Source of the DNA: Phycisphaerae bacterium
GTDB taxonomy: Bacteria > Planctomycetota > Phycisphaerae > FEN-1346
NCBI GenBank assembly: GCA_049678285.1
Contig: JBAUDW010000071.1
Coordinates: 294-64,293, forward strand
Length of the DNA: 64,000 bases
Reading direction: 5' to 3'
In this document: positions 1 to 64,000 of the stretch, piece by piece
How positions within the stretch are numbered: the stretch's first letter is position 1
How the letters are laid out: every line of letters starts with the position of its first letter
Notes under the pieces: generated by a model
Database searches by the model: none
What the model was told of the DNA's origin: nothing
Seen by the model: the letters and a program-made list of their open reading frames with translations, nothing else
Made by a program: the position numbers and the translations under genes

Positions 1-846
1 GAAGCGGAATCGTCCGAGAAGCCACGAAAGTTTTGCGGCCGTCCGGCACAAGTTTACGCGGTGCCGCCAGCAGGTCAGGCGGCCCATCGGCAGGACAGGC
101 TGGTCAGGATCAAGTTCCCACGGATGGAGGTAGAGAATGCCAGGCTGGTTTGCGCGCTGGGCTCGGCGCAGCGCCGCTGCCACCACGCGAACCGGCAGCA
201 GGCGCAGGTATCCGCCGCCGCCGACGGGCCAGTTGACCGACACCAGGCGCATCGTCAGGAGAGGGACCTCCAGCAGGCTGCCGCCGGCGGGCCCGCGGGC
301 CCGGTGGACCCACCGCGGCGCGTCGGGCACTCCGTAACGGTCGTGATGGATGGGAAAAACGGAGGAGTCGTACTGGAACCCCGCGCCGGCGAGCACGTCG
401 ATCGCCCAGGCCGTCCGGTGCGTGATGGAAAACGTGGGTGCGCGATACCCGACGACCGGCCGACCAACAATGTCCTCCAGCAGGGCGCGGCTTTCCAGGA
501 CATCCTGCCGGAAACCGTCCGCACCAAGACGCCCCACCATTTGGTGTCGCATCCCGTGCGAAGCGATTTCGTGTCCCGCGTCTGCGATCCGGCGCACCAG
601 GCCGCGATGGCGCTGAGCGACCCATCCGAGCACGAAGAAAGTAGCCGAGGCGCCGCCATCGGACAGCATCGCCAGAATACGGTCCGTGACGGGTTCCAGG
701 CGGCTGGGAATGGATTCCCACTGCTCCTGCTTGACACAGCGGGAAGCCGCTTCGACCTGGAAGTACTCCTCCACGTCGAAACTGAGCATGTGGACCGTGC
801 CGCCCGCGGCGCGCCAGTCGCCCTCCTCGTGGGCGGGACGGGTCAT
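1..846 (-). CDS. polysaccharide deacetylase family protein, PEP-CTERM/exosortase-locus subfamily (partial, 3' end beyond window start)
   Basis: Manual minus-strand translation of 846..1 gives 282 uninterrupted codons (MTRPAHEEGDWRAAGGTVHMLSFDVEEYFQVEAASRCVKQEQWES..ATFFVLGWVAQRH..GHEIASHGMRH..YRAPTFSI..). The DVE(E/D)YFQ N-terminus and NodB-like blocks are typical of exosortase-linked deacetylases. Its ATG overlaps the TPR gene stop as ATGA. It is absent from the supplied ORF track because there is no in-window stop. The true start may instead be the internal Met at 789. Confidence 0.75.
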   Translation of the reverse strand, partial: MTRPAHEEGDWRAAGGTVHMLSFDVEEYFQVEAASRCVKQEQWESIPSRLEPVTDRILAMLSDGGASATFFVLGWVAQRHRGLVRRIADAGHEIASHGMRHQMVGRLGADGFRQDVLESRALLEDIVGRPVVGYRAPTFSITHRTAWAIDVLAGAGFQYDSSVFPIHHDRYGVPDAPRWVHRARGPAGGSLLEVPLLTMRLVSVNWPVGGGGYLRLLPVRVVAAALRRAQRANQPGILYLHPWELDPDQPVLPMGRLTCWRHRVNLCRTAAKLSWLLGRFRF

Positions 847-3800
847 GGTTTGGACCGTTCCATAGCGGCGAGGGCCTGGCGGGCTCCCTCGGCCGCCGCC
901 AGGGTACTCGCCGAGAGGGTCGCGCCGTCGGCCCTGAGTTTGTCAGACAGGGCAACGGCGGCCTGCAAGTGCCAGCGGGCGAAGTCCGCCTGCTTGGCTG
1001 CCATCTCCGCCTGGCCGAGGTGAAAATGCACCTCGGGCGAGGCGGGCAGTCCCTTGACGGCCCGGTACAGCGATTGGATCGCCTCGTCGTTACGGCCCTG
1101 CAAGTGGGCAATCCAACCCAGCGTGTCACGGAAACCCGGCATGTCCGGCGCCGCCTTGACGGCCGCTTCCGCCCACTGCCTCGCCTCGGCCAATTTCGCC
1201 GTATCTTTGGGATACAGGCACGACACAATATAGGCCGAGTTGTTGGCGGCAATGGGGTTCTGGGTGGCATCCCAGACCTGGCGGTACAGGGGCAGGGCAT
1301 CGGCGGGATGGCCGGCCTGTTCCAGGGCCAGGGCCAAGCCAAGCATGGAGTCGGTGTTGTCCTTCTCTGCTTGCACGACCGACTGCCAGATTTCAACGGC
1401 CCTGGCGTAGTCTTTCTGTTCGATGGCCAGCGTTGCCTGCGCGGCGCGTGCCAGCAGGCAATCGGCGGGTTGGAGGACCTTGAGCAGTTCTTGCGAGGCA
1501 GCGGCATCGGGCCTGGTCTGGAGGGCGATTGCGGCGGCCCACTGGCAGGTGGGTCGTGCACTAAGTATCTGCATAGCCCATGCGCGGGCCAGCAGGGGCA
1601 TGCCGAACTCGGCGGCTAGCGACGCCTTGAGCAGGGCGGCGGCCTCATCGGGCGACTTGGGGTTGCGTTTGGCCGAGGCCGTCAGTTCGTCTGACACCTG
1701 ACGCCCGATGTTGCCGGCGCCCCTGACAGTGGCGGACCCGGCCGTGGCCTCGTCCATGGCGCCGGCCACCAGTGCCGCCAGGATCCTGTGAGACGGATTG
1801 AGCGACTGCGGCGGCTTCATCTGCGACAAGGTCTGCTGGATGCGGTCCAGGCGGTCCTTCCAGGGCGCCACGGGTTGCCCCGTCTGTGCGGTGACGAGGA
1901 GACCCAGAAGTGCCTCGTAAGGCGCGGCGGCGCCGACCTCGGGCAGCAGGGGCTTGGCGGAGTCGGGCTTCTGGGCCAGGGCAAGCAGGATGGCCGCCCG
2001 CCGCCACCGCGGGTCGGTGGACACCTGAGCGGACTGAGCGGCCAGGTCGGCGGCGGCGGGCAGGTCGCCCGTCGCGAGCATGGCTTGGAGCGCCATGCCG
2101 CGGACCTCATCGGGCATGAGGCTGCCCGGCGACCGTCGGGCCGAGAATTCGCCGAAAACCTTGAGGGCGTCCGCCGGCCGGTTCGCCCGCAGCAGGATAT
2201 CCATCTGCTGAACGGCAAGGGCCGAAGAGTCGGGCTTGACTTTCTGCGCCTGAAGCAGGACGGCGAGTTTGGCATCGTCCGTGTCTTCCAGGTTTGCCGC
2301 CACCTGCTGTGCGGCGACGTACTGCGGCGCATATTCGGCAATGGAGCCGAGCGCCTTGCGGGCGCGGTCTTTGCGTCCGAGGACCGCAAAGGCCTGACCG
2401 AGCGCCAATTGCAGTCGCGGATCGGTACCGCGGCCCAACTCGGCCAATTGCTCAAACGTATCCGCGGCCTGGGCCGCCAAGCCCCACTGCGCCAGCATCG
2501 TGCCGCGCTCCGACAAGGCCCCCAGCCGGCCGGTCTCGCCGAGGCCTTCCAGCAGTTTCAGCGTGGCCATGGCCTCCTGGGGGTTGCCTGCTGCATCGAG
2601 GATTCGCGCCAGGGCGGCGTACGCCCGCAGGTTCCCGGGCTGCCGCTCGATGGCCTGGCGGTAGCAGTCGATCGCTTCGGCCAGTCTGCCCGCGGCGGTC
2701 AGGATGTCGGCCCGGACCAGGCAGGGCCGGGCGTCGTTGGGCAAGAGTTTGCCCATCTCATCGCACACGGCCATGGCCTTGTCGGTCTGCGGCATGCGTG
2801 CGTAGAGAGCGGCTATGCGTTCGAGGGTGGCGGCGTCGGCGTCTTTGACCGCCTGGCGGACCATGTCGGCGAGAATGGCATCGGCTTCCTTGACGCGGCC
2901 AGCGGCGGTGAGCAGCGTTGCCTTGTAGTAGAGGGCCCGCGACCGGCTGGTGGGGGTGCCGGTCACCTGGTCCAGTTCGATTGTCGCCTGGTCCAGATGC
3001 CCTGCGCGTGCCAGCGACTGGGCGCGGAAGAGGCGGGCGAGGTTGCGCGCGTCCTCCGAGGTGTCCTGCCGGCTGGCCACGCGACCGTACGCTTCGGCTG
3101 CCGCCTCATATTGCCCGCGGCTATCGTACAGCCACCCTACCGCCAGGTTGATCTGGTCGCGTTTGGCGCCGGGGATGGCCGCCAAGGCGGTTTCCACGGC
3201 GTCGGGCTTCAGGGTCCGGCCCATGATGTTGGCTAATTGGAAATAGATCGGTAGCTTGTCCGGCATCTGCTTGAGCACCGCCGTCCACTGCTCGATGCAC
3301 TTGTCGTCCTGCCCCAGCATCTTGTAGGCCTGGCCCAGCAGAAGGCGGGCGTCGGCGTCGGTCGGCCGCTCCTTAAGTTGCTCCAGGCAGACATCGACGC
3401 ACTTTTCAGGCTGGCCGCTGCCGAGCATGGCCTGGGCCATGGCAAGGCCGGCGGGCGCGCCTGGGCCGGCCTGCGGCAGCATCTCCTGGCCGCGCGCCAG
3501 CCGAATGAGGTTGGTCAGTCGCAGCGCAGCGGCGTTGGCCGGATTGCGGTCGAGGATGGCCTGGCACTCGGCCAGGCAGTCGTCGGGCAGCCCGGCCTCG
3601 TACAAGGCGGCGGCAAGGGCTTCCCGCGAGGCCAGGTTGCGGTCGTCAAGGCGAATGGCGGCGCGGTACTGCTCAACGGCTTGAAGCGGCCGGCCCGTCA
3701 GGACAAAGAACCGGCCCAGTTCCATGGGAACGCGTGCGTCCTTGGGGCTTCGCGCCCGTTCTTCCGTCAGCATCCGCTCGGCCTCCGACACCCGCCCCAG

Positions 3801-5432
3801 CATGGCTTTGGCGCGGGCCACGGCCAGCCGTCCGGCGACCGTGGGGGGGGTGCATGCGGCGGCCTTTTCCAGCGTGGCCTTGGCGGCATCGGGGTTCTCA
3901 CCCAGCAGCCGGTACCCCTCGTGAACGGCCAGGAGAACTTCGGGTCTCGCGGCATCGTCCTTCACGGCGGTTTTCAGGGCCGTCCTTGCCAGGTTGACCT
4001 GGTTCGTGGCCTTCGCGGTGTGGACATAGAGCGTCAGGGCCGTCACACGGCTCGGCGCCCCTGCATCGGGGTCGGCTCGGACGGCGTTATAATAGGCCCT
4101 GGCTTCGGAGAAAGCCTCGGGCGCGAAGCCGTCGGACAGGAGCGATTCCGCCAGGTACCGGTGGGCCTCGGCGTAGAAGGGATCGGACCTCGCGGACTGT
4201 CTTTCGATTTCCGTCACCGCCCGCATGGCCTCGCGCGCGGGCTCCTGCTTTCCCGTCTCATGGGCCGCTAAACCGTAATAGTACTGAACGGCGGGCCAGC
4301 GGGGGACCGCCGTCCTCAACGAATACAGTTCCCGCTCGGCTTCGGCCCACTTGTTTTGGAACGACAGGACGCGGGCCCGCATGAACCGCGCGCTGACTCG
4401 CTGGTCGGCGTCGGGCTTTGAGTCAAGGACCTGGGTGCAGAGTTCCATGGCCCGGTCGATGTCACCGGCTCGCACGGCAACCTCGGCCCGGGCGAGTTTG
4501 GCGTCGGCGTCGGCGGGGTGTTTTTCGAGGATGGCGTCTAGCCTTACGATGGCCGACTGGAGGCGGCGGGCCTCCTCGGCAGGGTCGGCGGACTCGTCCA
4601 CGCCGCGGAACTCGGCCCGGATGAGCCTGACGGCGGCGGCCGGCGGCGGATCCTCCAGGGCCAGGATCGCCTCGCGGGCGGCCGCCAGGGCCGTCCGGTC
4701 GCCGCGATCCACACACAGGTCGACCAGCGCCCGGGCCGCCTGGGCGCGATTCGGGTCCTTCTTGACAACGGGCAGCAGGGTGTCGGTCGCCTGGCGGAGC
4801 AGCCGGTCGGCCTCGACCCGCGCTTCCTCGGCCGCCTTGTGCTTGGCGGCCTTGGCGGCGGCGTCGCCCGCCGTCGCAGCCACCTGGGACTCTTTCTCCA
4901 GCCGGTCGCAAAGCAGTTGCTGGGCGGCGCCCATCTGCATCAGATTGAGGCCGATCGCCTGTTGCACATCGAGCGCACTCGTCTCGTCCGGCGCGCGAAC
5001 CCCGGCCAGGTAGTCGTTGGCCTGCCTCAACCCCGCGACAGCCCCGACGAGGACCGAGGTCTGGCGGATCTCGTCTTCCGACACCAGGGCCCTGCGGGCC
5101 GGCATGGCGTAAGTCTCAGCCACGGCCAGCGGGACCGTTACGCCCGGCGGGTTATGTCTAGCGGCCTCTGCCAGCGCGTCGCGGGCCTCGGCGTACTGGC
5201 CTTTACCGCTCAGAGCCATGGCCTTGGCGTAGTAGGAGCGCCAGTTCATCTCTTCCTTGGCCACCGCGGACTCGGCCAATTCCAAGGCCCGGTTGTATTC
5301 CTTGGCGCGCATCGCCAGTTCCGACCGGGCGAGCAACTTCTCGACCGTATTGCGATGCAGGTACCACAGGGTGCCCCCCGTCACGGCCCCGAGGAAGCCC
5401 ACGATGATGAGGACCAGCACGACGCGCCGCAT
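843..5432 (-). CDS. large TPR-repeat protein with one N-terminal transmembrane helix (PrsT-like EPS/exosortase-locus TPR protein)
   Basis: The 1541-aa ORF has repeated A/L/E/R-rich TPR-like helical repeats throughout. The Met at 5432 is preceded by AAGGAGGG and followed by the hydrophobic segment RRVVLVLIIVGFLGAVTGG. It sits between the exosortase and deacetylase genes, as in PEP-CTERM loci. Confidence 0.8.
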   Translation of the reverse strand: MRRVVLVLIIVGFLGAVTGGTLWYLHRNTVEKLLARSELAMRAKEYNRALELAESAVAKEEMNWRSYYAKAMALSGKGQYAEARDALAEAARHNPPGVTVPLAVAETYAMPARRALVSEDEIRQTSVLVGAVAGLRQANDYLAGVRAPDETSALDVQQAIGLNLMQMGAAQQLLCDRLEKESQVAATAGDAAAKAAKHKAAEEARVEADRLLRQATDTLLPVVKKDPNRAQAARALVDLCVDRGDRTALAAAREAILALEDPPPAAAVRLIRAEFRGVDESADPAEEARRLQSAIVRLDAILEKHPADADAKLARAEVAVRAGDIDRAMELCTQVLDSKPDADQRVSARFMRARVLSFQNKWAEAERELYSLRTAVPRWPAVQYYYGLAAHETGKQEPAREAMRAVTEIERQSARSDPFYAEAHRYLAESLLSDGFAPEAFSEARAYYNAVRADPDAGAPSRVTALTLYVHTAKATNQVNLARTALKTAVKDDAARPEVLLAVHEGYRLLGENPDAAKATLEKAAACTPPTVAGRLAVARAKAMLGRVSEAERMLTEERARSPKDARVPMELGRFFVLTGRPLQAVEQYRAAIRLDDRNLASREALAAALYEAGLPDDCLAECQAILDRNPANAAALRLTNLIRLARGQEMLPQAGPGAPAGLAMAQAMLGSGQPEKCVDVCLEQLKERPTDADARLLLGQAYKMLGQDDKCIEQWTAVLKQMPDKLPIYFQLANIMGRTLKPDAVETALAAIPGAKRDQINLAVGWLYDSRGQYEAAAEAYGRVASRQDTSEDARNLARLFRAQSLARAGHLDQATIELDQVTGTPTSRSRALYYKATLLTAAGRVKEADAILADMVRQAVKDADAATLERIAALYARMPQTDKAMAVCDEMGKLLPNDARPCLVRADILTAAGRLAEAIDCYRQAIERQPGNLRAYAALARILDAAGNPQEAMATLKLLEGLGETGRLGALSERGTMLAQWGLAAQAADTFEQLAELGRGTDPRLQLALGQAFAVLGRKDRARKALGSIAEYAPQYVAAQQVAANLEDTDDAKLAVLLQAQKVKPDSSALAVQQMDILLRANRPADALKVFGEFSARRSPGSLMPDEVRGMALQAMLATGDLPAAADLAAQSAQVSTDPRWRRAAILLALAQKPDSAKPLLPEVGAAAPYEALLGLLVTAQTGQPVAPWKDRLDRIQQTLSQMKPPQSLNPSHRILAALVAGAMDEATAGSATVRGAGNIGRQVSDELTASAKRNPKSPDEAAALLKASLAAEFGMPLLARAWAMQILSARPTCQWAAAIALQTRPDAAASQELLKVLQPADCLLARAAQATLAIEQKDYARAVEIWQSVVQAEKDNTDSMLGLALALEQAGHPADALPLYRQVWDATQNPIAANNSAYIVSCLYPKDTAKLAEARQWAEAAVKAAPDMPGFRDTLGWIAHLQGRNDEAIQSLYRAVKGLPASPEVHFHLGQAEMAAKQADFARWHLQAAVALSDKLRADGATLSASTLAAAEGARQALAAMERSKP

Positions 5433-5451
5433 GGGTATTCCCTCCTTCAGT

Positions 5452-7140
5452 CTACCGTAATGCCGCATCCAGGTACGGAATGGCGGCGGCCATCATCGCC
5501 GCGCACCGCCGGCGGGCCGCCTCCTCATCCGCATCGTCGCCCACGGCCGTGGACACCCGAATAAGGGCGCCGCTGGCGTTGCGGCCCAAGAGGCCGTTGG
5601 CGAAGATGACGAGTTGCTGCTTCCAGAAACTGGGCGTGTAATCGTCGCCGCACTTGTATACATACAGATGATACTCGCGGCGCCGGTCCGACGTGGTCAG
5701 CAGCAGCCGGCCGGGCACGTCGCCCCGGCCGGGCACGTCGCGGACCACCACGCCACGGCTCTCAACAACGCTTTCGCCAAAGCACACCTCCGGCGGGTGC
5801 GTGCCCTTGCGGTTGTCCTTGCTGAAGATGACGCAGAAGTCAATCGGCGTGGCGCCTGCCGCCTGGTACCGGCGGTACAGGTAGTCGGTCGTCTCCAGGA
5901 TGGTCAGCGTGTTGTCATCCAGGGCCAGGTCGAAGCCGTAAAGGCGGCGGCCGTCCACTTCGATCGTCCTGGGCAGCGACTTGCCGGCCATGTCCTGGTT
6001 CCAGACGGACACGACGCGGACGTTGAGGGCCCATGCCGCGCCGGCGCCGGCCAAGACCACTATCACCGCCACCCAGCCAGCCCGGCAGCCCACGGCGCGG
6101 GTCAGGCGCGGCCACTGGTCTTCGTCCTCGGGGTCTCGGAGCACGCCGTGGAACAAGGGCAACACGACCGCGGGCCGGCCGGCCAGCCGACGGGCCGCCA
6201 ACACCAGCCGCTCGATGCTGAACATCAGCCAGAAGGCCAGCACGTAGATCAAGAGGCCCGAAAGGTCGTGGTACCAGCCCGCGGCCGTCTTCTCGTCCCA
6301 GACGTCGGCCACCACGATCAGGCTGACGATCCGGATCGAGTTGCTGACCACCGCCACCGGGACGCTCATGGCAAAGAGCCCCAGCCGCCACGCGCCCCGC
6401 AGTTTGCTGACGTAGGCGTAGATGGCCCCGAACGCCAGCAGGCTGACGATCGTCCGCAGGCCGTTGCACACGTTGGCGATCACCAGCGTCTTGTCGCCCT
6501 GGAGCAGGACCTCGTTGGGCCGGTCCCTGGCGCGTTCGACCACGACGCCGATGAGGTTGGCCCCGGCCACGCCGATGTCGGCCGCCCGCATCTTCAGCCA
6601 CAGATTCAGGTTGGCTATCATCACCTCCGGCAACGGCACCATGAAAGCGAGCAACACCAGCGGGAACCACAGCCTCCTCAGGGCGGTGGCTCCCCACAGC
6701 AGCAGCACCAGGCCCGCCAGCACGCCGATCAGGCTGAACCCGCTGACAAAATTCACCCGTGCAAAACACGCCGCCAGGTGCACCAACAGGCTGCCCGCCA
6801 GCACGACCGTGCCCGCGACGCGCTTCGGCTCCAGCGGAATCCGCGTGTGACGCACCAGCAGGACCATCATGATCAGGCTGACCACGGGCACGAGCGGGCC
6901 GTGGGTATAATAACTCTCGCCTCCCACAAGCCGGTCGTACAGGCCCAGGTTGGCGTGGCGCCACGCCGGGAACCACCGGATCCACATCTCGGCAAAGGTG
7001 TTGGCGTAGGCCGCGACCAGCCCGGCGGCCAGCAGAAGCCACGCGGCTGCCAGGAATCGCGTCGGGCGGTTCGTCGGGCTATTAGTCGTGGGGTCGCTTC
7101 TCATAAAATGGCTCGGGCCCTGATGGATGCGCGGCAGCAT
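5452..7140 (-). CDS. exosortase (XrtA-like) fused to a C-terminal EpsI-family domain
   Basis: The N-terminal half is polytopic and carries exosortase-like signatures (VIANVCNGLRTIVSL with Cys, SNSIRIV with Arg). The C-terminal ~200 aa is soluble and EpsI-like (TDYLYRRYQ, PPEVCFGE). It is flanked by PEP-CTERM-locus genes, and two PEP-CTERM proteins lie downstream. Confidence 0.85.
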   Translation of the reverse strand: MLPRIHQGPSHFMRSDPTTNSPTNRPTRFLAAAWLLLAAGLVAAYANTFAEMWIRWFPAWRHANLGLYDRLVGGESYYTHGPLVPVVSLIMMVLLVRHTRIPLEPKRVAGTVVLAGSLLVHLAACFARVNFVSGFSLIGVLAGLVLLLWGATALRRLWFPLVLLAFMVPLPEVMIANLNLWLKMRAADIGVAGANLIGVVVERARDRPNEVLLQGDKTLVIANVCNGLRTIVSLLAFGAIYAYVSKLRGAWRLGLFAMSVPVAVVSNSIRIVSLIVVADVWDEKTAAGWYHDLSGLLIYVLAFWLMFSIERLVLAARRLAGRPAVVLPLFHGVLRDPEDEDQWPRLTRAVGCRAGWVAVIVVLAGAGAAWALNVRVVSVWNQDMAGKSLPRTIEVDGRRLYGFDLALDDNTLTILETTDYLYRRYQAAGATPIDFCVIFSKDNRKGTHPPEVCFGESVVESRGVVVRDVPGRGDVPGRLLLTTSDRRREYHLYVYKCGDDYTPSFWKQQLVIFANGLLGRNASGALIRVSTAVGDDADEEAARRRCAAMMAAAIPYLDAALR

Positions 7141-7347
7141 TGTAGCATCAAGCCCGTCCTCTGTCCACGGGTTGCAGCGTCACGCCGCGTGAAGTTGCGT
7201 TGCGGCACTATCCCAGTATCGGCACTTTCCCAATGCGGATTGACCGGGACTGGCTGTTCTTTCAATTGCTTGGCCGGCGCCTGCGGCACGGCCGCTCTGG
7301 ATGTGGGCTGCCTTAGCGCGGGCGGACTCTGAACCCCTCCCCATTGT

Positions 7348-8331
7348 CTAGACCAAAATCCGGGCCGTTTTAGGTGGACTCATCGCCCCGCTGAGGGCGG
7401 CTGGACCTCCGGGAGCCCGGAGGGCGACCGGAGGTCCAGCCGCCACGCCCGCCGCCTCCCTGCCGACCAGTCCCACCGCCTCGTTCGCTGCGGCCGCCAG
7501 CCCGTACACCTCCGCCGGTGTCCGGTACGATAGCGACTGGTGCGGCCGCTCGTGGTTGTAGAATCCGAAGTACCGCCCGAGGCCCAGCCGCCCCTCCGCC
7601 GGCGTCTGGTAGTCCTTCAGGTACACGTCCTCGTACTTGACCGTCCGCCACAGACGCTCGACGAAGATGTTGTCGAACGCCCGGCCCCGACCGTCCATGC
7701 TGACGGCAATCCCCGACGCCTCCACGAGGCCCGTCCAGGCCTCGCTCGTGAACTGGCTCCCCTGGTCGGTGTTGATGATGCTGGGCCGACGCCCCGTCCG
7801 GAGCGCCGCCTCCAACGCCGCCACACAGAACGCCGCCTCCAACGTCACCGACATCTCCCACGCCACCACGTACCGTGAATACCAGTCCAGGATCGCCACC
7901 AGGTACGCCCAGCCCTGATACAGCGGCAGGTACGTAATGTCCGCCGCCCAGACCTGGTCCGGTCGCACGACCGCCACGTCCCGCAACAGGTACGGATAGG
8001 TCTTGGCGCCCTCCTGGGGCACGCTCAGGCCCCGTTTGCGCCTCGGATAGATCGCCTCCAGGCCCATCCTCCGCAAGAGGCGCCGCACCCGCTTGGGGTT
8101 GACGCGGTGGCCCTCGCGTCGCAGCCACTCGGTCATCTTGGCCACTCCGTAAAACGGCGTCCGCGTGTACTGCTCGTCCAGCAGCCGCATCAGGTGCGCG
8201 TTGGCGACGTCCTCGCCCTGCGGCCGGTAGTAGAGGCTGCTGCGGGCCAGGCCCAGCAGGTCGCACTGCCGGCGGACGGAAATCGCGGGATGTCCCGGCT
8301 CGATGGCCATCCGCTTCGCCTCAACCCCCAA
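7348..8331 (-). CDS. IS3-family transposase OrfB (integrase core, DDE)
   Basis: Motifs [20 protein letters not shown] and [23 protein letters not shown] are classic rve/IS3 OrfB features. Confidence 0.9.
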   Translation of the reverse strand: MGVEAKRMAIEPGHPAISVRRQCDLLGLARSSLYYRPQGEDVANAHLMRLLDEQYTRTPFYGVAKMTEWLRREGHRVNPKRVRRLLRRMGLEAIYPRRKRGLSVPQEGAKTYPYLLRDVAVVRPDQVWAADITYLPLYQGWAYLVAILDWYSRYVVAWEMSVTLEAAFCVAALEAALRTGRRPSIINTDQGSQFTSEAWTGLVEASGIAVSMDGRGRAFDNIFVERLWRTVKYEDVYLKDYQTPAEGRLGLGRYFGFYNHERPHQSLSYRTPAEVYGLAAAANEAVGLVGREAAGVAAGPPVALRAPGGPAALSGAMSPPKTARILV

Positions 8332-8611
8332 GGCCTGATTTTTTTTTCACCCAGTCCAACTCGACCTTCAACTGCCCGATCTGGCGGTACAGTTCCGCCA
8401 CCAGGATCTCCTGCTCCTCGGACCGGCGGTCCCGCCGCCGCGCAAAGACCTCCGGCAACGCCGCCAGGAGCTGCCGCTTCCACTGCGTGATCTGGCTCGG
8501 ATGGACCTGGTACTGACTCGCCAGTTCGGCCAGCGTCCGGTCCCCCTTCGCCGCCTCCAGGGCCACCCGCGCCTTCAGGTCCGCCCCGAACGTCCGCCTC
8601 GCTCGTCCCAT
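8321..8611 (-). CDS. IS3-family transposase OrfA (HTH)
   Basis: 96-aa product with DLKARVALEAAKGDRTLAELASQYQVHPSQITQWKRQ, ending in KKK encoded by the A9 slippery site. Confidence 0.85.
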   Translation of the reverse strand: MGRARRTFGADLKARVALEAAKGDRTLAELASQYQVHPSQITQWKRQLLAALPEVFARRRDRRSEEQEILVAELYRQIGQLKVELDWVKKKSGLGG

Positions 8612-8756
8612 CGATTCGCCTCCCGGCCTTCTCTTCGGCCAGGCGACGAACCCACCTTAACCGCGCGCCCAGTTTTTGGGGAGCATCATACTCTTCGGAA
8701 TTCCGTCCGGCAAGCCCCCGCCGAACAAGAACATGCTTCACTGAATACACGTGTAG

Positions 8757-8962
8757 TATATAATCTGGCCTTTCGCAGGTTTTCATGGCTTTGCGGAACG
8801 CAAGGGAGCCGGAAATGCCCTTTTCCCGCGGTTTTCCCCGGCTTCTTGCCATCGGGCTAATTTTGCGTTCTCCCCCTTGCGCCCATGGCTCAGGGCAAAA
8901 TTAGAATCACCCCGATCCCCCGCAAAATAAGCGTATTTCGTGTTCCAGAATCTGCGAAAGGC
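8757..8962. repeat. nested inverted repeats in an AT-rich intergenic island (outer 16-bp perfect IR ATCTGGCCTTTCGCAG/CTGCGAAAGGCCAGAT, each abutting a TATAAT box; inner 10-bp IR CTAATTTTGC/GCAAAATTAG)
   Basis: Read directly: outer arms at 8763-8778 and 8942-8957, inner arms at 8857-8866 and 8895-8904. GC in this island is far below the window average. Confidence 0.6.
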
Positions 8963-9120
8963 CAGATATAATCCGTCCGGCAGGATCATAAAAAAGGCCG
9001 CCAGAGCAAAGGGCTTACGATGAGATGCTCCGTGGCAGCGTCCGATGGTAAGATAGGGGGGATACGACGATGAGGTATGTTCTATTGCAGCAGGCGCCGC
9101 AAATTTTTGGAGGAATCCAC

Positions 9121-9149
9121 TTGACAACCCCGTAATTATGGAGTATGCT
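9121..9149 (+). promoter_or_regulatory. sigma70-like promoter (TTGACA-N17-TATGCT) upstream of the sugar transferase operon
   Basis: TTGACA at 9121-9126, a 17-nt spacer, TATGCT at 9144-9149. It lies in an AT-rich region about 200 nt upstream of the first gene of the plus-strand operon. Confidence 0.5.
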
Positions 9150-9172
9150 TCTTTTTGGAAGTTTGTAAAAGG

Positions 9173-9346
9173 GGGTGGATCAGCAGGTTTCCTTGGTCGG
9201 GGCGTGCTGATCCACCCGGGACGACGCGCGAGCGAAACGTTTCGCACGCGCCTTATAGCATTATCATAGGCGCGCGTCGTCTCCGGAATCAAGTAAAAAT
9301 CTGGGCGGGCCGTGCAAGCAGCACGGTCCAAGCGGGAGACGACGCG
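9173..9346 (+). promoter_or_regulatory. highly structured 5' leader: three hairpins and a triplicated GACGACGCG element overlapping the SD/start codon (putative riboregulator/attenuator)
   Basis: Hairpin 1 has a 12-13 bp perfect stem (GGGTGGATCAGCA 9173-9185 / TGCTGATCCACCC 9205-9217). Hairpin 2 has arms GGGACGACGCGCG (9218-9230) and CGCGCGTCGTCTCC (9271-9284), with inner palindromes CGAAACGTTTCG between them. A third copy GGGAGACGACGCG at 9333-9345 contains the likely SD and abuts the ATG at 9347. It could pair alternatively with the 9271-9284 arm. Confidence 0.5.
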
Positions 9347-10003
9347 ATGCCGGAACCGGTCACTATCATAGGCTTCGGGGCGGGGTTCCTCGCCTTGACG
9401 AGCCATCTGGCCCGTCGCTACTTTGACGTCGCCAAGGAAGTCGCCGACATCGTCCTCGGATTCCTCGCCCTTGTGCTGAGCCTCCCCGTGTTGATCGTTT
9501 GCGCCGCCATTATCAAACTGTCGCGTTCCGGCCCCGTCCTTTACCGGCAGCAGCGCGTCGGGAAAAACGGTCGGCTGTTCAAGATGTACAAGTTGCGGAC
9601 GATGTACGCCAATGCCGAGTCGGCCACCGGCGCCGTGTGGGCGGCCCGCGGCGACCCGCGCGTCCTGCCGGCCTGCCGCTGGATGCGCCGTAGCCACGTC
9701 GACGAACTCCCGCAACTCATCAACGTGATCCGCGGCGACATGTCGCTGGTGGGGCCCAGGCCGGAACGGCCGGAAATCCTCAGCCAACTCGAAAAAACTT
9801 ACCCCGGCGTCCGCAAGCGGCTGGCGGTCCGGCCCGGCATCACGGGCTTGGCGCAAGTCCGCAACGGCTACGATACGAGCGTCGAGGCCTTCCGCGCCAA
9901 ACTGGAGGCTGACCTCGAATACATCGAGCAGCGGAACTGGAGCACCGAACTCCGGATCCTGGCAGCCACCATGGGCAAACTGCACGACCGCACGGCCCGT
10001 TAG
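9347..10003 (+). CDS. polyprenyl-phosphate sugar phosphotransferase (small bacterial sugar transferase, PglC/WbaP-C-terminal type), initiating EPS transferase
   Basis: One N-terminal TM segment (IVLGFLALVLSLPVLIVCAAII), then KLRTMYANAE, RRSHVDELPQLINVIRGDMSLVGPRPERPE and RPGITGLAQV, the hallmark sugar-transferase motifs. The start is chosen at the Met after the structured leader; the ORF track's 9155 start is read-through of the leader. Confidence 0.85.
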   Translation: MPEPVTIIGFGAGFLALTSHLARRYFDVAKEVADIVLGFLALVLSLPVLIVCAAIIKLSRSGPVLYRQQRVGKNGRLFKMYKLRTMYANAESATGAVWAARGDPRVLPACRWMRRSHVDELPQLINVIRGDMSLVGPRPERPEILSQLEKTYPGVRKRLAVRPGITGLAQVRNGYDTSVEAFRAKLEADLEYIEQRNWSTELRILAATMGKLHDRTAR

Positions 10004-10132
10004 CCGCACGGCCGCTTGAACAAAGGTGCTGCAACAGAAACTACACAGGATCGGAATGAACGCCACAACGAGGGCAGTACTCGGCCTTGTGGACCTGGCC
10101 ATTATCTTCATCCTCTAAGGAGGGAGAGTATT

Positions 10133-11278
10133 ATGATGTGCCGACAGGGAATTATCCTGGTAATCGCGGTGACCTTCCTGGCCAGCCTGGCCGGGACGGG
10201 GCAGGCCGTGACGGTCCCCCTGACGGACCCCACTTACATCCCGCACGATGATGTGCTGGCCTGGAACTGGCAGATCCTCGAGTTGAGCGGCGCCCTTGCA
10301 GCCGTACCGCACAGTCCCAGCGGCAACACCGTATGGCTGCGGATGTTCACGGGCGGCAATACCAACGCCACACCCAACGCCTCCCCCGTCTTTACGCCGG
10401 TGAAACTGGGCAACACCGATCTGAACCCGACGCAGAGCGCCCAGTACTGGTTCGGCCTGCATTATGACAACCAGGATGTCGTCGATAATGTTCTGACTGC
10501 CGGCCAGGTGCTAGGCGTGATCCAGGGGCTGGACGGCCCGACCGCCGTGTGTCCGGTGTTCCTCTTCGACCAGAACCAGTCCGGGGGCGCTTTCGGCAAC
10601 CCCATCCCGGAGGGATGGCCGACCGACCCCACGGCCCCCAACTACCCCAAGGACGACGCCATCTGGCTGCGGGGCCGCGTGATCCTGGTTCCGCCGAGCG
10701 CGATTCCCGGCGGCCTCGGCGCCCTGAATGGCTTGACGGCGACCCAGGTGAACGCACTGATCGACCCCCTGGTCCAGCCGGCGGTGCCCGGCATTCCCAA
10801 CCCGCCCGGCCCGTACGACTACATGCCCTCCGTCGACCCGGTTTCAGGCGTCGTCACGTTCTATTACCGGGATACGGTGTTCAGCGATTTCCCGGATGCC
10901 GCCGGCAACGCTTCGCATCCCACCTGGACGAACAACTGGGCCTACGCGCCAGGACTGTACGATCCGACGCTCTTTCTGCCGCTGCCTCCGGACTATTTTT
11001 CTCCAGAGGCGCTGTTAGAGTTGCCGGTCGACAACAACGGGCAGGGCGCGTTCGCCGACTGGGGCGGCTACTTCCCCCGGTTGGACCTGAGCCTGTATTC
11101 GGATTACGCCTTCTTCGTTGAACTCCAGTCGCGCTACAACAACGACGGGTTCGAAGAGTTGTACATCGTGGGCGGCCTGCCCCGGCGGCAGCCCATTCCC
11201 GAGCCGGTGACGATGGCCGGCCTTCTGCTCGGTATCGGCGGGCTGGTGACGTACGTGCGGAAGCGCCGGACAGCCTGA
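10133..11278 (+). CDS. PEP-CTERM sorting-domain protein (exosortase substrate) 1
   Basis: Signal peptide MMCRQGIILVIAVTFLASLAGTGQA. The C-terminus is IPEPVTMAGLLLGIGGLVTYVRKRRTA, i.e. PEP motif, TM helix and basic tail. AAGGAGGG lies upstream of the ATG. Confidence 0.85.
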   Translation: MMCRQGIILVIAVTFLASLAGTGQAVTVPLTDPTYIPHDDVLAWNWQILELSGALAAVPHSPSGNTVWLRMFTGGNTNATPNASPVFTPVKLGNTDLNPTQSAQYWFGLHYDNQDVVDNVLTAGQVLGVIQGLDGPTAVCPVFLFDQNQSGGAFGNPIPEGWPTDPTAPNYPKDDAIWLRGRVILVPPSAIPGGLGALNGLTATQVNALIDPLVQPAVPGIPNPPGPYDYMPSVDPVSGVVTFYYRDTVFSDFPDAAGNASHPTWTNNWAYAPGLYDPTLFLPLPPDYFSPEALLELPVDNNGQGAFADWGGYFPRLDLSLYSDYAFFVELQSRYNNDGFEELYIVGGLPRRQPIPEPVTMAGLLLGIGGLVTYVRKRRTA

Positions 11279-11464
11279 CTGGCGCTCAGCAGCAAGAAAA
11301 GGAGGTGGGTTGAACAGAAGAGCGCCAAACACTACGACGCCTGTCCAGGTCAGATGACGGCTGCCGACTGATCAGGACAGGGGGAAGGATTGGGACCTGT
11401 GCGGTGGCCGAAAAGCGGTTTCCGAGGGGTAAGTCGGATCCGAAACTATTTAGGAGATCGAATC

Positions 11465-12436
11465 ATGAGGTACTGCAAATTGCTTTTGATGTGCGGCATG
11501 GTGCTCGCCTTGAGCAGCCCGGTGTGGGCGCTTTCCACAACCATTCCGTTCCAGACGGCCTACGTCGGGCCGGTATCATGGCACTTCTCCGACTGGGATG
11601 AGGGGCGCGTGTACACGGGGTTGCTCGCGGACAACCAAACGCCGGTTACGGTAGGCCAAGTCTATGCGCCGGGCGACCTTCAGTCTATTGCTCCCAAAGG
11701 GCCTGCAGGGGTCGGGGATGCCTGGGGTATCATGCGCGTTGAAACCATTTACAACGCGACGTTGACCGGTCCCAACTCCATGACCATCGGCAGCACGCTA
11801 CTGTATGGTTATGGCGACAGTGGGACAGAACTCGCGGGCATTTTCTACGGCCGGCAAGATGACCAGATCATCTTCAACGCGGATGGGTCGCAGACCATCT
11901 ACTCGGACCCATTGGGTTACTTCGGTGACCGAGTCGACCTGTACATTCAGCCGGTCGGAACGGCGGCTAACTGGGATACGGGTATGGCTGGTCCGGGCGC
12001 GTCTGGAGCGGTGGGCGTATACCCCGGTATCGGTGACGATCCTGATTCCACGTTGGTTCTGACCGGTTACATCACGCCGGGCTTCTTGAATGGCGGTCTT
12101 GACGGCGTGTTTTCGAACTTCACGCCGGCTGGCAATACGGGCGAAGGCACATACGGACTCTACCTCACATGGGATGGCGGAACGGATCTGAATCGGTTCG
12201 GCTCCCCGGCCTGGCCGGGCATTTTCCCGTTCTTTGGCGGGCCGGGTGCTCCATTCGATGCCGATGCTCGTCTCAAGGGCACGATCTCGCCCACCATTTA
12301 CCCGTTAGCCGACCCGTGGCTGGTGAACACGTCCGATCCGGCGTTCATGTATGTCGCCGTTCCCGAGCCTGTGACGATGGCCGGCATGCTCCTGGGTATC
12401 GGTTGCCTGGGCAGTTACCTCCGCAAGCGTCGTTAA
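11465..12436 (+). CDS. PEP-CTERM sorting-domain protein (exosortase substrate) 2
   Basis: Signal peptide MRYCKLLLMCGMVLALSSPVWA. C-terminal VPEPVTMAGMLLGIGCLGSYLRKRR. Its passenger region is unrelated to that of protein 1. Confidence 0.85.
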   Translation: MRYCKLLLMCGMVLALSSPVWALSTTIPFQTAYVGPVSWHFSDWDEGRVYTGLLADNQTPVTVGQVYAPGDLQSIAPKGPAGVGDAWGIMRVETIYNATLTGPNSMTIGSTLLYGYGDSGTELAGIFYGRQDDQIIFNADGSQTIYSDPLGYFGDRVDLYIQPVGTAANWDTGMAGPGASGAVGVYPGIGDDPDSTLVLTGYITPGFLNGGLDGVFSNFTPAGNTGEGTYGLYLTWDGGTDLNRFGSPAWPGIFPFFGGPGAPFDADARLKGTISPTIYPLADPWLVNTSDPAFMYVAVPEPVTMAGMLLGIGCLGSYLRKRR

Positions 12437-12488
12437 CCGCTTGCCTGAAGGGCCGTACCGCTGTATTCGGTTGTGCATAAAGGGCTGC

Positions 12489-12538
12489 TCGGGGCGTCCT
12501 GCGGCCGAAAGGCCGGGGAGTGCGCCCTCAGTCTTTTT
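12489..12538 (+). terminator. putative intrinsic terminator after the PEP-CTERM gene pair
   Basis: GC-rich imperfect hairpin GGGCGTCCTGCGGCC-GAAA-GGCCGGGGAGTGCGCCC with a GAAA tetraloop, followed by TCAGTCTTTTTG. Confidence 0.45.
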
Positions 12539-12726
12539 GCAGGGGGGCTGCCGCTGAGGCGGGGCAGGACCGTCGCTTCTCCTTCGGGACAGGAGGGGGT
12601 GCCGGCGCACGAGCGGCTCGGCACCCCATCTGGGGCGAAGCACCAGATCGTCTCTCCTGCCCCTGTGGTTCGGTATCCTCGTGGGAACGGGGGGCTCCCT
12701 TCGATCTCGCGGATCTGGCAAAGGGG

Positions 12727-12755
12727 TTACTACCGGGGCCTTTCCATGGTATGAT
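12727..12755 (+). promoter_or_regulatory. possible extended -10 promoter (TGGTATGAT) giving a near-leaderless transcript for the SDR gene
   Basis: TGgTATGAT at 12747-12755, 8 nt before the ATG at 12764, with a weak -35-like TTACTA 17 nt upstream. No SD is evident. Confidence 0.3.
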
Positions 12756-12763
12756 AGCACACG

Positions 12764-13636
12764 ATGAAAACCGCTTTAGTAACGGGCGCAAGTTCGGGCA
12801 TCGGAGCCGCCTGTGCTGTTGCGTTGGCGGACAAGGGATTCCGGGTGTGCCTGACCGCCAGGAGGGGGGATCGCCTTGAAAGGCTCGCCGCACAGATCAA
12901 CGCTCACCACGGACCTGACCGGGCGATGTACGTCGCCGGCGACGTGACCGACGAGGATGCTCGAAAAGAGACGTTGGGTTCCCTGCTGTCCCGATGGGGC
13001 CGCATCGATGTTCTCGTGAATAACGCAGGCATAGTCGTAGGTGGCGCGGTCGAAGAGTTGCCTCTCCCCTCCGTACGGAGGCAGTTCGAAGTGAATACCA
13101 TTGCCTGCCTCGCGTGGATGCAGAGCGTGGGCCCGATCATGCGCCAACAACGGTCAGGCCGGATCATCAACATGAGTTCAATATCGGGGTGTATCGCCTT
13201 CCCCTGTTCAGGGGCTTACGCGGCTGCCAAGTTTGCGCTCGAAGCCCTGAGCGATGCCGCTCGAGTCGAGTACAAGCCCTGGGGGGTGGATATCATCGTC
13301 ATTGAGCCTGGCTCGGTGGTGACGGAGATCTGGGAAAGGGGCCAGGTGCTGGCAGAGTCCTCTCTTCCGAATTGGGAATCGAGCCCCTTTAGAGGTCTCT
13401 ATGCAGCCGAGCGTGAACATGCTCGGCAAATGATGGAGGGCAGGGGCCCAGGTCCCGAGATCGTGGCACGCGTGGTATGCCGTGCAGCCACGACAAAGCG
13501 GCCCAAGGCCCGCTACCGAGTTTCGAGAGAGGCTTGGCTCTTGAGTATCCTGGCAATTATGCCAACGCATCTGAGGGACTGGGTCATCCGGCGTCTCTAT
13601 GGAGTTGGGCGCGATACCCGCGCAGAGGGCCCGTGA
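12764..13636 (+). CDS. SDR-family short-chain dehydrogenase/reductase
   Basis: TGASSGIGAA Rossmann motif, NNAG, and the S..YAAAK catalytic triad. Confidence 0.85.
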   Translation: MKTALVTGASSGIGAACAVALADKGFRVCLTARRGDRLERLAAQINAHHGPDRAMYVAGDVTDEDARKETLGSLLSRWGRIDVLVNNAGIVVGGAVEELPLPSVRRQFEVNTIACLAWMQSVGPIMRQQRSGRIINMSSISGCIAFPCSGAYAAAKFALEALSDAARVEYKPWGVDIIVIEPGSVVTEIWERGQVLAESSLPNWESSPFRGLYAAEREHARQMMEGRGPGPEIVARVVCRAATTKRPKARYRVSREAWLLSILAIMPTHLRDWVIRRLYGVGRDTRAEGP

Positions 13637-13655
13637 GGCAAGGTGTTCAGTCCCA

Positions 13656-14980
13656 CGAGATCACCCATTTTGAGATGGGGCCAAAGGAAAGACCTCCCAA
13701 GTGCCGAGTTTGCAGGTGGTTAGATGCACCAGGCACGGAAGGGAGGTCGTCATGCGAAAGCAAAGTCTTCTGATGAAAGTGTCGGCCCGTTTGGAGACGT
13801 TTCTGAAGCCAATTTTGGCGGAGGTGGACAAGGTTCGCCGGCGGTTCGTTCGGCAGGCTGTCACGGGGATTCTGACCAGCCGGTCGCTGGTGGTGACCGA
13901 GATGGCCCGCCGGATCCACGACGGCACCGCGGCGCTCGATTACACCGCCAAACGCCTCTGCCGCGAACTGGTGGCCGAGACGTGGCACCTGCCGACGCTC
14001 CAACAGCGCCACCTTGACGCGGTCGCCTCCTGGGTCGGCGAGGAGACACCCATCGCCGTGGACCTGACGGACCTGGCCAAGCCGCGTGGGCGGCAGTTCG
14101 AGTACCTGGCCCTCGTACGCGACGGCGACCAGGATCGACTGCAGCCCGGCTACTGGTGTCTGGAAGCCTACACGGCCGATGGCGAGGAACCGCTGCCGCT
14201 TGTTCTGCAGCCGTTCAGCGTCCAGGACCCGCGGACGCCGAGTCAGAACCTCGTCATCTTGGCGGCCCTGGAGCAGTTGCGTCAGACGTTTGCCAACCGC
14301 GGACTGTACCTCTTTGACCGCGGCTTCGATGCCGGAGAGATCCTCAACGCCTTGCTGGATAAAGGGATGCGCTTCCTGGTGCGGCTCCGCGGCGACCGCC
14401 ATCTGGTCCTGGACCATGGCGTCCGGTTGCCCGCTCGCGACATCGCCGATCGGCTGGCGACGGCGAACGTGGCATGGCGTTGGCGACCGGCCTCTTGCCG
14501 GCTCGATGCGCACTGGATCGGGTACCTGCCGGCCCGCCTGCCCGGACGCCCGGAGCCGCTGACGCTGGTCGTCGCCCTCTTCCCTGGACCGGACGGGGGG
14601 ATGATGATGCTCCTGACGAATCGGGCGGTCGCGTCCGCCCCACAGGCCGAGCACACGCTCCGGCTCTATGCCCACCGGTGGAAGGCCGAGGAGGGCATCC
14701 GGGTCCTGAAGCAGGAGGTCGGCCTGGAGGGGTTCCGCATCCGATGCCTGGAAGCCATCCGGCGTCTGGTCTTCCTCGCCCTTCTGGCGATCGCGTTCCT
14801 GGTGTCGATCAGCGAAAAGACCCTCAGCCTCGCCGAGCAGATCATCCGACGCGGTCAGCCGCTCCGCCGCGCCCGCGGCATGATCCTCTACCGCCTCGCT
14901 CGCGGCATACGCTATCTCTTCACACACCTATCCCCACCCAACCTCGCCGCACTCAGGAGATTCCAAAATGGGTGATCTCG
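13656..14980 (+). mobile_element. IS4-superfamily (IS701/IS4-like) insertion sequence with perfect 17-bp terminal inverted repeats
   Basis: CGAGATCACCCATTTTG at 13656-13672 is the exact reverse complement of CAAAATGGGTGATCTCG at 14964-14980. One transposase ORF lies between them, ending inside the right IR. No clean target-site duplication was recognised. Confidence 0.8.
13752..14975 (+). CDS. IS4-family DDE transposase
   Basis: GGGAGG SD, then ATG at 13752. It carries DLTDLAKP, FDRGFDAGE and LYAHRWKAEEGIRVLKQ (the Y-R-E-K signature of IS4-superfamily DDE transposases). Confidence 0.8.
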   Translation: MRKQSLLMKVSARLETFLKPILAEVDKVRRRFVRQAVTGILTSRSLVVTEMARRIHDGTAALDYTAKRLCRELVAETWHLPTLQQRHLDAVASWVGEETPIAVDLTDLAKPRGRQFEYLALVRDGDQDRLQPGYWCLEAYTADGEEPLPLVLQPFSVQDPRTPSQNLVILAALEQLRQTFANRGLYLFDRGFDAGEILNALLDKGMRFLVRLRGDRHLVLDHGVRLPARDIADRLATANVAWRWRPASCRLDAHWIGYLPARLPGRPEPLTLVVALFPGPDGGMMMLLTNRAVASAPQAEHTLRLYAHRWKAEEGIRVLKQEVGLEGFRIRCLEAIRRLVFLALLAIAFLVSISEKTLSLAEQIIRRGQPLRRARGMILYRLARGIRYLFTHLSPPNLAALRRFQNG

Positions 14981-15307
14981 AGGTTTAGTCCCCCCTGTTG
15001 CTCTTGGCGCGGAACCCCGTTGGGTTGTGTTTCTCTGAGGCGAGCGGACACAGGCATCAGGGAAAATCGCCCTTTTTCAGGGGGTGTTCTCGCTGGCCCC
15101 GCAATATGGTGGAAGGAGTCGCCTTGGTGTCGAACCACGGCCAGCCACGCCTATAACACGTTGTCACCAAATGGTTTACATCGAGTGTACCCCGCATCTG
15201 GTTGCCCACATCAGGAGACGGAGGATTTGACAAGGAGGGCAGTATGCGTAGTCTTAAGTTCAGCAAGAAGGCCTGTGGGGGGTTGCGGAGTACAAAGGAG
15301 GATTGCG

Positions 15308-16267
15308 ATGGTGTCACCCGTTCGATGTGGGACCGTATTGGATCGGCCTCGTGGTGTGGAAGTTGTCACCAAAGGGGGCGAGCAATCGCAACAGAAGGCC
15401 CGGGAAAGTCGACGCATGGCACTGCTCAAACGGATGGGCCTATTTGGCACGGACACCAAGGGGGCTGTCATTCGGCGAGCCATTTCAGTGGAAGACCTTG
15501 CCGCGGCCTATCGCTTGGTTCATGACGCTTTTGTCGAGAAGGGGTACATCCAACCTCAACCTGCAGGCCTGCGACTCCGCGTGACCGAAGCCCTGCCGCA
15601 GACCGCGACCTTCATCGCCGAGGCTGGCCCAAGGGTAGTGGGCGTTCAAAGTATCGCGGTGGACTCAGACGAGTTTGGCCTTCCTTCGGACGGGGCATTT
15701 CGCAGCGAGATCGATGCCCTTCGGATCGGCGGAAGAAGGGTATGTGAAGCCACGAATCAGGCGGTCGCAGCGGATTACAGGAAGACGGCCGTGCCGACCG
15801 AACTGATGCGCTGCATGTTCGCGCATGCCCTGGCCATCGGCTGCGATGAACTGATCACTGCGGTTAGCCCTGGGCACGCGCGGTTCTTCGGGCTCCTTGG
15901 GTTTGAACAGATAAGTTCCGTGCGCAGTTACTCCACCGAACTCGACGACCCCGTTGTGGTCATGCGCGTCAATGTTTACGATCTGGTCAAGTGGGCTGCG
16001 AGGGCACAGGAAGACCAGGACGACGGGGCGCTTTTCGTCAGGTCCCGGTGCTTGGAGGACAATCCGTACTGCCGGCAGGTAAAAAACTGGGCAGCGGAAG
16101 CGGCAAAAACTTTCGCCGATCCTGCGGCCCTGCACAGACTCTTCGTGGCTCAGGGCAATCTCCTGAGGAATTGCTCGGCGGAAGAGCTCGCGGCCATCTG
16201 CCGACAGTGGGGTTTTGAGGTCTTTGACCAGGTATGCGGCGCCGAGCAGGTGCTCGCGACCGTATAA
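15308..16267 (+). CDS. GNAT-fold acyltransferase, N-acyl amino acid synthase / autoinducer-synthase-like (exosortase-associated acyltransferase-like), paralog 1
   Basis: AAGGAGG SD, then ATG at 15308; the longer track ORF from 14474 is read-through across the IS. Conserved blocks are shared with paralog 2 (AAYRLVHDAFVEKGYIQP, RVCEATNQAVAADYRKTAVPTELMRCMFAHAL, ELITAVSPGHARFFGLLGFE). Confidence 0.55.
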   Translation: MVSPVRCGTVLDRPRGVEVVTKGGEQSQQKARESRRMALLKRMGLFGTDTKGAVIRRAISVEDLAAAYRLVHDAFVEKGYIQPQPAGLRLRVTEALPQTATFIAEAGPRVVGVQSIAVDSDEFGLPSDGAFRSEIDALRIGGRRVCEATNQAVAADYRKTAVPTELMRCMFAHALAIGCDELITAVSPGHARFFGLLGFEQISSVRSYSTELDDPVVVMRVNVYDLVKWAARAQEDQDDGALFVRSRCLEDNPYCRQVKNWAAEAAKTFADPAALHRLFVAQGNLLRNCSAEELAAICRQWGFEVFDQVCGAEQVLATV

Positions 16268-16391
16268 GACCTCTCCTGGACCCAGGTCTGTGGAGACATG
16301 GGAGGAGATTCTGCGGAACAGGTGATGGATCTGGCGCTCGCTTGAGTGCTGTGTCCACGGCTGCCGCACGAGAAGAGGGGAGGTCGTGAGA

Positions 16392-17366
16392 ATGGATCGG
16401 GGTGCGATTGTCAATCGGGGGGAGCGGCGAAGGCTGGCCGCCGACGAGGGCCCGGTTTCCCCCGCGGCCGAAAAGCGAGAGAAGCGCTTGGCGCTTCTGA
16501 TGCGGCTTGGCTTTTTTGGGTCCGATACCCGGTCCGCCGTCATCACGCGGGCCGTGACCGTGGACGAACTCGAGGCCGCCTATCGGCTCGCGCACGACTG
16601 CTTCGTGGAGCGAGGCTGTATCGAGCCGGCGCCGAGCGGCCTGCGGATGCGCTTGTGGGAGGCCCTTCCGGAGATGGCCACCTTTGTGGCCACGGTCGAC
16701 GGCCAGGTCGTCGGTGTGCAGAGCCTCGTGACGAACAGCCCCGGACTCGGCCTGCCCTCGGACGTGGCCTTCCGCGACGAGATCGATGTGCTGAGGATGG
16801 GTCCGTGGCCCACGCGCTCCGGCAGCGGTCGCATCATCTGCGAGGCCACCAACCAGGCCATTGCGCCGGCCTACCGCCACAGTGCCGTCGCCACCGAGTT
16901 GATGCGGTGCCTGTTCGCACACGCCCTGATGGTTGGGTGCGGCGAACTCATCACGGCCGTCAGTCCCGGCCACAGCAGGTTCTACGAGTTGCTCGGGTTC
17001 GAGACGATCAGCACCGTCTGCAGTGGCTCGGTCCACAGCGACGCGCCCGCCGTGCTCATGCGGGCGAACGTCACCGACCTGGTCGATCGCGCGTCCGAGG
17101 CCGACGACAATAGCGACGGCGCCACCCTCTTCATCAAGTGCCGGTGCCTTGCCAGCAATCCCTACCGCGAGAAGGTCCGTCAGTGGGATGCCGAGGCCCA
17201 GGCCGTCTTCGCCGACCCGGAGGGGCTCCGCCGTCTCTTCGTGGAGGCGGGCGGCTTGCTGAGCCGGTGCAGCGAGGAGGAGCGCGAGGCGGTCTGCCAG
17301 TCCTGGGGCGCCGACGTTTTCGCGGCGGTGTGCTGGGCTGGCGCGGCCGAAGTCGGCCGCGCGTAG
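16392..17366 (+). CDS. GNAT-fold acyltransferase, N-acyl amino acid synthase-like, paralog 2 (tandem duplicate, ~55% identical to paralog 1)
   Basis: GGGGAGG SD, then ATG at 16392. It is colinear with paralog 1 over the whole length (AAYRLAHDCFVERGCIEP, IICEATNQAIAPAYRHSAVATELMRCLFAHAL, ELITAVSPGHSRFYELLGFE). Confidence 0.55.
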   Translation: MDRGAIVNRGERRRLAADEGPVSPAAEKREKRLALLMRLGFFGSDTRSAVITRAVTVDELEAAYRLAHDCFVERGCIEPAPSGLRMRLWEALPEMATFVATVDGQVVGVQSLVTNSPGLGLPSDVAFRDEIDVLRMGPWPTRSGSGRIICEATNQAIAPAYRHSAVATELMRCLFAHALMVGCGELITAVSPGHSRFYELLGFETISTVCSGSVHSDAPAVLMRANVTDLVDRASEADDNSDGATLFIKCRCLASNPYREKVRQWDAEAQAVFADPEGLRRLFVEAGGLLSRCSEEEREAVCQSWGADVFAAVCWAGAAEVGRA

Positions 17367-17384
17367 AAGCCTGTTGCGGCAACG

Positions 17385-18923
17385 CTACTCCGCTGCTTCG
17401 GGCCTGGCCGAAGAACCGCGGGCCTCGTATTGCCGCGCTTCATCCAGGTACGCAAACTTCCGCTCATAGTCCGGGCTCATGCCGCTGCGGAAATCCTCGT
17501 AGGGCTCGCACCTGACCTCGACCGGCGCACCCGTGTAGCGGGCAAGAGCCTCGGCATATCGGTCGGCCAGAGAGGGCGCCGAGCGGATTCCCGGCACCAG
17601 TTGAACCCGCAGCAGGGCCCGTTGCGGCCCGGGCCGCAGTCGGAAGTTCCCCGTGGCTTGCCGCGCTAATTCTGGATCGGCGTACAGGGCTTCCTTGACT
17701 TCCTCGGGATACACGCGCCGGTCGCCCGCCTGGGCGCACTGGCCACGGCCGCAGACCATCAGGGTCGGGGTGGCGTCGAGTTCGCTGGCCGTCAGGCCGG
17801 CCCGGCGGGCCGCCTCTCGGAGGCCGTCGCTCGACTCCAGCCGCCGAACCTCATCGCCCGTCACGTAGCGGATGAGTGGAACCCGCCGCGCGCCGTCGAG
17901 CGTCGAGACCACGAGCTGGCTGTTGTCCAGCACCTCCACGAAGATCCACTCCGGATCGTAGGCGAAGATCATGGGTACGCAACGGGTCCCCGCCCCCAGG
18001 ATGGCCTCGCGCAGAGGCGCATCGCGGTGCAGCACGCGCCTCAGGGCGATCAGCGGACCCGTCTCCCAGAAGAGGTTCAGCCCCAGTTCTGCCACGCCCA
18101 TGCTCGAGAGGATCCGCCCGGTCTCAGGTCGGGCGAAGTTGATGCCCAGGAGGCCCTCCAGGTAGATTCGCGCGTTCTCGGCCAGCGGCTCCTCGCCCAC
18201 CACCACGTGGACCAGCCGCCGCTGCCAGTCCACCTTCTGGCGCTCGCCCAGTTCCACGAGGCACTTGATGAAGGCCGTCTCGCCGACGAGGACGATCTGC
18301 TCGTAATCCTCGCCGAAGGCCTTGACCAGGGCCACGACCATGTCCTCGCGGACGCTCGTCTCGGCCAGGGTGCAGGCCTGCGTATACACCTTCACCCCCA
18401 TGGGCAGGCAGTTGATGAGGAGGGTCGACTTGCTGCGGACGCCCAGGAAGAAGTCCAGCGCGTCGTCCACGCGGCGGACGGCCTCATCGGCGTTCTCCGC
18501 ATCATACATGCCGAACGCAAACTGGCCCGAGTGGCCCGACGACGTGAGGACCCAGGCGGGCTTGCCCAGGCGGCCGCCCCGGCACAGCGCTGCCAGCGGA
18601 AAACGTCCGAACGTGCCAGCCTTGTCCACCAGCGGCACGTACTGTCGGAACGCGTCGATGCTTGTGATCTTGGCTGGGTCCACGCCCGCCTCCGCCAAGA
18701 TGTCGCGATAGGCCGGGACCTCGCGCGCGGTCCGTTGGAAAGCGGCGATGATGGGGGGAACCGCGCTCGCGCCTAGCCCCAGGAGCCGCGGTTCGCTCTG
18801 CCGGCGGAGTTCATCGGCCGAGACCTCGCGCAAAGCCTCATCGGGTCTGACCGACGGCTGATGCTCCGCCGACGCCGGCGTTTTCTTTTCTGGTTTGATT
18901 CGCGGCATGTTGCGCCCTCGCAC
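17385..18923 (-). CDS. adenylate-forming enzyme of the PaaK / coenzyme F390 synthetase-like family (acyl-AMP/CoA ligase)
   Basis: The N-terminal block ..VPAYRDILAEAGVDPAKITSIDAFRQYVPLVDK.. is typical of the PaaK-like N-terminal domain, and the ~500-aa length fits. It is encoded convergently beside the N-acyl-amino-acid-synthase-like pair. Confidence 0.5.
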   Translation of the reverse strand: MRGRNMPRIKPEKKTPASAEHQPSVRPDEALREVSADELRRQSEPRLLGLGASAVPPIIAAFQRTAREVPAYRDILAEAGVDPAKITSIDAFRQYVPLVDKAGTFGRFPLAALCRGGRLGKPAWVLTSSGHSGQFAFGMYDAENADEAVRRVDDALDFFLGVRSKSTLLINCLPMGVKVYTQACTLAETSVREDMVVALVKAFGEDYEQIVLVGETAFIKCLVELGERQKVDWQRRLVHVVVGEEPLAENARIYLEGLLGINFARPETGRILSSMGVAELGLNLFWETGPLIALRRVLHRDAPLREAILGAGTRCVPMIFAYDPEWIFVEVLDNSQLVVSTLDGARRVPLIRYVTGDEVRRLESSDGLREAARRAGLTASELDATPTLMVCGRGQCAQAGDRRVYPEEVKEALYADPELARQATGNFRLRPGPQRALLRVQLVPGIRSAPSLADRYAEALARYTGAPVEVRCEPYEDFRSGMSPDYERKFAYLDEARQYEARGSSARPEAAE

Positions 18924-19105
18924 CTTAGGGGAAGGTGCTTGCCGCAGGTGCGCATGCTTAGGGGTGTTGAAACTCTGCCTCTGGTTGTGGAATCGGTAGT
19001 GCTCCGTTGGCTACTTCGTCATCGCCTGGCACTTGACTCCAGCAATTCAGCCGGGATTCCCCAGATGACCTCCGCCCGGCCCACTGCCGGGCGATCTGAC
19101 ACGCA

Positions 19106-20698
19106 TTATACTGCCCCCTGGGCTGAAGCGCCGCTCGCGGCGGTCGGCCGCGGATCGTGCTTCCGCCTCTCCCGGACGACGTGGGTCGTAATTACCTCCG
19201 ACGCCGCGGGGTCCGACGCGGGGCAATCCAGGACCATGAGCAGGGCCTGCGCCAGTTCCGCGATGCTCAGAGGGAAGGTCAGGTAGGCGGCAAGACCCAG
19301 TTCGCGGCATCGGGCGACGTCGCCTCGCCGGCCCGCGTGGGTCACGAGGACGATCGCGGGCCGGCCGTAATCGGGTTTGCCCGTGATCGTCGCCGCAAGG
19401 TCGAAGACGTTGCCGCCGGGCGTCGTCGCGTCGAGGAGCACGAACCGCCGCGGCCGCCCATCGGCCCGCGCCTGCTGCAGCGCCGCAAAGGCGGCTCCGG
19501 CATCCGCCACCGCCACGCTCTCCATTCTAAGGCGTCCGAGCATCGTGACAAGCGATTCTCGGATGTCGCTCTGGCCGTTCACCACAAGGGCACGCAGGCG
19601 CGAGAGCCGCGACAGGTCGCACGGCGCAAGCGGGGCCTCCGCCTCCTGCCGCAAACCAAGCCGGATGGTGAAGTGGAACGTGCTCCCCCGGCCGGACTCG
19701 CTTTCGACCGTGATGCGGCCGCCCATGAGTGCCACTAGTTGCGATGCGATGGCCAATCCGATGCCGCAGCCCCCGTGGGTCCGCGTGGCCGAGCCGTCCA
19801 CCTGCCGGAACGCCTCGAAGACCTTGGCTTGGGCCTCCTTCGGTATCCCGATGCCCGTGTCGGTGACCGTGAACTGCACCTCGGCCTTCGCGGCATCCTC
19901 GGACACCAGGGCGGCATGCACCCGGACCTCGCCCGTCTCGGTGAACTTGATGGCGTTGCTCAGGAGCGTGCCGAGCACCTGCCGCAAGCGGCCGGGGTCG
20001 CCTACGACCTCGTCCGGCACATCGGGGTCCGCGTCGCACCGCAGGGTCAGTTGCTTGCGGTCGGCCTGGGGCCGGAAGCGGACGGTGACGTCGCCGATGC
20101 AGTCCCGCAGGCGGAAGCCCTGCGGGTCGAGGCTCAGGCGCCGCGCGTGAATCCGCGACAGGTCGAGCAGGTCGTTGAGAAGGTCCAGAAGCGAATGGCC
20201 GGCGGCCCGGACCTTCTCGAGGTACCGCCGCTGCTTCGGCGCCGGGTCCGTCTCCAGGAGAAGGTCGGTCATGCCCAGGATCGTGTTCATGGGCGTGCGG
20301 ACCTCGTGGCTGATGTTCGACAGGAACTCGTTCCGCAGGGCCTTGGCGCTGTGGGCCATGACGGCCAGTTCCCGCGCCCGCTTGCGGGCGCTTTTAAGGT
20401 CCTGGGTGATAACGGCCAGGCGGGAGCGGGCCTCATCCGCCTCGGCGCGGGTCCGCTTCAGGCGCCGGCGAAGCCACAGGGCCAGCCCGATGGCTGCCGC
20501 CAGGAGAATCAGGCAGGTGGGTACGAGCCAACTCGGCCCCACACCAGGGCCGGCGTCCAGGGCGAGCCGCAGGCCCGCCGGGTCCTCGCTGACGCGCGCA
20601 GACAACGACGCCCCGCCCGCCGCCCCCAGCGGCCAGGGGCGGGCTCGTCCCGACGCGATCATCGGAAGTGGCGACATCCTGGGGAGCTCCTTTGGCAT
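19106..20698 (-). CDS. hybrid sensor histidine kinase with a C-terminal receiver-like domain
   Basis: One TM segment (SWLVPTCLILLAAAIGLALWL). HisKA H-box FLSNISHEVRTPMNTILGMTDLL. HATPase_c blocks (LRQVLGTLLSNAIKFT, DTGIGIP, GGCGIGLAIASQLVALMGG). A C-terminal ~120-aa REC-like domain. Confidence 0.8.
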   Translation of the reverse strand: MPKELPRMSPLPMIASGRARPWPLGAAGGASLSARVSEDPAGLRLALDAGPGVGPSWLVPTCLILLAAAIGLALWLRRRLKRTRAEADEARSRLAVITQDLKSARKRARELAVMAHSAKALRNEFLSNISHEVRTPMNTILGMTDLLLETDPAPKQRRYLEKVRAAGHSLLDLLNDLLDLSRIHARRLSLDPQGFRLRDCIGDVTVRFRPQADRKQLTLRCDADPDVPDEVVGDPGRLRQVLGTLLSNAIKFTETGEVRVHAALVSEDAAKAEVQFTVTDTGIGIPKEAQAKVFEAFRQVDGSATRTHGGCGIGLAIASQLVALMGGRITVESESGRGSTFHFTIRLGLRQEAEAPLAPCDLSRLSRLRALVVNGQSDIRESLVTMLGRLRMESVAVADAGAAFAALQQARADGRPRRFVLLDATTPGGNVFDLAATITGKPDYGRPAIVLVTHAGRRGDVARCRELGLAAYLTFPLSIAELAQALLMVLDCPASDPAASEVITTHVVRERRKHDPRPTAASGASAQGAV

Positions 20699-20710
20699 GA
20701 CATTATCGCC

Positions 20711-20729
20711 CCCCCACCCGTCGTGTCAG
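20711..20729 (+). repeat. 19-bp direct repeat CCCCCACCCGTCGTGTCAG, copy 1, in the divergent promoter region
   Basis: An exact copy recurs at 20886-20904. Both lie in the 790-bp intergenic region between the divergent kinase and Wza-like genes. Confidence 0.6.
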
Positions 20730-20885
20730 CGATTCGCCCCGACAAGCATGGTGGCCGGGTGGGCATGGCGCCGGGCAGTGTCGGCATTTGCCTTACCCCT
20801 TCGCCAGCCTGGTCATCCTTGGGTGTTATCGACGCCCGGGGCCGGGCGACTTGAGTCGGCAGAATCCGCTGGCCCTCCCCCACCC

Positions 20886-20904
20886 GTCGTGTCAGTTACG
20901 AGAG
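20886..20904 (+). repeat. 19-bp direct repeat CCCCCACCCGTCGTGTCAG, copy 2
   Basis: Exact copy of 20711-20729. Confidence 0.6.
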
Positions 20905-21489
20905 GAGTGCGGCAGAGATCGCTGCAGCCTACTCGCCGAAGTGCGGGGGAGCGGCGGCAGACCCCGGTCGGGACTGGGGGACAGAGATCACCGGCCGCTC
21001 CCGTGGCCGGCTCATGCCTCTGTTACAGGCGCATTACCTCGTCGCCCGCTATTTTTGCTGGACATGCCGCGGCGAGGCACCGATATTCCGGGGGCAGGGC
21101 GCGAGTTCGGAGTACTACCAGGCGAAGGTTGCCGAGGATCGGCTGCGCGGCACAGGCCCGCAACTGGCGTTCGCGTTTGAAAGCGTGGACGGCAACAACC
21201 AGATGGTCGAACGGCTTTTAGACAAGGGGAAGACCGCAGCCTTGTTCTATGTCGAAACCAGTGCGACCGCCTACGGGTACTTCATTGCCACAACCCATCG
21301 GTTCCGAAAACCGTTGCCAATTTCGTGTTCAAGGCCCGCAATCTTGCCGATATAGGGCACTAGGCTGTCTCCCTGCGTAGGAGAGGGTTGCATCCTGGCG
21401 ATTTTAGGCTATACTATTCGATGTCACGGACCGTAAGAACGGCCCCAGGTCGCATTCCGCGATCAGCGGCTCTTGTTGGAGGGCGTAGA

Positions 21490-22455
21490 ATGACAACAGC
21501 CAACCGTTGCCTGGGTGTTCTGATCGGCTGCTTGCTGGGGGCCGCGGCTATGGGCTGCGGCGGCAACAACGAGCGTCTGAAGGCGTTCCTCCAGGAACCG
21601 CGTTCGCCCGTTTCGGGGAGCGAATACCGCGTCCTTCCGCCGGATGTCATCCTCATTAACTCCATCTATGTGTCGGACATCAACAACTTCAAGGTGGAAG
21701 TGCGTCCGGACGGGAAGATCAACCTGCCCTTGCTCGGGGAGGTCACCGTAGCCGGCAACACGCCGCGGGAGATCGAGGCGGTCCTCAAGGCCAGGTCACG
21801 CGAATTTTACGAGGAAGTCGATGCGACGGTCCAAGTCACCGAGTTCCGGTCCCAGAAGATTTACGTGTTCGGCCAAGTGGCTCGCCCGGGCCCCCTGCCT
21901 TGGACCGGCACCGACACGGTCATTGACGTCCTGGCCCAGGTGCAGCCCACGCCGCTGGCCTGGCCGGAGCGGATCCGGGTGATTCGCGGGAAACCTCCGA
22001 TCCGGGGAGGGTACTTGCGGCCCTCCAAGGAAGACCAGGAAGACCAGGCCGAGAAGAGCGATCCTGAGGAAGACGCGCCGGCGCCGTCGACCGAGGAGTT
22101 CCCCGTGGCCAAGGAGGGCGAGGACAAGCAGGAGAAGCCCTTGACGGTCGAGGAAGCCACGAAGATGGCGGCAGAGGCCGCCAGGGCAGCGGAGGCCGGC
22201 GACGGGTCGGATGCCCACATGATGAAGGTTAACATGATGAACATGGTTGAGAAGGGGGATTTCTCACAGAATGTGCTCCTGAAGGCCGGCGACGTCGTTT
22301 ATGTCCCGCCGAACCCGCTGGCGGCCTTCGGACTGGCCATGCAGCAGGTGTTGTTGGGGATTCAGCCGGCGGCATCGACGATTCAAGCGCCGGCCAGCGC
22401 GGCATATAGCGTGAAGTCGGTTCAGAACTTTGGTAGCTCGAAGCAGATACCTTAG
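21490..22455 (+). CDS. polysaccharide export outer-membrane lipoprotein (Wza/EpsE-like, Poly_export + SLBB)
   Basis: Lipobox LGAAAMGC after a signal peptide. PPDVILINSIYVSD, GKINLPLLGEVTVAGNT and TVIDVLAQV blocks are typical of Wza-family exporters. An acidic low-complexity insert is present. Confidence 0.75.
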   Translation: MTTANRCLGVLIGCLLGAAAMGCGGNNERLKAFLQEPRSPVSGSEYRVLPPDVILINSIYVSDINNFKVEVRPDGKINLPLLGEVTVAGNTPREIEAVLKARSREFYEEVDATVQVTEFRSQKIYVFGQVARPGPLPWTGTDTVIDVLAQVQPTPLAWPERIRVIRGKPPIRGGYLRPSKEDQEDQAEKSDPEEDAPAPSTEEFPVAKEGEDKQEKPLTVEEATKMAAEAARAAEAGDGSDAHMMKVNMMNMVEKGDFSQNVLLKAGDVVYVPPNPLAAFGLAMQQVLLGIQPAASTIQAPASAAYSVKSVQNFGSSKQIP

Positions 22456-22595
22456 CGGGAGGCGTTCGATAGCCGAAATGACCGTGCAAGCAACTCCGCG
22501 AGGCTTCCCGCGGTAGTCCTCCGGCGCCGGAGACCGTCAGCACGCCGGCTGGTGGCACACACGAAATCCCCGGTGAGCAGCCGCTAGCGAGAAAA

Positions 22596-24401
22596 ATGAT
22601 GGCCGAAGAGACACAGAAAAAGACACCGCGGGACCTCCTGAGGGCGGTTTTTCGCCACCGCCTGCTCTTTATGTCGAGCGCGGCGCTGTTTGCGTTTGCC
22701 ATCCTCGTAGGCGCCTGCTGGTGGCCGCTGAAGTATACGGCCATCGCCAAGCTCGCGCGCCGGTCCGACCCGGCGTCCGAGGACCTCGTTCGCGGCAGGA
22801 GCGAATCGTTCGATGCCCTGAAGATGACCCTTCAGCACGAACTTGTCGGCACTAATGCCGTCGAGGCCGCCGCGGAGGAACTGGAGAAAAAGCGGCTCCT
22901 TCCGGCGCTGCCGCGCGGCCAGGACGGCAAACTGACGACCGAGGGCAGGATGTTGCGCCAGGAAGTCGTGCGCAATCTCTCCGCCGACCTGAAGGTCATC
23001 TTTGAGGTGCGATCCAAGGAAGTGGACCTGGTCTCCGTTTCCTTCACGGACCCGGACCCGCGACTGGCGCAGGAACTGCCGAACACACTGATCACCAACT
23101 ACATCGACCGCATCAGCGAACAGATCGTCACCAACCTGACGTCCAGCCGCGACTTCCTCCAGACCAAGGTCGACGAGGCCAACACGCGTCTCGCGGAACT
23201 CACGCGGAAGCGGATCGACTTCGAAACCAAGTATGCGGGCATGTTGCCGGACAACCCGGGGGCGCTCCAGCAGGAAATTCAGCGCATCGCGACCGACACG
23301 GACACCGTCCGGCGCCAGCAGGCGCTGGCCAAGCAGAAACTGGACCAGATCAGGGTCATCCTGGGGCGCTCCGCGGCCCCCGAGGACGACGGGTCCGCTG
23401 CGGCGCCCGAGGGCGTCGGGTCCGCTACGGAGTCCGCCCTGTCCGCCGAGCGAGAATACAAAGACGCAACGCAGGATTTGGCCCGCCTCCAGGACCAGCA
23501 GCAGCAATACCAGCGGTCGCTCGACGAGTCGCGGACGCTGCTGCACATGACGGAAAAGCACCCGCGCGTCGTGGCGCTGCGGAAGCAGATCGACGCCCTC
23601 GACAAGCGGATCACGGAATTCAAGGTCCTCCGGTTGCCCGACCTCGAGAAGCGCCTGCGCGAAAGTCGGGCCCGCTTGCGGGCCGCGTACGGCGATTCCA
23701 TCCTCGACCCCTCCCGTCAGCGCAACCAGGAAATGCTTCAGGCCAATCTTACGATCCAGGAAACGACAGCCCAGTCCGAGTATCAGATGGCGACCAACGA
23801 ACTGGAACGCCTCCAGGCCCGCCAAGTCGCCCTCCAGAACATCATGAACAACTACGGTCCCGTGCGGCAGGAGTACCTGGGAATGATCAAGGAGGTGACC
23901 GACCAGCAGGCCGAGGTCGACAGGTGGCAGAAGCGGCGGACGGAAGTGCAGATGGCCCTGGCCGCCGAGGCCGCCAAGCACCGGACCCACCTGACCCAGG
24001 TGGAGTTGGCGCAGGAGCAGTTCAAGCCGTCGTCGCCCAAACTTCTTTACGTGCTGGCACTGGCCATCGTGGGCGGGCTGGCGTTCGGCGGGGGTCTGGT
24101 GTTCTTGACCAACACGGTGGACCGGTCCATCACGACCACCGAGGAGGCGACGGCCCATTTCGGCCTGCCGGTGCTGGGCAGCATAGGCGAGATTATGACC
24201 GCCCCGCAGAGGGCGCGCCGGAAGATGATCCGCTGGGGGCTGGGTCCCGTGGCGGCGGTGGTGGTGGCGCTGGCGATAGGGGCGGCGGCCCTGAACATCG
24301 CCCTGTGGCTGAACAGCCGCGAGCAGTACAGCCAGTGGCGGGCCTCACCCGTGCGGTTCGTGGTGTCCAAGATCGGCGACTCGCTGGCCGGCAAGATCTG
24401 A
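22596..24401 (+). CDS. polysaccharide chain-length determinant protein (Wzz/GumC/EpsF-like, PCP family)
   Basis: N-terminal TM (LLFMSSAALFAFAILVGACWW), a long coiled-coil periplasmic region, and a second C-terminal TM (LLYVLALAIVGGLAFGGGLVFL). Confidence 0.8.
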   Translation: MMAEETQKKTPRDLLRAVFRHRLLFMSSAALFAFAILVGACWWPLKYTAIAKLARRSDPASEDLVRGRSESFDALKMTLQHELVGTNAVEAAAEELEKKRLLPALPRGQDGKLTTEGRMLRQEVVRNLSADLKVIFEVRSKEVDLVSVSFTDPDPRLAQELPNTLITNYIDRISEQIVTNLTSSRDFLQTKVDEANTRLAELTRKRIDFETKYAGMLPDNPGALQQEIQRIATDTDTVRRQQALAKQKLDQIRVILGRSAAPEDDGSAAAPEGVGSATESALSAEREYKDATQDLARLQDQQQQYQRSLDESRTLLHMTEKHPRVVALRKQIDALDKRITEFKVLRLPDLEKRLRESRARLRAAYGDSILDPSRQRNQEMLQANLTIQETTAQSEYQMATNELERLQARQVALQNIMNNYGPVRQEYLGMIKEVTDQQAEVDRWQKRRTEVQMALAAEAAKHRTHLTQVELAQEQFKPSSPKLLYVLALAIVGGLAFGGGLVFLTNTVDRSITTTEEATAHFGLPVLGSIGEIMTAPQRARRKMIRWGLGPVAAVVVALAIGAAALNIALWLNSREQYSQWRASPVRFVVSKIGDSLAGKI

Positions 24402-24409
24402 GATGAATT

Positions 24410-25276
24410 ATGTATCTTGATTTCTACAATTTGCGTGAGTTCCCGTTCGCCATCACGTGCGACGACCGCTTCTTCTACGAAAGCACCGTCCACGCCGAGA
24501 CCCTGGCCAACATGATGTACACCGTCCAGCAGCGCAAGGGCATGGTCCTGGTGACCGGCGAGGTGGGGGCGGGAAAGACCTTCGTCGGCAACATGCTCGG
24601 TTCGCGCCTGGGCGTCGGATGCCAGACCGTCCTGATCAGCAATCCGCCGCAATCCAGCAAGCAACTCCTCAGCACCCTGGCACGGCGCCTGGGCATGAAC
24701 GTGCGCGCCAGCACCGACAAGGCGAGCCTCGTGGAAGAACTGGAGCGGTACCTGGTGGGCCTTAACAGCCGCGGCCGTCTTGTGGCGCTTATCTTCGACG
24801 AGGCCCAGGACCTGTCGCCGGCCAGCCTCGAGGAACTCCGCCTGCTGTGGAACTGGGAGCAGGGGGGCCGGCGCCTCATCCAGATTGTCCTCATCGGCCA
24901 GCCGGAACTGAGGCAGCGGTTGCTGGAACCGAAGTGGGAGGCGCTGCGCCAGCGTGTTGTTCTAAGTTACCACCTTCAGCATCTTTCGCCAGCGGACACC
25001 CCTTCCTATATCGCTCACCGCCTCCGCGTGGCCGGCGGCGACGCGTGTTCGGCCCAGTTCACGGCTTCGGCCTTGACCGACATCCATGCCGCCACCGACG
25101 GCATTCCCAGGCTGATCAACATTCTCTGCGACAATGCCCTGCTGGTGGGCTACGCCAAGGAGGTCCACTGCATCGACAGTCCGATCATCGCCGAGGTTGT
25201 CCGTGACATGACTTGTTGGGGCCTTCGCACGCCGTCCCCGGTACCGCAAGCCGCGCCCGCCAGCGGGCAGGAGTAG
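24410..25276 (+). CDS. ExeA/GspA-like AAA ATPase (PEP-CTERM-locus putative secretion ATPase)
   Basis: MYLDFYNLREFPF N-terminus, Walker A GEVGAGKT, Walker B LIFDEAQ. Confidence 0.8.
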   Translation: MYLDFYNLREFPFAITCDDRFFYESTVHAETLANMMYTVQQRKGMVLVTGEVGAGKTFVGNMLGSRLGVGCQTVLISNPPQSSKQLLSTLARRLGMNVRASTDKASLVEELERYLVGLNSRGRLVALIFDEAQDLSPASLEELRLLWNWEQGGRRLIQIVLIGQPELRQRLLEPKWEALRQRVVLSYHLQHLSPADTPSYIAHRLRVAGGDACSAQFTASALTDIHAATDGIPRLINILCDNALLVGYAKEVHCIDSPIIAEVVRDMTCWGLRTPSPVPQAAPASGQE

Positions 25277-25279
25277 ACT

Positions 25280-26128
25280 GTGGCCAACGTGTGGGATGCG
25301 ATGAAGAAGCACCAAGCCGAGCAGGCGGCAGCAGCGCCGCTGGCGACCGCCACGTCGCCGCAGGACGCGCCGGGTACGGCCGCGCCGGCGCAGGAGACGG
25401 TGCCGGCCACCGCGGCCGCAACGCAGGTGCCCGCGCCGGTCGGCGGCCCCGCGACTCTCGACGGCTATGCCCCGGAACTGTGCGCCCACTACGAGCGCGG
25501 CGGGGCGATAGCCGAAGACTTCCGCGGACTTCGCACCAGCCTGCTGGCCCGGTACTCCGACGAACGGTTCTGCGTTCTCGTCACGTCGGCCGAGAAGGGT
25601 GAAGGCAAAACGGTGGCCTGCCTCAACCTGGCGTTGGTGCTGGCCGAACGCCAGGAACGCCGCACCGTGGTCGTCGATTGCGACCTCCGCGCCCGCCGCG
25701 TGGCCAAACTGATGCGCATAGCCAACGCCCCCGGCGTTGCCGACCTGCTACGCGGCGCGGCCCGCGTCGAGGACGTCCTGCGCAAGACAGCCTACCCAAA
25801 CCTGTTTGTGATCCCCGCGGGCGAGGCCGGCAAGGGCGAGGTGGGCGACCTGCTGCACCGCCCGGAACTGCAAGAGACTTTCAACGCCCTGCGTCGGCAG
25901 TACGACTACGTGCTCCTCGACACGCCGCCCGTGGTCGTCGCCCCCGACGCCTGCATGCTGGGCCCCGCCGTGACCGACGCACTCGTAATTGTTCGTATGT
26001 ACAAGACACGCCGCGAGACGGTCGATAGCGCCATCAGCCTCCTGCACGGGGCCAACATCAAGCCGGTGGGCGTGGTGCTGACGCATCGCCGATACTACAT
26101 ACCCAAGGTGCTCTACTACCACACGTAG
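25280..26128 (+). CDS. BY-kinase-type tyrosine autokinase ATPase domain protein (EpsG/CapB/Wzc C-terminal-domain-like)
   Basis: P-loop SAEKGEGKT, Walker B VVDCDLR, DYVLLDTPPV, and a C-terminal tyrosine cluster RRYYIPKVLYYHT. Confidence 0.8.
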   Translation: MANVWDAMKKHQAEQAAAAPLATATSPQDAPGTAAPAQETVPATAAATQVPAPVGGPATLDGYAPELCAHYERGGAIAEDFRGLRTSLLARYSDERFCVLVTSAEKGEGKTVACLNLALVLAERQERRTVVVDCDLRARRVAKLMRIANAPGVADLLRGAARVEDVLRKTAYPNLFVIPAGEAGKGEVGDLLHRPELQETFNALRRQYDYVLLDTPPVVVAPDACMLGPAVTDALVIVRMYKTRRETVDSAISLLHGANIKPVGVVLTHRRYYIPKVLYYHT

Positions 26129-26275
26129 GCGACTTCCGCTCGGCGCGTCCCCGGGGCCAAGAGCCTATCCGAATAACCGGGTTGTGACGAGGTCTTCGCA
26201 GTCGGCCGCAGTAGACACGGTTGTTCGGATAGGCTCTAAGGCCGGACTTAAGGCGTGCAGACCATCACCGCATCT

Positions 26276-28681
26276 TCACGTGCCCTGCCAGTCTCCACTG
26301 CCGGTGCTGGAAGGCCTGGAACCCTTGATGAATGTGGTCACAAACGGGTCGTACAGAAAGGCCCCGCCGATGCCGCTGACAATCGGAATGAGCACCGAGG
26401 CCATGTCTGCCCCGCGACTGTGAAGAAACAGTTGGCCTGCCTCCAACCCGATCGCAATCGCTGCCGTAACCGATGCGGCCAATGCAATCGCAAGGCGTCG
26501 GCCTGCCAGTCCCCCTGCCAGGCTCTTCAGGAGCATGCCGATTACAACAAAAACAATAAACTCGCGGGCCACAGTGGCCGCGGCACTGACCTCCGTCTGG
26601 TGGTAGAGGTACGTCAGCGGGGCACGAATGGCATGCTGGAGGTGTGCTCCCAACCCCCCCGGCGGCCATTCAAACCCAAACGGGCGCCACTTGTACCATA
26701 CACAGGCCCCCAGCCAGGCACTGAGCGCCGTTGCTTTGATCCACCAGCCGTGCCGCGTCCAGAATGCGGTCTCCGTGAGGCCCGGCCGCGCCTCCGGGCC
26801 GAAATGGCGGCCCGCCCAGGCGCCCGCGGCCACACCGACGGTCCCCAGGACGACATCCGTTGCACTGGCAAAGCGAGAGGCGATGAAGATCTGCAGGAAC
26901 TCGATTCCTGTCGCAAACAGGACCCCGTAGCCAACGACCAGCCATGGACGGCGTCTCGTGGCCGAAAACAGGAGGGCCAACAAGTAGCCGATGGGCATCA
27001 TCATCGCTACTGTCGACAGGATTGCGTACAGATCAAGCCCATGAAGATCGGCAAACGGCACGAAGTGGATCTGGCCGTTCTTGAGCCTGTGGTAGATCTC
27101 CTCCGGCCGGATGATGATATCCATGGGAAGCAACTGGTACAGGAAGAGTCCCACGGCGTAGCCCGCGAGGATCTTGACCGCGCGCCTGCCCTGTACGTGC
27201 TCCTGCCACAGGCTGTGGCCCCAGCAAGTCACCACGCTCCCGGCCAGGAACCACACCGCGATGCCGATGGCGTTGCCGATGCACTGGGCGAGGATGTCGC
27301 TGAACGCCGTGGTTCGCACCAGGCAGAAGAGCTGCGAGAACTCAACGCCCGCGCTCAAGAGCCCGCCGCCTATCATCAGGCCGACGGCCGCCAGCCATCG
27401 GGCGCGGCGCATGTTTTCCCGCGTCAGGACACCCATGCCGAAAAAGCCAAGCGGCACACCGATGAGCACGTTGGCGGCGAAGTCCGTCCGGGAAAAGTGA
27501 ATCAGGGTCGAGGGCCAGCGGCTCAGGAAATCGGCCCAGGCGTCCCCGAGAGTCCTGCTCCTGAATTCCAGGGGTACAAGACTCCCGTAGATCAGAAAAG
27601 CCGCATAGAAGAGGAGCAGGAGACGGTACCCTCGCCCGGACACCTTGTACGGACACACCCTACTCACGCCGCGGGGTTCCGCCGCGCCCGCCAGGAGAGG
27701 CCGCTGTCCGGCCGCGACTACCGCGCGGCGGAACGGTTGAAGCATCAGGGCCACGAGCTGGCCGTAAGCGAGGGTGAACACGGCCGCTACGTAGACCAGC
27801 GTCCATCGAAGAAGGAATGCGGCCTTGGGAAGGTTCGTTTGCCGCTCCGGCCCCAGAAGGAACCGCACCGCCGGAAAAGTAATGCCGTACTTCGTCAACT
27901 GCGGTACCAATGCCGCGTCCAGCAGCAACCAGCCGAGGAAGGCCAGGATCGGTGTGGCAACCAAGGCGAGGAGACAGGAGCCGGCCCTTGGGCTCCGCCA
28001 CGTATGGGCGACGACCGAGGCGTTCAGCCCGAGGAGGAGCACCAACACCATGAGGAACGCATCTCCGGGATAGGGATCATCCCGAATCAGCTCCGTCAGG
28101 TTGTCCGTGCAGGCCCACTCGATGACCACGAAATGCACCAGCAGCAGCAAGGGAAGGTTGGTGAAGAGCAGCCCCAGGCCTGTCTGAATGCCTGCGTACG
28201 TCCCTGACCGGGACGCTGTGCCGACAGCGGCACTTGCGGCGATCAGGATGATCGCGGAGCCGCCGTACTGGGCCAGGAAACGGCATATATACTCCCAGTC
28301 CCAGCCCCATCGCAGCACCGGCGATCCGAGGATATCGTCGATGCTTTCGGTCGTGACCGACAGCCGGAGGAGCACCCACGCGACGAGCGCGACCATCGCT
28401 GCCCAGACGGGGGTTCCAAGCGACCACCGGGGGTTCTTCAGGAACAGTCCCGCCACCCACGCAGGCGCAAATCCGCCGAACAGGAGAAGGGCAGCAAAGA
28501 GGACTGCCGATACGTCGGCGTGCCCGGGAGGGAAGAGTTCGCGAACGTTGTAAGGAACCCCCGGAATGCGGACGAGCACCCAACTGGCGATGGAGAGGGC
28601 CGCCAGGCCGATCAGTGCCAGGATAACCGCCGGTTTCCGGCTAAAACGATCAGGCGCTCCGGCCATCTGCTCACGGTCCAT
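26276..28681 (-). CDS. 801-aa polytopic membrane protein with two VanZ-like domains
   Basis: About 20 predicted TM helices. Two segments carry VanZ-family-like motifs (..HFSRTDFAANVLIGVPLGFFGM.. and ..AFSDILAQCIGNAIGIAVWFLAG..ATDVVLGTVGVAAGAWAG). It has its own start MDREQ. The plus-strand ORF 26255..28207 is antisense noise. Confidence 0.6.
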   Translation of the reverse strand: MDREQMAGAPDRFSRKPAVILALIGLAALSIASWVLVRIPGVPYNVRELFPPGHADVSAVLFAALLLFGGFAPAWVAGLFLKNPRWSLGTPVWAAMVALVAWVLLRLSVTTESIDDILGSPVLRWGWDWEYICRFLAQYGGSAIILIAASAAVGTASRSGTYAGIQTGLGLLFTNLPLLLLVHFVVIEWACTDNLTELIRDDPYPGDAFLMVLVLLLGLNASVVAHTWRSPRAGSCLLALVATPILAFLGWLLLDAALVPQLTKYGITFPAVRFLLGPERQTNLPKAAFLLRWTLVYVAAVFTLAYGQLVALMLQPFRRAVVAAGQRPLLAGAAEPRGVSRVCPYKVSGRGYRLLLLFYAAFLIYGSLVPLEFRSRTLGDAWADFLSRWPSTLIHFSRTDFAANVLIGVPLGFFGMGVLTRENMRRARWLAAVGLMIGGGLLSAGVEFSQLFCLVRTTAFSDILAQCIGNAIGIAVWFLAGSVVTCWGHSLWQEHVQGRRAVKILAGYAVGLFLYQLLPMDIIIRPEEIYHRLKNGQIHFVPFADLHGLDLYAILSTVAMMMPIGYLLALLFSATRRRPWLVVGYGVLFATGIEFLQIFIASRFASATDVVLGTVGVAAGAWAGRHFGPEARPGLTETAFWTRHGWWIKATALSAWLGACVWYKWRPFGFEWPPGGLGAHLQHAIRAPLTYLYHQTEVSAAATVAREFIVFVVIGMLLKSLAGGLAGRRLAIALAASVTAAIAIGLEAGQLFLHSRGADMASVLIPIVSGIGGAFLYDPFVTTFIKGSRPSSTGSGDWQGT

Positions 28682-29298
28682 TGTGTTTTCGATCCAGGCG
28701 GCAAACGAAGCGGCCGCATCGAACGGCCGCGAGTACAGGCGTCAACTCAAAGTACCTCATCGGCCGGCCGGATTCAAGGTGCGACGGCCGCTCTGCCGAG
28801 AAAATCGTCCGGATCTTGGCCAGCGGGGCCGATGCCTGAGGACGGCGAAGGGTGCCGGTAGCCGGAGCCAAGGTCGTGCATTGGAGGTGCACGTTGACAG
28901 TTCCGGGCAAGGCGGGCACGCCGGAGAGGACCAAGGCCCGGCGCATGCTGTCAGCATGAAGTCACATACCGCTGGATGGGCCCTCTACCGTGTGGGTTCA
29001 ACAGGTTGTGTACCTGGTTGGCACCGAGGGCATGCCGACGCGGGCAATGGGGTATCGAAGCCAGATATCTGCTTGGCCCAGCGCATAAGGGGGCCAAACT
29101 CCGACGCATCGCGCCGGAGTAACCATCCAAGGCCTTCGCCGAATCCGGGTGCAGGCCCCTTTCATAAAATGACGATAAGCAACAGCGGTCGCGTTGCTCT
29201 TTGGCATCTGAGCGTGTCCCCAAAAGCTGGGCGCGGGTTTAAGGTGGAATCGTCTCCGGGTAGAATAGGGCGGCACGAGCAGCCGAGGAGACGATCGG

Positions 29299-29598
29299 AT
29301 GGCAGGGAAACGCAGACGGTTTTCGGCGGAGTTCAAGGCCCGGGTCGTTCGAGCGGCGCTCCGGGAAGACAAGACGCTGGCGGAGTTGGCTGGCGCGTTC
29401 GAGGTGCATCCGAACCAGATCACCGAGTGGAAGCGTCAGGTGCTGGAGGCCATGCCGGATCTGTTTGGTCGTCGCAAGCAGGCCGACGCGAAGTCGGCCG
29501 AGGAGCACGAGGCTCGGCTGTACCAGCAGGTCGGTCAGCTCCAGGTGGAACTGGAGTGGCTGAAAAAAAAAGCTCGGCAGCTTGGCATGGACGTCTGA
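29299..29598 (+). CDS. IS3-family transposase OrfA (HTH)
   Basis: [36 protein letters not shown]; ends [10 protein letters not shown] at the A9 run. Confidence 0.85.
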
Positions 29599-30673
29599 GG
29601 CGAAGCGAATGATGGTCGAACGCGACAATCCGAACATCCCTGTCGTCCGGCAGTGCGAGTTGCTGACGCTGTCGCGCAGCAGCCTGTACTACCGCCCCGC
29701 TCGCGACGAGGAGGCCGAGGCCTTCGAGTGTCGGGTCTTGAACGCCATCGACGAGTTGTACACGGCCCGTCCGCACCTGGGGCGGTACGGCATGACCGAC
29801 GCCCTGGCCCAGGAGCGACAACTCGAGGTGAACCCCAAGCGGGTGCGTCGGCTGATGAAGATGCTGGGGTTGGAAGCGGTCTATCCTCGGCCGCGGCGGA
29901 ACACGTCGCAGGCCAGTGCCGAGCACCCGAAGTACCCATACCTGCTGCGGAACGTGGAGGTTAGCGCCGTGGATCAGGTCTGGTGCGCGGACCTCACGTA
30001 CATCCGGCTTCATCGAGGCTTTGCCTACCTGGTGGCGGTGATGGACTGGTTCAGCCGCTGCGTGCTGGCGTGGGAGTTGAGTAACACGCTGGACGCGAAC
30101 TTCTGCGTGGAGGCCTTGGCGCGGGCCTTGGCTTCGGGCCGGCGGCCGGCGATCTTCAACACCGACCAGGGCAGCCAGTTTACGAGCGAGGCCTTCACGA
30201 CGGTGCTGATGGAGGCGGGGATCGCCATCAGTATGGACGGGGTGGGCCGGGCGTTCGACAACATCATGGTCGAGCGGCTGTGGCGGACGGTGAAGTACGA
30301 GGAGGTGTACCTGCGGGACTACGAGACGCCGGCGGAGGCCCGCTTGGGGCTGGGTCGGTACTTCAGGTACTACAACCATCAGCGGCGACACAGGAGCCTG
30401 GATCGGCGGACCCCGGCCAGCGTGTATGGCTTGGCCGAGCCGGCCACGGTCCAGCGGGCTCTTGTGCGGCTGGTGAGAAGCGATAGAATCGAGACACCTG
30501 CCTTCGCCAAGGCTTCGGCGGGCAGGGGCGGCGGGCGTTCCGTCGCCGCGAATGCTGCTGTCGCTCCGGTCGCCCTCCGGGCTCCCTCCGCGACAGCAGC
30601 GGGAACGTTACCCATGGCGACGGTTCCACCTTATTCCAGGCTGGAAACTGTCCAGCGCATGGGGACAAGCTAA
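29582..30673 (+). CDS. IS3-family transposase OrfB (DDE integrase core)
   Basis: [43 protein letters not shown]. It has a low-complexity C-terminal tail running into the right end. Confidence 0.9.
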
Positions 30674-31021
30674 ATCCTCGGCGGATTCGCCGGTTTGCAT
30701 TGGGGGGGATTATGAGTTATACTACCGCGTGCTTGCGGCGGTTTTCGCTCGCATATGCTCCCTACGCCATGCGGCAGGGCCGGTGCGTGGGAGTCTGGGT
30801 TTGCACCCATGCGTTGCGGCGTTGTCGCTGTCCATCACGCAACCGAGCCATAGGGCTCCGAGGCACCGTAACTCGCGTTCTTCAAGTGGGGCAGCTTGGA
30901 TGAGGCAGGAAAGCCCGACCGCCGCGATGGGGGTGTCTATATGCGCTGGTGCTGGCGTGCGGCACCGCCAGGGCGCCTTGCTGGGCCGGGAATGGCTGAA
31001 TGCGGGCGATATCTGTTACCG

Positions 31022-32305
31022 ATGAAACGATTGCTGTTCATCGCCCATCGCGTGCCGTATCCTCCCGACAAAGGGGAGCGTGTACGCGCATTTCATGAAA
31101 TTGTTGCGCTCGCGGAGCACTTCAGCATTACGCTAGCCGCTTTGGCGCATTCTGACGGTAATGTCGCCGCTGCATCGGAGCTTGGCCGCTGGTGCGAGAA
31201 GGTCCTGACGGGCCGCGCTGGGGGGCGCATGGGCATCATGCGCGGCGCGCTCTCTGTGGCGGCCGGCAAGAGCGCCACGGAGGGCTTCTTCAAGAACAAC
31301 CGGCTGTTGCGCACACTGGTGGAGGAGGCCGACAAGCAGCCGTTCGACATTGTCTTTGGTAACTCCTCAAGCACCTTGCCCTATGTGCTGGCCGTCCCGG
31401 CGAAAGCGCGGGTGATAGACTTGGTCGATGTCGATAGTGCCAAGTGGAATTTCTATGCCCATGCCGCCTGGTGGCCCAAGAGCGTCCTGTACCGGATGGA
31501 GGCCCGCGGCGTCGGCGCCCTCGAGCGGCGGGCCGTCGAGACGTGCGATGCGGTGCTCCTCGTAAGCGAAGCCGAGGTCGCAGCGCTCAGCCTCACGAGT
31601 GACAAGGTCACGGCTATTGGCAACGGCGTGGACACGGACTTCTTCAAACCGGATGGCACTGTGCCGCAACAGGCCACTGCTCTCGTGTTCACGGGAACCA
31701 TGGATTACCGGCCAAACGTGGAAGGCGTCTGCTGGTTCGTACGGGAAGTCTGGCCGGAGTTGAAACGCCGCGCGCCCGAACTGACCTTCACCATCGTGGG
31801 GCGCGACCCGTCGCGGGCCGTTCGCAAACTCTCGGAGGTGCCTGGCGTGCGCGTTACGGGCGCGGTTCGCGACGTGCGGCCGTACCTAACCGCAGCCACG
31901 GCCGCCGTCGTGCCGCTTCGCATCGCGCGGGGCGTCCAGAACAAGATTCTCGAGGCGATGGCCATGGGCCGCGCGGTCGTCGCATCCCCTCAGGCGATTG
32001 AGGGCCTTGACGTGAATGTCGGCGAGGAGGTTCTTTGTGCCGAATCGCCGGATGAGTGGGTCGCTGTCGTCCTGGGCCTGCTTTCGGCCGGCGGTCGCCG
32101 CGAACGTCTGGGCCAAGCCGCTCGTAAGCGCGTCGTCTCTGATTACAGTTGGGCCTCGCGGATGATGCCACTGGTGTCGCTCTGCACCGACCTGGCGGGC
32201 GCAAGCGAACCCGCGCAGGGAGCACCGCGGCAAACGGACCGTGATGCCGCAAGGTTGCGACATGTGGGCGGCCTCGCCGAGCCGCTCCAGGGGGCGACGC
32301 CATGA
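31022..32305 (+). CDS. GT4-family glycosyltransferase of the PEP-CTERM/EpsH1-associated sugar transferase type
   Basis: N-terminus MKRLLFIAHRVPYPPDKGERVRAFHEI is characteristic of the exosortase-locus-associated GT4 subfamily. C-terminal GT4 blocks (EGxxxxxLEAMAMGRAVVAS). Confidence 0.75.
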   Translation: MKRLLFIAHRVPYPPDKGERVRAFHEIVALAEHFSITLAALAHSDGNVAAASELGRWCEKVLTGRAGGRMGIMRGALSVAAGKSATEGFFKNNRLLRTLVEEADKQPFDIVFGNSSSTLPYVLAVPAKARVIDLVDVDSAKWNFYAHAAWWPKSVLYRMEARGVGALERRAVETCDAVLLVSEAEVAALSLTSDKVTAIGNGVDTDFFKPDGTVPQQATALVFTGTMDYRPNVEGVCWFVREVWPELKRRAPELTFTIVGRDPSRAVRKLSEVPGVRVTGAVRDVRPYLTAATAAVVPLRIARGVQNKILEAMAMGRAVVASPQAIEGLDVNVGEEVLCAESPDEWVAVVLGLLSAGGRRERLGQAARKRVVSDYSWASRMMPLVSLCTDLAGASEPAQGAPRQTDRDAARLRHVGGLAEPLQGATP

Positions 32306-32751
32306 CGCCCCGCGTGAACAAAGCAGCCTGGATCGTGACCGCGATTTACACAGCCCTTCTGACAACGGCAAGCCTCTTGCCATCGGGTCAAGGCCCGCTC
32401 GGCGGCTGGGACGCGTCCATTTCGCCCGACTTGCAGGACGCCCTGCACCTTCTAGCCTACGCCGGGCTTGTGGTCTTATGGACCCTCTTCTATTCCACAC
32501 GGTCTCCCCTGAGCACCCGCTCGATCCTTGCCGTCACTTGTGCGTGCGTGGCCTTCGGCGCCGCAATGGAACTGGCCCAATCCGTCATCCCCGGCCGGAC
32601 GTGTTCGCTGAACGACGGCCTGGTGAACCTTGTCGGCGTCATCCTGGGTTACCTTGCACTCGTTGCGTGGCGGCGTTTCCGTCCGGTCGGGCCGGCTGTG
32701 TGTCAAAGCGGACCGGCGGCACAGGAGTCGGCGAGGTGTGCGGAGCAATGA
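32302..32751 (+). CDS. VanZ-family small membrane protein
   Basis: 149 aa, 4 TM helices, AMELAQSVIPGRTCSLNDGLVNLVGVILGY (VanZ-like E..Q..GR..D..N..G pattern). ATGA overlaps with both neighbours. Confidence 0.65.
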   Translation: MTPRVNKAAWIVTAIYTALLTTASLLPSGQGPLGGWDASISPDLQDALHLLAYAGLVVLWTLFYSTRSPLSTRSILAVTCACVAFGAAMELAQSVIPGRTCSLNDGLVNLVGVILGYLALVAWRRFRPVGPAVCQSGPAAQESARCAEQ

Positions 32752-33917
32752 TCGAAGGCCGGACCATCCTGTGTTTCGCCAGCGGCTACGACGCGCCGCC
32801 GACCAGCAAGCACCACGTGATGCACTTGCTGGCCGAGCGGAACACCGTGCTCTGGGTCAACTACCACGCCTCCCGTGCGCCCACGGCCAGTGCATCGGAC
32901 CTTCGTTACATGGCCCGGAAGGTAGGCCAGATCCTCCGGGGCATCACGAACCCGCGCAAGAACCTGTACGTGCTGACGCCACCTGTCCTGCCGCTGCCGG
33001 GTAGTGCGATAGCCAAACGCATCAACCGTCGCCTGCTCATCGCAAGGATTCGGTCGGCGCTGAGGCGCGTGGGGCACGGCCCCGTGCAGGTCTGGTCGTT
33101 CACGCCTGACATCTCGTACCTCCTGGGCCATTTCGGCGAAGAGAAGGTCGTCTATTACTGTGTCGACGATCACGCCTCGTTCTCGGGATACGATGCGGAG
33201 CAGGTAAGGCGCGACGAGGCCGATCTGTGCCGGAAGGCCAACTTGGTGGTGACGACTTCGCACGCCCTCCAGGAGGCCAAGGCCCCGTTGAATCCCAACA
33301 CGATCCTGGTGACCCACGGCGTCGATTACGAACATTTCTCGAAGGCCGTGACCGAGGACCTGGCCGTGCCGGAGGACATTAAGGACATACCGCACCCGAT
33401 TCTGGGCTTCTTCGGCCTCATCCGCGACTGGGTGGACCTGGACCTCCTTGCCGAGGTCTGCCGCCTGCGGCCGGACTGGCATGTCGTTCTCATCGGCGAC
33501 TCGACGGTGAACCTGGCGCCGTACCGGGGCATCCCGAACATGCATTTCCTCGGCCGCCGGCCGTACGCGGACCTGCCGGCCTACTGCAAGGCATTCGACG
33601 TTGGCCTGATCCCGTTCAGGATGAATGAGTTGACCAAGGCCGTCAACCCCATCAAACTGAAAGAATACCTGGCGGCGGGGCTGCCGGTGGTCTCGACGCC
33701 CCTGCCCGAGGTGCGGCTTTACGATCATCTGGTCGAAGTGGTGGAGGATGCCCGGGCTTTCGCCGCCTCGGTCGAGTCATGCCTGGCGCGGGGCGCGGAT
33801 GTCCGGAGCGAACGCTCACGCTCCATGGCGTCCGAGACTTGGGCCGAGAAGGTGAGTTTCATCTGCTCGCATCTTCAGCGCGCGGCCGTGGCCGGCCTCG
33901 CGAGAGGAACGCCATGA
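32748..33917 (+). CDS. GT4-family glycosyltransferase
   Basis: Start ATG overlaps the VanZ stop (ATGA). GT4 C-terminal domain blocks (VLIGDS.., DVGLIPF, EYLAAGLPVVSTP). Confidence 0.75.
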   Translation: MIEGRTILCFASGYDAPPTSKHHVMHLLAERNTVLWVNYHASRAPTASASDLRYMARKVGQILRGITNPRKNLYVLTPPVLPLPGSAIAKRINRRLLIARIRSALRRVGHGPVQVWSFTPDISYLLGHFGEEKVVYYCVDDHASFSGYDAEQVRRDEADLCRKANLVVTTSHALQEAKAPLNPNTILVTHGVDYEHFSKAVTEDLAVPEDIKDIPHPILGFFGLIRDWVDLDLLAEVCRLRPDWHVVLIGDSTVNLAPYRGIPNMHFLGRRPYADLPAYCKAFDVGLIPFRMNELTKAVNPIKLKEYLAAGLPVVSTPLPEVRLYDHLVEVVEDARAFAASVESCLARGADVRSERSRSMASETWAEKVSFICSHLQRAAVAGLARGTP

Positions 33918-35461
33918 GCAGCGCGCGAGTCCACGCCCGCAATCTGCTCGCCAACTGGACGGCTCACGGCGCCAACCTGGTGGTGCTGTTCTTCCTCTCG
34001 CCGTTCATCGTTCACACGCTCGGCAAGACGGAGTACGGCATATGGAGCCTGCTGACGGTCCTGACGGGGTACCTGGGCGTCTTCGACCTGGGCGTCCGCG
34101 CCAGCACAGGGCGCTACGTCATCCTGTACCTTGGGCAAGGCGACCACGAGAAGCTCGACCAGACGGTCCGGACGGGTCTGGGCTTCTTCAGCGTCGCGGG
34201 GCTGCTGATCATCCTGGCGAGCGTCGTCGTCGGCATCGGGTTCCCCACGTTCTTCCCGTCGTCACCGGCGGAGTACCATGCCCAAGTCGGGGTGCTCCTG
34301 CCCATCCTGGCCGTCAACATCTGGCTCTCCGTCGTCGGCGCCATTTTCGGGAGCGTCCTGATGGCCCACGACCGGTTCGATCTGATGCGGACTGTGGACC
34401 TCACTGTCCTTGCCGTCCGCACCGGCGGCACGGTGGCGGCCCTGCTCCTGGGGTACGGCATCGTGGGGCTGGCCCTGGCGACGGTGGCCTGCGGCGTGCT
34501 GGCGGTAGCGGGGAACTACATCCTGGCGCGGCGGATCTATCCGCGCCTCCGCGTCTGGCCCCTGACGCTCGTCCGGGCGCGGCTGCGCGAACTGTTCGGC
34601 TACGGCATTGCGGCCTTCATCTCGAACGTGGCCGTCAAGATCATCGGCCAGACGGACCTGATCATTGTCGGCGCGCTCATCAGCGTGGGGGCCGTGACGG
34701 TCTACTCCGTCGGAGCCATGCTGGTCTACTATTCCTGGACTTTTCTGGGCCACATCGGTTCGACTCTCTTCCCTCCTGTGCAGCGTGCGGCAAGCACGGG
34801 GGACTACGAGTCGGTCCGATGGTACTACCTTCGCCAAGTCCGCTTGGGGTTCGTTTTCGGCGTGCCCGCCTACATCGGGTTCATCATGTTCGGGGAACCG
34901 TTTATCCGGCTCTGGATGGAAGACGCCACGTTCCCTGCAACTGCGGTCCACCAAGCCGCCGTCGTTATGACCATTCTGAGCCTGTCGAAACTGTTCTCCC
35001 TATCGTCCATCGGGGCCACGACGCTACTCGCGGCCACCGGCCATATCCGCTACAGCGCCACCGTCAAGGTCTTAGAGGCGGTGCTGAACCTGGGGCTTTC
35101 CGTCTTCTTCGTGCTTGTGAGTGATTGGGGCCTGGCCGGCGTCGCGGCCGGCACGTTGGTCGCCCGCGTGTTGGTCAGCGCCGTTCTCCTTCCCTGGCGG
35201 GCGAACCGCGCGGTCAAGACCCGGGCAATGAGATTCCTGGGGGTCCTCGGCCTGGGGCTGGTGGCAGGGGGGGGGTTCGCCGGATGGTGCTTCCTGATGC
35301 GGTCTGTGATTCCGGGCGGGTCGTGGGCGATGTTCTGGGTCCAGGTGGCCCTGGCCCTGCTGGGCTACATGCCGATGGCGTTTTCCCTATTGGTGCCGCC
35401 GGCGGATAGAAACCGCTTCCTCCGCCTCCTCAAAGTTGTCCGCACCCGGCGTACGGAGTGA
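33914..35461 (+). CDS. Wzx-like oligosaccharide flippase (polysaccharide biosynthesis protein, MOP/PST superfamily)
   Basis: 515 aa with ~12-14 TM helices and an N-terminus typical of PST-family flippases (LLANWTAHGANLVVLFFLSPFIVHTLGKTEYGIW). ATGA overlap with the upstream glycosyltransferase. Confidence 0.75.
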   Translation: MSSARVHARNLLANWTAHGANLVVLFFLSPFIVHTLGKTEYGIWSLLTVLTGYLGVFDLGVRASTGRYVILYLGQGDHEKLDQTVRTGLGFFSVAGLLIILASVVVGIGFPTFFPSSPAEYHAQVGVLLPILAVNIWLSVVGAIFGSVLMAHDRFDLMRTVDLTVLAVRTGGTVAALLLGYGIVGLALATVACGVLAVAGNYILARRIYPRLRVWPLTLVRARLRELFGYGIAAFISNVAVKIIGQTDLIIVGALISVGAVTVYSVGAMLVYYSWTFLGHIGSTLFPPVQRAASTGDYESVRWYYLRQVRLGFVFGVPAYIGFIMFGEPFIRLWMEDATFPATAVHQAAVVMTILSLSKLFSLSSIGATTLLAATGHIRYSATVKVLEAVLNLGLSVFFVLVSDWGLAGVAAGTLVARVLVSAVLLPWRANRAVKTRAMRFLGVLGLGLVAGGGFAGWCFLMRSVIPGGSWAMFWVQVALALLGYMPMAFSLLVPPADRNRFLRLLKVVRTRRTE

Positions 35462-35624
35462 TGCCGTGGCCCGTGAGGCAGAAGTCTCTGAAGACGGGAG
35501 CCGACCATGAAGATCGCGGGTTGCTTCGCGCAGAAAGGTATCGGCTGCCCGGCAAAGACGGGTGCTGTGACTCCTGCATTCTTCTAGGGGTTTGGAGTAG
35601 GCTTCCGGCACAAGGATCCGCCCG

Positions 35625-37163
35625 ATGAGCACGTTCCAGCGTCTCCACCGCAAGGGCCAATTCATGCTGGGCCCACCGTCGTTCTCCAGCGCACACGGGT
35701 GGAACACCCTTCAGATCGATGCCGACCTGCTGCTGGCGGCGCATCCCGACGTTCCCCTCTCCCACACCAAGAAAGGCCACACGTCTTTGACATGCCTCGG
35801 GAATCTCTTGGACCCGAGGGCTCCGGAAAACACCAACAGCGATATCCTGAACCGCCTCTGCGACCAGGTATCGCAAAGCGGGCAGCTTGATGATCTTCTT
35901 CGACTGACCGACGGCCTCTTCGGGCGATGGGCGATCATTGCCGCATGCGGCTCGGACGCCATCCTGATGCACGATGCCGCGGGGCAACGGCAAGTCCACT
36001 ACGTGCGCCACGAGGGGAAAATGTATTGCGCCTCGCAGGCGGGCGCGATCGCGGAACGTCTGGGTTTTGCGCCCGACCCGGAGGCGATCCGATGGCGGGA
36101 GCATATGCGGGACCATCTCGGCGAGGTGTTCCACCACCAGTTCTGGTGGCCGGGGAACCGGAGCATGTTCGCGGAAGTCCGGCGGTTGCTTCCCAACCAC
36201 GTCCTCAGGCTGCGCACAGGGGAGGCGTGCCGCTTCTTCGGCCAGGGAAGCCTTGAACGCCGATCGCTGGACGAGGCGGTCCGGGTGGGGGCCGAGCTGA
36301 TGCAGGGCGCCCTCCAGAGTGCGCGACACCGCGGTCCCCTGGCAATTTCGTGTTCGGCCGGCTGGGACTCGCGAGCGATGATGGCCGCTTCGCTGCCGCT
36401 CCGCAACGACGTCCTGTACTTCTCGCGGCGGTTCTACTATCGGAGTCTCCGCCATCGGGACCTCGCAATCCCAAGGAGGCTCCTTGCCAGGGCCGATATC
36501 CGGCATCGCATCCTGAACATGCCACCGGCCGTCACCGACGAATTCGCCTCCATCTACCGGGCCAGCGTCGACGCGCCGCACGAGGACTGGGCCCTGATGG
36601 CCGAGGGCCTCGCCCGAATCCTTCCCGCCGACACGCTGATCGTCGTGGGCAACGTGTCGGAAACGTGCCGGCACCAATACCGGCACGGCGGCCCAGTGAC
36701 GCACGTGACGCCGGAGGTGCTGGCCCAAAGGACGGGCATGCAGCCCGATCCGTTCGCCCTGGAGGCCTTCGGGGACTGGCTGGATGCGGCGCGTTTTGGG
36801 GAGTCCTTCCATCCGTTCGATATGTGCCAATGGGAGCAACGCTCGGGCAGCTGGGCGGCCGAGATGAACGGCGAGGTCGCGATCGCGCATGAACAGATCT
36901 CCGCCTACAATTGCCGCGAGCTGCTCGCGACGCTGCTGTCGGTCGACGAACTGTATCGCCGCGGCCCGGACCACGAACTGTATCAGCGGCTCATCACACA
37001 CATGTGGCCGGACGGCCTGTCGGAGCCCATCAATCCTCCCATGGCGCCGCCTTCGTTCCTCGAGAGGGGGCTGGACAGGGCAAAATCGCTCGTTCGCCGA
37101 GTGCTCCCCGGGCACGCCGCAGGGCTGGCCAAAAGGTTCCTAAGGCGTTCCCGCGGCGTCTGA
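35625..37163 (+). CDS. asparagine synthetase (AsnB)-like amidotransferase paralog 1, N-terminal glutaminase domain degenerate (no Cys-2)
   Basis: PP-loop-like ISCSAGWDSRAMMAA (SGGxDS-type) and AsnB-like N-domain blocks (DGLFGRWAIIA..), but no N-terminal nucleophile Cys. Confidence 0.6.
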   Translation: MSTFQRLHRKGQFMLGPPSFSSAHGWNTLQIDADLLLAAHPDVPLSHTKKGHTSLTCLGNLLDPRAPENTNSDILNRLCDQVSQSGQLDDLLRLTDGLFGRWAIIAACGSDAILMHDAAGQRQVHYVRHEGKMYCASQAGAIAERLGFAPDPEAIRWREHMRDHLGEVFHHQFWWPGNRSMFAEVRRLLPNHVLRLRTGEACRFFGQGSLERRSLDEAVRVGAELMQGALQSARHRGPLAISCSAGWDSRAMMAASLPLRNDVLYFSRRFYYRSLRHRDLAIPRRLLARADIRHRILNMPPAVTDEFASIYRASVDAPHEDWALMAEGLARILPADTLIVVGNVSETCRHQYRHGGPVTHVTPEVLAQRTGMQPDPFALEAFGDWLDAARFGESFHPFDMCQWEQRSGSWAAEMNGEVAIAHEQISAYNCRELLATLLSVDELYRRGPDHELYQRLITHMWPDGLSEPINPPMAPPSFLERGLDRAKSLVRRVLPGHAAGLAKRFLRRSRGV

Positions 37164-37199
37164 CGACGAGGCACGACTTCTGCACCCGAAAGGGCGGAA

Positions 37200-39059
37200 A
37201 TGAAGATTGCGGTTTGTTTCGCACGCCAGAGCATCGACGGTGAAGACGCCGTCCGCCGCATGACGGAAGCCATGCGCCTCAGCGACGAACAGGCGTGCCA
37301 GACATTCAAAGTCGCCGGTGGGGCGCTGGGGTGCGTGACGACCTCCGATGCCCGCGGCGCGGTGCCGCTGATGCGCCGCAGCGCCAGCGGAAACCTGTTG
37401 CTCATCGCGGGCGTGCCTGTGGACCTGGAGGGGTCGCTCGACGAGCGCCTGGAGACCGTCGTCAAGGGAGACCACGCGCGGGCGGTGGCCAATCTGACGG
37501 CGCTGGACGGGGCCTTCGCCGCCCTCTTTTGGGACGCGTCCAACGAGCGGTTGGTGGCCGTGACGGATCCGATGGGTATGCAACCTCTGTACATGTTCCG
37601 TAGCAACGGGATGCTCCTTCTTGCGACGGAACTGAAGGCCTTTCCTGCGAGCAACCACGTCGCGGTTGAGATGGACCCGGTAGGATGGGGCGCCTTTATT
37701 TCGTTGGGGTTCGCCGTCGGCCCGGCGACGCAACTGGCGGGCGTGGTCCGGGTCGAGCCAGCCAACATCATGACCTACAGCGTGCCCGAGGACCGCCTGG
37801 AGACACAGGCATACTGGCGCTGGCCGCCCCCTCGTCCCGAAACGAACCTGGAGGATGTGGATACCGGTCATCTGCTGAATCTGCTGCAGCAGGAACTCCG
37901 GGCGTATGCCTCGCATTCGAGCCGCGGCACGGTGCTGCTCAGCGGCGGGTTCGATTCGCGGCTTCTCCTGGCGCTGTTACGGAAAACCGGCATGAACCCC
38001 GGCGCCTTGATCGTGAGGCACCCCGGGGAGCTTGGCGGAGCGGACGGACAGTACGCTCGGCGGGTGGCCAAGCGGCTCAACTTGGGGGACTTTGTCGTCG
38101 CACATCCGCCCAAACGCTTCTACACATCCCCCGGCTACGTGAAATATCTTGTCATGAGCGAAGTGGCGACGCCGAGCCTTCGCCTGTTCATCGCCCAGGT
38201 GCCGCAATTTCTGAGCCCCGGCATGGGAGCCATCTGGGAAGGCGTTGCGCCGGGGTTCGTCTTCGCGCCAGCCGTCCCGTTCCCCGGAGGCTTCGACACC
38301 TATTGCAGGATTCGGTGTCGTTTGGGGGGTTCCGACCAATGGCGCGTGGCAGGTCGAGTCTTCGCCCGCAAGGACCTGTACGAAGCCTTTGAGGCCGCAC
38401 TGCGCGAGGAAACGGGCCGATATCGCGACGACGAGTTCGGCGTAGCCGAATTCCAGGCGAAGAACCAGATGCGCCGTCGACTGGCCGTCAACCCGCTCGT
38501 CGCGTGCGCCAACATCGTCCTCCCTTTCACGCCCGGGCTGAGCCGCGCGCTATGGGAAGAGGTTGTGGGGCTGCCGTTTCACGTCAGGGACCACAAGCGG
38601 CTTTACCTCCGCGTCTTCCGGGAACACTTCCCGGAAGCTCTCCGCGTGCCGATCTGCTCGGGGGCAAGCCTGTACAGCGAGCGCACTTTCACGCCGGGCC
38701 TGTGGGCGCGGCGGACGTTCGACTGGCTCGGGCGACGCTGCGCGTACTACAGCCGGCGACTGGGGCGGGTGCCCGGCATCGGGCCGGTATTTCGGACCCT
38801 GGACTGGGCGCCGCAAACCAACGAACTGGTCACAGGCGTCGTCCGGTCGATCGACCTCGACCATTCAGACCTCAACGCCGACGTTGTGCGGACCGTCCAG
38901 ACGAGCCATCCGCCCTATGACTGGGATGTGAGGCTCGCCCGCTCCTTGCTCTTCTACTGGCAGACGTGGCGGTGGATCATGCAAGGCCGGCTCACCACGT
39001 GGAATGCAGAAACCTTCTTGCACGAACAGGTGCAGAGCGCCCAGAGGGACAAGGCGTGA
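37200..39059 (+). CDS. asparagine synthetase (AsnB)-like amidotransferase paralog 2
   Basis: DGAFAALFWDASNERLVAVTDPMGMQPLYM (AsnB N-domain) and VLLSGGFDSRLLLALL (PP-loop). The N-terminus MKIAVCFAR lacks the canonical MCG start. Confidence 0.75.
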   Translation: MKIAVCFARQSIDGEDAVRRMTEAMRLSDEQACQTFKVAGGALGCVTTSDARGAVPLMRRSASGNLLLIAGVPVDLEGSLDERLETVVKGDHARAVANLTALDGAFAALFWDASNERLVAVTDPMGMQPLYMFRSNGMLLLATELKAFPASNHVAVEMDPVGWGAFISLGFAVGPATQLAGVVRVEPANIMTYSVPEDRLETQAYWRWPPPRPETNLEDVDTGHLLNLLQQELRAYASHSSRGTVLLSGGFDSRLLLALLRKTGMNPGALIVRHPGELGGADGQYARRVAKRLNLGDFVVAHPPKRFYTSPGYVKYLVMSEVATPSLRLFIAQVPQFLSPGMGAIWEGVAPGFVFAPAVPFPGGFDTYCRIRCRLGGSDQWRVAGRVFARKDLYEAFEAALREETGRYRDDEFGVAEFQAKNQMRRRLAVNPLVACANIVLPFTPGLSRALWEEVVGLPFHVRDHKRLYLRVFREHFPEALRVPICSGASLYSERTFTPGLWARRTFDWLGRRCAYYSRRLGRVPGIGPVFRTLDWAPQTNELVTGVVRSIDLDHSDLNADVVRTVQTSHPPYDWDVRLARSLLFYWQTWRWIMQGRLTTWNAETFLHEQVQSAQRDKA

Positions 39060-40540
39060 AACTTGATCCGCAACCCGTTCCGGCTTGGCCGAAACTGGCC
39101 TGGGTGGCCACGTTGCGACCCGGTGCCGATAAGATTACCATCTACCACGGGCCCTGTGTTGAAACCAGCCGCGACTGGTGCGCGGAGGCCGTCTGGGCGG
39201 GGGAATACGCGCGCGGCGACTTCGACCGGACGGACCTGGTTTTCGGGAGCGGCCTGAGGCGCCGCGAACACAGGGTGGTCTTTGTCAGCGCCGGCACGAC
39301 CCTCGACCGCTTGTGGTACCATCGCGGAACCGATGCCTGGCATGTAGCCAACTCGCTGCCTGCGCTCCTGGCGGTGGCCGGAACTTCCCTCGCCGGGATC
39401 CCCGCGGACTATGCCCGCGACGTGGACACCATCGGGCAGGGACTGACCGGCTACAAGCGGCGACTGCCCGCGGCGACCGGCGAACTGTACGTCCAGTACT
39501 TCCACAATCTCGTCTGGGACGGCCAAAGCCTGGGCGAGGCGGAGAAACCCGACACCGCTCCGCGCTTCGACACTTTCGAAACCTACGCTGCTTATCTGAG
39601 AGACACCGCCGAGCAGTTGGCAACCAACATGAACAATCGCGCCCGAGCGCACGCCGTGACGCCGCTGGTCACCGTCTCCCAGGGATATGATTCCTCCGCG
39701 GCAGCCGTCGTGGCTCGCCTCGCGGGTTGCCGGCAGTCGGTCACCATCCGGCAGTCGACGAGTCTGTGGCGGGGATCGGACTCCGGCGAGGAGGTGGCAC
39801 ACCACCTGGGCCTGGATTGCGCGACGTACGACCGGACCGCCCGCCAGTACCCGCTTGAGGAGGCAATCTGGGCGGTGGCAGGACGGGCCAGCATCCTCAA
39901 TTGGACGCTCTTCGACTACCCCCAGCCGCTGTGCTTGTTTTTCACGGGCTCGTACGGTGACAAGATGTGGAGCCGCAAGCGCCGGGAATACCGCGACCCG
40001 TTCCAGGGGACAAGCCTCTCGCACGGCGGTATCGGAGAGTTTCGCCTCGTTCGGGGCGTCTTCCACTGCCCGGTGCCGTTCTGGGGTATGCGGCACATAC
40101 ACGAGTTACAGGAAACCTCCTTCTCCGAGGTCATGCAGCCTTGGTCGGTGGGCGGCAACTACGACCGCCCGATAGCCCGGCGGCTGGTCGAAGAGGCTGG
40201 TGTGCCCCGCACGGCGTTCGGACAGCGCAAGAAGAACACCTCGCACGACGCGGCGCTGCTCTGGCCATATACGCCCGAAACCGCGGCGTCCTTTCGCCAT
40301 TTCTTGGCCGCGCGCGGCCTGCCGGCACCAGGGCCGACCCGTGTGTGGCTGCGACGGCGTACGAACTCGCTTGCTCACCTGGTCGAAGCAAACGTATTGC
40401 GGCCATTCACCGCAGCATTGCGCCACCGGCAGGAACAAGCCACGTATGCGGCTGCGGACGTACTATTCCACTGGGCGAATGCCGAACTGACGAAGCGATA
40501 CAAGGCAGGCCTCCGGGACATCGAGCAGCCACTGCCATGA
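39056..40540 (+). CDS. AsnB-related PP-loop ATP-pyrophosphatase-like protein (paralog 3; no recognisable glutaminase domain)
   Basis: GTG start at 39056 overlapping the upstream stop (GTGA). Degenerate PP-loop VTVSQGYDSSAAAVVA. The C-terminal half is AsnB-synthetase-domain-like. Confidence 0.5.
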   Translation: MKLDPQPVPAWPKLAWVATLRPGADKITIYHGPCVETSRDWCAEAVWAGEYARGDFDRTDLVFGSGLRRREHRVVFVSAGTTLDRLWYHRGTDAWHVANSLPALLAVAGTSLAGIPADYARDVDTIGQGLTGYKRRLPAATGELYVQYFHNLVWDGQSLGEAEKPDTAPRFDTFETYAAYLRDTAEQLATNMNNRARAHAVTPLVTVSQGYDSSAAAVVARLAGCRQSVTIRQSTSLWRGSDSGEEVAHHLGLDCATYDRTARQYPLEEAIWAVAGRASILNWTLFDYPQPLCLFFTGSYGDKMWSRKRREYRDPFQGTSLSHGGIGEFRLVRGVFHCPVPFWGMRHIHELQETSFSEVMQPWSVGGNYDRPIARRLVEEAGVPRTAFGQRKKNTSHDAALLWPYTPETAASFRHFLAARGLPAPGPTRVWLRRRTNSLAHLVEANVLRPFTAALRHRQEQATYAAADVLFHWANAELTKRYKAGLRDIEQPLP

Positions 40541-42312
40541 CCAAGATCTGCGGACTGGTGTCGGAAGACCCCGACCTTCGCGTGCCGAAGGTCCTGGACC
40601 GGATGTACGACGCGTCCTGGCACTCGGGCTACGTGCGCCGGGAGGTCTGGTCGGAGGGGCCGGTCGGGCTGGGCCACTTCAGCCTGGGCGCCGTCAACAC
40701 CGAGCCGCAGCCGCTCCACGACGAGGCCCTCGGCGCGGCGATTGTTTACTGCGGCAAGATTTTCGACTACGACCGCCACAGGGCCCGACTGCGGAAGTCC
40801 GGCGTCCGATTCGCACTCCCCGACAACGACGCCGAATTCTTCCTGCACCTCCTCGCCGCCTCGGGGACCGAGCACCTTGCGGAACTGAACGGCATCTTCT
40901 CGCTGGCCCTGTGGAACGCGGCCGACCGATCGGTCACGCTGATCAACGACCGGTACGGGTTTCGCCCGCTCTACTACTATCACGATGCGGCGCGAGGCGT
41001 GTTGGCCTTCGCTTCGGACCTCAGGGCCATCCTGGCGACAGGCCTGCCGCCGCTGCGGGTGAACTGGCCGGCCGTCAACACGTTCCGCCACTACGGCCAC
41101 CTGCTGGGCGAGGAGACGCTGTTCGAGGGCATCCGTCGCCTGCCGTCGGCGGGCGTTCTGACCTTCGAGGACAATCAGGTCCGCCTCGAGCGCTACTGGT
41201 GGCTCCGGGACCTCCCGGTGCGCGAGGGCATGTCGCTCGACGAGGCCGTGGACGGCTGCGTGACGCTTTTCCAGCAGGCCATCCGCCGGCGCCTGAACGC
41301 CACGCCGGCCCGGCACATCGTGACGCTGAGCGGCGGGCAGGACTCGCGGCACATTGCGGCCGAACTGAAACGGCAGCAGGTCGAGTTCACGGCCTACACC
41401 ACCACGGGGTTCAAGCCGATGCTGGCGGACAAGGTGCTCGCCGCCGCCGCGGCAGACGCCCTGGGCGTGCCGCACGTGTATGTGCCGCTGCCCAGGCAGG
41501 GCGTCCTGACGCACTACTGGCCTCGTGCCCACGCCCTCATGGACTACGAGGTCGACCTGCACCAGGCGATCCTGCCGCTCGTGGACGCCCTGCCCGCCGA
41601 GCCCCACGTCAACTTCGACGGCATTGTGGGCGACGTCTGTCTGGCCAGCCTGTTCCTAAACGAGCACGACTACCGGTTGGCCCGGGAGGGCCGCCTGGAC
41701 GAGTTGACTCGCCAGGCGCTCGAGGCGGGGCGGAGTCCGCCGATCTTCCACCCGTCGATCGCGCGGCACCTGGACGAGGGGCTCCTTTACGACATCATTC
41801 TGGCCCAGTTCCAGGTGTTCGAGGGCCACCCGAACCTGATTACGTTTACGTACATGTCCGGGCGCACGACGCGCGCCATTCCGCTCTTCGCCTTCAAACT
41901 CGTGGCCGAGAAGGCCGAGACTTTCTACCCGTACGCCGACAACGATTTTCTCGAGTTCGCCATGAGCATCCCGCCGGAACACAAACTGGACCGCCGGCTG
42001 CACCGGCGCATTCTGGACCGGGCGTATCCCGAGTTGCGCGGGGTGCCGACGACCAAGGAGATCGACCCCAGGAACTACGTGCGCGACGAGATCAACTATC
42101 ACGGGCAGCGATGCCGGTTCCTGCGCCAGGGTCTGTGGCAGATGCTGCGGGGCCGGCCGTGGGTCTATGACCGCCGGCGGGCACTGCCCCGGCTCCTGCT
42201 GGACGTGGCCGTTTCGTCGCTAGGGCGAGTCCGACAGTCCTTCCTCTGCAACTACGCCAACATGGTCCTGGTCCAGTGGTTCATGCGGTACTTCCCCGAT
42301 GGCGTTGACTGA
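40537..42312 (+). CDS. asparagine synthetase (glutamine-hydrolysing)-like amidotransferase paralog 4 (Cys at position 5, possible short propeptide)
   Basis: ATG overlaps the upstream stop (ATGA). MTKICGLV..., HFSLGAVN, NGIFSLALWN..DRYGFRPLYY, IVTLSGGQDSRHIAAEL: a full AsnB architecture. Confidence 0.8.
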   Translation: MTKICGLVSEDPDLRVPKVLDRMYDASWHSGYVRREVWSEGPVGLGHFSLGAVNTEPQPLHDEALGAAIVYCGKIFDYDRHRARLRKSGVRFALPDNDAEFFLHLLAASGTEHLAELNGIFSLALWNAADRSVTLINDRYGFRPLYYYHDAARGVLAFASDLRAILATGLPPLRVNWPAVNTFRHYGHLLGEETLFEGIRRLPSAGVLTFEDNQVRLERYWWLRDLPVREGMSLDEAVDGCVTLFQQAIRRRLNATPARHIVTLSGGQDSRHIAAELKRQQVEFTAYTTTGFKPMLADKVLAAAAADALGVPHVYVPLPRQGVLTHYWPRAHALMDYEVDLHQAILPLVDALPAEPHVNFDGIVGDVCLASLFLNEHDYRLAREGRLDELTRQALEAGRSPPIFHPSIARHLDEGLLYDIILAQFQVFEGHPNLITFTYMSGRTTRAIPLFAFKLVAEKAETFYPYADNDFLEFAMSIPPEHKLDRRLHRRILDRAYPELRGVPTTKEIDPRNYVRDEINYHGQRCRFLRQGLWQMLRGRPWVYDRRRALPRLLLDVAVSSLGRVRQSFLCNYANMVLVQWFMRYFPDGVD

Positions 42313-42354
42313 TCGGGCAACCGCACCGCCGCGGCGGGGGGCCGGCGCCTCTGG

Positions 42355-43362
42355 TCACGGGCGAACTTTGCGCAGCAACGTGCGCAGGCGGTCGAGCCGC
42401 GCCCCGAAGCTCGAAATCACGCGGCTGCCGGCGGGTTGGGCGACGACGGTGGACCCGAACTGGCTCTTGAACCGGAAGAGGCCGGTTTCGTCGGCCCTTG
42501 CCCCGCCCAGGCTCAAGGTACGGATGCCCTGGCTCTTGTACCACTGGATCTGCGTCCAGACCTGCTGCACGGGCGCAAAGCACTTGTAGCCCGCCTCCGA
42601 GGAGCCGGCGACCAGGCCGGAGGCCCAATTGTTGAACCATCCGCACAGGATGGCGCTGACGGGGGCGCCGTCCAGGTAGGTGACGAACACGTCGGCCCGC
42701 CCGCTCTCGAGCAGTTGCCGCTGAGCCAACCGGAACCGTTCGAGCCGGGCCGCCGTCTGCGCCCCGCGGCGGGTCATCGACTCCTCGTGAAACTCGAAGA
42801 CCCGCTGGACGGCGTCTTCCGTGTTTTCGCGCCGGGTGACGGCCCCCCGGTCCTCCGCCCGGCGGCACGCGCGGCGGCGGGCACTGAGAAACCCCGACCA
42901 GATCTCCTCCAGCCCTCGCGTCAGGTCGACGTAAAACTCCGACCGTTCCAGCAGACCGTATCCGAGGGCCCCCAGGGCGGCGGCGCTGTGAGGCGAGCCG
43001 TACGACGCCGTGGTGACGTGGAAGACGCCCCGCCGCCGCAACTCGCCCTCGATCCGCCCCAGGGCCGCCTCCTCGGCCGCCGCATCCCCCCCTGCCATCG
43101 CCGGCAGCGACGGAAACTCCGCACGCTTGCAGTACCGACTGAAGGGCCACAACCTGGAGCACGACAGCGCGCCGGCGGCCACTCCGATGCACCCCCCCGC
43201 CTCGTCCAGCACCTTGATGAACAAGGGCAGGCTGTCGCTGCGGGTTGCGGCGAACATAGCGTGGGCGTGGCAATGGAAATAGGTGCCCCCCGCGCGCGTG
43301 GCCAGGTCGTCCCATGTCTCCGGCTCGACCTGGTCCAGGAACTCGACCGAGTGCACGTTCAT
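42355..43362 (-). CDS. FemAB-like (GNAT-fold) acyl/aminoacyl-transferase, PEP-CTERM-system-associated type
   Basis: 335 aa. The two-lobed FemAB-like organisation (..YFHCHAHAMFA.. and ..FRFKSQFGSTVV..) resembles the FemAB-related proteins found in exosortase loci. Confidence 0.6.
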   Translation of the reverse strand: MNVHSVEFLDQVEPETWDDLATRAGGTYFHCHAHAMFAATRSDSLPLFIKVLDEAGGCIGVAAGALSCSRLWPFSRYCKRAEFPSLPAMAGGDAAAEEAALGRIEGELRRRGVFHVTTASYGSPHSAAALGALGYGLLERSEFYVDLTRGLEEIWSGFLSARRRACRRAEDRGAVTRRENTEDAVQRVFEFHEESMTRRGAQTAARLERFRLAQRQLLESGRADVFVTYLDGAPVSAILCGWFNNWASGLVAGSSEAGYKCFAPVQQVWTQIQWYKSQGIRTLSLGGARADETGLFRFKSQFGSTVVAQPAGSRVISSFGARLDRLRTLLRKVRP

Positions 43363-43409
43363 TCAGAGGTCCCTCGCCGTACGGGGCGGGCCTTTGGGCC
43401 GCCACGAAC

Positions 43410-44135
43410 CTACAGTTTTGAGACGTCATTCGCAACGCGGACCTTCGACCAGCGAAGGTCACCCGCCAGACGCGTCCGCACGTAACACTTGCCGAACCAC
43501 CGCACGAGGCGCACGCGCCCGCGATCTTCGTATCCCAGTTTCTGGTGCAGCCCAAGGGACGCGACGTTGTCGGTCAGCACGAGCGACCAGATGCGCCGGC
43601 GGCCCGCCTTCCACGCGGCCTGTTCGGCAAAGCGCATGCCCCGCGTCGCCAGCCCGCGCCGTCGGCACCGCTCGGGCACCTCGACGCGGCGGATGCTGAC
43701 GTCGTCCGGCCCCACCCGGTCGCCCAGCGCCCGGAGGTCCAGCCCGTCGTGCGAGAGCCACGCGGAAAACATCAGGCCCGGCTCGGCGCCGGCCGAGACG
43801 CCGACGACGGTGATGTCCCTTCCCTGAAATTGCTCTTTGAGGAGCCGTTCGGCCTGCGCGTCCGTCAGGTGGTCTATCTGGCGCGAAATCCACGGAATGT
43901 CTTCGGGGCCGGCCACGCGAAATTCAACGTCCACCTGTAGGGCGCCGGCGACCTCCTCGCCCAGGACCTTGCGGAAGACCACATACTCCCATCGCCGCCA
44001 AGCCAGACTCCGGACACGCCGGAGGACGGCCGCGGGTCCCTCCTGGGCCAGCAGCCGCCAGGCCTTGGCCAACAATGTGAGCGGGTTGCGCATTCGAGAG
44101 CACTCACGCTTCCCGGTGGGCGGCACGGGCGCCAT
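43410..44135 (-). CDS. GNAT-family N-acetyltransferase
   Basis: C-terminal acetyl-CoA-binding block RRRGLATRGMRFAEQAAWKAGRRRIWSLVLTDNVASLGLHQKLGY. The start may be the internal Met at 44093. Confidence 0.6.
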   Translation of the reverse strand: MAPVPPTGKRECSRMRNPLTLLAKAWRLLAQEGPAAVLRRVRSLAWRRWEYVVFRKVLGEEVAGALQVDVEFRVAGPEDIPWISRQIDHLTDAQAERLLKEQFQGRDITVVGVSAGAEPGLMFSAWLSHDGLDLRALGDRVGPDDVSIRRVEVPERCRRRGLATRGMRFAEQAAWKAGRRRIWSLVLTDNVASLGLHQKLGYEDRGRVRLVRWFGKCYVRTRLAGDLRWSKVRVANDVSKL

Positions 44136-44295
44136 CTCCTGCCTGCAGTAACATCGGCCGCGTGGCGACGGCGCTTGCGGCCAATATCCCCCCGATGATA
44201 CAATTCGTGGGAAAGCCGTGCAAGGATAGCCGATAAAGCGATGGCAATCGTGTCTCTACCGGCCGTCCCTGGGGGCCCTCGCACCGTGACCCCCG

Positions 44296-45960
44296 GTGTC
44301 CCGGGGCTTTGCATCGGGCGCCTGCGCCATGGTCAATGGATCCAGTTCTTTTCACGCTCTGTGTATCGGTTTGGCCTCTGCCGATCCGTCCTGGCGCTCC
44401 CTGTTGGACAGCGAAGGCCTGCCTTGGCAGGTTGTTGCCGACAAGTCGACGGGCCCACTTCCCGAGGTGATTATTGTGCCCTGGGGCGCCGACGCGGCGA
44501 CGCGGCGGTTCTGCGGCCGTCTGGCGGCGCAGGGAAGCGCGATCGTCACGGAGCAGCGGAGGCCCGAAGGGGTTCCCGCGGCGGGTCCACAGCGCCGGTC
44601 CTTTCCGTACCACCGCGACGACTTCTCGGGCCTGCGGAGTCCCGACCTCCCGGGGGCGGTGCAGGTCGAGCACGGCCGCTGCGGGGCAGGGCAGTATTAC
44701 CTTCTGCCATTCCGTCTTGGCGAGGTGTGGCCGTCGCGCCGGACCGGCAAGAAATACATCGTCGTCGACCCCGGGCGGGAGGTTCGCCTCTGGCACCGCC
44801 AGGCGTGGGTCGTCAAGAAGAACGTCCGCCGAGTGGTCGTGGAGGTGGTCCGGAGCGCGTTCTTCGGCCGCGGCCTGCCGGTCGTCCACCAATGGTACTG
44901 GCCCGGGGAGAGCCGGTCGGTGTTCTGCATGCGCGCCGACCTGGACGGCGGGCCGCGCGAGAACCTCGCCCGTTACCTCGATGCCATCAAGCCATATGCC
45001 CGGTCGGCTTCGGTCTTCGTTTGCGCCCTCCGCTGCCTGCACGAGACGGACCTCGTCCGGCAAGCGGCCCGGGATGGCGTGGAACTGGGCAACCATACGT
45101 ATTCGCACATGGTGTTTCCCGACGCGGTGACGAACCGGGTTGACCTGGCTCGCGCCGACCGGTATCTTGCGACGCTGGGCGTCGCCCCCCAGGGGCTGGC
45201 GGCACCGGCCTATTTCTGGCATCGCTCAATGTACCCGCCTCTTACGGCACGCGGGTACCGGTACGCGTGTTGCTTCGGCCTGGATCACGACAACCTTCCG
45301 TACTACCCGGTGGTGCGCGGCCGCGTCGGGCCCATCCTGGAGATCCCTTTCCACTGCCTCGGCGACTTCTTTCCGAAGTTCGATATTCCCCTGGACGGCG
45401 AGGCGAGCCGACGCTTCTTTGCCGGGCTGATCGCCAAGAAGCACGCGGCCGGAGAAGCAATCAACCTGTACGGACACGCGGATATGGACGGCCGGTTGGG
45501 CTCGGCCCCAGGCCTGACGCGCTTTCTGTGCGAGCAGGCGCTGGGGTTGCCTAACGTCTGGACCGGTCACCTGGCGGACCTGGCTGCGTGGTGGCGGAGG
45601 CGACAGGAATCCGAGTTGGACCCCTGGTTTGACACGGACCGGGAGCGGCTTGTATGTCACACACGTCCCGGGGGAAGCGCCGGCCGAGGCGACCCCATGC
45701 TGAGCGTTCATCTTCCGGACGGGTCGTGGCGGCTGATTGGTCCTGATGCGTGTCGTGAGCCCGGAGTTGACGTGCGAGCAGTTCGCGCCCTCGCTCCATT
45801 GCGTCAGCCGGAGCCCGCGGACGTGGGCGAGGTGGTTCGGGTCGAGGAATCATTGACGCTGGCCGGCCGCTTGCGCAATCGTCGGGTGGCGCTGAAGCGT
45901 TTGGCCAGGGCTTACGCGAACGTCTACTGCCGCCGGGCAGTAACCGAGGATGGCCCATGA
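44296..45960 (+). CDS. polysaccharide deacetylase (NodB/CE4-homology) with an N-terminal extra domain
   Basis: CMRADLDGG (Asp-Asp motif) and LGNHTYSH (H-x-x-x-H-like zinc motif). 554 aa. Confidence 0.65.
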   Translation: MSRGFASGACAMVNGSSSFHALCIGLASADPSWRSLLDSEGLPWQVVADKSTGPLPEVIIVPWGADAATRRFCGRLAAQGSAIVTEQRRPEGVPAAGPQRRSFPYHRDDFSGLRSPDLPGAVQVEHGRCGAGQYYLLPFRLGEVWPSRRTGKKYIVVDPGREVRLWHRQAWVVKKNVRRVVVEVVRSAFFGRGLPVVHQWYWPGESRSVFCMRADLDGGPRENLARYLDAIKPYARSASVFVCALRCLHETDLVRQAARDGVELGNHTYSHMVFPDAVTNRVDLARADRYLATLGVAPQGLAAPAYFWHRSMYPPLTARGYRYACCFGLDHDNLPYYPVVRGRVGPILEIPFHCLGDFFPKFDIPLDGEASRRFFAGLIAKKHAAGEAINLYGHADMDGRLGSAPGLTRFLCEQALGLPNVWTGHLADLAAWWRRRQESELDPWFDTDRERLVCHTRPGGSAGRGDPMLSVHLPDGSWRLIGPDACREPGVDVRAVRALAPLRQPEPADVGEVVRVEESLTLAGRLRNRRVALKRLARAYANVYCRRAVTEDGP

Positions 45961-47336
45961 ACATGCTGCACGTGTCTGCGCTGCCCGTCTGGTCGATGGG
46001 GGGCAAGGGAGGCATGCCCTCGCTCCACGAGACGATCCGCGGCCACGTCGCGAGCGGCCACGGAATCACCCTCCTGCTGCCCCGCTACAACCTGATGTCG
46101 GACGACCTGGAGCCGGTCCAGGTGCCGCTTGGCATCGGCGCCGAGGTCCACGTCGTGCCGTGTCTGTGGCTGCCGGCCCTTAAGCGGGCCAGGGCCGCAG
46201 GCCGATATCTGGGGAAGGGAGGCGAGTTGCCGTACCCCCTCCGCTGGCTGCTCAACCTGGCAACCATGTTCCTGCTGACGGCCAGCTTGGTCTGGGCGGC
46301 CCTCAGGCTGAGGCATCGGGCAAGAAGGCGCTTCGACCTCGTGTACGCGCACAACCAGTATGCGGCGATGGCCGGATGGCTGATCGCCTGCATCCTGAAG
46401 GTGCCCAACGTGACCCGTCTCTACGGAACGTTCCTGGCAGATCTCATGAGAAGGCCACTGGTGTGGTTGCGCTACCCCGTGGCCGCGGCCGGCTACCTTG
46501 TCCCCCACGACTTGCTGATCTGCGCGAACGACGGAACGCGCGGCGACGAGGTCGCGCGGCAGCTGGGCATCGACCTCAAGCGTTTCCGATTCTGGCAGAA
46601 CGGCGTCGACAGGCCCGTTTCCCTTCCCGGGGACAGCCGCCATGCCCTTACGGACAAGGCCCCGGTCAATCTGCGGTGCGACAGCAGGTGGATCATCAGT
46701 TGCTCCCGACTGGCAAACTGGAAGCGGGTCGATCGTATCATCCGCGCGCTGCGGATCTGCCGATGTAAGGGCTGTGACGCGCAACTGCTGATCGTGGGGG
46801 ACGGTCCCGAGGCGGACAGGCTGAAATCCCTGGCCGCGGAGCAGGGAGTGGCCCGCGACGTCGTGTGGTTCGGGACCGTGGCGCACCGGGAGGTGTGGTG
46901 CCTCATGGGACTGTCCGACGTCTTCGTGATCGCCAACGACGTGACGAACCGCTGCAACCCTCTTTACGAGGCCATCTGCATGGGCTTGCCGGTCGTGTCC
47001 GTGTTCGACCCCAGTACGCAGGACCTGCTCAAGGATGGCGAGAACGCCTTGCTGGCGGACCGCGAAGACGAAGCCCGACTTGGCGAGCAGATGTACAGGG
47101 CCTGCACAGACGCCGACCGCGCGGCGCGAATGAGAGAGGCGCAGCGCCAGCGCGCCGATACGTTCTGGACCTGGGAAGCGCGCATGGAGGCGGAGGCCGC
47201 GGAACTCGCGAGGCTCGTTCGCCGCCGCCACGCCGCCTCTGGAAGCAAAAGCCCCGGCCGCGACACAAGGCAGCCCGCGCGCGGGGGGCAGGAACAAGGC
47301 TCCCGCTGGCCGGGGTACCGCAACCATGCCAGTTAA
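45957..47336 (+). CDS. GT4-family glycosyltransferase
   Basis: ATGA overlap with the deacetylase. C-terminal GT4 blocks (LLIVGDGPE.., NPLYEAICMGLPVVSV). Confidence 0.7.
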   Translation: MNMLHVSALPVWSMGGKGGMPSLHETIRGHVASGHGITLLLPRYNLMSDDLEPVQVPLGIGAEVHVVPCLWLPALKRARAAGRYLGKGGELPYPLRWLLNLATMFLLTASLVWAALRLRHRARRRFDLVYAHNQYAAMAGWLIACILKVPNVTRLYGTFLADLMRRPLVWLRYPVAAAGYLVPHDLLICANDGTRGDEVARQLGIDLKRFRFWQNGVDRPVSLPGDSRHALTDKAPVNLRCDSRWIISCSRLANWKRVDRIIRALRICRCKGCDAQLLIVGDGPEADRLKSLAAEQGVARDVVWFGTVAHREVWCLMGLSDVFVIANDVTNRCNPLYEAICMGLPVVSVFDPSTQDLLKDGENALLADREDEARLGEQMYRACTDADRAARMREAQRQRADTFWTWEARMEAEAAELARLVRRRHAASGSKSPGRDTRQPARGGQEQGSRWPGYRNHAS

Positions 47337-49947
47337 GACTCTCCTGTTTCTGGGAGGCTTCGCCGCTGTCGCCGTCGCGACGTTCTTCCACCCCCTGATC
47401 GGCGTCCTCGGTTACGCGGCAAACTACTGCATCGGCCCGGAGCGGCAATGGTGGGCGGCCGCCGTCAAGGACTGGGGCCTCCGGTACTCATTCACCCTGG
47501 CGGCCCTGACTGCGGTAAGCGCGCTCATCCACCGGCGAAAGTTGAACTACGGCAAGGTCCTGCTGGTGCGACACGAGAAACTCCTGCTCCTGTTCCTCGG
47601 AGCTGTGTGGCTGGCCTACCTGCTGGCGGCGCCCACCGAGGGACGATACAGCACCGTCGACCCTCCCGCCGTCAAGATGGTCAAGGTGATGATCTTTGTC
47701 CTCATGCTGACCCACATCGTCACGACCAGACAGAGGCTGGATGCATTCCTTTGGGCGTTGGTCGTTGGCGCGATGGTCCTGGGAATCCAGGCCTGGACGA
47801 CGCCCCGGTCCCAGTTCCTCCAAGGGCGACTTCAGGGCATCGGCGGCCCGGACTTCACGGACGCGAACTTCCTTGCGGCGTACCTGGCGGCCATGTTGCC
47901 GCTGATCGGGGTGATATTCCTTCGCACGACGTGGCCCGGGAAGGTCCTGTGCCTGGGGTCAGGTGTCTTCGTCACCAACGCCATCATCCTCACCCGCAGT
48001 CGCGGCGCGCTGGTCGGGCTCGCCGGAGGCCTGCTGACGGCCGTGCTCCTCGCGCCCAGGAAGTACCGTGCCAAGATCCTCATTGGCCTGGTGGTGGCCG
48101 GCATCGGCGGCTACGCGCTCACGGATCCGCAGTTCATCCAACGCGCCGCCACCATCACGCGCGACAGCGAGGAACGCGACCGTGCCTCGCAGAGCCGGCT
48201 GGAGATCTGGGAGGGCGGCGTGGCAATGTTCCAGGATCATCCGATGGGCGTCGGCCCTGGAAATTTCTACCAGAACATCGGCCGCTACTCCCCCGTCAAC
48301 GCCGGCAAGGACGCCCACAACACGTTCGTCCGCTGTTTCACCGAGTTGGGGTTCCTCGGCATCGCCATTTTCCTCGCCCTGCTGGGTAACGCGGCAATTA
48401 CCCTTATACGCATGATAAGACGCTCAAGGAGGCTTCCCGCGGAGGAGGGAAGGTACCTCCTGCTGGCAGCCTATGCGATCGCCGTCAGCCTCGCCACTTT
48501 CGTCACGAGCGGCCTGACGGTGAGTTTCGTATACACGGAGGCCACCTGGTGGCTGCTGGCCCTGCCCGTCTGTCTGGAGCGTGCCGTCGCGAACCTCGAG
48601 GCCGAGGTCGTGCCCGTCTTGCCGGGCCGGAGGGGCCCTGCCCGCGCGCGAGTCGCCGCCTCCGCAGGAAGCCGCCCTTCGACCGGCCGAGGCCGGCCGA
48701 GGGCCCGCGGCCAGTCCACGGGACCCTACATGAGCCGAACCGAACCCCTGGGGGCATCCGCGCCACGTGCCGCGACGCCGGCCGACACCGCCCGGCACGA
48801 GCCGGCGCCTGACGCTCGCCGTGTGGCGATCCTCACCTCTGAACTGGGCGCCGGCGGCGCCGAGGCGGTCATTGTCCACCTGGCCGCGGGCCTGAAGACG
48901 CAGGGCGTCGAAGCGGTCGTCTGTTGCCTCCAAAGCAAGGGCGTCCGGGCAGCCGAGTTGGAGTCGCGCGGCGTGCCTGTCCATGCCCTCGAGAGCGCCC
49001 GGGGGTACGACCTCGGTGCCCTGATAGGTCTCCGGCGCTTCCTGAACACGTTCAGGCCCGATGTCGTGAGTGTTCATGACCGGTGGAGCCTGCCCTACGC
49101 CGCCCTGGTCTCTCTCGCCGGATGCCGGTGGCCGATTGTTTTCACGTCGCACGGCCTCATGTTTGGCGAACCCGAACGAGGCCGATGGCGGTACCGACTG
49201 GCGGCCCGACGTGTCTCGGCCGTGACCGCGGTGTCTCGCGAAGTGGCCGACCGTCATACCCGCTACTTCGGCTGGTCTGTCGAGCCCGAGATCGTGCCAA
49301 ACGGAGTGCCGCCCCAGAGGCGCTGCCCGGACCAGCGCCGCAGAATACGCGGTGAACTCGGGATCGCCAACGGGACCTTCGTGTTCCTGGCGGCCGGAAA
49401 CGCCCGACCCGAGAAGGCGTTCGAGGACCTGCTCCGTGCCGCGGCGGACCTGGGCGGCTCAGGCGCCCCGCGGGACTGGGCGGTCCTGGTGGCCGGGCGG
49501 ATCGCCGAGACCGACTACTGCCGGAACCTTCTCGCTCTTCACCAGCGTCTCGGCCTGACGCGGGTCGTCCGGTTCCTGGGTTTCCGGGACGACCTTGGGG
49601 CCCTGTACTCGGCCGCCGACGCCTTCGTGCTGTCCAGCCGGAGCGAGGGACTCCCCCTGGTCGTGCTCGAAGCCATGATGGCAGGTCTGCCGGTGATTGC
49701 CACTCGCGTCGGCGGCGTACCTCATGCGGTACAGGATGGCGGGGAACTGGTCGACCCGGCCCGCCCCGATCAACTCGGCCAGGCCATGCGCCGCCTCCTT
49801 GAGACGCCTCACCGGGCGGAAGCGATGGGCCTCCGGGCAAGCCAGAGGGCCATGAGCGAGTACAGTCTGGACCGGATGGTCACGCGCTACCGGGCGGTCT
49901 TTGACCGCGTCGTCTCATGCCACGGGCACAAGCGAAGGCACGGCTAG
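47326..49947 (+). CDS. Wzy/O-antigen-ligase-like polymerase domain fused (or directly followed in frame) by a GT4 glycosyltransferase domain
   Basis: The N-terminal ~430 aa are polytopic with the Wzy_C-like loop ..LTRSRGALVGLAGGLL... After a ~60-aa Arg/Ala/Pro-rich linker comes a complete GT4 domain (RVAILTSELGAGGAEAVIV..EGLPLVVLEAMMAGLPVIATRVGG). An in-frame ATG at 48730 would allow a separate second gene. Confidence 0.55.
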   Translation: MPVKTLLFLGGFAAVAVATFFHPLIGVLGYAANYCIGPERQWWAAAVKDWGLRYSFTLAALTAVSALIHRRKLNYGKVLLVRHEKLLLLFLGAVWLAYLLAAPTEGRYSTVDPPAVKMVKVMIFVLMLTHIVTTRQRLDAFLWALVVGAMVLGIQAWTTPRSQFLQGRLQGIGGPDFTDANFLAAYLAAMLPLIGVIFLRTTWPGKVLCLGSGVFVTNAIILTRSRGALVGLAGGLLTAVLLAPRKYRAKILIGLVVAGIGGYALTDPQFIQRAATITRDSEERDRASQSRLEIWEGGVAMFQDHPMGVGPGNFYQNIGRYSPVNAGKDAHNTFVRCFTELGFLGIAIFLALLGNAAITLIRMIRRSRRLPAEEGRYLLLAAYAIAVSLATFVTSGLTVSFVYTEATWWLLALPVCLERAVANLEAEVVPVLPGRRGPARARVAASAGSRPSTGRGRPRARGQSTGPYMSRTEPLGASAPRAATPADTARHEPAPDARRVAILTSELGAGGAEAVIVHLAAGLKTQGVEAVVCCLQSKGVRAAELESRGVPVHALESARGYDLGALIGLRRFLNTFRPDVVSVHDRWSLPYAALVSLAGCRWPIVFTSHGLMFGEPERGRWRYRLAARRVSAVTAVSREVADRHTRYFGWSVEPEIVPNGVPPQRRCPDQRRRIRGELGIANGTFVFLAAGNARPEKAFEDLLRAAADLGGSGAPRDWAVLVAGRIAETDYCRNLLALHQRLGLTRVVRFLGFRDDLGALYSAADAFVLSSRSEGLPLVVLEAMMAGLPVIATRVGGVPHAVQDGGELVDPARPDQLGQAMRRLLETPHRAEAMGLRASQRAMSEYSLDRMVTRYRAVFDRVVSCHGHKRRHG

Positions 49948-49956
49948 AAGCGTCGC

Positions 49957-51111
49957 ATGCACATTCTGTCCTTCTCATATTGCTTTCCGCGACACCAGGA
50001 CCCGACCTGGGGGGTGTTTGTCCTCCAGCGGCTGGCGGCCCTGGCGCGCCTGGTCGACCTCGAGGTCGCCAGTCCCGTGCCGGTGTTCCCGCTCCTGAGT
50101 CGCCTGCGCGGCCGCCTGCCCGCGCCCACCGAGGAGCACGCGGGCCTTCCTGTCCATTATCCGCGGTTCCTCTACGTCCCGGGCATCCTCAAGTCCATGG
50201 ACACCCGCCTGTACGCGCGCGGCCTGCGCGGGTGGCTGCGGGAGTATCTGCGGAAGCGGCCGGTCGACCTGCTGGACGCGCATTTTATCTGGCCCGACGG
50301 CGTGGGGGTTTCGCGCCTTGCCTGGCAGGCGGGGCTTCCCTACACGATTACCCTCCGGGGCAAGATCTACCCGTGCCTTGAAGACCGCCGCATGAAGCGG
50401 CAGTGCGCGGAGGCCCTACGACACGCGGCCGCCGTCATCAGCGTCAGCACGCCGATGGCGTTTGTTGCGGCCGACCTCGGCGCCCCGCCGGAGCGGATCC
50501 ACGTGATCCCGAATGGAGTGGACACAGAGGTCTTCTCGCCGAAGGACAAGGCCTGGGCGCGCGGCGAACTCGGGCTGCCGCTCGAAGGCCGGCTCCTCGT
50601 GACCGTTGGCCACCTGAAACCAAGCAAAGGCCACGGCGAGGTGGTTCAGGCCCTGGCCGGACTGCCGCGCGACATTCGCCTGGTGATCGTCGGCGGGGAA
50701 GCCCAGAGCGGCTATCGGCGCGAGTTGATGGCTCTGGCCAGCCGCCTGGGAGTGGCAGACCGCGTCTTGCTCACCGGGAAACAGCCCTACGAGCGGATCC
50801 CGCTCTACTTCAGCGCCGCGGACCTGAGTGTCCTGGCATCCTACCGCGAAGGATGCCCGAACGTGGTACTCGAAAGCCTCGCGTGCGGGACGCCCGTTGT
50901 CGCCACGCGGGTAGGGGCCGTCCCGGACCTCTTGACACCGGGCCGGAATGGTGCCATCGTACCTGTCGGCGACGCGGAGGCCTTGGCAGGGGCCCTCAGG
51001 GACACCCTTGCGGGGGTATGGCCGCCCGACGCGGTCAGCCGATCCCCGGCGGTCCGTTCGTGGGACGAGGTGGCCGAGCGCGTCCGCCGGGTCTTCGCCG
51101 CGGTCGTGTGA
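49957..51111 (+). CDS. GT4-family glycosyltransferase
   Basis: MHILSFSYCFP N-terminus and EGCPNVVLESLACGTPVVATRVG C-terminal block. Confidence 0.75.
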   Translation: MHILSFSYCFPRHQDPTWGVFVLQRLAALARLVDLEVASPVPVFPLLSRLRGRLPAPTEEHAGLPVHYPRFLYVPGILKSMDTRLYARGLRGWLREYLRKRPVDLLDAHFIWPDGVGVSRLAWQAGLPYTITLRGKIYPCLEDRRMKRQCAEALRHAAAVISVSTPMAFVAADLGAPPERIHVIPNGVDTEVFSPKDKAWARGELGLPLEGRLLVTVGHLKPSKGHGEVVQALAGLPRDIRLVIVGGEAQSGYRRELMALASRLGVADRVLLTGKQPYERIPLYFSAADLSVLASYREGCPNVVLESLACGTPVVATRVGAVPDLLTPGRNGAIVPVGDAEALAGALRDTLAGVWPPDAVSRSPAVRSWDEVAERVRRVFAAVV

Positions 51112-51131
51112 CGCCACCCAAAGGGGCTTGC

Positions 51132-52382
51132 ATGCTCAAGGCCGTCGCGAAGCGTCTTGTCGGGGCTCGGCTGTGGCGCGCGGCCCGGCTGGGTCGTGAG
51201 ACGCTCCGCTGCTACCGGAAGTACCTGTTCGGCAACGGCGCCGCCGACCCGCCGCGCCGCCTCGCCTATGAGGTCACCTATTCGTGCAACGCCCGGTGCC
51301 TCATGTGTCCCCTGTACGGCGAGCACCGCGACGGGCAGCGCCGGGCCGACGAGACGCCCGAGGCGCGCGAACTGACGACCGAGGAAGCCAGACATCTGCT
51401 GGAGGAATGCCGCGACCTCGGCGTCAGGCACGTCACGTTTACGGGGGGCGAGCCCTTCCTCCGTAGAGACCTGGCCGAACTGGTGACCGCCGCCGCTGCA
51501 CTCGGCATTGAGACCGGGGTGATTACCAACGGCAGCCTGTTGAACGCGCAGCGGGCCTCGGAAATCGTCGCCGCGGGCCTCCACCAACTGCACATTTCGG
51601 TCGACGGCCCCGCGGAGGTCCACGACGGCATTCGGCGCGTCCCCGGCATGTTCGCGCGCATCGACCGGAACATCGGTTCCCTTCGCGCGGCCCAGAAGGA
51701 ACTCAAACGGCGCAACCCGCAGGTCACCATCGGGTGCACCGTGTCGGCCCTGAACCAGGACCGGCTGGACGAGATCGTCGATGCAGCGGCCCGATGGCAG
51801 ACGCCCCTGAGCCTCCTGCCGATCTTCTACTCGACGCCCGCCCAGGACGACGCGACGCGCCGGATGGTCCGAATGGCCGAGGGCAAGCCGGAAGACTGGC
51901 ACCTCCCTTCCCGCGTCCGCGAGGTGGACGTCGAGGCGCTGGCGGCGTCGCTGGCCCGCACCCGCCGGGCCGCCCGGCAGCGCGGCGTCGAAGTGGAGTT
52001 GGGCATCGAGACCCGCGATGACATCCGCCGCCGCTACTACCGCCCGTGGTACGCCGACAACAACAAGTGCCTCTATCCCTGGCACACGGTTCGACTAAGC
52101 CCTGACGGCGAGGTCTACCCCTGCTCGATCATGGTGCCGATGGGCAACGTGCGAAGCCGATCGCTGGCCGCCATCTGGAATGGCGAGACCTATAAGGCCT
52201 TTCGGCGCCGGCTCCGGGGCGTAGGCCTCTTCCCCAAGTGCGCCAAGTGCTGCGCCCTGAACAAACATGACCTGATCTGCGGGTGGCTGCCCCGTTTTGT
52301 GTGGGGGGCGCCGCCGGGCTTCCGCGGACGTCCGGCAGCCGGGCGAGGTCGGGACCCGTCGGGCATCGGGGGCCCGTTTTGA
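51132..52382 (+). CDS. radical SAM enzyme with C-terminal SPASM/twitch domain
   Basis: CNARCLMCP (CxxxCxxC) near the N-terminus, a GGEPFL SAM-binding block, and a C-terminal Cys cluster (..YPCSIMVP.., FPKCAKCCALN). The start is chosen at the ATG at 51132; the longer track ORF from 50403 is read-through of the upstream gene. Confidence 0.8.
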   Translation: MLKAVAKRLVGARLWRAARLGRETLRCYRKYLFGNGAADPPRRLAYEVTYSCNARCLMCPLYGEHRDGQRRADETPEARELTTEEARHLLEECRDLGVRHVTFTGGEPFLRRDLAELVTAAAALGIETGVITNGSLLNAQRASEIVAAGLHQLHISVDGPAEVHDGIRRVPGMFARIDRNIGSLRAAQKELKRRNPQVTIGCTVSALNQDRLDEIVDAAARWQTPLSLLPIFYSTPAQDDATRRMVRMAEGKPEDWHLPSRVREVDVEALAASLARTRRAARQRGVEVELGIETRDDIRRRYYRPWYADNNKCLYPWHTVRLSPDGEVYPCSIMVPMGNVRSRSLAAIWNGETYKAFRRRLRGVGLFPKCAKCCALNKHDLICGWLPRFVWGAPPGFRGRPAAGRGRDPSGIGGPF

Positions 52383-53650
52383 GGTCGATCAAGCCGCAAC
52401 TGAAAGGGCCGACGCGCGGCGAGCCGCCATCGCGCCGCGTCCTGGCCATCGTCGGCGACTCACAGGTCGGCCTGTGGGTGGTGCGGAGCCTCGGGCGCCG
52501 CGGCCTAGCGGCGCCGGCCGTTTGTCACAGCGAGCGCGGCCTGTCGGCGCACAGCCGCTACGGGTGCGGCGCGTGGCAGATCGAGTCGCGGCCGGGCGAC
52601 GCGGGCTTCGCCGACGAGATCGAAGGGCTCGTCCGCCAGACCGGGGCCGGGTCGATCCTGGCCATCGCCGAGTCGTATCACCGGGCCCTCATCGCCTGCC
52701 GCGACCGGTTCGAGCCCGACGTCCACGTCTTCAGTCCGCCGGCTGATTGCTTTGCAAAGGCCTGCGACAAGGAGTATATGTACGACCAGGCGCGGCGGCT
52801 CGGCATCCCCGTCGCGCGCGGCACGACACTCATCAGGTTGATGACCGACCCGGCTGGCGAATCGCTGCAGTACCCCCTGGTCCTGCGCACGCGCAACCAG
52901 AACGCCGACGCGGGCGTCGCGCCCTGGAAGGCCGCCTACGCCGAGGACGCCGCGCAACTTCGCGAACTCCACGAGGCCATCCGCCCCAGCGCCGCAAACG
53001 TCCTCGTCCAGGAGTACCGTCCGGGCGTTGAGGACCACGTGCAGATCCTCATGCACCGGGGCGAGCCGTTCATGGTCGGCGAGTACATCGGCGAGCATCA
53101 CATGCCTCTGGCGGGCGGCGTGACGGTCCAGCGCATCACTTGCCGGCACAAGGACCTCATCCGCGACGCCGTGCGGCTGCTTCAGGCCATCGGCTGGGAG
53201 GGCATCGCGGGCGTCCAGTTCCACTACGACCCCCAGACGGGCAAGTACATCTTCCTGGAGATCAACCCGCGGTTCATCGGCGGCCTCCCCACCGTTATCA
53301 TGGCGGGTTTCGACGCGCCCTTCCTCCTCTGGCAGAGCCACTTCGAGCCCCAAGAGATGAAGCCGACCCCGTACCGGCTGGGGCTGCGGACCCGAATCCT
53401 GGGCGGCGACGCCAACTGGATGCTTGCGATGATCCGGGGCGACCCCCTTCCACCGGGCCAGAAGCGATTGAGCAAGGCCTCCGCTGTCGCCCGGTTCCTC
53501 TGGAACTGCGGCCCGTGGACGCGCGACGACACCTTCTGGTGGCGCGACCCCAAGCCGTTCTGGGTGGACCTGCGGTCGATGGCCCGGAAACTTCGCGAGC
53601 GGTCGGTCGACCTCATCGGGAACCCCGAGGCCCGGGAGCCCCAGCGATGA
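52379..53650 (+). CDS. ATP-grasp-fold ligase (carboxylate-amine ligase-like)
   Basis: RRVLAIVGDSQVGLWVVRSLG pre-ATP-grasp region and a core with ..YPLVLRTRNQ.., ..VLVQEYRPG.., ..GIAGVQFHYDPQTGKYIFLEINPRF... A probable TTG start overlaps the upstream stop; the start is uncertain. Confidence 0.65.
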   Translation: MRSIKPQLKGPTRGEPPSRRVLAIVGDSQVGLWVVRSLGRRGLAAPAVCHSERGLSAHSRYGCGAWQIESRPGDAGFADEIEGLVRQTGAGSILAIAESYHRALIACRDRFEPDVHVFSPPADCFAKACDKEYMYDQARRLGIPVARGTTLIRLMTDPAGESLQYPLVLRTRNQNADAGVAPWKAAYAEDAAQLRELHEAIRPSAANVLVQEYRPGVEDHVQILMHRGEPFMVGEYIGEHHMPLAGGVTVQRITCRHKDLIRDAVRLLQAIGWEGIAGVQFHYDPQTGKYIFLEINPRFIGGLPTVIMAGFDAPFLLWQSHFEPQEMKPTPYRLGLRTRILGGDANWMLAMIRGDPLPPGQKRLSKASAVARFLWNCGPWTRDDTFWWRDPKPFWVDLRSMARKLRERSVDLIGNPEAREPQR

Positions 53651-54651
53651 AGCCGGGAGTCTACCTCACCGTCGACGTCGAATGCAGCATGGGCGGTGCG
53701 TGGGCAAATCCGGCGCTGCGGCCGGTGCCCCCCAGCCGCGCCATGATGGGCGAGTACGGCCAGCGGCGGCTCGGCGTGCCGCTCATCACCGAGATCCTGA
53801 ACCGCTGCGGCCTGGCGGCCACGTTCTTCGTCGAGGCGTTCGCAGAAGAGCAGGGCTACCCGGGCCAGACGGAGCCCGTCTGCCAGTACCTGGTGGACCG
53901 CGGCCAGGACGTGCAACTGCACATCCATCCCAATCACAAGCATTACGGGCAGAAGCAGAAGGGCCTGCCGTACGTGTTTACCGACGACTTCTCCGCCGTC
54001 AGCCCCCAGGAGCAGCTGGACCTGCTCGTAGAAGGGGTCGCGCGGCTGGCCCGCTGGACCGGCCGGCCGCCAGTGGCCTTCCGGGCCGGGAACATGGCTG
54101 CCTCGGAGGAGACGCTCAAACTGCTCCCCCAGGTGGGCATCCGGATCGATTCGAGTTACGCCTTCCCGTTCGCCGGAGGCCAGTGCCGCTTCAGCCCCGC
54201 CGACCCGTACAACGGGTCCCGATGGTACGGCGGAGTTCTGGAGCTGGCGCTCTCGGGGTTCCGCCTGCCGCGCCTGCCGGGCGAGGGCTGCGCCAAGCCG
54301 CTGGACATCGTGGGCGTCTCGTTCGAGGAGTGCCGCGAGGCCATCCGCCTTATCTGCAGCGCGGGGGCCGATGCGGTCCTCATCCTGCACAGTTTCAGCC
54401 TGTTCAAGGTTCGCAACGTGCAGTACGACAGCGGGCGGATGAACTGGATCGTGGCGCGGCGCCTGCGGCGGCTCTGCGAGTGGCTGGCGGCCTACGCCAA
54501 GGAGTTCCCGACGTATACCTTCTCACGGTTGAGCCGTGCGATTGCCGATAATCAGCACGAGACCAGGGCCGTCCCCCCGCCGCGGCTGTCGGGGGCGCGG
54601 GCCCTCGTGCGCAAGGCCATCCAAGTATACAACACTCTGTATTGGACTTGA
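53647..54651 (+). CDS. divergent polysaccharide deacetylase/CE4-like hydrolase
   Basis: ATGA overlap with the ATP-grasp gene. VYLTVDVECS (DVE block as in exosortase-locus deacetylases), ATFFVEAF, LHIHPNH (His pair). Confidence 0.5.
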   Translation: MKPGVYLTVDVECSMGGAWANPALRPVPPSRAMMGEYGQRRLGVPLITEILNRCGLAATFFVEAFAEEQGYPGQTEPVCQYLVDRGQDVQLHIHPNHKHYGQKQKGLPYVFTDDFSAVSPQEQLDLLVEGVARLARWTGRPPVAFRAGNMAASEETLKLLPQVGIRIDSSYAFPFAGGQCRFSPADPYNGSRWYGGVLELALSGFRLPRLPGEGCAKPLDIVGVSFEECREAIRLICSAGADAVLILHSFSLFKVRNVQYDSGRMNWIVARRLRRLCEWLAAYAKEFPTYTFSRLSRAIADNQHETRAVPPPRLSGARALVRKAIQVYNTLYWT

Positions 54652-54692
54652 ACCTCAGCAGGCGGCGCTACGAGGCGCCGGGGGGTGGATGC

Positions 54693-56072
54693 ATGCTGCC
54701 AGTCGTTGCCCGAACGTTCGCCAGGATTCAGGAGCGGCTCCTGGGTCGGCGGACCTTCGCCATCCTCAAGGAACTCGAGGAGAGCCAGTGGTGGCCGCGC
54801 GACCGGATCGCGGCGCTGCAGCTGGATCGTCTACGGGACCTTGCGGCGTCGGCCTACGAGCACACGCCGTACTGGCGCGCGCTGATGAATGAGCGGGGGA
54901 TTTCGCCGGGCGACCTGCAGACGCTGGACGACCTGCGGCGGTTTCCGCTGCTGGAGAAGTCAACGCTCCGCGACCAGCGTGAGAACATGGTCTGGCGCAA
55001 GGAGGGCCGCCGGGTCAAACTCGTCCGCACCAGCGGCTCGACGAACGAGGCCCTCCAGTTCTATACGAGTTCCAGCCGCGAGGCCGCGATCAATGCGGCC
55101 CGCATCCGCGGCCACCGCTGGATCGGCATCAACAAGGGAGACAAGGAAGTGTACTTCTGGGGCTCGCCCGTCGAACTCCACGCCCAAGACCGCATCAAGC
55201 GCCTGCGCGACTGGCTCGTGAACGAGCCGCTCAGCGACGGCTTCGAGATCACCGAGGAGCGGGCCGTACGGTACATCGAAGACTGGAAATGCTGGCGCCC
55301 GAAGTGCATTTTCGGCTACCCGAACACTTTCCTGCTGACCGTCCAGATGGCCGAGAAGGTCGGCATCGACCTGAAGGAGGTCGGGCGTCGCGGCACGCGG
55401 CTCCTGTGCACCACGTCGGAAATGCTGGGCGAGGTGAACCGGCGGATCATCGGCGAGGCCTTCGGCCTGCCGGTCTACGACTCGTTCGGCCTGCGCGAGG
55501 CCGCCCTGGTGGGCCACGAGTGCGACCGCTTCACCATGCACACCACCGACGAGCACGTCATCCTAGAGACGATCGACCCGCAGACGCTGGAGCCGACCGG
55601 CGGCGAGGGGGAACTCGTCGTCACGAGTCTCATCAGCCGCGTGATGCCCATCATCCGCTACCGCACCGGGGACATCGTGACGCTGTCGAATGAACCGTGT
55701 GCGTGCGGCCGGTCGCTGAGGAGCCTGGTCGTGAGCGGCGGGCGGATCGCCGACTTCGTGGTCACCCGCCAGGGCAAGTGGGTGGCTGGGTACTTCCTCA
55801 TCTATATTTGCCGGAGCGTACCGGGGATCGTCAAGTTCCAGGCGGTCCAGGACCGCGTGGGCGAGGTCCGCGTCTCGCTGGTGACCGACGCGCAGTTCCC
55901 GGCCGATGGCGTGGAGCGGGTCAAGGCGGCCGTGCAGGCGCGCCTGGCGAGCGACGACGAGATCTTTGTTGAATGCGTCGACGACATCTGGCCCGCGCCG
56001 TCCGGCAAGTACCGGCCCGTCATCGGCAACCTAGCCGAGGCGTTGCGCAAGCGCGGCCGGTACGAGCCTTGA
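54693..56072 (+). CDS. CapK-like / PaaK-family adenylate-forming enzyme (phenylacetate-CoA-ligase-like)
   Basis: WWPRDRIAALQLDRLRDLAASAYEHTPYWRALM..LDDLRRFPLLEKSTLR (PaaK N-domain) and TSGSTNEALQF (adenylation P-loop-like motif). Confidence 0.75.
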   Translation: MLPVVARTFARIQERLLGRRTFAILKELEESQWWPRDRIAALQLDRLRDLAASAYEHTPYWRALMNERGISPGDLQTLDDLRRFPLLEKSTLRDQRENMVWRKEGRRVKLVRTSGSTNEALQFYTSSSREAAINAARIRGHRWIGINKGDKEVYFWGSPVELHAQDRIKRLRDWLVNEPLSDGFEITEERAVRYIEDWKCWRPKCIFGYPNTFLLTVQMAEKVGIDLKEVGRRGTRLLCTTSEMLGEVNRRIIGEAFGLPVYDSFGLREAALVGHECDRFTMHTTDEHVILETIDPQTLEPTGGEGELVVTSLISRVMPIIRYRTGDIVTLSNEPCACGRSLRSLVVSGGRIADFVVTRQGKWVAGYFLIYICRSVPGIVKFQAVQDRVGEVRVSLVTDAQFPADGVERVKAAVQARLASDDEIFVECVDDIWPAPSGKYRPVIGNLAEALRKRGRYEP

Positions 56073-56141
56073 GGTAGCGGCGAGCTCGCCAGTTTCGCGG
56101 TTCCATTACTCCTGGGGAATGCGGCTCGCGCGCGATGCCGA

Positions 56142-57206
56142 TCACGCCTGAGCGCTGTGCAGATAGCCCCTCAGGCCGCCCCGAATTGGCCGCGCCGCCC
56201 GGTTCAACAGCCATGCCACAGCAAGCACGCACGCAAGCGAGGCAAGGTAATCCAGGGAGCGGTAGCCCGTCACGCGCAGGTAGAGGTAAGGGTGCAGGAA
56301 GTAGATCTCGATGACAATGCCGGAGACCCATTGCAGCGGATTGAGCACCCGGATGGGCAGCCTGGCATCCTTCAACGACAACACCGCGCACACCGAGATG
56401 GCGATGATGAGACACGGGTTGAGCACGCCCACATCGAAGGCCATGTTCAGCCCAAGCATCACGGCCGCCAACAACCCCGCCGCAATAGCACCGAGGACAG
56501 GGCGGACGCGCACGCCCGTCCGCTGCACGAAGACGCCGAAGACGAAACTCCATGCCGTAAGCCACAGGGCATGCCCCATGGTCGCGTAGCGGTTCAGCAA
56601 AAGGGCGACCATAAGGGCCGCACCCGCCGTGATGCCAAGCGCCGCGCGCGACCGGCCCACACGCCTCAGAATAGGGTACGCGCAGTAGAACAGCAGCAGC
56701 AGCGTGAAGAACCACAGCCCGCGGCCAAAGGGGCTCGGGTTGCCAAGCCCGAACCAGTTGAGGAAGCCATTCAGCCCCAGCACATTGACAAGCGTCTGCC
56801 AGGTCCAGATGCCCGGCCTCTGCTGCACGATGAAGAGCACCAGCAGAAAGGCGTTGATGACAAGCAGGTCAGGCACCAGCCGGTGCAGTTTCCTCTCCCA
56901 GAACGGTCCAAACCTGAAACTGTCGTGGTACTTAGCCGACGTGAAATAGGCTGACGAAAAACCGAAAACAAAGAGCCCTATCGAGACCGCGACCCAGAAG
57001 AAACCGATGCCGGTCCCAAAGTGGCCCGTGAAGACAAGAAGGATGGCAACCGCCTTGGCGAGCTCAAAGTTGCGGCTCGTGTTCTTGTCGATCGCGTCTG
57101 GCACTAACACCCCAAGCCGTCTGGCGGGATGATCCCTCGCCCTCGCTTGCCGCAAGCATACAGCGGCGGCACGGTCCCGCAAGCCGGCGGATCGCTGACG
57201 CGCCAT
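56142..57206 (-). CDS. acyltransferase family 3 (OafA-like) membrane O-acyltransferase
   Basis: About 10 TM helices. ..ELAKAVAILLVFTGHFG.. and an Arg/His-containing first loop are typical of AT3 proteins. The start is uncertain (57206 Met or 57110 Val), but the ORF-track start at 57440 would overlap the next gene. Confidence 0.65.
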   Translation of the reverse strand: MARQRSAGLRDRAAAVCLRQARARDHPARRLGVLVPDAIDKNTSRNFELAKAVAILLVFTGHFGTGIGFFWVAVSIGLFVFGFSSAYFTSAKYHDSFRFGPFWERKLHRLVPDLLVINAFLLVLFIVQQRPGIWTWQTLVNVLGLNGFLNWFGLGNPSPFGRGLWFFTLLLLFYCAYPILRRVGRSRAALGITAGAALMVALLLNRYATMGHALWLTAWSFVFGVFVQRTGVRVRPVLGAIAAGLLAAVMLGLNMAFDVGVLNPCLIIAISVCAVLSLKDARLPIRVLNPLQWVSGIVIEIYFLHPYLYLRVTGYRSLDYLASLACVLAVAWLLNRAARPIRGGLRGYLHSAQA

Positions 57207-57307
57207 GCCAAGGCGCCCGAGCCGCGCGGGTCGGCCTTCCGCCCGAGACAGCGCCGTGGGTGCCGTGCAGCGGCCACGATCGGCCCGCGCCCTCCGGCAC
57301 GCGTCGG

Positions 57308-58417
57308 CTACTCGGCCTTCTTGGCATGGCCCAGGCCGGCCAGAAACTTCCAGACCTTGCGGGGGCTCAGCCGCTTGAGGTTCGACCATCTCAGGTGCGC
57401 GAGCGCCGGCCGCAGGGTCTTCACCCGGAAGTACTCCCACCGGTAGCGGCGCAGCGTGACGCCCCGGGCCAGGGCCCGGTTGACGCGGGCGATCCGACGG
57501 TCGCCGAAGCCGCTGGTGTCCGGCCCCACGCGCACACCGTCGTCGTAGGTCGCGATCTGCCCGACGCCCTGTGCGCCATCCGGCCCCAGGTCAACACGTA
57601 ACACGCAGCCGGTCCGCTCCGTGCGGTTCCACGTCAGCCGGTCGCCGTTGCTGTAGGAGATGTCGCACGCGACGAAGTTGCCCAGCGAGTAGATGATAGG
57701 GACACCGCGGTAGACCTCCAAGCCCTGGAGGACGTGCGGATGGTGGCCCAGAACGAGCGACGCCCCCGCTTCGGCCAAGGCGTGGGCCTGCACAATCTGA
57801 GAGGGCGACGGAATGGACAGCCGCTCCTCGCCCCAGTGGAGCGAAACGACCACATGGTCCACCTCGGCCCGCAGGCGGCGGATGCGCTCGACGAGATTGG
57901 CCGTCTCCAGCGGCGCAGCGCCTGGCACACTGGGCCCCGCGAAGCCGCTCGGTCCGGTCCGAGGATCGGCAGCCCCCAGAAACCCCACTCGTACGCCGCG
58001 CACTTGCACGATGGCTGGCTCGGCTGCTTCCCGCAGATTGTCACCAGCGCCGAAGTAGGTGATGCCCAACTCATCGAGCAGCCAGCGGAGCCGGTGGAAC
58101 CCCTCGGCCAGGCAGTCGAACATGTGGTTGTTGGCCAGCGAGACGGTCGTGATGCCCGCCGTAGCGACACCCCGCACGAGGTCTTCCGTCGCGACCACGC
58201 GCGGCTCTGTGGGCACCGTGGCTCCGCTGGCGGGCAGCGTGCACTCGAGATTGCCCACGATCAGGTCGGCCTCCTGAAACAGAGGCCGCACCTCTGCGAA
58301 GATCGCAGCATTCTCGCGCGGAGGGTCTGTGCCCGCAGGGCCGGCCGCAAGTAGCAGATCGCCCACAGCCGCCAGGCGGACACCTTTGTTCTCGACACCC
58401 GTAGTCGCTGGCCGCAT
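57308..58417 (-). CDS. CapA-like metallophosphoesterase (PGA_cap family capsule-synthesis protein)
   Basis: LAAVGDLLLA, LIVGNLECTL, VSLANNHMFD, VVVSLHWGEE and LVLGHHPHVLQG: the conserved metal-binding blocks of CapA-family proteins. Confidence 0.7.
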   Translation of the reverse strand: MRPATTGVENKGVRLAAVGDLLLAAGPAGTDPPRENAAIFAEVRPLFQEADLIVGNLECTLPASGATVPTEPRVVATEDLVRGVATAGITTVSLANNHMFDCLAEGFHRLRWLLDELGITYFGAGDNLREAAEPAIVQVRGVRVGFLGAADPRTGPSGFAGPSVPGAAPLETANLVERIRRLRAEVDHVVVSLHWGEERLSIPSPSQIVQAHALAEAGASLVLGHHPHVLQGLEVYRGVPIIYSLGNFVACDISYSNGDRLTWNRTERTGCVLRVDLGPDGAQGVGQIATYDDGVRVGPDTSGFGDRRIARVNRALARGVTLRRYRWEYFRVKTLRPALAHLRWSNLKRLSPRKVWKFLAGLGHAKKAE

Positions 58418-58757
58418 TCTCCCCGATTCCGTTACGCTCGGCATTGCGATGGGACACAGAATAGGCCATCGCCCCAAGTAGCAGGGCGTGGGCGACTCCG
58501 CGGCGGGCTACAGCAATGCCTGATGCGAGCCCCCATGCCGTGACGATATCATACAGCGGGCCGGCCGAAAGTGGAAGCACCGTACCGCCAGGAGCCTGAT
58601 CGTTCCATGCTGACCCGGCGGCGTGCCTCCCAGACCAGACGCGAGGATCTTGCAGTGACCGCAGGTTCGAGACGATGGTTCACAAGGCGCTGCGGTATGG
58701 CGCCAGAACCGGCCGCGGTCACCAACCATGAGCTGACAGCAAAGGGCGAGGAAGTCA

Positions 58758-59810
58758 ATGGCTGACGAGCGTACAGGCGCAAGAGACTGTTCCGTCGCCG
58801 TCTCGACGGAGCCGCCCGATTGGTCGGATTACCTTGCCGCAAGCGCCCAGGCTACCATCTACCACGACCCGCGCTGGGGCCAGATCATGGCCTCGGCGTA
58901 CGGCAATCGCCCCTACTTCCTGACGGCGCGCTACGAGGGTCGGGTCGTCGGCATTCTGCAACTCGTGGCCCAGAAAGGCCTCCCTTTCGGGCTGCACCTG
59001 TGCAGCCTGCCCTACTTTGACGCCGCGGGGGTTGTGGCTGACGACGAAGGGGCGCGGCGTGCGCTCCTGGGTGAGACTCGGGCACTCATGGAACGCTTGG
59101 GCGCGGAGTGGACTGAACTGAGGCACCTTTCCTGCTGCGACCCTTACCTTCCGAACCGCACGGACAAAGTGACCATGTGGCTGGAACTTCCTTCCAGCGC
59201 CGAAGGCGCTTGGAACAGCCTCACCACCAAGATGCGGACCAAGGTCCGCAAGGCTCAGAAGGCGGCCGTGAACCTGGAACAGGGGCACAGCGAACTGGTG
59301 GGCGATTTCTACACCATCTACGCTCGAACCATGCGTGACTTGGGCAGCCCCCCGCACGGCCAACGGTTCTTCCGGCTGGTGTGCGACACGTTCGGACCCG
59401 CTGTTCGGCTCTTCGTCGTCCGCTCGGAGGGGCAGCCCATTGCATCGGCATTGACCCTCATGGACCGGCAGGGGTTTCACGTCCCGTGGTCGGGCAGCGA
59501 CCACCGTGCGGCCGGTGGCTCGGCGAACAGGTTCCTCTTCTGGTCCATGATCGCCTACTCCAGCGACGCCGGAGCCGCTAAGTTCGACTTCGGCCGTAGC
59601 ACTCGGGGCTCGGGAACGCACGAGTTCAAGAAGGAGTGGGGGACCCAGGAGATTCCGCTCTGCTGGGAGTACCTCTTGCCGCTGGGCGGCACCGTTCCCG
59701 ACCAACGCCCGGATAGTCCCAAGTACCGGTTACTGAGTGCGATGTGGCGGCGGCTGCCGCTAAGCCTCGCCTGCCTGATCGGTCCGCGAATCATCGCGAG
59801 GTTGTCATAG
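58758..59810 (+). CDS. FemAB-like (GNAT-fold) acyl/aminoacyl-transferase, second copy
   Basis: Same architecture and conserved blocks as the 42355-43362 gene (..IYHDPRWGQIMASAYG.., ..TLMDRQGFHVPWSGSD.., ..FKKEWGTQEIPLCWEYL..). Confidence 0.6.
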   Translation: MADERTGARDCSVAVSTEPPDWSDYLAASAQATIYHDPRWGQIMASAYGNRPYFLTARYEGRVVGILQLVAQKGLPFGLHLCSLPYFDAAGVVADDEGARRALLGETRALMERLGAEWTELRHLSCCDPYLPNRTDKVTMWLELPSSAEGAWNSLTTKMRTKVRKAQKAAVNLEQGHSELVGDFYTIYARTMRDLGSPPHGQRFFRLVCDTFGPAVRLFVVRSEGQPIASALTLMDRQGFHVPWSGSDHRAAGGSANRFLFWSMIAYSSDAGAAKFDFGRSTRGSGTHEFKKEWGTQEIPLCWEYLLPLGGTVPDQRPDSPKYRLLSAMWRRLPLSLACLIGPRIIARLS

Positions 59811-60040
59811 TGCAGAAAATATTGCACTGACCGACCCCAAGCAGAAGTAGTTCGCCCAGCCATCCAGGAGCCGGTTCAATTCCGTCACCTTCTGCCGGAC
59901 CGTCTTGCGGGCCTCCCCGCGACCGGTCATCGCCCGGATCACCGTTACCAGCCGCGCGATCGGTTTCTCGGCCCGGCACCCCGACGAGATCGTTGCAAGA
60001 CGAATCGGTTCGGAGGCCGGGCCGTGAAGCACTACACACT
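59805..60040 (-). pseudogene. remnant of a group II intron reverse-transcriptase/maturase gene (C-terminal domain-X fragment only)
   Basis: The minus-strand reading ends ..KPIARLVTVIRAMTGRGEARKTVRQKVTELNRLLDGWANYFCLGSVSAIFSAL*. The L..GWANYF motif is the hallmark of the group II intron maturase (GIIM) domain, but no RT domain precedes it. Confidence 0.45.
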
Positions 60041-60257
60041 TTCTCACGTGACGTCGGTCGAATATGCCTGCAAGGTGCGAAGCCCGGCGAGGCCCACCTT
60101 GCCCGTCCGACGGGGGGCTCGCTTTTTTCGGGGCGTCTCTCCGCATCTTTGGTATACTGCCGTCATGAACGGGGCGAAGAAGCCGGGGAACCCGAGCCGA
60201 TATTCCAGTTGAACGGGGCCTCGGCTCGCGTTCCGAAACACATTGTGGACGGTCCAA

Positions 60258-61232
60258 ATGGCAGACACCTGGCTGGTGACCGGCGGCGGGGGGTTCATCG
60301 GGTCGAACCTCGTCCGGGCGCTGCTCGAAGAGGGCCGAAGCGTCCGCGTCCTCGACAACTTCTCCACCGGCTTCCGCGAAAATCTCCAAGAGGTCGCGGG
60401 CGACGTTGACCTGGTTGAGGGCGACATCCGCGACGCCGACGCGTGCCGCAGGGCGTCCGCCGGCGCCGAGGTCGTCTGCCACCAGGCGGCCATCCCGAGC
60501 GTTCCGCGGAGCATGGCGGACCCGCAGGGCTGCTTTGACGTCAACATCGTCAGCACGCACAACATGCTCATGGCCGCACGCGACGCGGGCGTCCGGCGGT
60601 TCGTCTTTGCGGCCAGTTCCAGCGCCTACGGGGCGGGCGAAGAACTGCCGAAGCGCGAGACGATGCCCGTCCTCCCCCTCAGCCCCTATGCCGCCGCGAA
60701 GGCCGCGGGCGAACTGCTCGTCGCCACGTGGCACCGGGCGTTCGGCCTCGAGACGGTCAGCCTCCGGTACTTCAACATCTTCGGCCCGCGGCAGGATCCT
60801 GCCAATCAGTACGCGGGCGTCATCGCGGCCTTCGCGTCGCGGATGCTTCGCGGCCAGCCGCCGATTATTTACGGTGACGGGACGCAGTCCCGTGACTTTA
60901 CGTTCGTGGAAAACGTCGTCCGCGCCAATCTCCTCGCGGCCGAGGCCCCGGAGGTCCACGGCGAGGTGGTCAACATCGGCTGCGGCGAGGCGACCGACCT
61001 GAATCAGATGGTGCGGGACTTTAACAACCTGTTGGGGACCGACCTGGATCCGATCTACGAGGCCCCCCGCCCGGGCGACGTGAAGCACTCGCTGGCCGAT
61101 GTCTCGGCCGCCCGCGACCTGCTGGGCTACGAGCCGACAGTCCGTTTCGCCGAGGGGCTTCGGCGGACCATCGACTGGTATCGGTGGGCGCTGGAGACGG
61201 GCTACGGCGGCTGGGCGGCCGCGGGGCGATGA
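60258..61232 (+). CDS. NAD-dependent nucleotide-sugar epimerase/dehydratase (GalE/WbpP-like extended SDR)
   Basis: VTGGGGFIGSNL, the S..YAAAK catalytic dyad, and NIFGPRQDP. Confidence 0.85.
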   Translation: MADTWLVTGGGGFIGSNLVRALLEEGRSVRVLDNFSTGFRENLQEVAGDVDLVEGDIRDADACRRASAGAEVVCHQAAIPSVPRSMADPQGCFDVNIVSTHNMLMAARDAGVRRFVFAASSSAYGAGEELPKRETMPVLPLSPYAAAKAAGELLVATWHRAFGLETVSLRYFNIFGPRQDPANQYAGVIAAFASRMLRGQPPIIYGDGTQSRDFTFVENVVRANLLAAEAPEVHGEVVNIGCGEATDLNQMVRDFNNLLGTDLDPIYEAPRPGDVKHSLADVSAARDLLGYEPTVRFAEGLRRTIDWYRWALETGYGGWAAAGR

Positions 61233-61253
61233 GTCCGGACGCCTCCCCGCAAA

Positions 61254-62903
61254 TCAGCGTCGGCCGGCGGACCGCACCTCTTCCTTGATCCGCTGGATGT
61301 GTCCGCGGCCGAGCGCTTTGATCTCGCAGCCGAGTTCGAAGTAGCGGCGGATCTTCTCGTCCGGCAGGATCCCGAAGCAGTCCACGACGGCCAGCGGGCC
61401 ACCCGCCCAGCCGACCACCTCGTCCGGATCGAGGTCCATGTAGGGGGCGTGCCGGACGGCCAGGACGAGTGCCTCGACGCCCTTGAGCGCCTCCTTGAGG
61501 TCCTTCTCGACGCGGATGTCGGCCAGTCCCTCCTGGTTCCGGAAGAACCGCGAGAGGGAGTGCCCCGGCGCGGGATACTCCTCCTGCCGCTCGAGTTCGT
61601 ACCAGTGGTCGACGTAGGGGTCGTGGACGCGGATCTCGGCGCCCATCTCGGCGAGTTTCCGGACGACCAGTTCCGAGCCGCTGTAGCGGGTGTCGCCGAC
61701 GTCCTCGCGGTAACTGGCCCCGGCGATGCAGACGAGGGACCCGGCGATGTATCGGCCCATGTTGCGGAGGGCGTCGCGCGCCAGTTCCGCCGCGTGGAGC
61801 GAACGCGTGTCGTTCGTGTCGATGGCCTCGGGCGTGATGCGGAAGACCTCGTCGCCATCCTCGAATCCCAGGATGTGCTTGTAGGCCCAGTAGCCCAGGC
61901 CGCCATCCTTCGGCAGGCAGTACCCGCCGATGCCGGGCCCGGGGAAGATGATGTTCGAGTGCGTCGGGCGGACCTTGATCGCCTGGACCACCTTGATAAG
62001 GTCCACGCCGTTGCGTTCGGCAAAGAGGCTCCACTCGTTCAGGAATGCCAGGATCGTCGCCCGGTACGAGTTCTCGACGACCTTCGTCGTCTCGGACTCG
62101 ATCGGCCGGTCCATGACCGTCAGGGGATAGTCCTCGGTGTTCAGGACCTCGTGGAGGAACCGGACGACGCGCTGGCGCGCCTCGGGGTTGCAGCCCGAGC
62201 AGACCCGCCAGAAGTCGCGAATCGAGGAGACGTACTCGCGGCCGGGCATGACCCGCTCGAAACTGTGCGCCAGAAGCGGCGGCGACCCGATGCCGCGCGA
62301 CTGGAAAGCCTTCCGCATGATCGGATAGGCCACGAACTCGGTCGTTCCCGGGGCGACCGTCGTCTCGATGAGGACGAGGCACTCGGGACGCACCTTCTCG
62401 CCGATCGTGCGCATCGTCGCCTCGAGGGCCGACATTTCGGCCTCGCCCGACCGCATGTGCCCGAGGTCGTGCTTCGTGTAGTCGCACTGCACGTCCACGA
62501 CCACGCAGTCCGCCAGCGACAGGCACTCGCTCGTGTAGGTCGCCGTGAGCGTCTTCTTCTCGAGGACGCACCGGGCGATCATCGGATCGACCTGGGGGTC
62601 CTCCGCCTTGACGGGCGACTCGCCGCGGTTCAGCAGCGGGATCTTCCAGTAACTCCGGGTGCTCGGCCGCTGGCACCCGATGACGAACTTCGCGGGCTTG
62701 CCGGTCTTTTTGTCGACGGTGTCGGCAATGATGGCCGCCATGACAGCCCCCACAAAGCCGACGCCCATGACGACGACGACCTCCTTGCCCTCTTGGCGCG
62801 CTGCGTCGGCCAGGCCGCGAATCCGCTTGAACTCGGCCTCGTACTCGTCGCGTTTCGGAATCGCAAACCGTTCACCCGCCGGGCTGACTGAATAGTCCGA
62901 CAT
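61254..62903 (-). CDS. UDP-glucose/GDP-mannose dehydrogenase-family nucleotide-sugar dehydrogenase (long form)
   Basis: VVVMGVGFVGAVMAAII (NAD-binding GxGxxG), GPGIGGYCLPKD (catalytic Cys block), and a C-terminal UDPG_MGDP_dh_C-like domain. Confidence 0.8.
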   Translation of the reverse strand: MSDYSVSPAGERFAIPKRDEYEAEFKRIRGLADAARQEGKEVVVVMGVGFVGAVMAAIIADTVDKKTGKPAKFVIGCQRPSTRSYWKIPLLNRGESPVKAEDPQVDPMIARCVLEKKTLTATYTSECLSLADCVVVDVQCDYTKHDLGHMRSGEAEMSALEATMRTIGEKVRPECLVLIETTVAPGTTEFVAYPIMRKAFQSRGIGSPPLLAHSFERVMPGREYVSSIRDFWRVCSGCNPEARQRVVRFLHEVLNTEDYPLTVMDRPIESETTKVVENSYRATILAFLNEWSLFAERNGVDLIKVVQAIKVRPTHSNIIFPGPGIGGYCLPKDGGLGYWAYKHILGFEDGDEVFRITPEAIDTNDTRSLHAAELARDALRNMGRYIAGSLVCIAGASYREDVGDTRYSGSELVVRKLAEMGAEIRVHDPYVDHWYELERQEEYPAPGHSLSRFFRNQEGLADIRVEKDLKEALKGVEALVLAVRHAPYMDLDPDEVVGWAGGPLAVVDCFGILPDEKIRRYFELGCEIKALGRGHIQRIKEEVRSAGRR

Positions 62904-62907
62904 GCCG

Positions 62908-64000
62908 TCACCTCCGTGTCTTGTGCCATTCCTCGGCTGAACCGCGCCCCGGCGCCGGGCCGTCGCCCGACAAGCCTACCGAAAAGCGCCCTGGAATACC
63001 ACCCTTCACCGGGCGACTGTCGGTGCTGTCAACGCAAAGTAGAAATGTCCGCTTTTTTTTGAAGGGTCGGCGCCAGGGGTGATCCTCCGAGGGACGATAA
63101 GGCGTGGGGGCCGGAGGGCCGGGGGGTGGCCCGGAGGCCCCCACGCCCGGCCGCGGCGGCCGCGGCGCCTGGTCCGGCGGCACCTCGTGGAATCGCAGAT
63201 ACCGTCCCCGGAACCGCAGCCGCATCGACCCGTCCAGTCGTTCCTCCACGATCACCTTGGATCCTCGCAGGCCGCCCGCAATGGACCGCCGTTCGATCTG
63301 ATACCGATGCCCCCCGTGCCGCACCGTGTAATCATTGGCCACTGTGCGGACGGTCTGAATGCTCAGGATGGCCGCCAGAGGATAGCCCTTCGCCGAGCGG
63401 TGGGCGTCCACCGAGGAAGCCGGTCGGACCGTGAACCGTTCGTTGAGCATCGGCTCGTACTCGGTCTCCAGGTAGGCGTTGGCTCCGGGGATGTCCGCGA
63501 TGCCCCGCAGCCGCAGTTCCTTCACGAGCCGGTCCTGGTCGGTCTGGAAGGACCGCTCCACGCGACCCTTGGCCTGAGGCGAACCCGCCGGGATGTACTC
63601 AATCCCCAGGTCCCGCAACGCCCGCCCGAACTGGGTCACGGCCTGACGGCCTTGGAGGGCCTCCTCGGCCGAGGGAGGCCGGTTGACCTTGAAAATGCTA
63701 TCCCGGTCGGCGTAAATCGCCCCTGGCCGCCCATGACGCCGCAGCCACAGGCCCAGCATCTGGAGGTTCGCTTCCGTCGTGTCGGACGCGAAGAACCGCT
63801 TCACCTGCCGCCCCGTCGCGTCATCGATCATCGACACCAGGACCGGCTCGGCTTGGCCGCGGCCCTCGAACCAGGCGTGCTCGCTGGTGTCCATCTGCAC
63901 GAGTTCCCCGAACGACGGCCGCCGTGGACGCCACAGGTGCACCTCCCGGCGGGGCCGCCGGGGCTTCCAGATCCCCTCGGCGATCATCCACCCCCGCAGC
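62908..64000 (-). CDS. DDE (rve superfamily) transposase, partial (N-terminus beyond window end)
   Basis: ..ELVQMDTSEHAWFEG.. (first Asp region), ..YADRDSIFK.., ..GSPQAKGRVERSFQT.. (E + K/R of the DDE triad). No N-terminal HTH region is present in-window, so the gene must continue past 64000. Confidence 0.6.
   Translation of the reverse strand, partial: LRGWMIAEGIWKPRRPRREVHLWRPRRPSFGELVQMDTSEHAWFEGRGQAEPVLVSMIDDATGRQVKRFFASDTTEANLQMLGLWLRRHGRPGAIYADRDSIFKVNRPPSAEEALQGRQAVTQFGRALRDLGIEYIPAGSPQAKGRVERSFQTDQDRLVKELRLRGIADIPGANAYLETEYEPMLNERFTVRPASSVDAHRSAKGYPLAAILSIQTVRTVANDYTVRHGGHRYQIERRSIAGGLRGSKVIVEERLDGSMRLRFRGRYLRFHEVPPDQAPRPPRPGVGASGPPPGPPAPTPYRPSEDHPWRRPFKKKRTFLLCVDSTDSRPVKGGIPGRFSVGLSGDGPAPGRGSAEEWHKTRR

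Follow-up and report, generated by a model that had tools for sequence, protein, structure and literature searches.

A triple VanZ cassette fused to an eight-helix membrane domain in an exosortase-type exopolysaccharide locus of a Phycisphaerae bacterium

The window analysed here, a stretch of 64,000 nucleotides from a Phycisphaerae bacterium (assembly GCA_049678285.1, contig JBAUDW010000071.1), carries an exosortase/PEP-CTERM-type exopolysaccharide (EPS) locus in which two genes encode VanZ proteins, one of 801 and one of 149 aa (Table 1). The exosortase, fused to EpsI, clears only the generic TIGR02602 cutoff, and scores 116 against the XrtA cutoff of 208. The two PEP-CTERM proteins, presumed substrates of the exosortase, end in ..PEPVTMAG(L/M)LLGIG...RKRR, and the DNA encoding this tag is repeated at 78% identity. 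The large VanZ gene is monocistronic, lies 19 kb from the exosortase gene, and is convergent with the kinase gene of a chain-length determinant/ATPase/kinase trio that abuts the exosortase in relatives. An IS3 element stands between it and the glycosyltransferase (GT) operon, separating the two VanZ genes, and a related inverted copy of this element is found at 7348-8331. The window also encodes a PEP_O_lig_1-GT4 fusion (47326-49947).

Table 1. Features of the window, in order of position
Feature	Coordinates	Strand	Remarks
Exosortase-EpsI fusion	5452..7140	-	Pfam Exosortase_EpsH 173.5 bits, DUF3485/EpsI 85.1 bits
Two PEP-CTERM-tagged proteins	10016..12433	+	10016-11278 and 11372-12433
Chain-length determinant, PEP-CTERM-system ATPase, tyrosine autokinase	22596..26128	+	Best matches TIGR03007, TIGR03015, TIGR03018, all under their cutoffs
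801-aa protein gene	26276..28681	-	Intact ORF; N8, cytoplasmic linker, M1, M2, M3
VanZ module M3	26330..26767	-	aa 639-784; E747 and upstream Asp D759 kept
VanZ module M2	26801..27193	-	aa 497-627; E594, Q597, R603, D609 kept
VanZ module M1	27203..27637	-	aa 349-493; D400, N404, E447, Q450, R456, D462
N8 domain, 8-TM	27734..28645	-	aa ~13-316
IS3-family insertion sequence	29299..30673	+	orfA 29299-29598, orfB 29582-30673; HTH_Tnp_1, rve, HTH_21
GT4, TIGR03087 'stp1' PEP-CTERM/XrtA-system family	31025..32305	+	422.3 bits vs cutoff 316.65
Stand-alone 149-aa four-TM VanZ	32302..32751	+	H49, E90, Q93, R99, D105, N109 conserved
GT4-type glycosyltransferase, weakly TuaH-like	32748..33917	+	Start overlaps VanZ stop
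Wzx/MurJ-type lipid-linked-oligosaccharide flippase	33914..35461	+	Polysacc_synt_3, MurJ, Polysacc_synt matches

Both VanZ ORFs lie exactly where a first-pass annotation had placed them. GC3 along the larger one was 0.70-0.85, and its product was colinear with 12 orthologues (33-80% identity). The protein matched Pfam VanZ (PF04892) in three stretches with 100.6 bits against a cutoff of 30.1, and scanning in pieces gave 41.7 bits at aa 358-479, 52.6 at aa ~517-623 and 26.9 at aa ~698-777. The corresponding modules, M1, M2 and M3, were mutually homologous by hhalign (M1-M2 97%, M1-M3 94.5%, M2-M3 93%). The annotation had described tandem VanZ modules in a protein with ~20 TM helices; the VanZ homology and the multi-module fusion were borne out, but the modules number three and not two, while hydropathy and an AlphaFold2 model of moderate confidence (full length, pLDDT 75.4, pTM 0.62) gave the 20 helices as 8 + 3x4. 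It had also missed that one third of the protein is a separate 8-TM domain without a Pfam match (N8). When alternative assignments were sought in Pfam and NCBIfam, no O-antigen-ligase or other family claimed the protein; its sole NCBIfam match was the generic vanZ_1 model, and no curated exosortase-associated NCBIfam family covered it. The 801-aa protein is a 20-helix inner-membrane protein made of five four-helix units, the first two forming N8 and units 3-5 the VanZ triple cassette (VanZx3). In 13 orthologues, loops assigned to the cytoplasm carried a net charge of +19.7 per sequence and the motif-bearing loops one of -7.5, and the conserved polar motifs of N8 and the VanZ modules are therefore all periplasmic.

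The match of M1 (41.7 bits) covers the whole Pfam VanZ profile, and each of the six residues listed for it in Table 1 is invariant in 96/96 triple cassettes from several phyla. Four of them (N404, E447, Q450 and D462) align with N57, E92, Q95 and D107 of VanZ-A of Tn1546, and the M1 residues agree with published VanZ-1 motifs (PMC12419801). M1 is the only module of the protein in which all canonical VanZ-1 catalytic positions (N404, E447, D462) are kept. M2 and M3 of the window protein are degenerate, each being without one canonical residue. M2 has T557 at the helix-2 catalytic position, where relatives carry Asp (53 of 96), Glu (21) or Thr (4). M3 has E707 at the helix-2 position and S762 at the canonical helix-4 Asp position, which is Asp in 61/96 and Asn in 14/96 relatives; its D759 is aligned to D104 of VanZ-A, not to D107. 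Most relatives retain more acidic residues in M2 and M3 than the window protein does, and these two modules may still be active.

The first ~340 aa of the protein, which include N8, gave no Pfam match even at E<=1 and no NCBIfam model. Structural relatives of N8 were looked for in the PDB and none were found, and the comparisons run showed it to be unrelated to VanZ, exosortase, EpsI or Wzy_C. N8 is a 4+4-TM internal duplication, and its four periplasmic loops bear invariant acidic, amide and Arg motifs (PYNVRELF, ES..DILGSP, TDNLTEL and KYG..F..RFLL..R). Because it has neither a homologue of known function nor a structural neighbour, any role given to N8 is a guess. It could be a channel, scramblase or flippase for lipid-linked glycan in a non-enzymatic scaffold, sensor or transporter whose VanZ modules bind lipid or carrier, a proposal that we regard as quite improbable.

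The N8 family comprises 763 clusters at 50% identity and was found in 252 species genomes. N8 and the M1-M2-M3 cassette occur as fusions, in both orders, or as overlapping neighbour genes: 145 of 218 N8 proteins were fused to VanZ, in either order, and in 3/3 contexts examined a stand-alone N8 gene came after a VanZx3 gene and overlapped it by 4 bp. VanZ was present in the same or the adjacent ORF as N8 at 72 of 79 genome loci, and two N8 loci were without VanZ within 10 kb. This Rosetta-stone evidence points to a functional coupling of N8 and VanZ, in a partnership that looks obligate. Nineteen single-chain proteins consist of VanZ, a ~600-aa Wzy-like region and N8; further cassette fusions bring DUF4962 and heparinase II/III domains, and beta-helix proteins adjoin the cassette. 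The large fusion had been put forward as possibly novel. As an architecture it is common, shared by hundreds of clusters whose sole annotation is 'VanZ family protein', and duplicated VanZ-1 with inactive 'VanZ-i' copies is already catalogued (PMC12419801 and supplement). What does seem undescribed is the N8 partnership and the repeated exosortase linkage of VanZx3; no papers mentioning VanZ together with exosortase were found in the literature searched.

The 149-aa protein scored 38.5 bits against the Pfam VanZ cutoff of 30.1 and 34.4 against 20 for NCBIfam vanZ_1. Together with the ATGA overlaps found at both ends of its gene, this upholds the earlier description of a true VanZ coupled between two GT4 genes. 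The frame of the downstream GT is open back to 32241, overlapping the VanZ ORF, and codon-position GC supports the VanZ frame over the GT frame (GC3 0.73 vs 0.55). Thirty orthologues were found, and H49, E90, R99, D105 and N109 were at least 95% conserved in 31 sequences; the protein keeps a complete catalytic-type residue set. The GT upstream, whose stop codon overlaps the VanZ start, matched Pfam Glyco_trans_1_4 and Glyco_transf_4, and the flippase gene is ATGA-coupled to the GT before it. The VanZ gene is co-translated with two GT4 genes upstream of a Wzx flippase, and the GT-VanZ-GT order with overlapping codons was kept in 3/3 related EPS loci.

This position, among cytoplasmic GTs and a flippase, is where dead-end intermediates arise, and it would suit an alternative in which both VanZ proteins only hydrolyse surplus, stalled or aberrant Und-PP intermediates to recover Und-P, with N8 as an anchor or regulator. 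Such hydrolysis is the only experimentally reported activity of the family (yeast Llp1 and E. coli YfiM, in a preprint), and both M1 and the small VanZ have the full catalytic set, which suits a hydrolase. Many members also occur outside EPS/exosortase loci, which would be expected of a housekeeping salvage enzyme. However, the triplication of a four-TM hydrolase and its tie, in both orders and as overlapping genes, to N8, a strongly conserved domain with invariant periplasmic motifs of its own, would be left unexplained, as would the Wzy_C-like and heparinase-like polymer-handling fusions and the translational coupling to exosortase. We consider this recycling role possible, but lean against it.

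The genomic context of relatives bears on the link with exosortase. An exosortase was present within 10 kb at 9 of 30 fully flanked N8/VanZ loci and absent at 21; these loci are not phylogenetically independent, several being from Nitrosospira, and the chance level for such proximity is roughly estimated at ~0.5-1.5% for a gene with 1-3 copies per genome of several Mb. At least one XrtA-type marker occurred at 17/30. At one locus (L091) the exosortase gene overlaps VanZx3 by 4 bp and is thus translationally coupled to it, with GT4, Wzy_C, GT4 and GT2 genes following; at another (L069) exosortase, EpsI, VanZx3 and N8 form a contiguous same-strand run, and at two more (L005 and L007) a VanZx3/N8 pair lies 1-4 kb from exosortase and EpsI. 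Nitrosospira and Azonexus loci have a bona fide XrtA ~8 kb away, and Planctomycetota orthologues adjoin an exosortase-EpsI fusion, a 1,500-aa TPR protein and a DUF3473 deacetylase. The association extends across Planctomycetota, Beta- and Deltaproteobacteria, and family members also occur in unrelated gene contexts (P0040 and P0070); the link is frequent, not obligatory.

The L091 overlap, the L069 run, the proximity at L005 and L007 and this taxonomic spread could also be read as a sorting step and not EPS synthesis, in which N8-VanZx3 would prepare or deliver a lipid-linked or phospho-glycan acceptor for the transfer of cleaved PEP-CTERM proteins by exosortase. Two PEP-CTERM proteins are encoded in the window, and transesterification has been raised as possible Lipocone chemistry (PMC12419801). 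The first-pass annotation had named the exosortase substrate as another thing that the VanZ proteins might handle. Against this, most loci are without exosortase within 10 kb, the 801-aa protein falls in no curated exosortase-associated family, and a glycan acceptor for exosortase is hypothetical; we think this wholly inferential reading improbable.

The best reading of these observations, we infer, is that both VanZ proteins are enzymes which face the periplasm and act on EPS intermediates linked to polyprenyl diphosphate, by cleavage or transfer. The handling of lipid-linked glycan, already proposed in the first-pass annotation, is in keeping with the literature (bioRxiv 10.64898/2026.09.16.752124; PMC12419801). 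As to substrate, chemistry and the division of labour between the two proteins, M1 would be the catalytic module, with the helix-2 Asn, the helix-3 Glu of ExxQ and the helix-4 Asp; the analogy with VanZ, Llp1 and YfiM suggests that, once a polyprenyl-PP-linked glycan has been flipped, M1 attacks its diphosphate bridge on the outer side of the inner membrane. M2 and M3 are probably substrate-binding or structural copies, as 'VanZ-i' is elsewhere, and N8 may hold either the glycan or the molecule that accepts it. The 801-aa protein would then release the EPS chain, still growing or complete, from its carrier, or pass it to an acceptor. The 149-aa VanZ, a single domain, may act in the same pathway as a pyrophosphatase of lipid-linked oligosaccharides, clearing or recycling repeat-unit intermediates that are bound to the carrier. 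The N8 fusion, the Wzy_C-like and heparinase-like fusions and the beta-helix neighbours lead us to favour release or transfer at the polymer level. Such release or transfer of the EPS chain by the 801-aa protein, as part of an exosortase-linked EPS pathway, is a tentative proposal, to which we give slightly less than an even chance.

VanZ-A of Tn1546 (Enterococcus faecium) is the prototype of PF04892 and of the VanZ-1 family, which has been assigned to the Lipocone superfamily and connected with exopolysaccharide genes (PMC12419801). M1 shares its four-helix membrane core, helix-2 Asn, helix-3 ExxQ and helix-4 Asp, and the active site is predicted at the outer face of the membrane in both; M1 has Ser/Ala vs the upstream D104 of VanZ-A and Gln/Glu vs its N111. 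VanZ-A is a single 161-aa domain from a Gram-positive glycopeptide-resistance operon, unlike the 801-aa protein with its three modules, two of them degenerate, its 8-TM domain and its EPS/exosortase context. A teicoplanin-type glycopeptide or lipoglycopeptide resistance determinant, as VanZ is in Tn1546, would agree with PF04892 membership and with a weak vanZ-F match of the small protein (18.6 bits vs a cutoff of 375). We find this scarcely credible, since vanHAX, vanRS and vanY genes were not found in the window, the host is a Gram-negative-type planctomycete relative, the conserved neighbours are all EPS or exosortase genes, and few VanZ-1 genes occur in resistance contexts (PMC12419801).

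Llp1 and YfiM belong to the same superfamily as the VanZ proteins described here, and VanZ, Llp1 and YfiM have been described as Ca2+-dependent lipid-linked-oligosaccharide pyrophosphatases (bioRxiv 10.64898/2026.09.16.752124). This preprint, citing Li et al. (2025), reports for yeast Llp1 and E. coli YfiM the cleavage of polyprenyl-PP-glycans at the diphosphate bridge, by a His/Glu/Arg/Asp/Asp site. The spacings of H49, E90, R99, D105 and N109 in the 149-aa VanZ (41, 9, 6 and 4) equal those of the preprint's H87, E128, R137, D143 and D147, with Asn in place of the last Asp; this is a match of spacing and not an alignment, because the numbering does not fit the 161-aa VanZ-A. Both Llp1 and YfiM consist of one domain, and their role is quality control in N-glycosylation or in envelope precursor pools.

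An active N-terminal copy followed by degenerate copies, as predicted here, is also found in the VanZ-1 + VanZ-i proteins of Betaproteobacteria (Burroughs et al., eLife 2025, PMC12419801). That system has two VanZ copies in one protein, encoded in an operon of four genes whose other products are a ferredoxin, an alpha/beta-hydrolase lipase and a metallo-beta-lactamase-fold transpeptidase, and no such ferredoxin, lipase or transpeptidase neighbours were seen at the loci examined here. Fusions of VanZ to DUF4962 and to Wzy_C are recorded in the same study and its supplement, but it describes neither a triple cassette nor N8 as a partner nor a link with exosortase; in its data Exosortase_EpsH occurs at 1 locus and '8TM' at 2, and neither was kept for analysis.

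WaaL and Wzy_C (PF04932) enzymes, among them the exosortase-associated TIGR03097 'PEP_O_lig_1', are polytopic in the inner membrane, have catalytic loops in the periplasm and use Und-PP-linked glycan donors, as proposed here, and the VanZx3 cassette can be fused to a Wzy_C-like region in place of, or in addition to, another partner. The PEP-CTERM/exosortase accessory set (Haft et al. 2006, PMC1569441; NCBIfam TIGR030xx) has neighbourhoods and taxa in common with VanZx3/N8, the latter including Nitrosospira, Nitrosomonas, Zoogloea, Thauera, Aquincola and Planctomycetota, and VanZx3/N8 co-occurs with the stp1 GT, amidotransferase, deacetylase, FemAB-like, chain-length and kinase genes of this set.

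An ORF encoding 801 aa was confirmed at 26276-28681 on the reverse strand, as the first-pass annotation had described. Since codon-position GC was of the coding type along the whole ORF and its product showed full-length colinearity with 12 orthologues (33-80% identity), we conclude that this is an intact gene. The protein matched the Pfam VanZ family (PF04892) in three stretches, with 100.6 bits against a cutoff of 30.1, and the NCBIfam model NF037970 with 35.4 against a cutoff of 20, in keeping with its earlier description as VanZ-like. Two such modules had been proposed. For module mapping, we cut the protein into four pieces and scanned each alone with Pfam. Module M1 (aa 358-479) scored 41.7 bits and covered the entire profile, M2 (aa ~517-623) scored 52.6 bits, and M3 (aa ~698-777) reached 26.9 bits, which is under the cutoff by itself. 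Profile-profile comparison with hhalign showed that the modules are mutually homologous (M1-M2, 97%; M1-M3, 94.5%; M2-M3, 93%). Taken together, the piecewise scans and profile comparisons ruled out a two-module architecture, and the protein contains three. The first 340 residues gave no Pfam match even at E ≤ 1, and one third of the large protein, referred to here as N8, is something other than VanZ.

Hydropathy and an AlphaFold2 model (pLDDT 75.4) both gave 20 transmembrane (TM) helices, arranged as 8 + 3 × 4, in agreement with the ~20 anticipated. Proteins of the VanZ-Skillet clade have four core helices and, between H1 and H2, a helical 'handle' (PMC12419801). In the model, which is of moderate confidence, M1, M2 and M3 each show this fold, with H1 followed by a short helix (Table), H2, H3 and H4.

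We then compared the modules with the active site of the VanZ-1 Lipocone family, which comprises an Asn in H2, a Glu within an ExxQ motif in H3 and a canonical Asp in H4 (PMC12419801). Our residue assignment for M1 follows the motif definitions of that paper and not the numbering of a preprint (bioRxiv 10.64898/2026.09.16.752124), as direct mapping of the preprint residues H87, E128, R137, D143 and D147 on Tn1546 VanZ-A fails, this protein having 161 aa and a Glu at position 92. In clean triple cassettes from several phyla, D400, N404, E447, Q450, R456 and D462 of M1 were each invariant (96/96), and N57, E92, Q95 and D107 of VanZ-A aligned with N404, E447, Q450 and D462. M1 carries the VanZ-1 residue at all three canonical positions; the full H4 motif DxDDxxxN is missing, and S/A-x-x-D-x-x-x-Q/E is found instead. 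Neither M2 nor M3 of the window protein has the complete site. M2 has T557 at the H2 position, which is Asp or Glu in most relatives, and retains the Glu, Gln, Arg and Asp (E594, Q597, R603 and D609). In M3, E707 occupies the H2 position and S762 that of the canonical H4 Asp; only E747 and the upstream D759 are retained, the latter being the counterpart of the upstream D104 in VanZ-A. At its canonical H4 position M3 carries Ser in the clade of the window protein and Asp in 61 of 96 relatives. Judged by these residues, M1 is the only fully canonical module. M2 and M3 are homologous to M1 (93-97% in hhalign) yet non-canonical, and are therefore best described as resembling VanZ-i, the inactive copy; the window protein thus parallels the catalogued duplication of VanZ-1 with an inactive VanZ-i (PMC12419801).

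The identity of N8 was examined by profile comparison. All probabilities against the VanZ modules, exosortase, EpsI and Wzy_C-type regions were ≤2%, including 0.17% for exosortase, 0.2% for the Wzy-like region of relatives and 0.06% for the PEP_O_lig_1 domain encoded in the window. The large protein had no match to PF04932, and N8 was unlike Wzy-type regions, which disposes of the O-antigen ligase that had been named as an example of an alternative to VanZ. There was no NCBIfam exosortase match, including to TIGR02602 '8TM_EpsH', a family with Cys/Arg/His catalytic residues, and none of the positions conserved at ≥85% across 211 N8 segments was a Cys or His. These values (0.06-2%) and the lack of family matches led us to reject a degenerate VanZ, an exosortase, EpsI or a Wzy_C/O-antigen ligase as the identity of the N-terminal third, and no structural relative was found in the PDB, the database searched. 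Conservation within N8 was pronounced: an alignment of 12 sequences from different lineages contained the invariant residues P43, Y44, N45, E48, E112, S113, D116, G119, E130, R134, T192, D193, N194, E197, F274 and R280, and the TDNLxEL, KY and R280/R292 positions were 88-98% conserved over the 211 segments. Comparison of one half of N8 with the other gave a probability of 86% over 118 columns, pairing PYNVRELF with TDNLTELI and R134 with R292, and all controls stayed below 1.3%. This one profile match with clean controls suggests that N8 is a 4+4-TM internal duplication, and hence that the whole protein consists of five 4-TM units.

As far as profiles can tell, N8 is a distinct family without a name. 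An exhaustive profile search recovered 763 representative clusters at 50% identity, 554 of them at E ≤ 1e-30, and a scan of species-representative genomes found an N8 relative in 252, so that this large, conserved, unnamed subfamily spans at least 252 species. These include Planctomycetota, Nitrosospira, Nitrosomonas, Thauera, Zoogloea, Thiobacillus, Azonexus, Rhodoferax, Deltaproteobacteria and Nitrospira. Proteins with N8 or the triple VanZ cassette (VanZx3) are currently labelled merely 'VanZ family protein' or 'hypothetical protein', and N8 merits its own Pfam/NCBIfam model.

Searches of all collected homologues with four-part HMMs (N8, M1, M2 and M3) showed that the M1-M2-M3 block recurs in many arrangements. 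Among 218 collected N8-containing proteins, with V denoting a VanZ module, the architectures were N8 alone (73), V-V-V-N8 (57), V-N8 (39), V-V-N8 (20), N8-V-V-V (19), N8-V-V (9) and N8-V (1). N8 comes first in Planctomycetota and last in Burkholderiales and relatives. Stand-alone N8 genes lay directly downstream of a VanZ gene of 438-473 aa, with a 4-bp overlap, in all three cases examined, and VanZ modules were present in the same ORF as N8 or an adjacent one at 72 of 79 genome loci. Pairing is not obligate: at two fully flanked loci (L010 and L052) N8 is encoded by itself, and not even tblastn revealed VanZ-like sequence in the 10-kb flanks; these are exceptions to an otherwise near-constant association. 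In 19 proteins, VanZ, a Wzy-like region of ~600 aa and N8 share a single chain, and other N8/VanZ proteins carry added DUF4962 and heparinase II/III-like domains. Such fusions and overlapping genes constitute Rosetta-stone evidence that the parts act together, on polysaccharide-level substrates.

The second VanZ gene of the window, at 32302-32751 on the forward strand, encodes 149 aa, as previously called, and matched PF04892 (38.5 bits, cutoff 30.1) and the NCBIfam vanZ_1 model NF037970 (34.4, cutoff 20). ATGA overlaps were present on both sides, as had been noted, and a third joins the downstream glycosyltransferase (GT) to a Wzx/MurJ-type flippase. The frame of the downstream GT is open back to 32241, across the small VanZ ORF; since GC3 was 0.73 in the VanZ frame and 0.55 in the competing one, we consider the small VanZ gene to be real. 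A GT with a long N-terminal extension in its place (ORF 32241-33917) was rejected on codon-position GC and the Pfam match in the other frame. Pfam and NCBIfam matches identified both neighbours as GT4 glycosyltransferases, again as annotated: the upstream one is TIGR03087 'stp1', a PEP-CTERM/XrtA-system glycosyltransferase (422 bits, above cutoff), and the downstream one is GT4-type and weakly TuaH-like. We collected 30 orthologues of the small VanZ (148-151 aa), and in all three related contigs examined the order GT (425 aa)-VanZ-GT (384-390 aa) lay inside an EPS (exopolysaccharide) locus with a Wzx-type flippase, and stop codons overlapped the start codons that follow them. H49, E90, Q93, R99, D105 and N109 were ≥95% conserved in 31 orthologues. 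The spacing of the site residues (41, 9, 6 and 4) equals that of the residues described as catalytic in 'VanZ' (H87, E128, R137, D143 and D147; bioRxiv 10.64898/2026.09.16.752124), with Asn and not Asp at the last position; because the published numbers do not fit the 161-aa VanZ-A, the likeness is one of spacing only.

Both genes are VanZ family members, and glycopeptide resistance, as with the VanZ of vanA-type clusters, was considered as a function. No vanHAX, vanRS or vanY genes were found among the window ORFs scanned, and the small protein scored 18.6 bits against the vanZ-F model, far under its cutoff of 375. We regard a role in resistance as exceedingly improbable.

The window carries an exosortase/PEP-CTERM-type EPS locus (Table), which also encodes an initiating sugar transferase, an outer-membrane export protein, a chain-length determinant, a system ATPase, a tyrosine kinase, several GT4s and two Asn-synthase-like amidotransferases. 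The exosortase-EpsI fusion passed only the generic exosortase model TIGR02602 (108.9, cutoff 105.55) and fell under the cutoffs of XrtA, XrtD, XrtW and other named subtypes; the label 'XrtA' was therefore rejected. An exosortase-EpsI fusion at a relative's locus (L018) showed the same sub-cutoff pattern, and the fusion in the window may represent an unnamed planctomycete subtype. For most accessory genes of the window, XrtA-system families were the best match, with scores under threshold. The tags of the PEP-CTERM paralogues are encoded by a 76-nt direct repeat of 78% identity (11193-11268 and 12357-12432). The ORF overlapping the amidotransferase genes could reflect a frameshift, a fusion or a spurious high-GC ORF. 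The forward-strand 512-aa ORF beside the flippase gave no NCBIfam match and no TM segment, indicating a soluble product; as a conserved partner it was rejected, having no homology to the unannotated 506-508-aa Wzx-adjacent genes of L087 and L088.

Features of the EPS locus in the window, helices of the large protein and genes at relatives' loci
Feature	Sequence	Coordinates	Strand	Remark
Exosortase-EpsI fusion	window	5452-7140	-	adjoins 1,541-aa TPR protein
IS3-family element	window	7348-8331	-	related to the other IS3 element, inverted orientation
PEP-CTERM-tagged tandem paralogues	window	10016-11278, 11372-12433	+	no Pfam family
IS4-like DDE transposase	window	13701-14975	+	inside IS3-bracketed stretch
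FeeM-like N-acyl amino acid synthase	window	16386-17366	+	PF21926, 101.7 bits; within EPS region
512-aa ORF	window	17385-18923	-	strong coding GC3, no Pfam match
Hybrid histidine kinase	window	19106-20698	-	near FeeM-like gene
IS3-family element	window	29299-30673	+	related to the other IS3 element, inverted orientation
512-aa ORF	window	35625-37163	+	strong coding GC3, no Pfam match
Two Asn-synthase-like amidotransferases with a third long overlapping ORF between	window	37200-39059, 38966-40540, 39967-42312	+	XrtA-system-like, sub-cutoff
873-aa fusion	window	47326-49947	+	N-terminal PEP_O_lig_1 (Wzy_C-like, exosortase-associated 'O-glycosylation ligase'), C-terminal stp2-like GT4
Handle helices	large protein	aa 378-387, 526-534, 676-686		AlphaFold2 model
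ElyC-like DUF218 gene	L005	5876-6676		directly upstream, overlapping or abutting split VanZx3 and N8 genes
ElyC-like DUF218 gene	L007	5888-6688		directly upstream, overlapping or abutting split VanZx3 and N8 genes

Of the three transposases that break up the locus, one, an IS3 element, separates the two VanZ genes. The paired IS3 elements, which bracket ~21 kb of the EPS locus, are 76% identical over 421 nt (arms 7540-7960 and 29971-30391). At L001 and L002, gene order is unlike that of the window, and the kinase, ATPase and chain-length genes directly adjoin the exosortase gene. The inverted IS3 pair and this difference in gene order together suggest an IS-associated rearrangement in the window locus.

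A connection to exosortase systems was also seen in relatives. Planctomycete orthologues adjoin a DUF3473 deacetylase, a TPR protein of ~1,500 aa and an exosortase-EpsI fusion. At L091, a stand-alone VanZx3 gene overlaps the exosortase stop codon and is followed by GT4, Wzy_C, GT4 and GT2 genes; at L069, exosortase, EpsI, VanZx3 and N8 are contiguous on a single strand; and at L005 and L007 an ElyC-like DUF218 gene precedes the VanZx3 and N8 pair, with exosortase and EpsI 1-4 kb away. L005 has an extra 144-aa VanZ (10825-11259), mirroring the window's pairing of a large and a small VanZ. Bona fide XrtA (347-355 bits, cutoff 208) was found ~8 kb away at the Nitrosospira and Azonexus loci. Among 30 loci with full 10-kb flanks, which are phylogenetically non-independent, an exosortase occurred within 10 kb in 9 and at least one XrtA-type marker in 17, set against a chance expectation of ~0.5-1.5% for a one-to-few-copy gene in a several-Mb genome, which is a rough estimate and not an empirical background. 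Most loci thus have no exosortase nearby, and obligate linkage was rejected, L004 and L090, for example, lying in unrelated contexts with no exosortase. Side by side, these contexts bear on the proposal that the large protein supplies the acceptor for the exosortase, which we consider unlikely.

Other recurrent neighbours were a right-handed beta-helix protein (24 loci), an Asn-synthase-like amidotransferase (20-21), deacetylases and a FemAB-like acetyltransferase. The beta-helix protein (~450 aa, PF13229; e.g. L076, 7358-8716) is the commonest VanZ-N8 neighbour in proteobacterial loci, usually on the same strand, and could act as a partner of the polysaccharide lyase or epimerase type; the window does not encode it.

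Topology was analysed over 13 orthologues, using helix boundaries from the model and length-normalised charge. Loops assigned to the cytoplasm had a K+R density of 0.175 and a net charge of +19.7 per sequence, and the opposite loops 0.073 and -7.5; this family-wide analysis was decisive, the raw positive-inside count of a single sequence (17 vs 18 K+R) giving no clear sidedness. The asymmetry indicates that the N-terminus is cytoplasmic and that all the conserved polar motifs, in N8 as in the three VanZ modules, face the periplasm, and since each unit has an even number of helices, sidedness is the same for either domain order. Flipped polyprenyl-diphosphate (polyprenyl-PP)-linked glycans are found on this side of the membrane.

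Members of the Lipocone superfamily, including VanZ, are predicted to have phospholipid or polyisoprenoid-lipid head groups as their substrates, and VanZ-1 is statistically associated with exopolysaccharide genes (PMC12419801). A preprint describes Llp1, VanZ and YfiM as lipid-linked-oligosaccharide pyrophosphatases that depend on Ca2+ (bioRxiv 10.64898/2026.09.16.752124, citing Li et al. 2025). By analogy, we infer that M1 would act on the periplasmic side and cut a carrier-linked EPS intermediate at its diphosphate bridge, with M2 and M3 as degenerate binding or structural copies and N8 holding the glycan or an acceptor. The large protein would then release or transfer the chain rather than act as a mere scavenger, and the small VanZ could be a simple carrier-recycling pyrophosphatase for the co-translated repeat-unit assembly line. 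Pure quality control or recycling by both VanZ proteins, favoured by the reported pyrophosphatase activity and left unexplained by it being tied to N8, is a possible if rather doubtful alternative. A non-enzymatic scaffold or transporter is highly improbable. A broader reading takes N8-VanZx3 as the missing link between EPS synthesis and PEP-CTERM sorting: it would move a polyprenyl-PP-linked glycan or glycan-phosphate onto an acceptor by periplasmic Lipocone transesterification, thereby creating or being the attachment step that the exosortase needs, with N8 as a pair of extremely diverged Lipocone-like units in a five-Lipocone machine. We offer it as a speculation that is quite unlikely to hold as a whole.

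Release or transfer of the chain by the large protein would bear on two long-standing questions, namely how Wzx/Wzy-type EPS leave the undecaprenyl-diphosphate carrier in Gram-negative bacteria, and what exosortases attach PEP-CTERM proteins to. Wastewater bacteria such as Zoogloea and Aquincola depend on exosortase/PEP-CTERM systems for flocculation. The large protein is a concrete candidate enzyme with defined predicted catalytic residues (N404, E447 and D462), and orthologues occur in genera with cultured, partly genetically manipulated strains, making knockouts and in-vitro assays feasible.

In comparison with known systems, M1 is VanZ-1-like at the tested active-site positions, and M2 and M3 are VanZ-i-like, as far as residues alone allow. 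The betaproteobacterial VanZ-1 + VanZ-i system is a four-gene operon that includes a [2Fe-2S] ferredoxin, an alpha/beta-hydrolase lipase and an MBL-fold D-Ala-D-Ala transpeptidase (PMC12419801). None of these three was present among the called neighbours in 9 inspected contexts or the recurrent neighbour clusters of 79 loci, and the large protein, missing these operon partners, lies outside that system, as it does outside the Wzy_C (PF04932) and exosortase families. The suggestion that the large fusion architecture may be novel held in part. The Lipocone supplementary tables already list proteins with several VanZ copies, as well as fusions of VanZ to Wzy_C or DUF4962; an exosortase appears there in one locus and '8TM' in two, both excluded from that analysis (PMC12419801). 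The N8 family and the exosortase context appear to be new, and among papers in the library searched none names both VanZ and exosortase. VanZ chemistry, the cleavage of lipid-linked oligosaccharides, has been assigned only recently, and here it would be hard-wired to a new 8-TM domain that is repeatedly encoded beside exosortases. What we rate as new is therefore the joining of a presumed chemistry of a known type to a domain family and a system context that are both new.

Follow-up and report, generated by a model that had tools for sequence, protein, structure and literature searches.

Gene content of the locus

Four consecutive open reading frames on the plus strand, named g1 to g4 here, encode relatives of asparagine synthetase B (AsnB) in the window, by which we mean the whole 64,000-nucleotide stretch of DNA from an uncultured Phycisphaerae bacterium that was analysed. 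Their coordinates are exactly those of an earlier sequence-only reading of this DNA, all four frames are intact, and their GC3 of 0.77–0.81 is of the coding type. The following features are referred to in the text:

5452–7140, minus strand: exosortase-EpsI fusion gene (TIGR02602 score 108.9 against a cut-off of 105.55; EpsI domain 60.2 against 42.8)
33779–35461, plus strand: Wzx/MurJ-type flippase gene (Polysacc_synt_3 and MurJ matches), located before the array in the window and in most of the related loci
35507–35587, plus strand: 26-codon open reading frame MKIAGCFAQKGIGC... in the spacer between flippase gene and g1, resembling the 5' end of g2-family genes
35625–37163, plus strand: g1, a 512 amino acid protein of AsnB/beta-lactam synthetase fold from a small unannotated family
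37200–39059, plus strand: g2, a divergent AsnB-like protein of 619 amino acids
39056–40540, plus strand: g3, 494 amino acids, like AsnB and beta-lactam synthetase by predicted structure only, from a large, highly conserved unannotated family
40537–42312, plus strand: g4, an AsnB-like protein of 591 amino acids from a distinct subfamily
61254–62903, minus strand: UDP-glucose/GDP-mannose dehydrogenase-family gene (matches to three UDPG_MGDP_dh domains)

The overlaps described before were confirmed. Genes g2 and g3 share GTGA (39056–39059), with the GTG start of g3 overlapping the stop of g2, and g3 and g4 share ATGA (40537–40540), with the ATG of g4 overlapping the stop of g3. The start codons of g3 and g4 agree with the N-termini of their orthologues.

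As had been proposed, this is an exosortase-associated exopolysaccharide (EPS) locus, because the exosortase-EpsI fusion gene is present; its best subtype matches are XrtD and XrtW, with scores under their cut-offs. The window also encodes a PrsT-like TPR protein, an XrtA-type chain-length determinant, an XrtA-associated ATPase and a tyrosine kinase, and most of its exosortase-system matches are below the equivalog cut-offs. Around the array lie the flippase gene and genes for glycosyltransferases, Wzy, and deacetylase-like, ATP-grasp and CapK-like proteins, with no clavam or carbapenem context. The window further contains one gene of radical SAM/SPASM type and one of MslH/CapA-like type.

Relationship of the four proteins

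By homology and by fold, g1 to g4 are anciently diverged members of the AsnB/beta-lactam synthetase superfamily, and profile searches, hhalign and AF2 models bear out the sequence-only reading in calling all four AsnB-like. Pfam matches were obtained for g4 (GATase_7, 2e-24; Asn_synthase, 1e-12) and g2 (GATase_7, 1.7e-10). The scores against TIGR01536, the model of E. coli AsnB and human ASNS (cut-off 267.1), were 153.8 for g4, 71.7 for g2 (E value 6e-20) and 19.6 for g1, with no match for g3; those against TIGR03108 (cut-off 816.9) were 125.4 for g4 and 68.5 for g2, with no match for g1 and g3. Like AsnB, g1, g2 and g4 have a PP-loop and are homologous to it over the whole length (hhalign 99–100%; 99.9% for g2), g2 and g4 aligning with canonical AsnB over 380–500 columns. 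For g1 the likeness is marginal by sequence, as no Pfam match was found and the NCBIfam E value is about 1e-4; hhalign gave 99.2% to canonical AsnB and 98.5% to the g4 family. The AF2 model of g1 (pLDDT 91.1) had beta-lactam synthetase as its best Foldseek match (1.6e-13), followed by TsnB9, CarA and AsnB and then by the Ntn domains of PurF and GlmS. For g3, searches with Pfam, NCBIfam, BLASTP and global hhalign yielded no homology and local hhalign only 22–46%, and its superfamily placement was resolved only by predicted structure. Along their length, the AF2 models of g1 and g3 agree with AsnB, beta-lactam synthetase and CarA in the two-domain fold composed of an Ntn sandwich and a PP-loop ATP-pyrophosphatase. 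The closest solved relatives of the four proteins are beta-lactam synthetase, carbapenam synthetase and TsnB9; identity to beta-lactam synthetase (1JGT) and CarA (1Q15) is only 9–18%, and the matches to these two are at the level of the fold.

Pairwise identity among g1 to g4 is at most 28%, g3 not being detectable at the sequence level from the other three, and each represents a separate family with its own orthologues elsewhere (46–74% identity, across phyla). The low identity and the separate orthologue sets rule out the local duplication that had been considered as the source of the array; repeats of g2 or of g3 side by side in other loci may be local duplicates. Homologues of g1 number 31, the g2 family comprises 173 cluster representatives at an E value of at most 1e-30, and the g3 family has at least 499 relatives. 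For g4, 28 orthologues were collected (35–100% identity), beyond which similarity falls sharply to generic AsnB. Each family has 43–122 positions conserved to at least 90%, and from these and the orthologue identity of 46–74% across phyla purifying selection on the sequences is evident.

The g1 homologues are all about 500–530 amino acids long with an N-terminus as in g1. Because of this, a 5' truncation or frameshift of g1, with its true start at the upstream MKIAGCF reading frame, was rejected. A candidate domain fusion, P0002, proved to be an artefactual fusion of two g3 sequences. A further protein, P0111, consists of g3 fused to a weak Alg14-like domain, which fits glycan assembly and carries little weight.

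Loss of the glutaminase site

A residue map against canonical AsnB, with E. coli numbering checked against 1CT9, and the N-termini of the orthologues revealed that Cys1 is absent in all four proteins and that the residues of the glutamine pocket are replaced. None of the four starts with Met-Cys. The place of Cys1 is taken by Thr2 in g4 and by Lys2 (or Met1) in g2, g1 begins inside the N-domain alignment, and g3 begins MKL. Reassignment of the start codons, which had been raised as a possibility, does not recover the cysteine: no such start can be reached by extension of the reading frames, and the N-termini of the orthologues fit the starts chosen. The pocket positions R49, N74, G75, E76 and D98 of AsnB correspond to D42, L58, G59, N60 and N71 in g1 and to a gap, G71, V72, P73 and D91 in g2. 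In g4 the first four are S49, C72, G73 and K74, and D98 is kept.

A cysteine near the N-terminus had been attributed to g4 only, where removal of a propeptide was to expose it. Both points have to be revised. Protein g2 starts MKIAVCF (family consensus MK[ILV]A[AVL]CF) and thus also has a nearby cysteine, Cys6, which is not a nucleophile. In g4 the homologue of Cys1 is Thr2, Cys5 is not conserved, with Trp, Leu or Gly in some orthologues, and the glutamine pocket has been replaced. What had been said of g1 and g2 extends to the whole array, as judged from sequence: none of the four can be a Cys-Ntn glutaminase.

Some g4 orthologues are named ‘asparagine synthetase B’ in public records, as would be expected if the four genes encoded ordinary glutamine-dependent asparagine synthetases. 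With Cys1 and the glutamine pocket lost and the scores far under the equivalog cut-offs, this explanation is extremely unlikely. So is its variant of decaying duplicates, against which stand the intact reading frames and the conservation and synteny of the families in EPS loci.

State of the synthetase site

Each family has its own invariant PP-loop (SGG[FY]DSR in g2, SGGxDS in g4, xAGWDSR in g1, S-x-GYDS in g3). An exact SGGxDS motif, which had been assigned to g1, g2 and g4, is present in g2 (SGGFDS, continuing as an intact SGGFDSR) and g4 (SGGQDS). The assignment does not hold for g1, where one glycine is replaced (SAGWDS, residues 244–249) and AsnB likeness follows from hhalign (98–99%) and the AF2 model; one glycine is also replaced in g3 (SQGYDS, residues 208–213). 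An acidic residue at or near AsnB D351 is found in g1 (E346) and g4 (D366, the D351 equivalent), g2 having no equivalent. The position of the catalytic E348 of AsnB, which is Y348 in beta-lactam synthetase, is occupied by N343 in g1, V349 in g2 and I363 in g4; the catalytic set of beta-lactam synthetase consists of a Tyr348/Glu382 dyad and Lys443. The C-terminal alignment of g1, g2 and g4 is too uncertain for a placement of AsnB K429 and K449. As g2 lacks a D351 equivalent and its family has few conserved charged residues, this protein may be non-catalytic.

The N-terminus of g4

Members of the g4 subfamily always start M-[S/T]-[K/R]. About 40 orthologues, drawn from several phyla, all have Ser or Thr as residue 2, which would be N-terminal once the methionine is removed, and the M-[ST]-K-I-x-G segment is conserved together with a C/N/A-G-K triplet at N74-G75-E76. 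In other Ntn hydrolases serine and threonine serve as nucleophiles. The N-domain of g4 might then be an active Ntn amidohydrolase which uses its N-terminal Ser or Thr to release ammonia from an amide donor, for use in the synthetase site of g4 itself or in the sites of partner proteins. The nearest outgroups, however, carry Ala (MAKICG, in locus L020) or Pro (MPGIFG, in L025 and L028) at residue 2, which suggests that the position is constrained to small residues, and R49, N74 and E76 are all lost. We know of no precedent for a Ser or Thr nucleophile in class-II amidotransferases, and consider such an activity of g4 decidedly unlikely. The closest solved sequence relative of g4 is the hydroxyamidotransferase TsnB9 (7YLZ; profile E value 6e-29), in which the AsnB scaffold works with a nitrogen nucleophile other than ammonia. 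TsnB9, an enzyme of a polyketide (trichostatin) pathway, differs from g4 in retaining MCG at its N-terminus.

Recurrence of the array in other loci

A row of four AsnB-like genes had appeared unusual. Outside the window, however, 12 distinct related loci were found to carry runs of two to five such genes; they come from metagenome-assembled genomes labelled Planctomycetota and Desulfobacterota and from one labelled Anaerolineales. The array thus turned out to be common, as the sequence-only reading had considered, and not to be already characterised: a literature search for a characterised tandem array of AsnB-like genes brought up nothing but wbpS-like genes scattered through PEP-CTERM clusters of betaproteobacteria, and the PEP-CTERM paper of Haft (2006) makes no mention of them. 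The commonest core is g2-g3-g4, in fixed order in most loci, to which g1 and extra copies of g2 or g3 are optional additions. Where a related locus extends far enough, a flippase gene is present upstream of the array, either immediately next to it or within about 1–2 kb, and the companion genes encode glycosyltransferase, Wzy, CapK-like, ATP-grasp, FemAB-like and deacetylase-like proteins.

The co-occurrence of g2, g3 and g4 in an order fixed in most loci would suit an obligate hetero-oligomer, the alternative raised by the sequence-only reading, for example of these three, with one or two catalytic subunits and the others serving as scaffold or as substrate-channelling pseudo-enzymes. The four-nucleotide start/stop overlaps, which recur in L005, L007, L008 and L009, and the features of g2 that may make it non-catalytic are in line with this, and AsnB, beta-lactam synthetase and CarA do oligomerise, as homo-oligomers. 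Gene content argues the other way: g3 occurs in two to three copies without g2 or g4 (L001–L003), g1 alone (L006), g1-g2 without g3 or g4 (L004, within the sequenced part of the contig) and g3-g4 without g2 (L008); copy number is variable, and the overlapping junction differs between loci. Since g1, g2 and g3 are each found without the others and the overlap junctions vary, a stoichiometric assembly is weakened, and we regard it as rather unlikely.

A more elaborate proposal, which we hold to be improbable, would combine such an assembly with a catalytic N-domain of g4. The g4 subfamily would be a class-II amidotransferase domain with a switch from Cys to a Ser/Thr nucleophile and a pocket rebuilt (C-G-K) for another amide donor, and g2-g3-g4 a machine of several subunits, with g4 supplying the nitrogen for several adenylating partners devoid of glutaminase, g3 among them, so that several amide or lactam groups are put on an exosortase-linked polysaccharide. 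Protein g3 would then stand for a large hidden branch of the AsnB/beta-lactam synthetase superfamily with a conserved N-domain site of its own.

Proposed function

The amide formation on the polymer suggested by the sequence-only reading remains the most reasonable chemistry for g1 to g4. As they are diverged AsnB relatives without the glutamine-splitting cysteine, and similar sets recur in related clusters of other uncultured bacteria, their most likely role is to make amide bonds on the sugar polymer. More specifically, they may be glutamine-independent, ATP-dependent carboxylate-amine ligases which tailor the lipid-linked repeat unit of the EPS, a proposal to which we give an even chance. 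The four would be cytoplasmic proteins, each with an Ntn-type N-domain that has lost the Cys1 glutaminase and an adenylating PP-loop C-domain, and the module a conserved tailoring set of variable copy number beside the Wzx flippase gene in one class of EPS loci. In a first step a carboxylate, borne by the undecaprenyl-linked repeat unit or by a nucleotide-sugar or amino-acid substituent, would be adenylated with ATP. The obvious candidate is a uronic acid, and the dehydrogenase-family gene at 61254–62903 could be a source of such carboxylates. In a second step the acyl-AMP would be resolved by free ammonia, by an amino acid or amine or by a glycan amino group in place of glutamine-derived ammonia, giving an amide or lactam, with separate paralogues for separate steps. 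We infer the use of ATP, the substrates, the amide products and this division of labour.

Two AsnB-type enzymes, beta-lactam synthetase and carbapenam synthetase, form amide or lactam bonds without glutamine. The present proteins differ from beta-lactam synthetase and CarA in their EPS locus, which is not a clavam or carbapenem cluster, and in the variant PP-loops of g1 and g3. Compared with AsnB, g4 keeps the equivalents of D98 and D351, but Cys1 is lacking in g1 to g4, R49, N74 and E76 are replaced, as is E348 in g1, g2 and g4, and the genes lie within a polysaccharide operon. Other AsnB-superfamily genes of exosortase-type EPS clusters are the WbpS-type and TIGR03108 genes and the wbpS-like genes of the Rubrivivax and Thauera psc1 clusters, whose products we take to be canonical MCG-type glutamine amidotransferases; in contrast to WbpS-type and TIGR03108 proteins, two to five distinct subfamilies are found here in a tandem run, and g1 to g4 are without Cys1. 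The psc1 clusters contain three wbpS-like genes, which are dispersed singly and needed for biofilm or floc formation; one follows immediately after the Wzx flippase gene (wzxC in the Rubrivivax PEP-CTERM EPS cluster) (PMC3684757). Counting against the ligase proposal are the replacement of E348 in g1, g2 and g4 and the departure of the g1 and g3 PP-loops from SGGxDS; the many invariant polar residues in the N-domains of g3 and g4 are left unexplained by it.

Lasso-peptide and macrolactam cyclases (NF033535, NF033561) are likewise AsnB-like, devoid of glutaminase and amide-forming, and g1, g2 and g4 give sub-threshold matches to their models. Together with the exosortase, radical SAM/SPASM and MslH/CapA-like genes of the window, these matches could indicate a peptide or protein substrate instead of a glycan, with formation of an isopeptide or macrolactam bond or joining of a protein carboxylate to the EPS. 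The cyclase matches of g2 and g4 are, however, weaker than their AsnB matches, and those of all three proteins are far under the cut-off (for NF033535, 109.7 for g4 and 49.4 for g2 against 525). The called neighbours included no gene for a precursor peptide or a leader peptidase, the module sits between flippase and glycosyltransferases in every locus, and the folds matched by g1 to g4 are those of cytoplasmic enzymes, whereas the substrates of exosortases are exported. A peptide or protein substrate is therefore very unlikely.

Most of the known AsnB-superfamily enzymes without glutaminase activity come from antibiotic and RiPP pathways, with beta-lactam synthetase, carbapenam synthetase and the lasso cyclases as examples. 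That three to five different enzymes of this kind make up a conserved module in polysaccharide loci of widespread uncultured Planctomycetota and Desulfobacterota points to an unexplored amide or lactam repertoire of exopolysaccharides, and the module offers a defined set of candidate enzymes for amide bonds on sugars. The superfamily gains two additions without a Pfam or NCBIfam model, g3 (at least 499 relatives) and g1 (about 30), and the public ‘asparagine synthetase B’ labels on g4 orthologues are corrected.

A short reading frame upstream of g1

Counted from the ATG, the 26-codon reading frame at 35507–35587 is identical to the start of g2 in 20 of 23 nucleotides, and 12 of its 26 residues are identical to the N-terminus of the g2 homologue P0232. 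When the N-terminus of g2 was searched against the window with tblastn this frame was the top non-self match, at an E value of only 0.39. Judged from these sequence similarities, it is possibly a relic of an older junction between the flippase gene and g2.

The four genes of the array

Four consecutive genes, g1 to g4, had been recognized by a sequence-only reading in the 64 kb window (GC 62–70%). They were found on the plus strand with codon-position GC of coding type in all four reading frames.

The array and the region before it (window positions)
33779–35461: flippase, directly 5' of g1
35507–35587, plus strand: 26-codon open reading frame MKIAGCFAQKGIGCPAKTGAVTPAFF, inside the 163-nt flippase-g1 spacer
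35625–37163, plus strand: g1, 512 aa
37200–39059, plus strand: g2, 619 aa
39056–40540, plus strand: g3, 494 aa
40537–42312, plus strand: g4, 591 aa

A gap of 36 nt separates g1 from g2. The overlaps noticed earlier, GTGA at g2/g3 and ATGA at g3/g4, are both present, and the starts of g3 and g4 give the same N-termini as their orthologues. The g3 protein is a 100% match to hypothetical protein WBD75_03675 of a Phycisphaerae MAG. The spacer frame agrees with the g2 start in 20 of 23 nucleotides and with the g2 homologue P0232 in 12 of 26 amino acids, a statistically weak likeness (tblastn E 0.39 within the window). As g2 stands directly after the flippase in related loci which have no g1, this frame looks like a relic of a flippase-g2 junction left at the insertion of g1.

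Relation to asparagine synthetase

All four proteins are AsnB-like, as had been proposed, though at widely differing depths. Ranked by model score, g4 (GATase_7 2e-24, Asn_synthase 1e-12, TIGR01536 153.8 bits versus a cut-off of 267) was followed by g2 (71.7 bits for TIGR01536) and g1 (marginal, E ~1e-4); g3 matched no Pfam/NCBIfam-type model. All-versus-all BLASTP of the four yielded 28% identity for g2-g4 and 25% for g1-g4, and no match of g3 to any. Profile-profile comparison with an alignment of canonical AsnB, for which the E. coli sequence (checked against 1CT9) served as seed, gave 99.2% for g1, 99.9% for g2, and 100% for g4; g3 reached only 22–46%, locally around the PP-loop. AF2 models were calculated from the family alignments of g3 (pLDDT 91.5) and g1 (pLDDT 91.1). 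Structure matches of the g3 model place both predicted halves in the AsnB-type fold, including the N-terminal half previously taken as unrelated. The g1 model gave the same matches plus the Ntn domains of PurF and GlmS.

The PP-loop is invariant inside each family (SGG[FY]DSR in g2, SGGxDS in g4, xAGWDSR in g1, S-x-GYDS in g3); the SGGxDS assigned earlier to g1, g2, and g4 thus holds for the latter two. In E. coli AsnB numbering, D351 is kept in g4 (D366) and g1 (E346) and lost in g2 (Gly). The E348 position, which is a tyrosine in beta-lactam synthetase, carries isoleucine in g4, asparagine in g1, and valine in g2, and no reliable counterpart of K429 and K449 could be mapped in the g1, g2, and g4 alignment. 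With invariant PP-loops, D351 partly kept, E348 replaced, and both lysines unmapped, ATP-dependent adenylation by the array proteins is plausible from the sequences.

Loss of the glutaminase site

Cys1 is absent from all four proteins, which bears out the earlier statement that g1 and g2 are not Ntn glutaminases. No candidate nucleophile was found in g1 and g3. The g2 family begins with MK[ILV]A[AVL]CF, where Cys6 is common, not invariant, and aligns with Val6 of AsnB. For g4 it had been suggested that the cysteine of MTKICG is exposed by removal of a 4-residue propeptide; the B. subtilis PurF propeptide has 11 residues. HMM coordinates, the alignment with TsnB9 (MCGVAGWVS versus MSKICGLVS on the g4 side), and the hhalign map agree that Thr2, not Cys5, occupies the Cys1 position. 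Residue 2 is serine or threonine in all of about 40 g4 orthologues, and the Cys5 position is tryptophan, leucine, or glycine in some. Judging from the hhalign map, the glutamine pocket is rebuilt, with R49 replaced by serine, N74-G75-E76 by C-G-K, and D98 retained. The propeptide model is therefore unsupported. An active Ser/Thr-Ntn domain in g4, to which the conserved residue 2 might point, is distinctly unlikely; since the nearest outgroups carry alanine (MAKICG, Methanosarcinales MAG) or proline there, the conservation may reflect only the need for a small residue.

Families and recurrence of the array

Local duplication had been raised as a possible origin of the array; each gene proved to belong to a separate family, and the four are not local duplicates. 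These comprise 31 relatives for g1 (no Pfam model), 173 cluster representatives at E<=1e-30 for g2, at least 499 relatives for g3 (no matching Pfam model; the best 120 at 47–72% identity, from Planctomycetota, Desulfobacterota, and others), and 28 close orthologues for g4, followed by a steep fall to generic AsnB. The AsnB/beta-lactam-synthetase superfamily gains two unmodelled families. One g3 homologue, P0111 (723 aa), has a C-terminal Alg14-like domain (31.2 bits, cut-off 27), which may stem from fusion to the membrane-anchor subunit of a glycosyltransferase or from faulty gene calling.

HMMs representing the g1–g4 families and the flippase were run against related loci.

Gene order in the window and in the fetched loci (L numbers)
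Window: flippase-g1-g2-g3-g4
L005: flippase-g1-g2-g3-g3-g4
L007, L012, L018: flippase-g2-g3-g4; L013 likewise, without the flippase end
L009: flippase-g2-g3-g2-g4
L010, L014, L015: flippase-...-g2-g3-g3-g4
L011: g1-...-g3-g2-g4
L008: flippase-g3-g4
L019: flippase-g4
L004: flippase-g1-g2-radical SAM-AMP ligase
L001-L003 (other EPS loci): two tandem g3, without g2 or g4
L006 (ABC-type locus): g1 alone

These arrangements show that the array, once thought unusual for its four members in a row, recurs as a module whose copy number varies and whose core is g2-g3-g4. The host MAGs are labelled Anaerolineales, Desulfobacteraceae, Syntrophotalea, Desulfuromonadales, Pirellulales, Sedimentisphaerales, and Planctomycetaceae, and the junction with a 4-nt overlap differs from locus to locus. 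No description of the tandem module was found in the searchable literature. In public records the name 'asparagine synthetase B' is given to g4 orthologues, and g1 and g3 are entered as 'hypothetical protein'. That the four are ordinary asparagine synthetases, or decaying copies, is hardly credible.

The surrounding EPS locus

The window holds a Wzx/Wzy-type, exosortase-associated EPS locus.

Positioned genes of the locus
843–5468, minus strand: PrsT-like TPR protein
5452–7140, minus strand: exosortase-EpsI fusion
7348–8331 (minus), 13701–14975 (plus), 29582–30673 (plus): transposase genes (IS3 family, IS701/IS4-like, rve integrase)
61254–62903, minus strand: UDP-Glc/GDP-Man dehydrogenase-family gene

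It further contains a priming phosphoglycosyl transferase, a Poly_export protein, an XrtA-type chain-length determinant, an XrtA-associated ATPase and tyrosine kinase, several GT4 glycosyltransferases, and an epimerase. Downstream lie FemAB-like, GNAT, deacetylase-like, and Wzy_C-GT4 fusion genes, and also radical SAM/SPASM, ATP-grasp, and CapK/PaaK-like genes.

Putative function

The best-supported reading is that g1–g4 are candidate glutamine-independent, ATP-dependent carboxylate-amine ligases. It is based on the fold, the conserved PP-loops, the glutaminase loss, the sugar dehydrogenase gene in the locus, and the nearest structural relatives, beta-lactam synthetase and CarA, both of which make amide or lactam bonds and use no glutamine. 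The strict embedding of the array among glycan-assembly genes also argues for it, and makes a poor setting for peptide or protein substrates handled in the manner of a lasso cyclase, which are very unlikely. Genetic evidence comes from a PEP-CTERM EPS cluster, where AsnB-like genes, one of them directly 3' of wzxC, are required for biofilm formation (PMC3684757). The ligases would tailor the lipid-linked repeat unit ahead of flipping, separate paralogues performing separate steps, and the products may be uronamides, aminoacyl amides, or lactams. Catalytic residues which are absent or unmappable, most of all in g2, count against such ligases, as do conserved polar residues in the g3 and g4 N-domains which the model does not account for. 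An obligate hetero-oligomer with pseudo-enzyme subunits is rather unlikely. As candidate ligases the four would vary a known type of enzyme chemistry; the array defines a conserved EPS-tailoring module of putative function.

Further observations on the locus

The exosortase-EpsI fusion barely exceeds the cut-off of the general model TIGR02602 and falls short of every subtype model, the top scores being 208 bits for XrtD (cut-off 400) and 164 for XrtW (cut-off 425); it may be an undescribed Phycisphaerae subtype. The three IS elements break up the locus, setting the exosortase/priming-transferase part apart from the export and assembly genes. The radical SAM/SPASM gene (about 51100–52382, plus strand, inside the frame 50403–52382) is of peptide-maturase or heme-synthase type and is flanked by GT4 glycosyltransferase and ATP-grasp genes; in L004, g2 is directly followed by a radical SAM gene of lysine-aminomutase-like type. 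A role of either in a polysaccharide pathway is not evident. At 52283–56069 (plus strand) a trio of ATPgrasp_Ter, deacetylase-like, and CapK/PaaK-like adenylating enzyme genes is found, which returns, usually with FemAB-like/Acetyltransf_6 genes, in most of the related loci with inspected gene calls (L001-L003, L007-L009), with or without g2 and g4; it is probably a second conserved tailoring module. An 873-aa frame (47326–49947, plus strand) unusually fuses Wzy_C (O-antigen ligase/polymerase-like) to a complete GT4. Two long frames overlap on opposite strands, of which the minus one (26276–28681) shows VanZ-like sequence in three stretches and has the better GC3, and the plus one (26255–28207) has no match. 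Finally, a GNAT gene for a FeeM-like N-acyl amino acid synthase is found at 16386–17363 (plus strand), 5' of the export genes and near a hybrid histidine kinase gene; it is a hint that an acyl-amino-acid product may be tied to the EPS locus.

Follow-up and report, generated by a model that had tools for sequence, protein, structure and literature searches.

The six-gene block of this exosortase-linked locus is a composite: a widespread EPS tailoring core to which this Phycisphaerae lineage has added a radical SAM (rSAM) gene and an AT3 gene. Domain searches agree with gene calls made independently on the same MAG contigs, and both place the six genes of the original prediction, with the enzyme classes it gave them, at 51132–58417 of the window, i.e. 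the whole 64,000-nucleotide stretch analysed. rSAM, ATP-grasp, CE4-like and CapK-like genes lie on the forward strand; AT3 and CapA-like genes lie on the reverse strand (table). The core is an uncharacterised sugar-decorating gene set found in EPS loci of many bacteria. On balance, and with somewhat better than even confidence, we consider the block to be a composite part of an exosortase-linked EPS operon of the Wzx/Wzy type, devoted to glycan tailoring, in which the core would decorate an acidic amino sugar and rSAM and AT3 would be additions.

Features of the EPS/exosortase locus in window coordinates.
Feature	Position	Strand	Evidence
Exosortase with fused EpsI domain	5452..7179	-	TIGR02602 + TIGR02914
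Two PEP-CTERM cargo genes	10004-11278 and 11390-12436	+	C-terminal tails ...IPEPVTMAGLLLGIGGLVTYVRKRRTA and ...VPEPVTMAGMLLGIGCLGSYLRKRR
GT4 glycosyltransferase (GT4b), upstream core member	49957..51111	+	PF00534/PF13439
Radical SAM enzyme with twitch-like auxiliary-cluster domain	51132..52382	+	PF04055 80.5 bits; PF13186 55.4 bits
ATP-grasp carboxylate-amine ligase, core	52379..53650	+	PF15632 43.6 bits, above gathering threshold
CE4-like (polysaccharide deacetylase-like) enzyme, core	53647..54651	+	PF01522 + CE4 fold
PaaK/CapK-like adenylate-forming ligase, core	54693..56072	+	PDB PaaK 2y27 E=2e-27; PF27533 CapK_C
AT3 membrane acyltransferase, variable accessory gene	56142..57104	-	PF01757 43 bits; 320-aa gene call
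CapA/PGA_cap-family metallophosphatase-fold protein, frequent core member	57308..58417	-	PF09587 216.7 bits
FemAB-family XrtA/PEP-CTERM-associated protein (VimA-like)	58758..59810	+	TIGR03019 304.9 bits, cut-off 260.35
TviC-like NDP-HexNAcA 4-epimerase/dehydratase family enzyme	60258..61232	+	NF011728 TviC 248 bits, under cut-off
NDP-sugar dehydrogenase, putative uronic-acid maker	61254..62975	-	TIGR03026 187.9 bits vs 189.8 cut-off

The exosortase EPS setting of the six genes is confirmed. The exosortase passes TIGR02602 (108.8 bits, cut-off 105.55) and TIGR02914 (60.1 bits, cut-off 42.8), the TIGR03019 and TIGR03087 (stp1) matches clear their thresholds as well, and the window contains two genes for PEP-CTERM cargo. 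The same exosortase fails the XrtA-specific model (116 bits vs a cut-off of 208) and is under the cut-off of the XrtD-specific model too. Start-stop overlaps had been proposed throughout the first four genes. They exist at the rSAM/ATP-grasp junction, where the TTG start of the ATP-grasp gene overlaps the rSAM stop codon (TTGA), and at the ATP-grasp/CE4-like junction (ATGA), but CE4-like and CapK-like genes are separated by a 41-nt gap, homologues aligning from the ATG at 54693. The start of the block stands as predicted; its end moves back from 58477, since neither the AT3 nor the CapA-like gene fills its longest ORF. GC3 is normal for every gene in this genome of 67% GC. The tight packing reflects operon structure rather than chance ORFs.

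Regarding the conservation of the block, the claim that the six genes form one unit does not hold, while a smaller unit within it does. ATP-grasp, CE4-like and CapK-like genes make a syntenic trio, usually with a GT4 gene upstream and a CapA-like gene downstream, the latter sometimes followed by FemAB and exosortase genes. Core proteins are 52–89% identical across 64 species genomes (Planctomycetota, Desulfobacterota and others). The ATP-grasp gene immediately precedes the CE4-like one in 51/54 loci (56–81% identity), the CapK-like gene is present in 46 of 48, and a GT4b orthologue of at least 45% identity occurs in 35 of 45. Where enough downstream DNA is available, 25 of 35 core loci have the CapA-like gene and 9/35 have FemAB. 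The rSAM gene is found in none of the 64 orthologous loci and an AT3 orthologue in two; moreover, members of the rSAM family are found in further glycan loci that lack ATP-grasp, CE4-like and CapK-like genes. AT3 genes non-orthologous to that of the window occur elsewhere in core loci. The independent distribution of rSAM and AT3 is what could be expected if all six genes were unrelated EPS-locus passengers, adjacent by accident. We regard this as the least probable of the explanations weighed here, because the order of the trio is kept across phyla in more than 45 loci at the identities given above, and the genes are translationally coupled within the window.

All NCBIfam equivalog scores of the block proteins are far under cut-offs, so the specific activities discussed below are extrapolated from distant analogues. 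GT4b, which directly precedes the rSAM gene, has a TuaC-like protein as its best NCBIfam match (151 bits, under the cut-off). The ATP-grasp protein has an E-I-N-P-R Mg-binding motif. The CE4-like protein scores just below the PF01522 gathering threshold (22.1 vs 23.1 bits), but its AF2 model (pLDDT 87) gives a CE4 fold in Foldseek (E=1e-10), the top matches being HP0310 and an M. smegmatis deacetylase. Residues D10-x-E12 and H92-x-H94 are invariant, and relatives of the protein are encoded in 199 species genomes. Judging from these non-canonical DxE and HxH catalytic motifs, its activity need not be de-N-acetylation. The CapA-like gene converges on the CapK-like gene, and the sole solved relative of its product is the MslH epimerase (8gq9).

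Domain identities, synteny, distribution and conserved motifs are observed directly; which substrates are used, in what sequence the enzymes act and what each catalyses we infer as follows. The core (GT4b, ATP-grasp, CE4-like, CapK-like, CapA-like and often FemAB-like proteins) would install and decorate one acidic amino sugar on the lipid-linked repeat unit. This residue may be a HexNAc-uronic acid, for which two nearby gene products would be responsible: the NDP-sugar dehydrogenase, which resembles UDP-ManNAc dehydrogenase, and the TviC-like epimerase, which probably supplies the uronic-acid sugar. In other genomes both genes lie outside the conserved core, so the acceptor sugar may differ. 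GT4b would add the HexNAc-uronic acid residue, and the CapK-like protein and/or the ATP-grasp would activate a carboxylate and link it through amide bonds to an amino alcohol or an amino acid. Removal of an N-acyl group would fall to the CE4-like enzyme, and the FemAB-like protein could aminoacylate the amine thus freed. The CapA-like metalloenzyme would process the appended group by epimerisation or phosphate removal. For the additions, rSAM could carry out O2-independent radical oxidation, decarboxylation or epimerisation of the same sugar, and AT3 would be an O-acyltransferase acquired in the Phycisphaerae lineage.

The CapK-like protein, which carries TSGST and SGK motifs, could also be read differently. 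Its closest solved structures are phenylacetate-CoA ligases and the AT3 gene adjoins it in the window; a PaaK-like enzyme might thus make an aromatic or other acyl-CoA from which AT3 moves the acyl group onto the EPS. We found no specific support for the aromatic acyl-CoA idea and consider such a route very improbable: PaaK equivalog models give 106–123 bits against cut-offs of 646–700, an AT3 orthologue accompanies the CapK-like gene in only two of 64 loci, and VpsH, a CapK-like protein studied experimentally, adds glycine and not an acyl-CoA-derived group (PMC13463779).

Could the CapA-like and ATP-grasp proteins instead make a glycan-independent poly-amino-acid or peptide polymer, like poly-gamma-glutamate or RimK products? 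Amino-acid polymerisation is possible for ATP-grasp enzymes, the PGA_cap match of the CapA-like protein is strong, and 15 Desulfobacterota loci have a Peptidase_M55 (D-aminopeptidase family) gene after the CapK-like gene. The Peptidase_M55 gene also supports an amino-acid or peptide substituent on a glycan. We give the polymer explanation little credence, as no CapB/CapC-type gene turned up in the ORFs of the window that were scanned, the CapA-like protein as called shows no obvious membrane anchor at its N-terminus, CapA is absent from about 30% of core loci, and the genes are always embedded among GT4, Wzy and flippase genes.

The rSAM is a lineage-specific insertion between GT4b (20-nt gap) and ATP-grasp (4-nt overlap). 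It has conserved CxxxCxMC and GGE motifs. A C-terminal SPASM cysteine cluster had been predicted, but only five C-terminal cysteines are conserved (C313, C331, C370, C373, C374), and their pattern is twitch-like with BtrN-like spacing rather than the 7-Cys SPASM motif. In the PDB it best matches BlsE, SkfB and the BtrN twitch domain; BlsE has the best TM-score and shares the CxxxCxMC motif. The family is uncommon: of 1.84 billion cluster representatives, only about 26 score above 200 bits. Each of the ten contexts that we examined is a glycan or sugar-nucleotide neighbourhood, and the core is usually missing from them; in the window itself and in locus L090 the rSAM gene lies next to the core. 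Seven have glycosyltransferase, Wzy, flippase, exosortase or sugar-epimerase genes nearby; L093 has only a nucleotidyltransferase nearby. Directly upstream of the rSAM homologue there is a GT4b orthologue (49%) in L091 and a TviC-like epimerase homologue (47–54%) in L092.

Modification of PEP-CTERM cargo had been one suggestion. More broadly, rSAM might mature peptides or proteins, alone or together with adjacent genes, its target being either that cargo or a RiPP precursor that escaped annotation. The Pfam SPASM match, the PEP-CTERM genes in the window and the peptide-modifying enzymes that stand beside sugar-modifying ones among the top Foldseek/profile matches (SkfB, SuiB, PqqE, CteB) agree with this. 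We nevertheless find it quite improbable: the stretch ahead of the radical SAM core is only about 40 residues long, too short to hold a RiPP recognition domain (RRE), the two gene junctions leave no space for a precursor ORF, and some of the family's contexts among GT4, Wzy, flippase and sugar-nucleotide genes are without exosortase. Together with the BtrN-like cysteines and the BlsE motif, the missing RRE and the glycan contexts point to a sugar, not a peptide, as the rSAM substrate.

One specialisation of our preferred explanation, which does not contradict it, concerns the exosortase: the core may equip the EPS with an aminoacyl- or peptidyl-sugar whose free amine is the nucleophile receiving PEP-CTERM proteins from the exosortase. 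The FemAB gene adjoins the block and follows CapA in several core loci; in several genomes the order after the core is CapA(-), FemAB(+), exosortase(+), and the window has both exosortase and cargo genes. A CapK-like protein was listed as PEP-CTERM-correlated already in 2006 (PMC1569441), so that it was too strong to place this combination of genes outside the canonical PEP-CTERM set. The window FemAB passes TIGR03019, the family matched by VimA, and Veith et al. speculate on such a role (PMC7468200). However, an exosortase orthologue lies within 10 kb of only about 7/64 core loci (3/29 where at least 8 kb downstream is available), FemAB is present in only 9/35 core loci, and no acceptor of any exosortase has been identified to date. 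We consider acceptor building possible, though unlikely.

Published systems support, by analogy, amino-acid decoration of a uronic-acid sugar. The idea of a dedicated pathway for a non-sugar substituent survives for several of the block genes but not as a six-gene pathway: they most plausibly form a conserved module attaching an amino-acid-type substituent to the glycan. In the lipid-linked VPS intermediate, L-GulNAcA carries a glycine amide that requires VpsH (PMC13463779), a functional analogue of the window CapK-like ligase. Cj1438C, an ATP-grasp enzyme, amidates GlcA (PMC11800379), but it is TupA-like, and the window ATP-grasp is of another type. In the Wbp/Vim pathway, VimE (CE4), VimA (TIGR03019-type) and WbpS, which is AsnB-like, together produce a uronic sugar bearing an aminoacyl group (PMC7468200). 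It is the linking sugar used by the T9SS sortase PorU and the model for a possible exosortase acceptor.

The six-gene block of the exosortase-type EPS locus is made up of a conserved core plus two genes inserted in this lineage, the radical SAM gene (rSAM) and the gene for an AT3 acyltransferase, because the trio of ATP-grasp, CE4-like and CapK-like genes is kept in other genomes, where rSAM was found in 0 and an AT3 orthologue in 2 of 64 loci. These counts come from a tblastn of the window proteins against 80 returned loci, 64 of which have an orthologue at a minimum of 50% identity; for presence counts, denominators are loci with enough flanking DNA. The ATP-grasp gene lies directly upstream of the CE4-like gene in 51/54 loci and CapK-like is present in 46/48, followed in frequency by the GT4 glycosyltransferase GT4b (35/45), CapA-like (25/35) and FemAB-like (9/35). 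The recurrent order is Wzy/GT, GT4b, ATP-grasp, CE4-like, CapK, CapA (-), FemAB (+) and exosortase (+). Thus the six genes are not one conserved unit, as the original prediction had proposed. The CE4-like protein belongs to a large, strongly conserved family, and a relative is encoded by 199 of 185,579 species genomes. Carriers of the core include Planctomycetota, Desulfobacterota (cultured Malonomonas, Desulfobacter and Desulfoprunum), Stieleria and others; among cultured species these are Stieleria mannarensis, Malonomonas rubra, Desulfobacter curvatus, D. latus and Desulfoprunum benzoelyticum. Core and rSAM proteins bear only generic names in NCBI and pass no curated NCBIfam family model. 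Their enzyme classes are already known, as is the general logic; neither this conserved trio with its core nor the rSAM family has been characterised.

A gene for Peptidase_M55, the DppA-type D-aminopeptidase family, directly follows CapK-like in 15 Desulfobacterota-type loci (L041 is one of them), often with a TPR and a right-handed beta-helix protein encoded between it and CapA. Neither the Planctomycetota versions of the core nor the window has this gene.

Features of the window and of three related loci (L041, L090, L173)
Feature	Coordinates	Strand	Basis or remark
Exosortase, fused to C-terminal EpsI domain	5452-7179	-	TIGR02602
IS transposases (two IS3-family, one IS701/IS4-like)	7348-8346; 29564-30673; 13674-14975	-; +; +	
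Genes with PEP-CTERM tails	10004-11278; 11390-12436	+; +	
AsnB-like amidotransferase	37164-39059		
AsnB-like amidotransferase	39961-42312		
FemAB-like/Acetyltransf_6	42355-43362	-	second Vim-like set (42355-45960)
GNAT	43410-44255	-	second Vim-like set
PF01522 deacetylase, 520-540 aa	44290-45960	+	second Vim-like set
Wzy_C/O-antigen-ligase-like domain + GT4 (stp2-like)	47326-49947	+	one 873-aa ORF
GT4b	49957-51111	+	directly before rSAM
Radical SAM with SPASM-model match (rSAM)	51132-52382	+	Pfam/NCBIfam/PDB searches
ATP-grasp	52379-53650	+	Pfam/NCBIfam/PDB searches
CE4-like, just under PF01522 threshold	53647-54651	+	CE4 fold of AF2 model (Foldseek)
PaaK/CapK-like adenylating enzyme	54693-56072	+	Pfam/NCBIfam/PDB searches
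AT3 acyltransferase	56142-57104	-	PF01757
CapA/PGA_cap protein	57308-58417	-	PF09587
FemAB	58758-59810		TIGR03019
80-aa ORF with group II intron maturase (GIIM) domain	59805-60047	-	between FemAB and TviC-like epimerase
Peptidase_M55 gene	L041: 12433-13467		directly after CapK-like
rSAM with partial core copies on both sides	L090: 1-3850		
Distant rSAM-family member in glycan locus	L173: 6559-12648		33% identity

The ORF listing and junction sequences place the six block genes on the strands originally given, and gene calls made independently on identical MAG contigs match these ORFs. Pfam, NCBIfam and PDB searches of each block protein also bore out the enzyme classes claimed. As for the start-stop overlaps, the 4-nt TTGA and ATGA junctions are real and the third junction, CE4-like/CapK, is a 41-nt gap. 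GC3 of every block gene is typical of the window; in the AT3 gene GC is lower (0.616), probably through membrane-protein bias. A recent horizontal gain of rSAM was considered and composition gave no sign of it (GC 0.691 and GC3 0.86, in line with its neighbours). Scanning 49.8-60.3 kb for promoters and terminators gave nothing above shuffled expectation. No equivalog passed its cut-off in NCBIfam scans of all block proteins and therefore no function can be transferred by name.

The ATP-grasp protein belongs to its superfamily (PF15632, 43.6 bits vs 29.1) and has the Mg-binding E-x-N as FLEINPRF. It is not of the TupA-like type represented by Cj1438C, as Pfam gave only ATPgrasp_Ter, CPSase_L_D2 and ATP-grasp_3. 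With PF01522 the CE4-like protein scores 22.1 bits against a threshold of 23.1, and no NCBIfam family, including the PEP-CTERM-locus polysaccharide deacetylase TIGR03006, matches its 334 aa at E<=0.01. Its AF2 model (pLDDT 87) has the CE4 fold: Foldseek finds HP0310 and 3rxz at E=1e-10 and probability 1.0, with TM-scores of 0.53-0.64. The motifs are variant, with invariant D10-V-E12 and H92-I-H94 in comparison with the canonical TFDD and H[ST]xxH. The CapK-like protein is clearly in the PaaK superfamily (2y27, E=2e-27), retains intact TSGST and SGK motifs, and matches CapK_C, since PF27533 is precomputed on an identical protein. Scores with the PaaK equivalogs are far lower than the cut-offs (TIGR02155, 106 bits vs 646.3; NF041878, 122.7 vs 700) and, together with the VpsH precedent, led us to reject a PaaK/phenylacetate reading. 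AT3 scores 43 bits vs 31 with PF01757, and CapA-like 216.7 bits vs 27 with PF09587, its metal motifs GD, NNH and GHHPH being intact. CapA-like stays below the MslH equivalog NF038314 (74.8 bits vs 700), and genes for CapB/CapC partners were not seen among the window ORFs scanned.

The rSAM protein is a member of the radical SAM superfamily (CX3CX2C, GGE; PF04055, 80.5 bits vs a threshold of 29.5), and C52/C56/C59 and G105-G106-E107 are invariant in an alignment of 24 family members. A C-terminal SPASM Cys cluster had been assigned to it. The seven-Cys SPASM motif CX9-15GX4C ... CX2CX5CX3C ... C is not found: only C313, C331 (GX4C), C370, C373 and C374 are conserved, and the CX5CX3C part and the last Cys are missing from the family alignment. 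The five conserved C-terminal Cys, C-x17-C...C-x2-C(C), have the BtrN twitch pattern. The Pfam SPASM HMM matches at 55.4 bits, and this model covers twitch domains too. A twitch domain was defined by four Cys, C-x~18-C ... C-x2-C, plus likeness to a known twitch domain; judging by the sequence, the spacing C313-x17-C331-x38-C370-x2-C373 agrees with it, and positions 310-375 of the family profile align with residues 164-235 of BtrN at 60 bits.

The Cys count also bears on the substrate; the original prediction allowed for a peptide maturase. No RRE was found in the AF2 model of rSAM (pLDDT 88), because the core begins with strand 1 after just two helices (residues 2-33). The hallmarks of RiPP radical SAM maturases, an N-terminal RRE and/or an adjacent precursor gene, are not seen; the gene is spaced by 20 nt on one side and -4 nt on the other. 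The SPASM/RiPP maturase reading was rejected on Cys count, missing RRE and genomic context, and rSAM probably does not carry out peptide chemistry. The best single-sequence PDB match is the cytosylglucuronate decarboxylase BlsE (E=1e-16), a uronic-acid decarboxylase with an unusual CxxxCxMC motif (PMC3715490). BlsE also gives the best TM-score, 0.59 query-normalised and 0.74 BlsE-normalised, and peptide maturases, among them SkfB and SuiB, score close to it. The equivalogs for BlsE (TIGR04466, 82.5 bits vs 400) and AhbD (TIGR04545, 117.7 bits vs 500) are not reached. A word-indexed search returned ~22 close relatives; in an exhaustive phmmer of 1.84 billion representatives ~26 scored above 200 bits and 293 reached E<=1e-30. 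A metagenome scan with the rSAM alignment was discarded: 79 of 80 loci returned were unrelated rSAM/SPASM genes with <=34% identity over most of the protein, since the patterns CNxxCxMC and TGGEPFLRxD are too generic, and only L093 belongs to the family.

Ten family members were inspected for genomic context. rSAM adjoins the core in the window and in L090, where the relative is 68% identical. Elsewhere its neighbours are GT4, AsnB, Wzy and exosortase genes (P0007); in L091 it comes directly after a GT4b orthologue (49%) and in L092 directly after a TviC-like epimerase. It stands amid Wzy, GT, deacetylase, formyltransferase and GFO_IDH genes in L007 and near sugar nucleotidyltransferases in P0010 and L093, while L173 and L174 are glycan loci that also contain genes for B12-rSAM, GT4 and a flippase. 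We conclude that rSAM probably uses its radical chemistry to tailor glycans or sugars; most plausibly its function is linked to the sugar on which GT4b works. A literature search for radical SAM genes in combination with exosortase EPS clusters brought up just one Geobacter transcriptome study, whose rSAM genes are unrelated to the locus.

Two of these loci have features of their own. In L173, four radical SAM genes (one B12-binding, three matching the SPASM model) are interleaved with GT4, and the stretch is flanked by PMT/GT-C-type glycosyltransferases. In L090, sequence for the C-terminus of ATP-grasp and the N-terminus of the CE4-like protein occurs on either side of rSAM, with 94%/89% identity upstream and 81%/79% downstream; this duplication may stem from a cassette insertion with a duplicated junction or from an assembly artefact.

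The exosortase EPS setting was confirmed by the presence of exosortase, PEP-CTERM cargo, FemAB and stp1. The exosortase passes the generic TIGR02602 (108.8 bits vs 105.55) and its C-terminal domain the EpsI model, and it does not reach the XrtA-specific TIGR03109 (116.4 bits vs 208). It may represent an unnamed subtype. Among the specific models an XrtD-like one fits best (207.6 bits vs a cut-off of 400), and orthologues with 49-67% identity follow FemAB in several core loci (L011, L012, L016, L024, L055, L065). Two adjacent genes with PEP-CTERM tails encode probable cargo and match no NCBIfam family at E<=1e-8; their tails are near-identical (…I/VPEPVTMAG(L/M)LLGIG…RKRR) and the exosortase gene is ~3 kb away from the two genes. 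At 21-26 kb there are genes for export, chain length, an ATPase and a tyrosine kinase, all below the cut-offs of their models. stp1 (TIGR03087) and FemAB (TIGR03019) pass theirs; downstream of FemAB come a TviC-like epimerase and an NDP-sugar dehydrogenase.

Three IS transposases break up the EPS locus. The exosortase gene is ~50 kb from the core here and right after FemAB in other genomes, which suggests an IS-mediated rearrangement. The GIIM ORF is probably a group II intron remnant. The window is unusually rich in amide-bond enzymes, and a second Vim-like set follows the two AsnB-like amidotransferases. Wzy-type and GT4 functions, carried by separate genes in most related loci, are fused here, the membrane domain being TIGR03097-like (121 bits, below cut-off).

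What is directly established for the core and rSAM is their domains, the integrity of their motifs, their synteny and their distribution. Going by the published analogues VpsH, Cj1438C, Vim/Wbp, MslH and the CapK of Haft, we regard it as most likely that the core puts a HexNAc-uronic acid in place and attaches at least one amino acid or amine to it by an amide link. De-N-acylation would take place before or alongside amide decoration, and rSAM and AT3 would add lineage-specific modifications. Of the dedicated tailoring pathway first proposed, a testable and widespread module is left, not of six genes and with peptide chemistry of rSAM improbable. A more far-reaching reading, which we consider unlikely, is that the trio, with the CapA-like and FemAB-like proteins, builds an amine-bearing aminoacyl- or peptidyl-sugar acceptor for exosortase transpeptidation of PEP-CTERM proteins, and that the twitch rSAM represents a new enzyme class that modifies glycans anaerobically. 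If this is true, rSAM could, for example, epimerise at C5, decarboxylate or dehydrogenate a HexNAc-uronic acid of a lipid-linked repeat unit. The core is frequently found beside FemAB and exosortase and may thus be a concrete candidate for the builder of the exosortase acceptor. Amino-acid decoration of polysaccharides is poorly understood, and the cultured carriers make the core testable. The rSAM family is a small, glycan-locus-associated new candidate for radical chemistry on glycans, with no characterised member.

The closest precedent for CapK-like is VpsH of Vibrio cholerae, also a PaaK/CapK-like protein in a Wzx/Wzy EPS cluster with GT4s and a HexNAc-uronic acid pathway. According to genetic evidence, L-GulNAcA in the lipid-linked VPS intermediate receives its glycine amide only with VpsH, a role assigned only in 2026 and the first CapK-like example (PMC13463779). 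The window protein retains the adenylation motifs TSGST and SGK. Unlike the core, VpsH has no reported ATP-grasp, CE4-like or CapA partners. The core is a much larger module than the VpsH example, present in several phyla at 52-89% identity without curated family models.

In Porphyromonas and Tannerella, the Wbp/Vim pathway comprises the CE4 protein VimE, FemAB-like (TIGR03019-like) VimA, the GT4 VimF and AsnB-like WbpS; VimE, VimA and WbpS make a 2-N-aminoacyl uronic sugar that accepts sortase-transferred proteins, and the authors speculate explicitly that exosortase systems do likewise (PMC7468200). All these classes are found in the window: CE4-like, TIGR03019-type FemAB-like, GT4 and AsnB-like proteins, a uronic-acid pathway and adjacent sortase-like anchoring. 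However, the window CE4-like protein would represent a CE4 family of its own, so divergent that identity to CE4 proteins of solved structure is 13-19%. The ATP-grasp, CapK-like and CapA-like enzymes of the core have no counterpart in the Vim pathway, and its sorting enzyme is PorU, not an exosortase.

The Campylobacter jejuni ATP-grasp enzyme Cj1438C, the C-terminal amidoligase of Cj1438, amidates GlcA with phospho-amines, after which a phosphatase strips the phosphate (PMC11800379). The amide is made at C6, on the carboxylate of a uronic acid, as the polysaccharide grows; Cj1438C is TupA-like, whereas the window protein is ATPgrasp_Ter- and CPSase-like. The phosphatase Cj1435 dephosphorylates the amine donor, by analogy a possible role for the metallophosphatase-fold CapA-like protein. 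Cj1435 is not known to belong to the CapA family. The only solved CapA relative in a PDB search is MslH, a lasso-peptide C-terminal epimerase, with which CapA-like shares PGA_cap and metal-binding motifs, though far below the NF038314 cut-off. PGA_cap is also common to PgsA/CapA of poly-gamma-glutamate synthesis, a system whose CapB/CapC partners have no counterpart among the window ORFs scanned.

A 'possible CapK' was listed among PEP-CTERM-correlated proteins in 2006, and the window shares with that PEP-CTERM/XrtA EPS set the exosortase, cargo, FemAB, stp1, AsnB-like, chain-length, kinase and export genes (PMC1569441). It differs in its EpsI-fused exosortase below the XrtA cut-off, in a core that has no curated family models, and in rSAM, which is part of no described exosortase gene set. 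With BlsE, rSAM shares CxxxCxMC and GGE at 22% identity, although its gene is in an EPS operon and not in an antibiotic cluster. Its C-terminal domain matches that of the twitch radical SAM dehydrogenase BtrN (C-x17-C...C-x2-C), and the substrates of BlsE and BtrN alike are small molecules resembling sugars.
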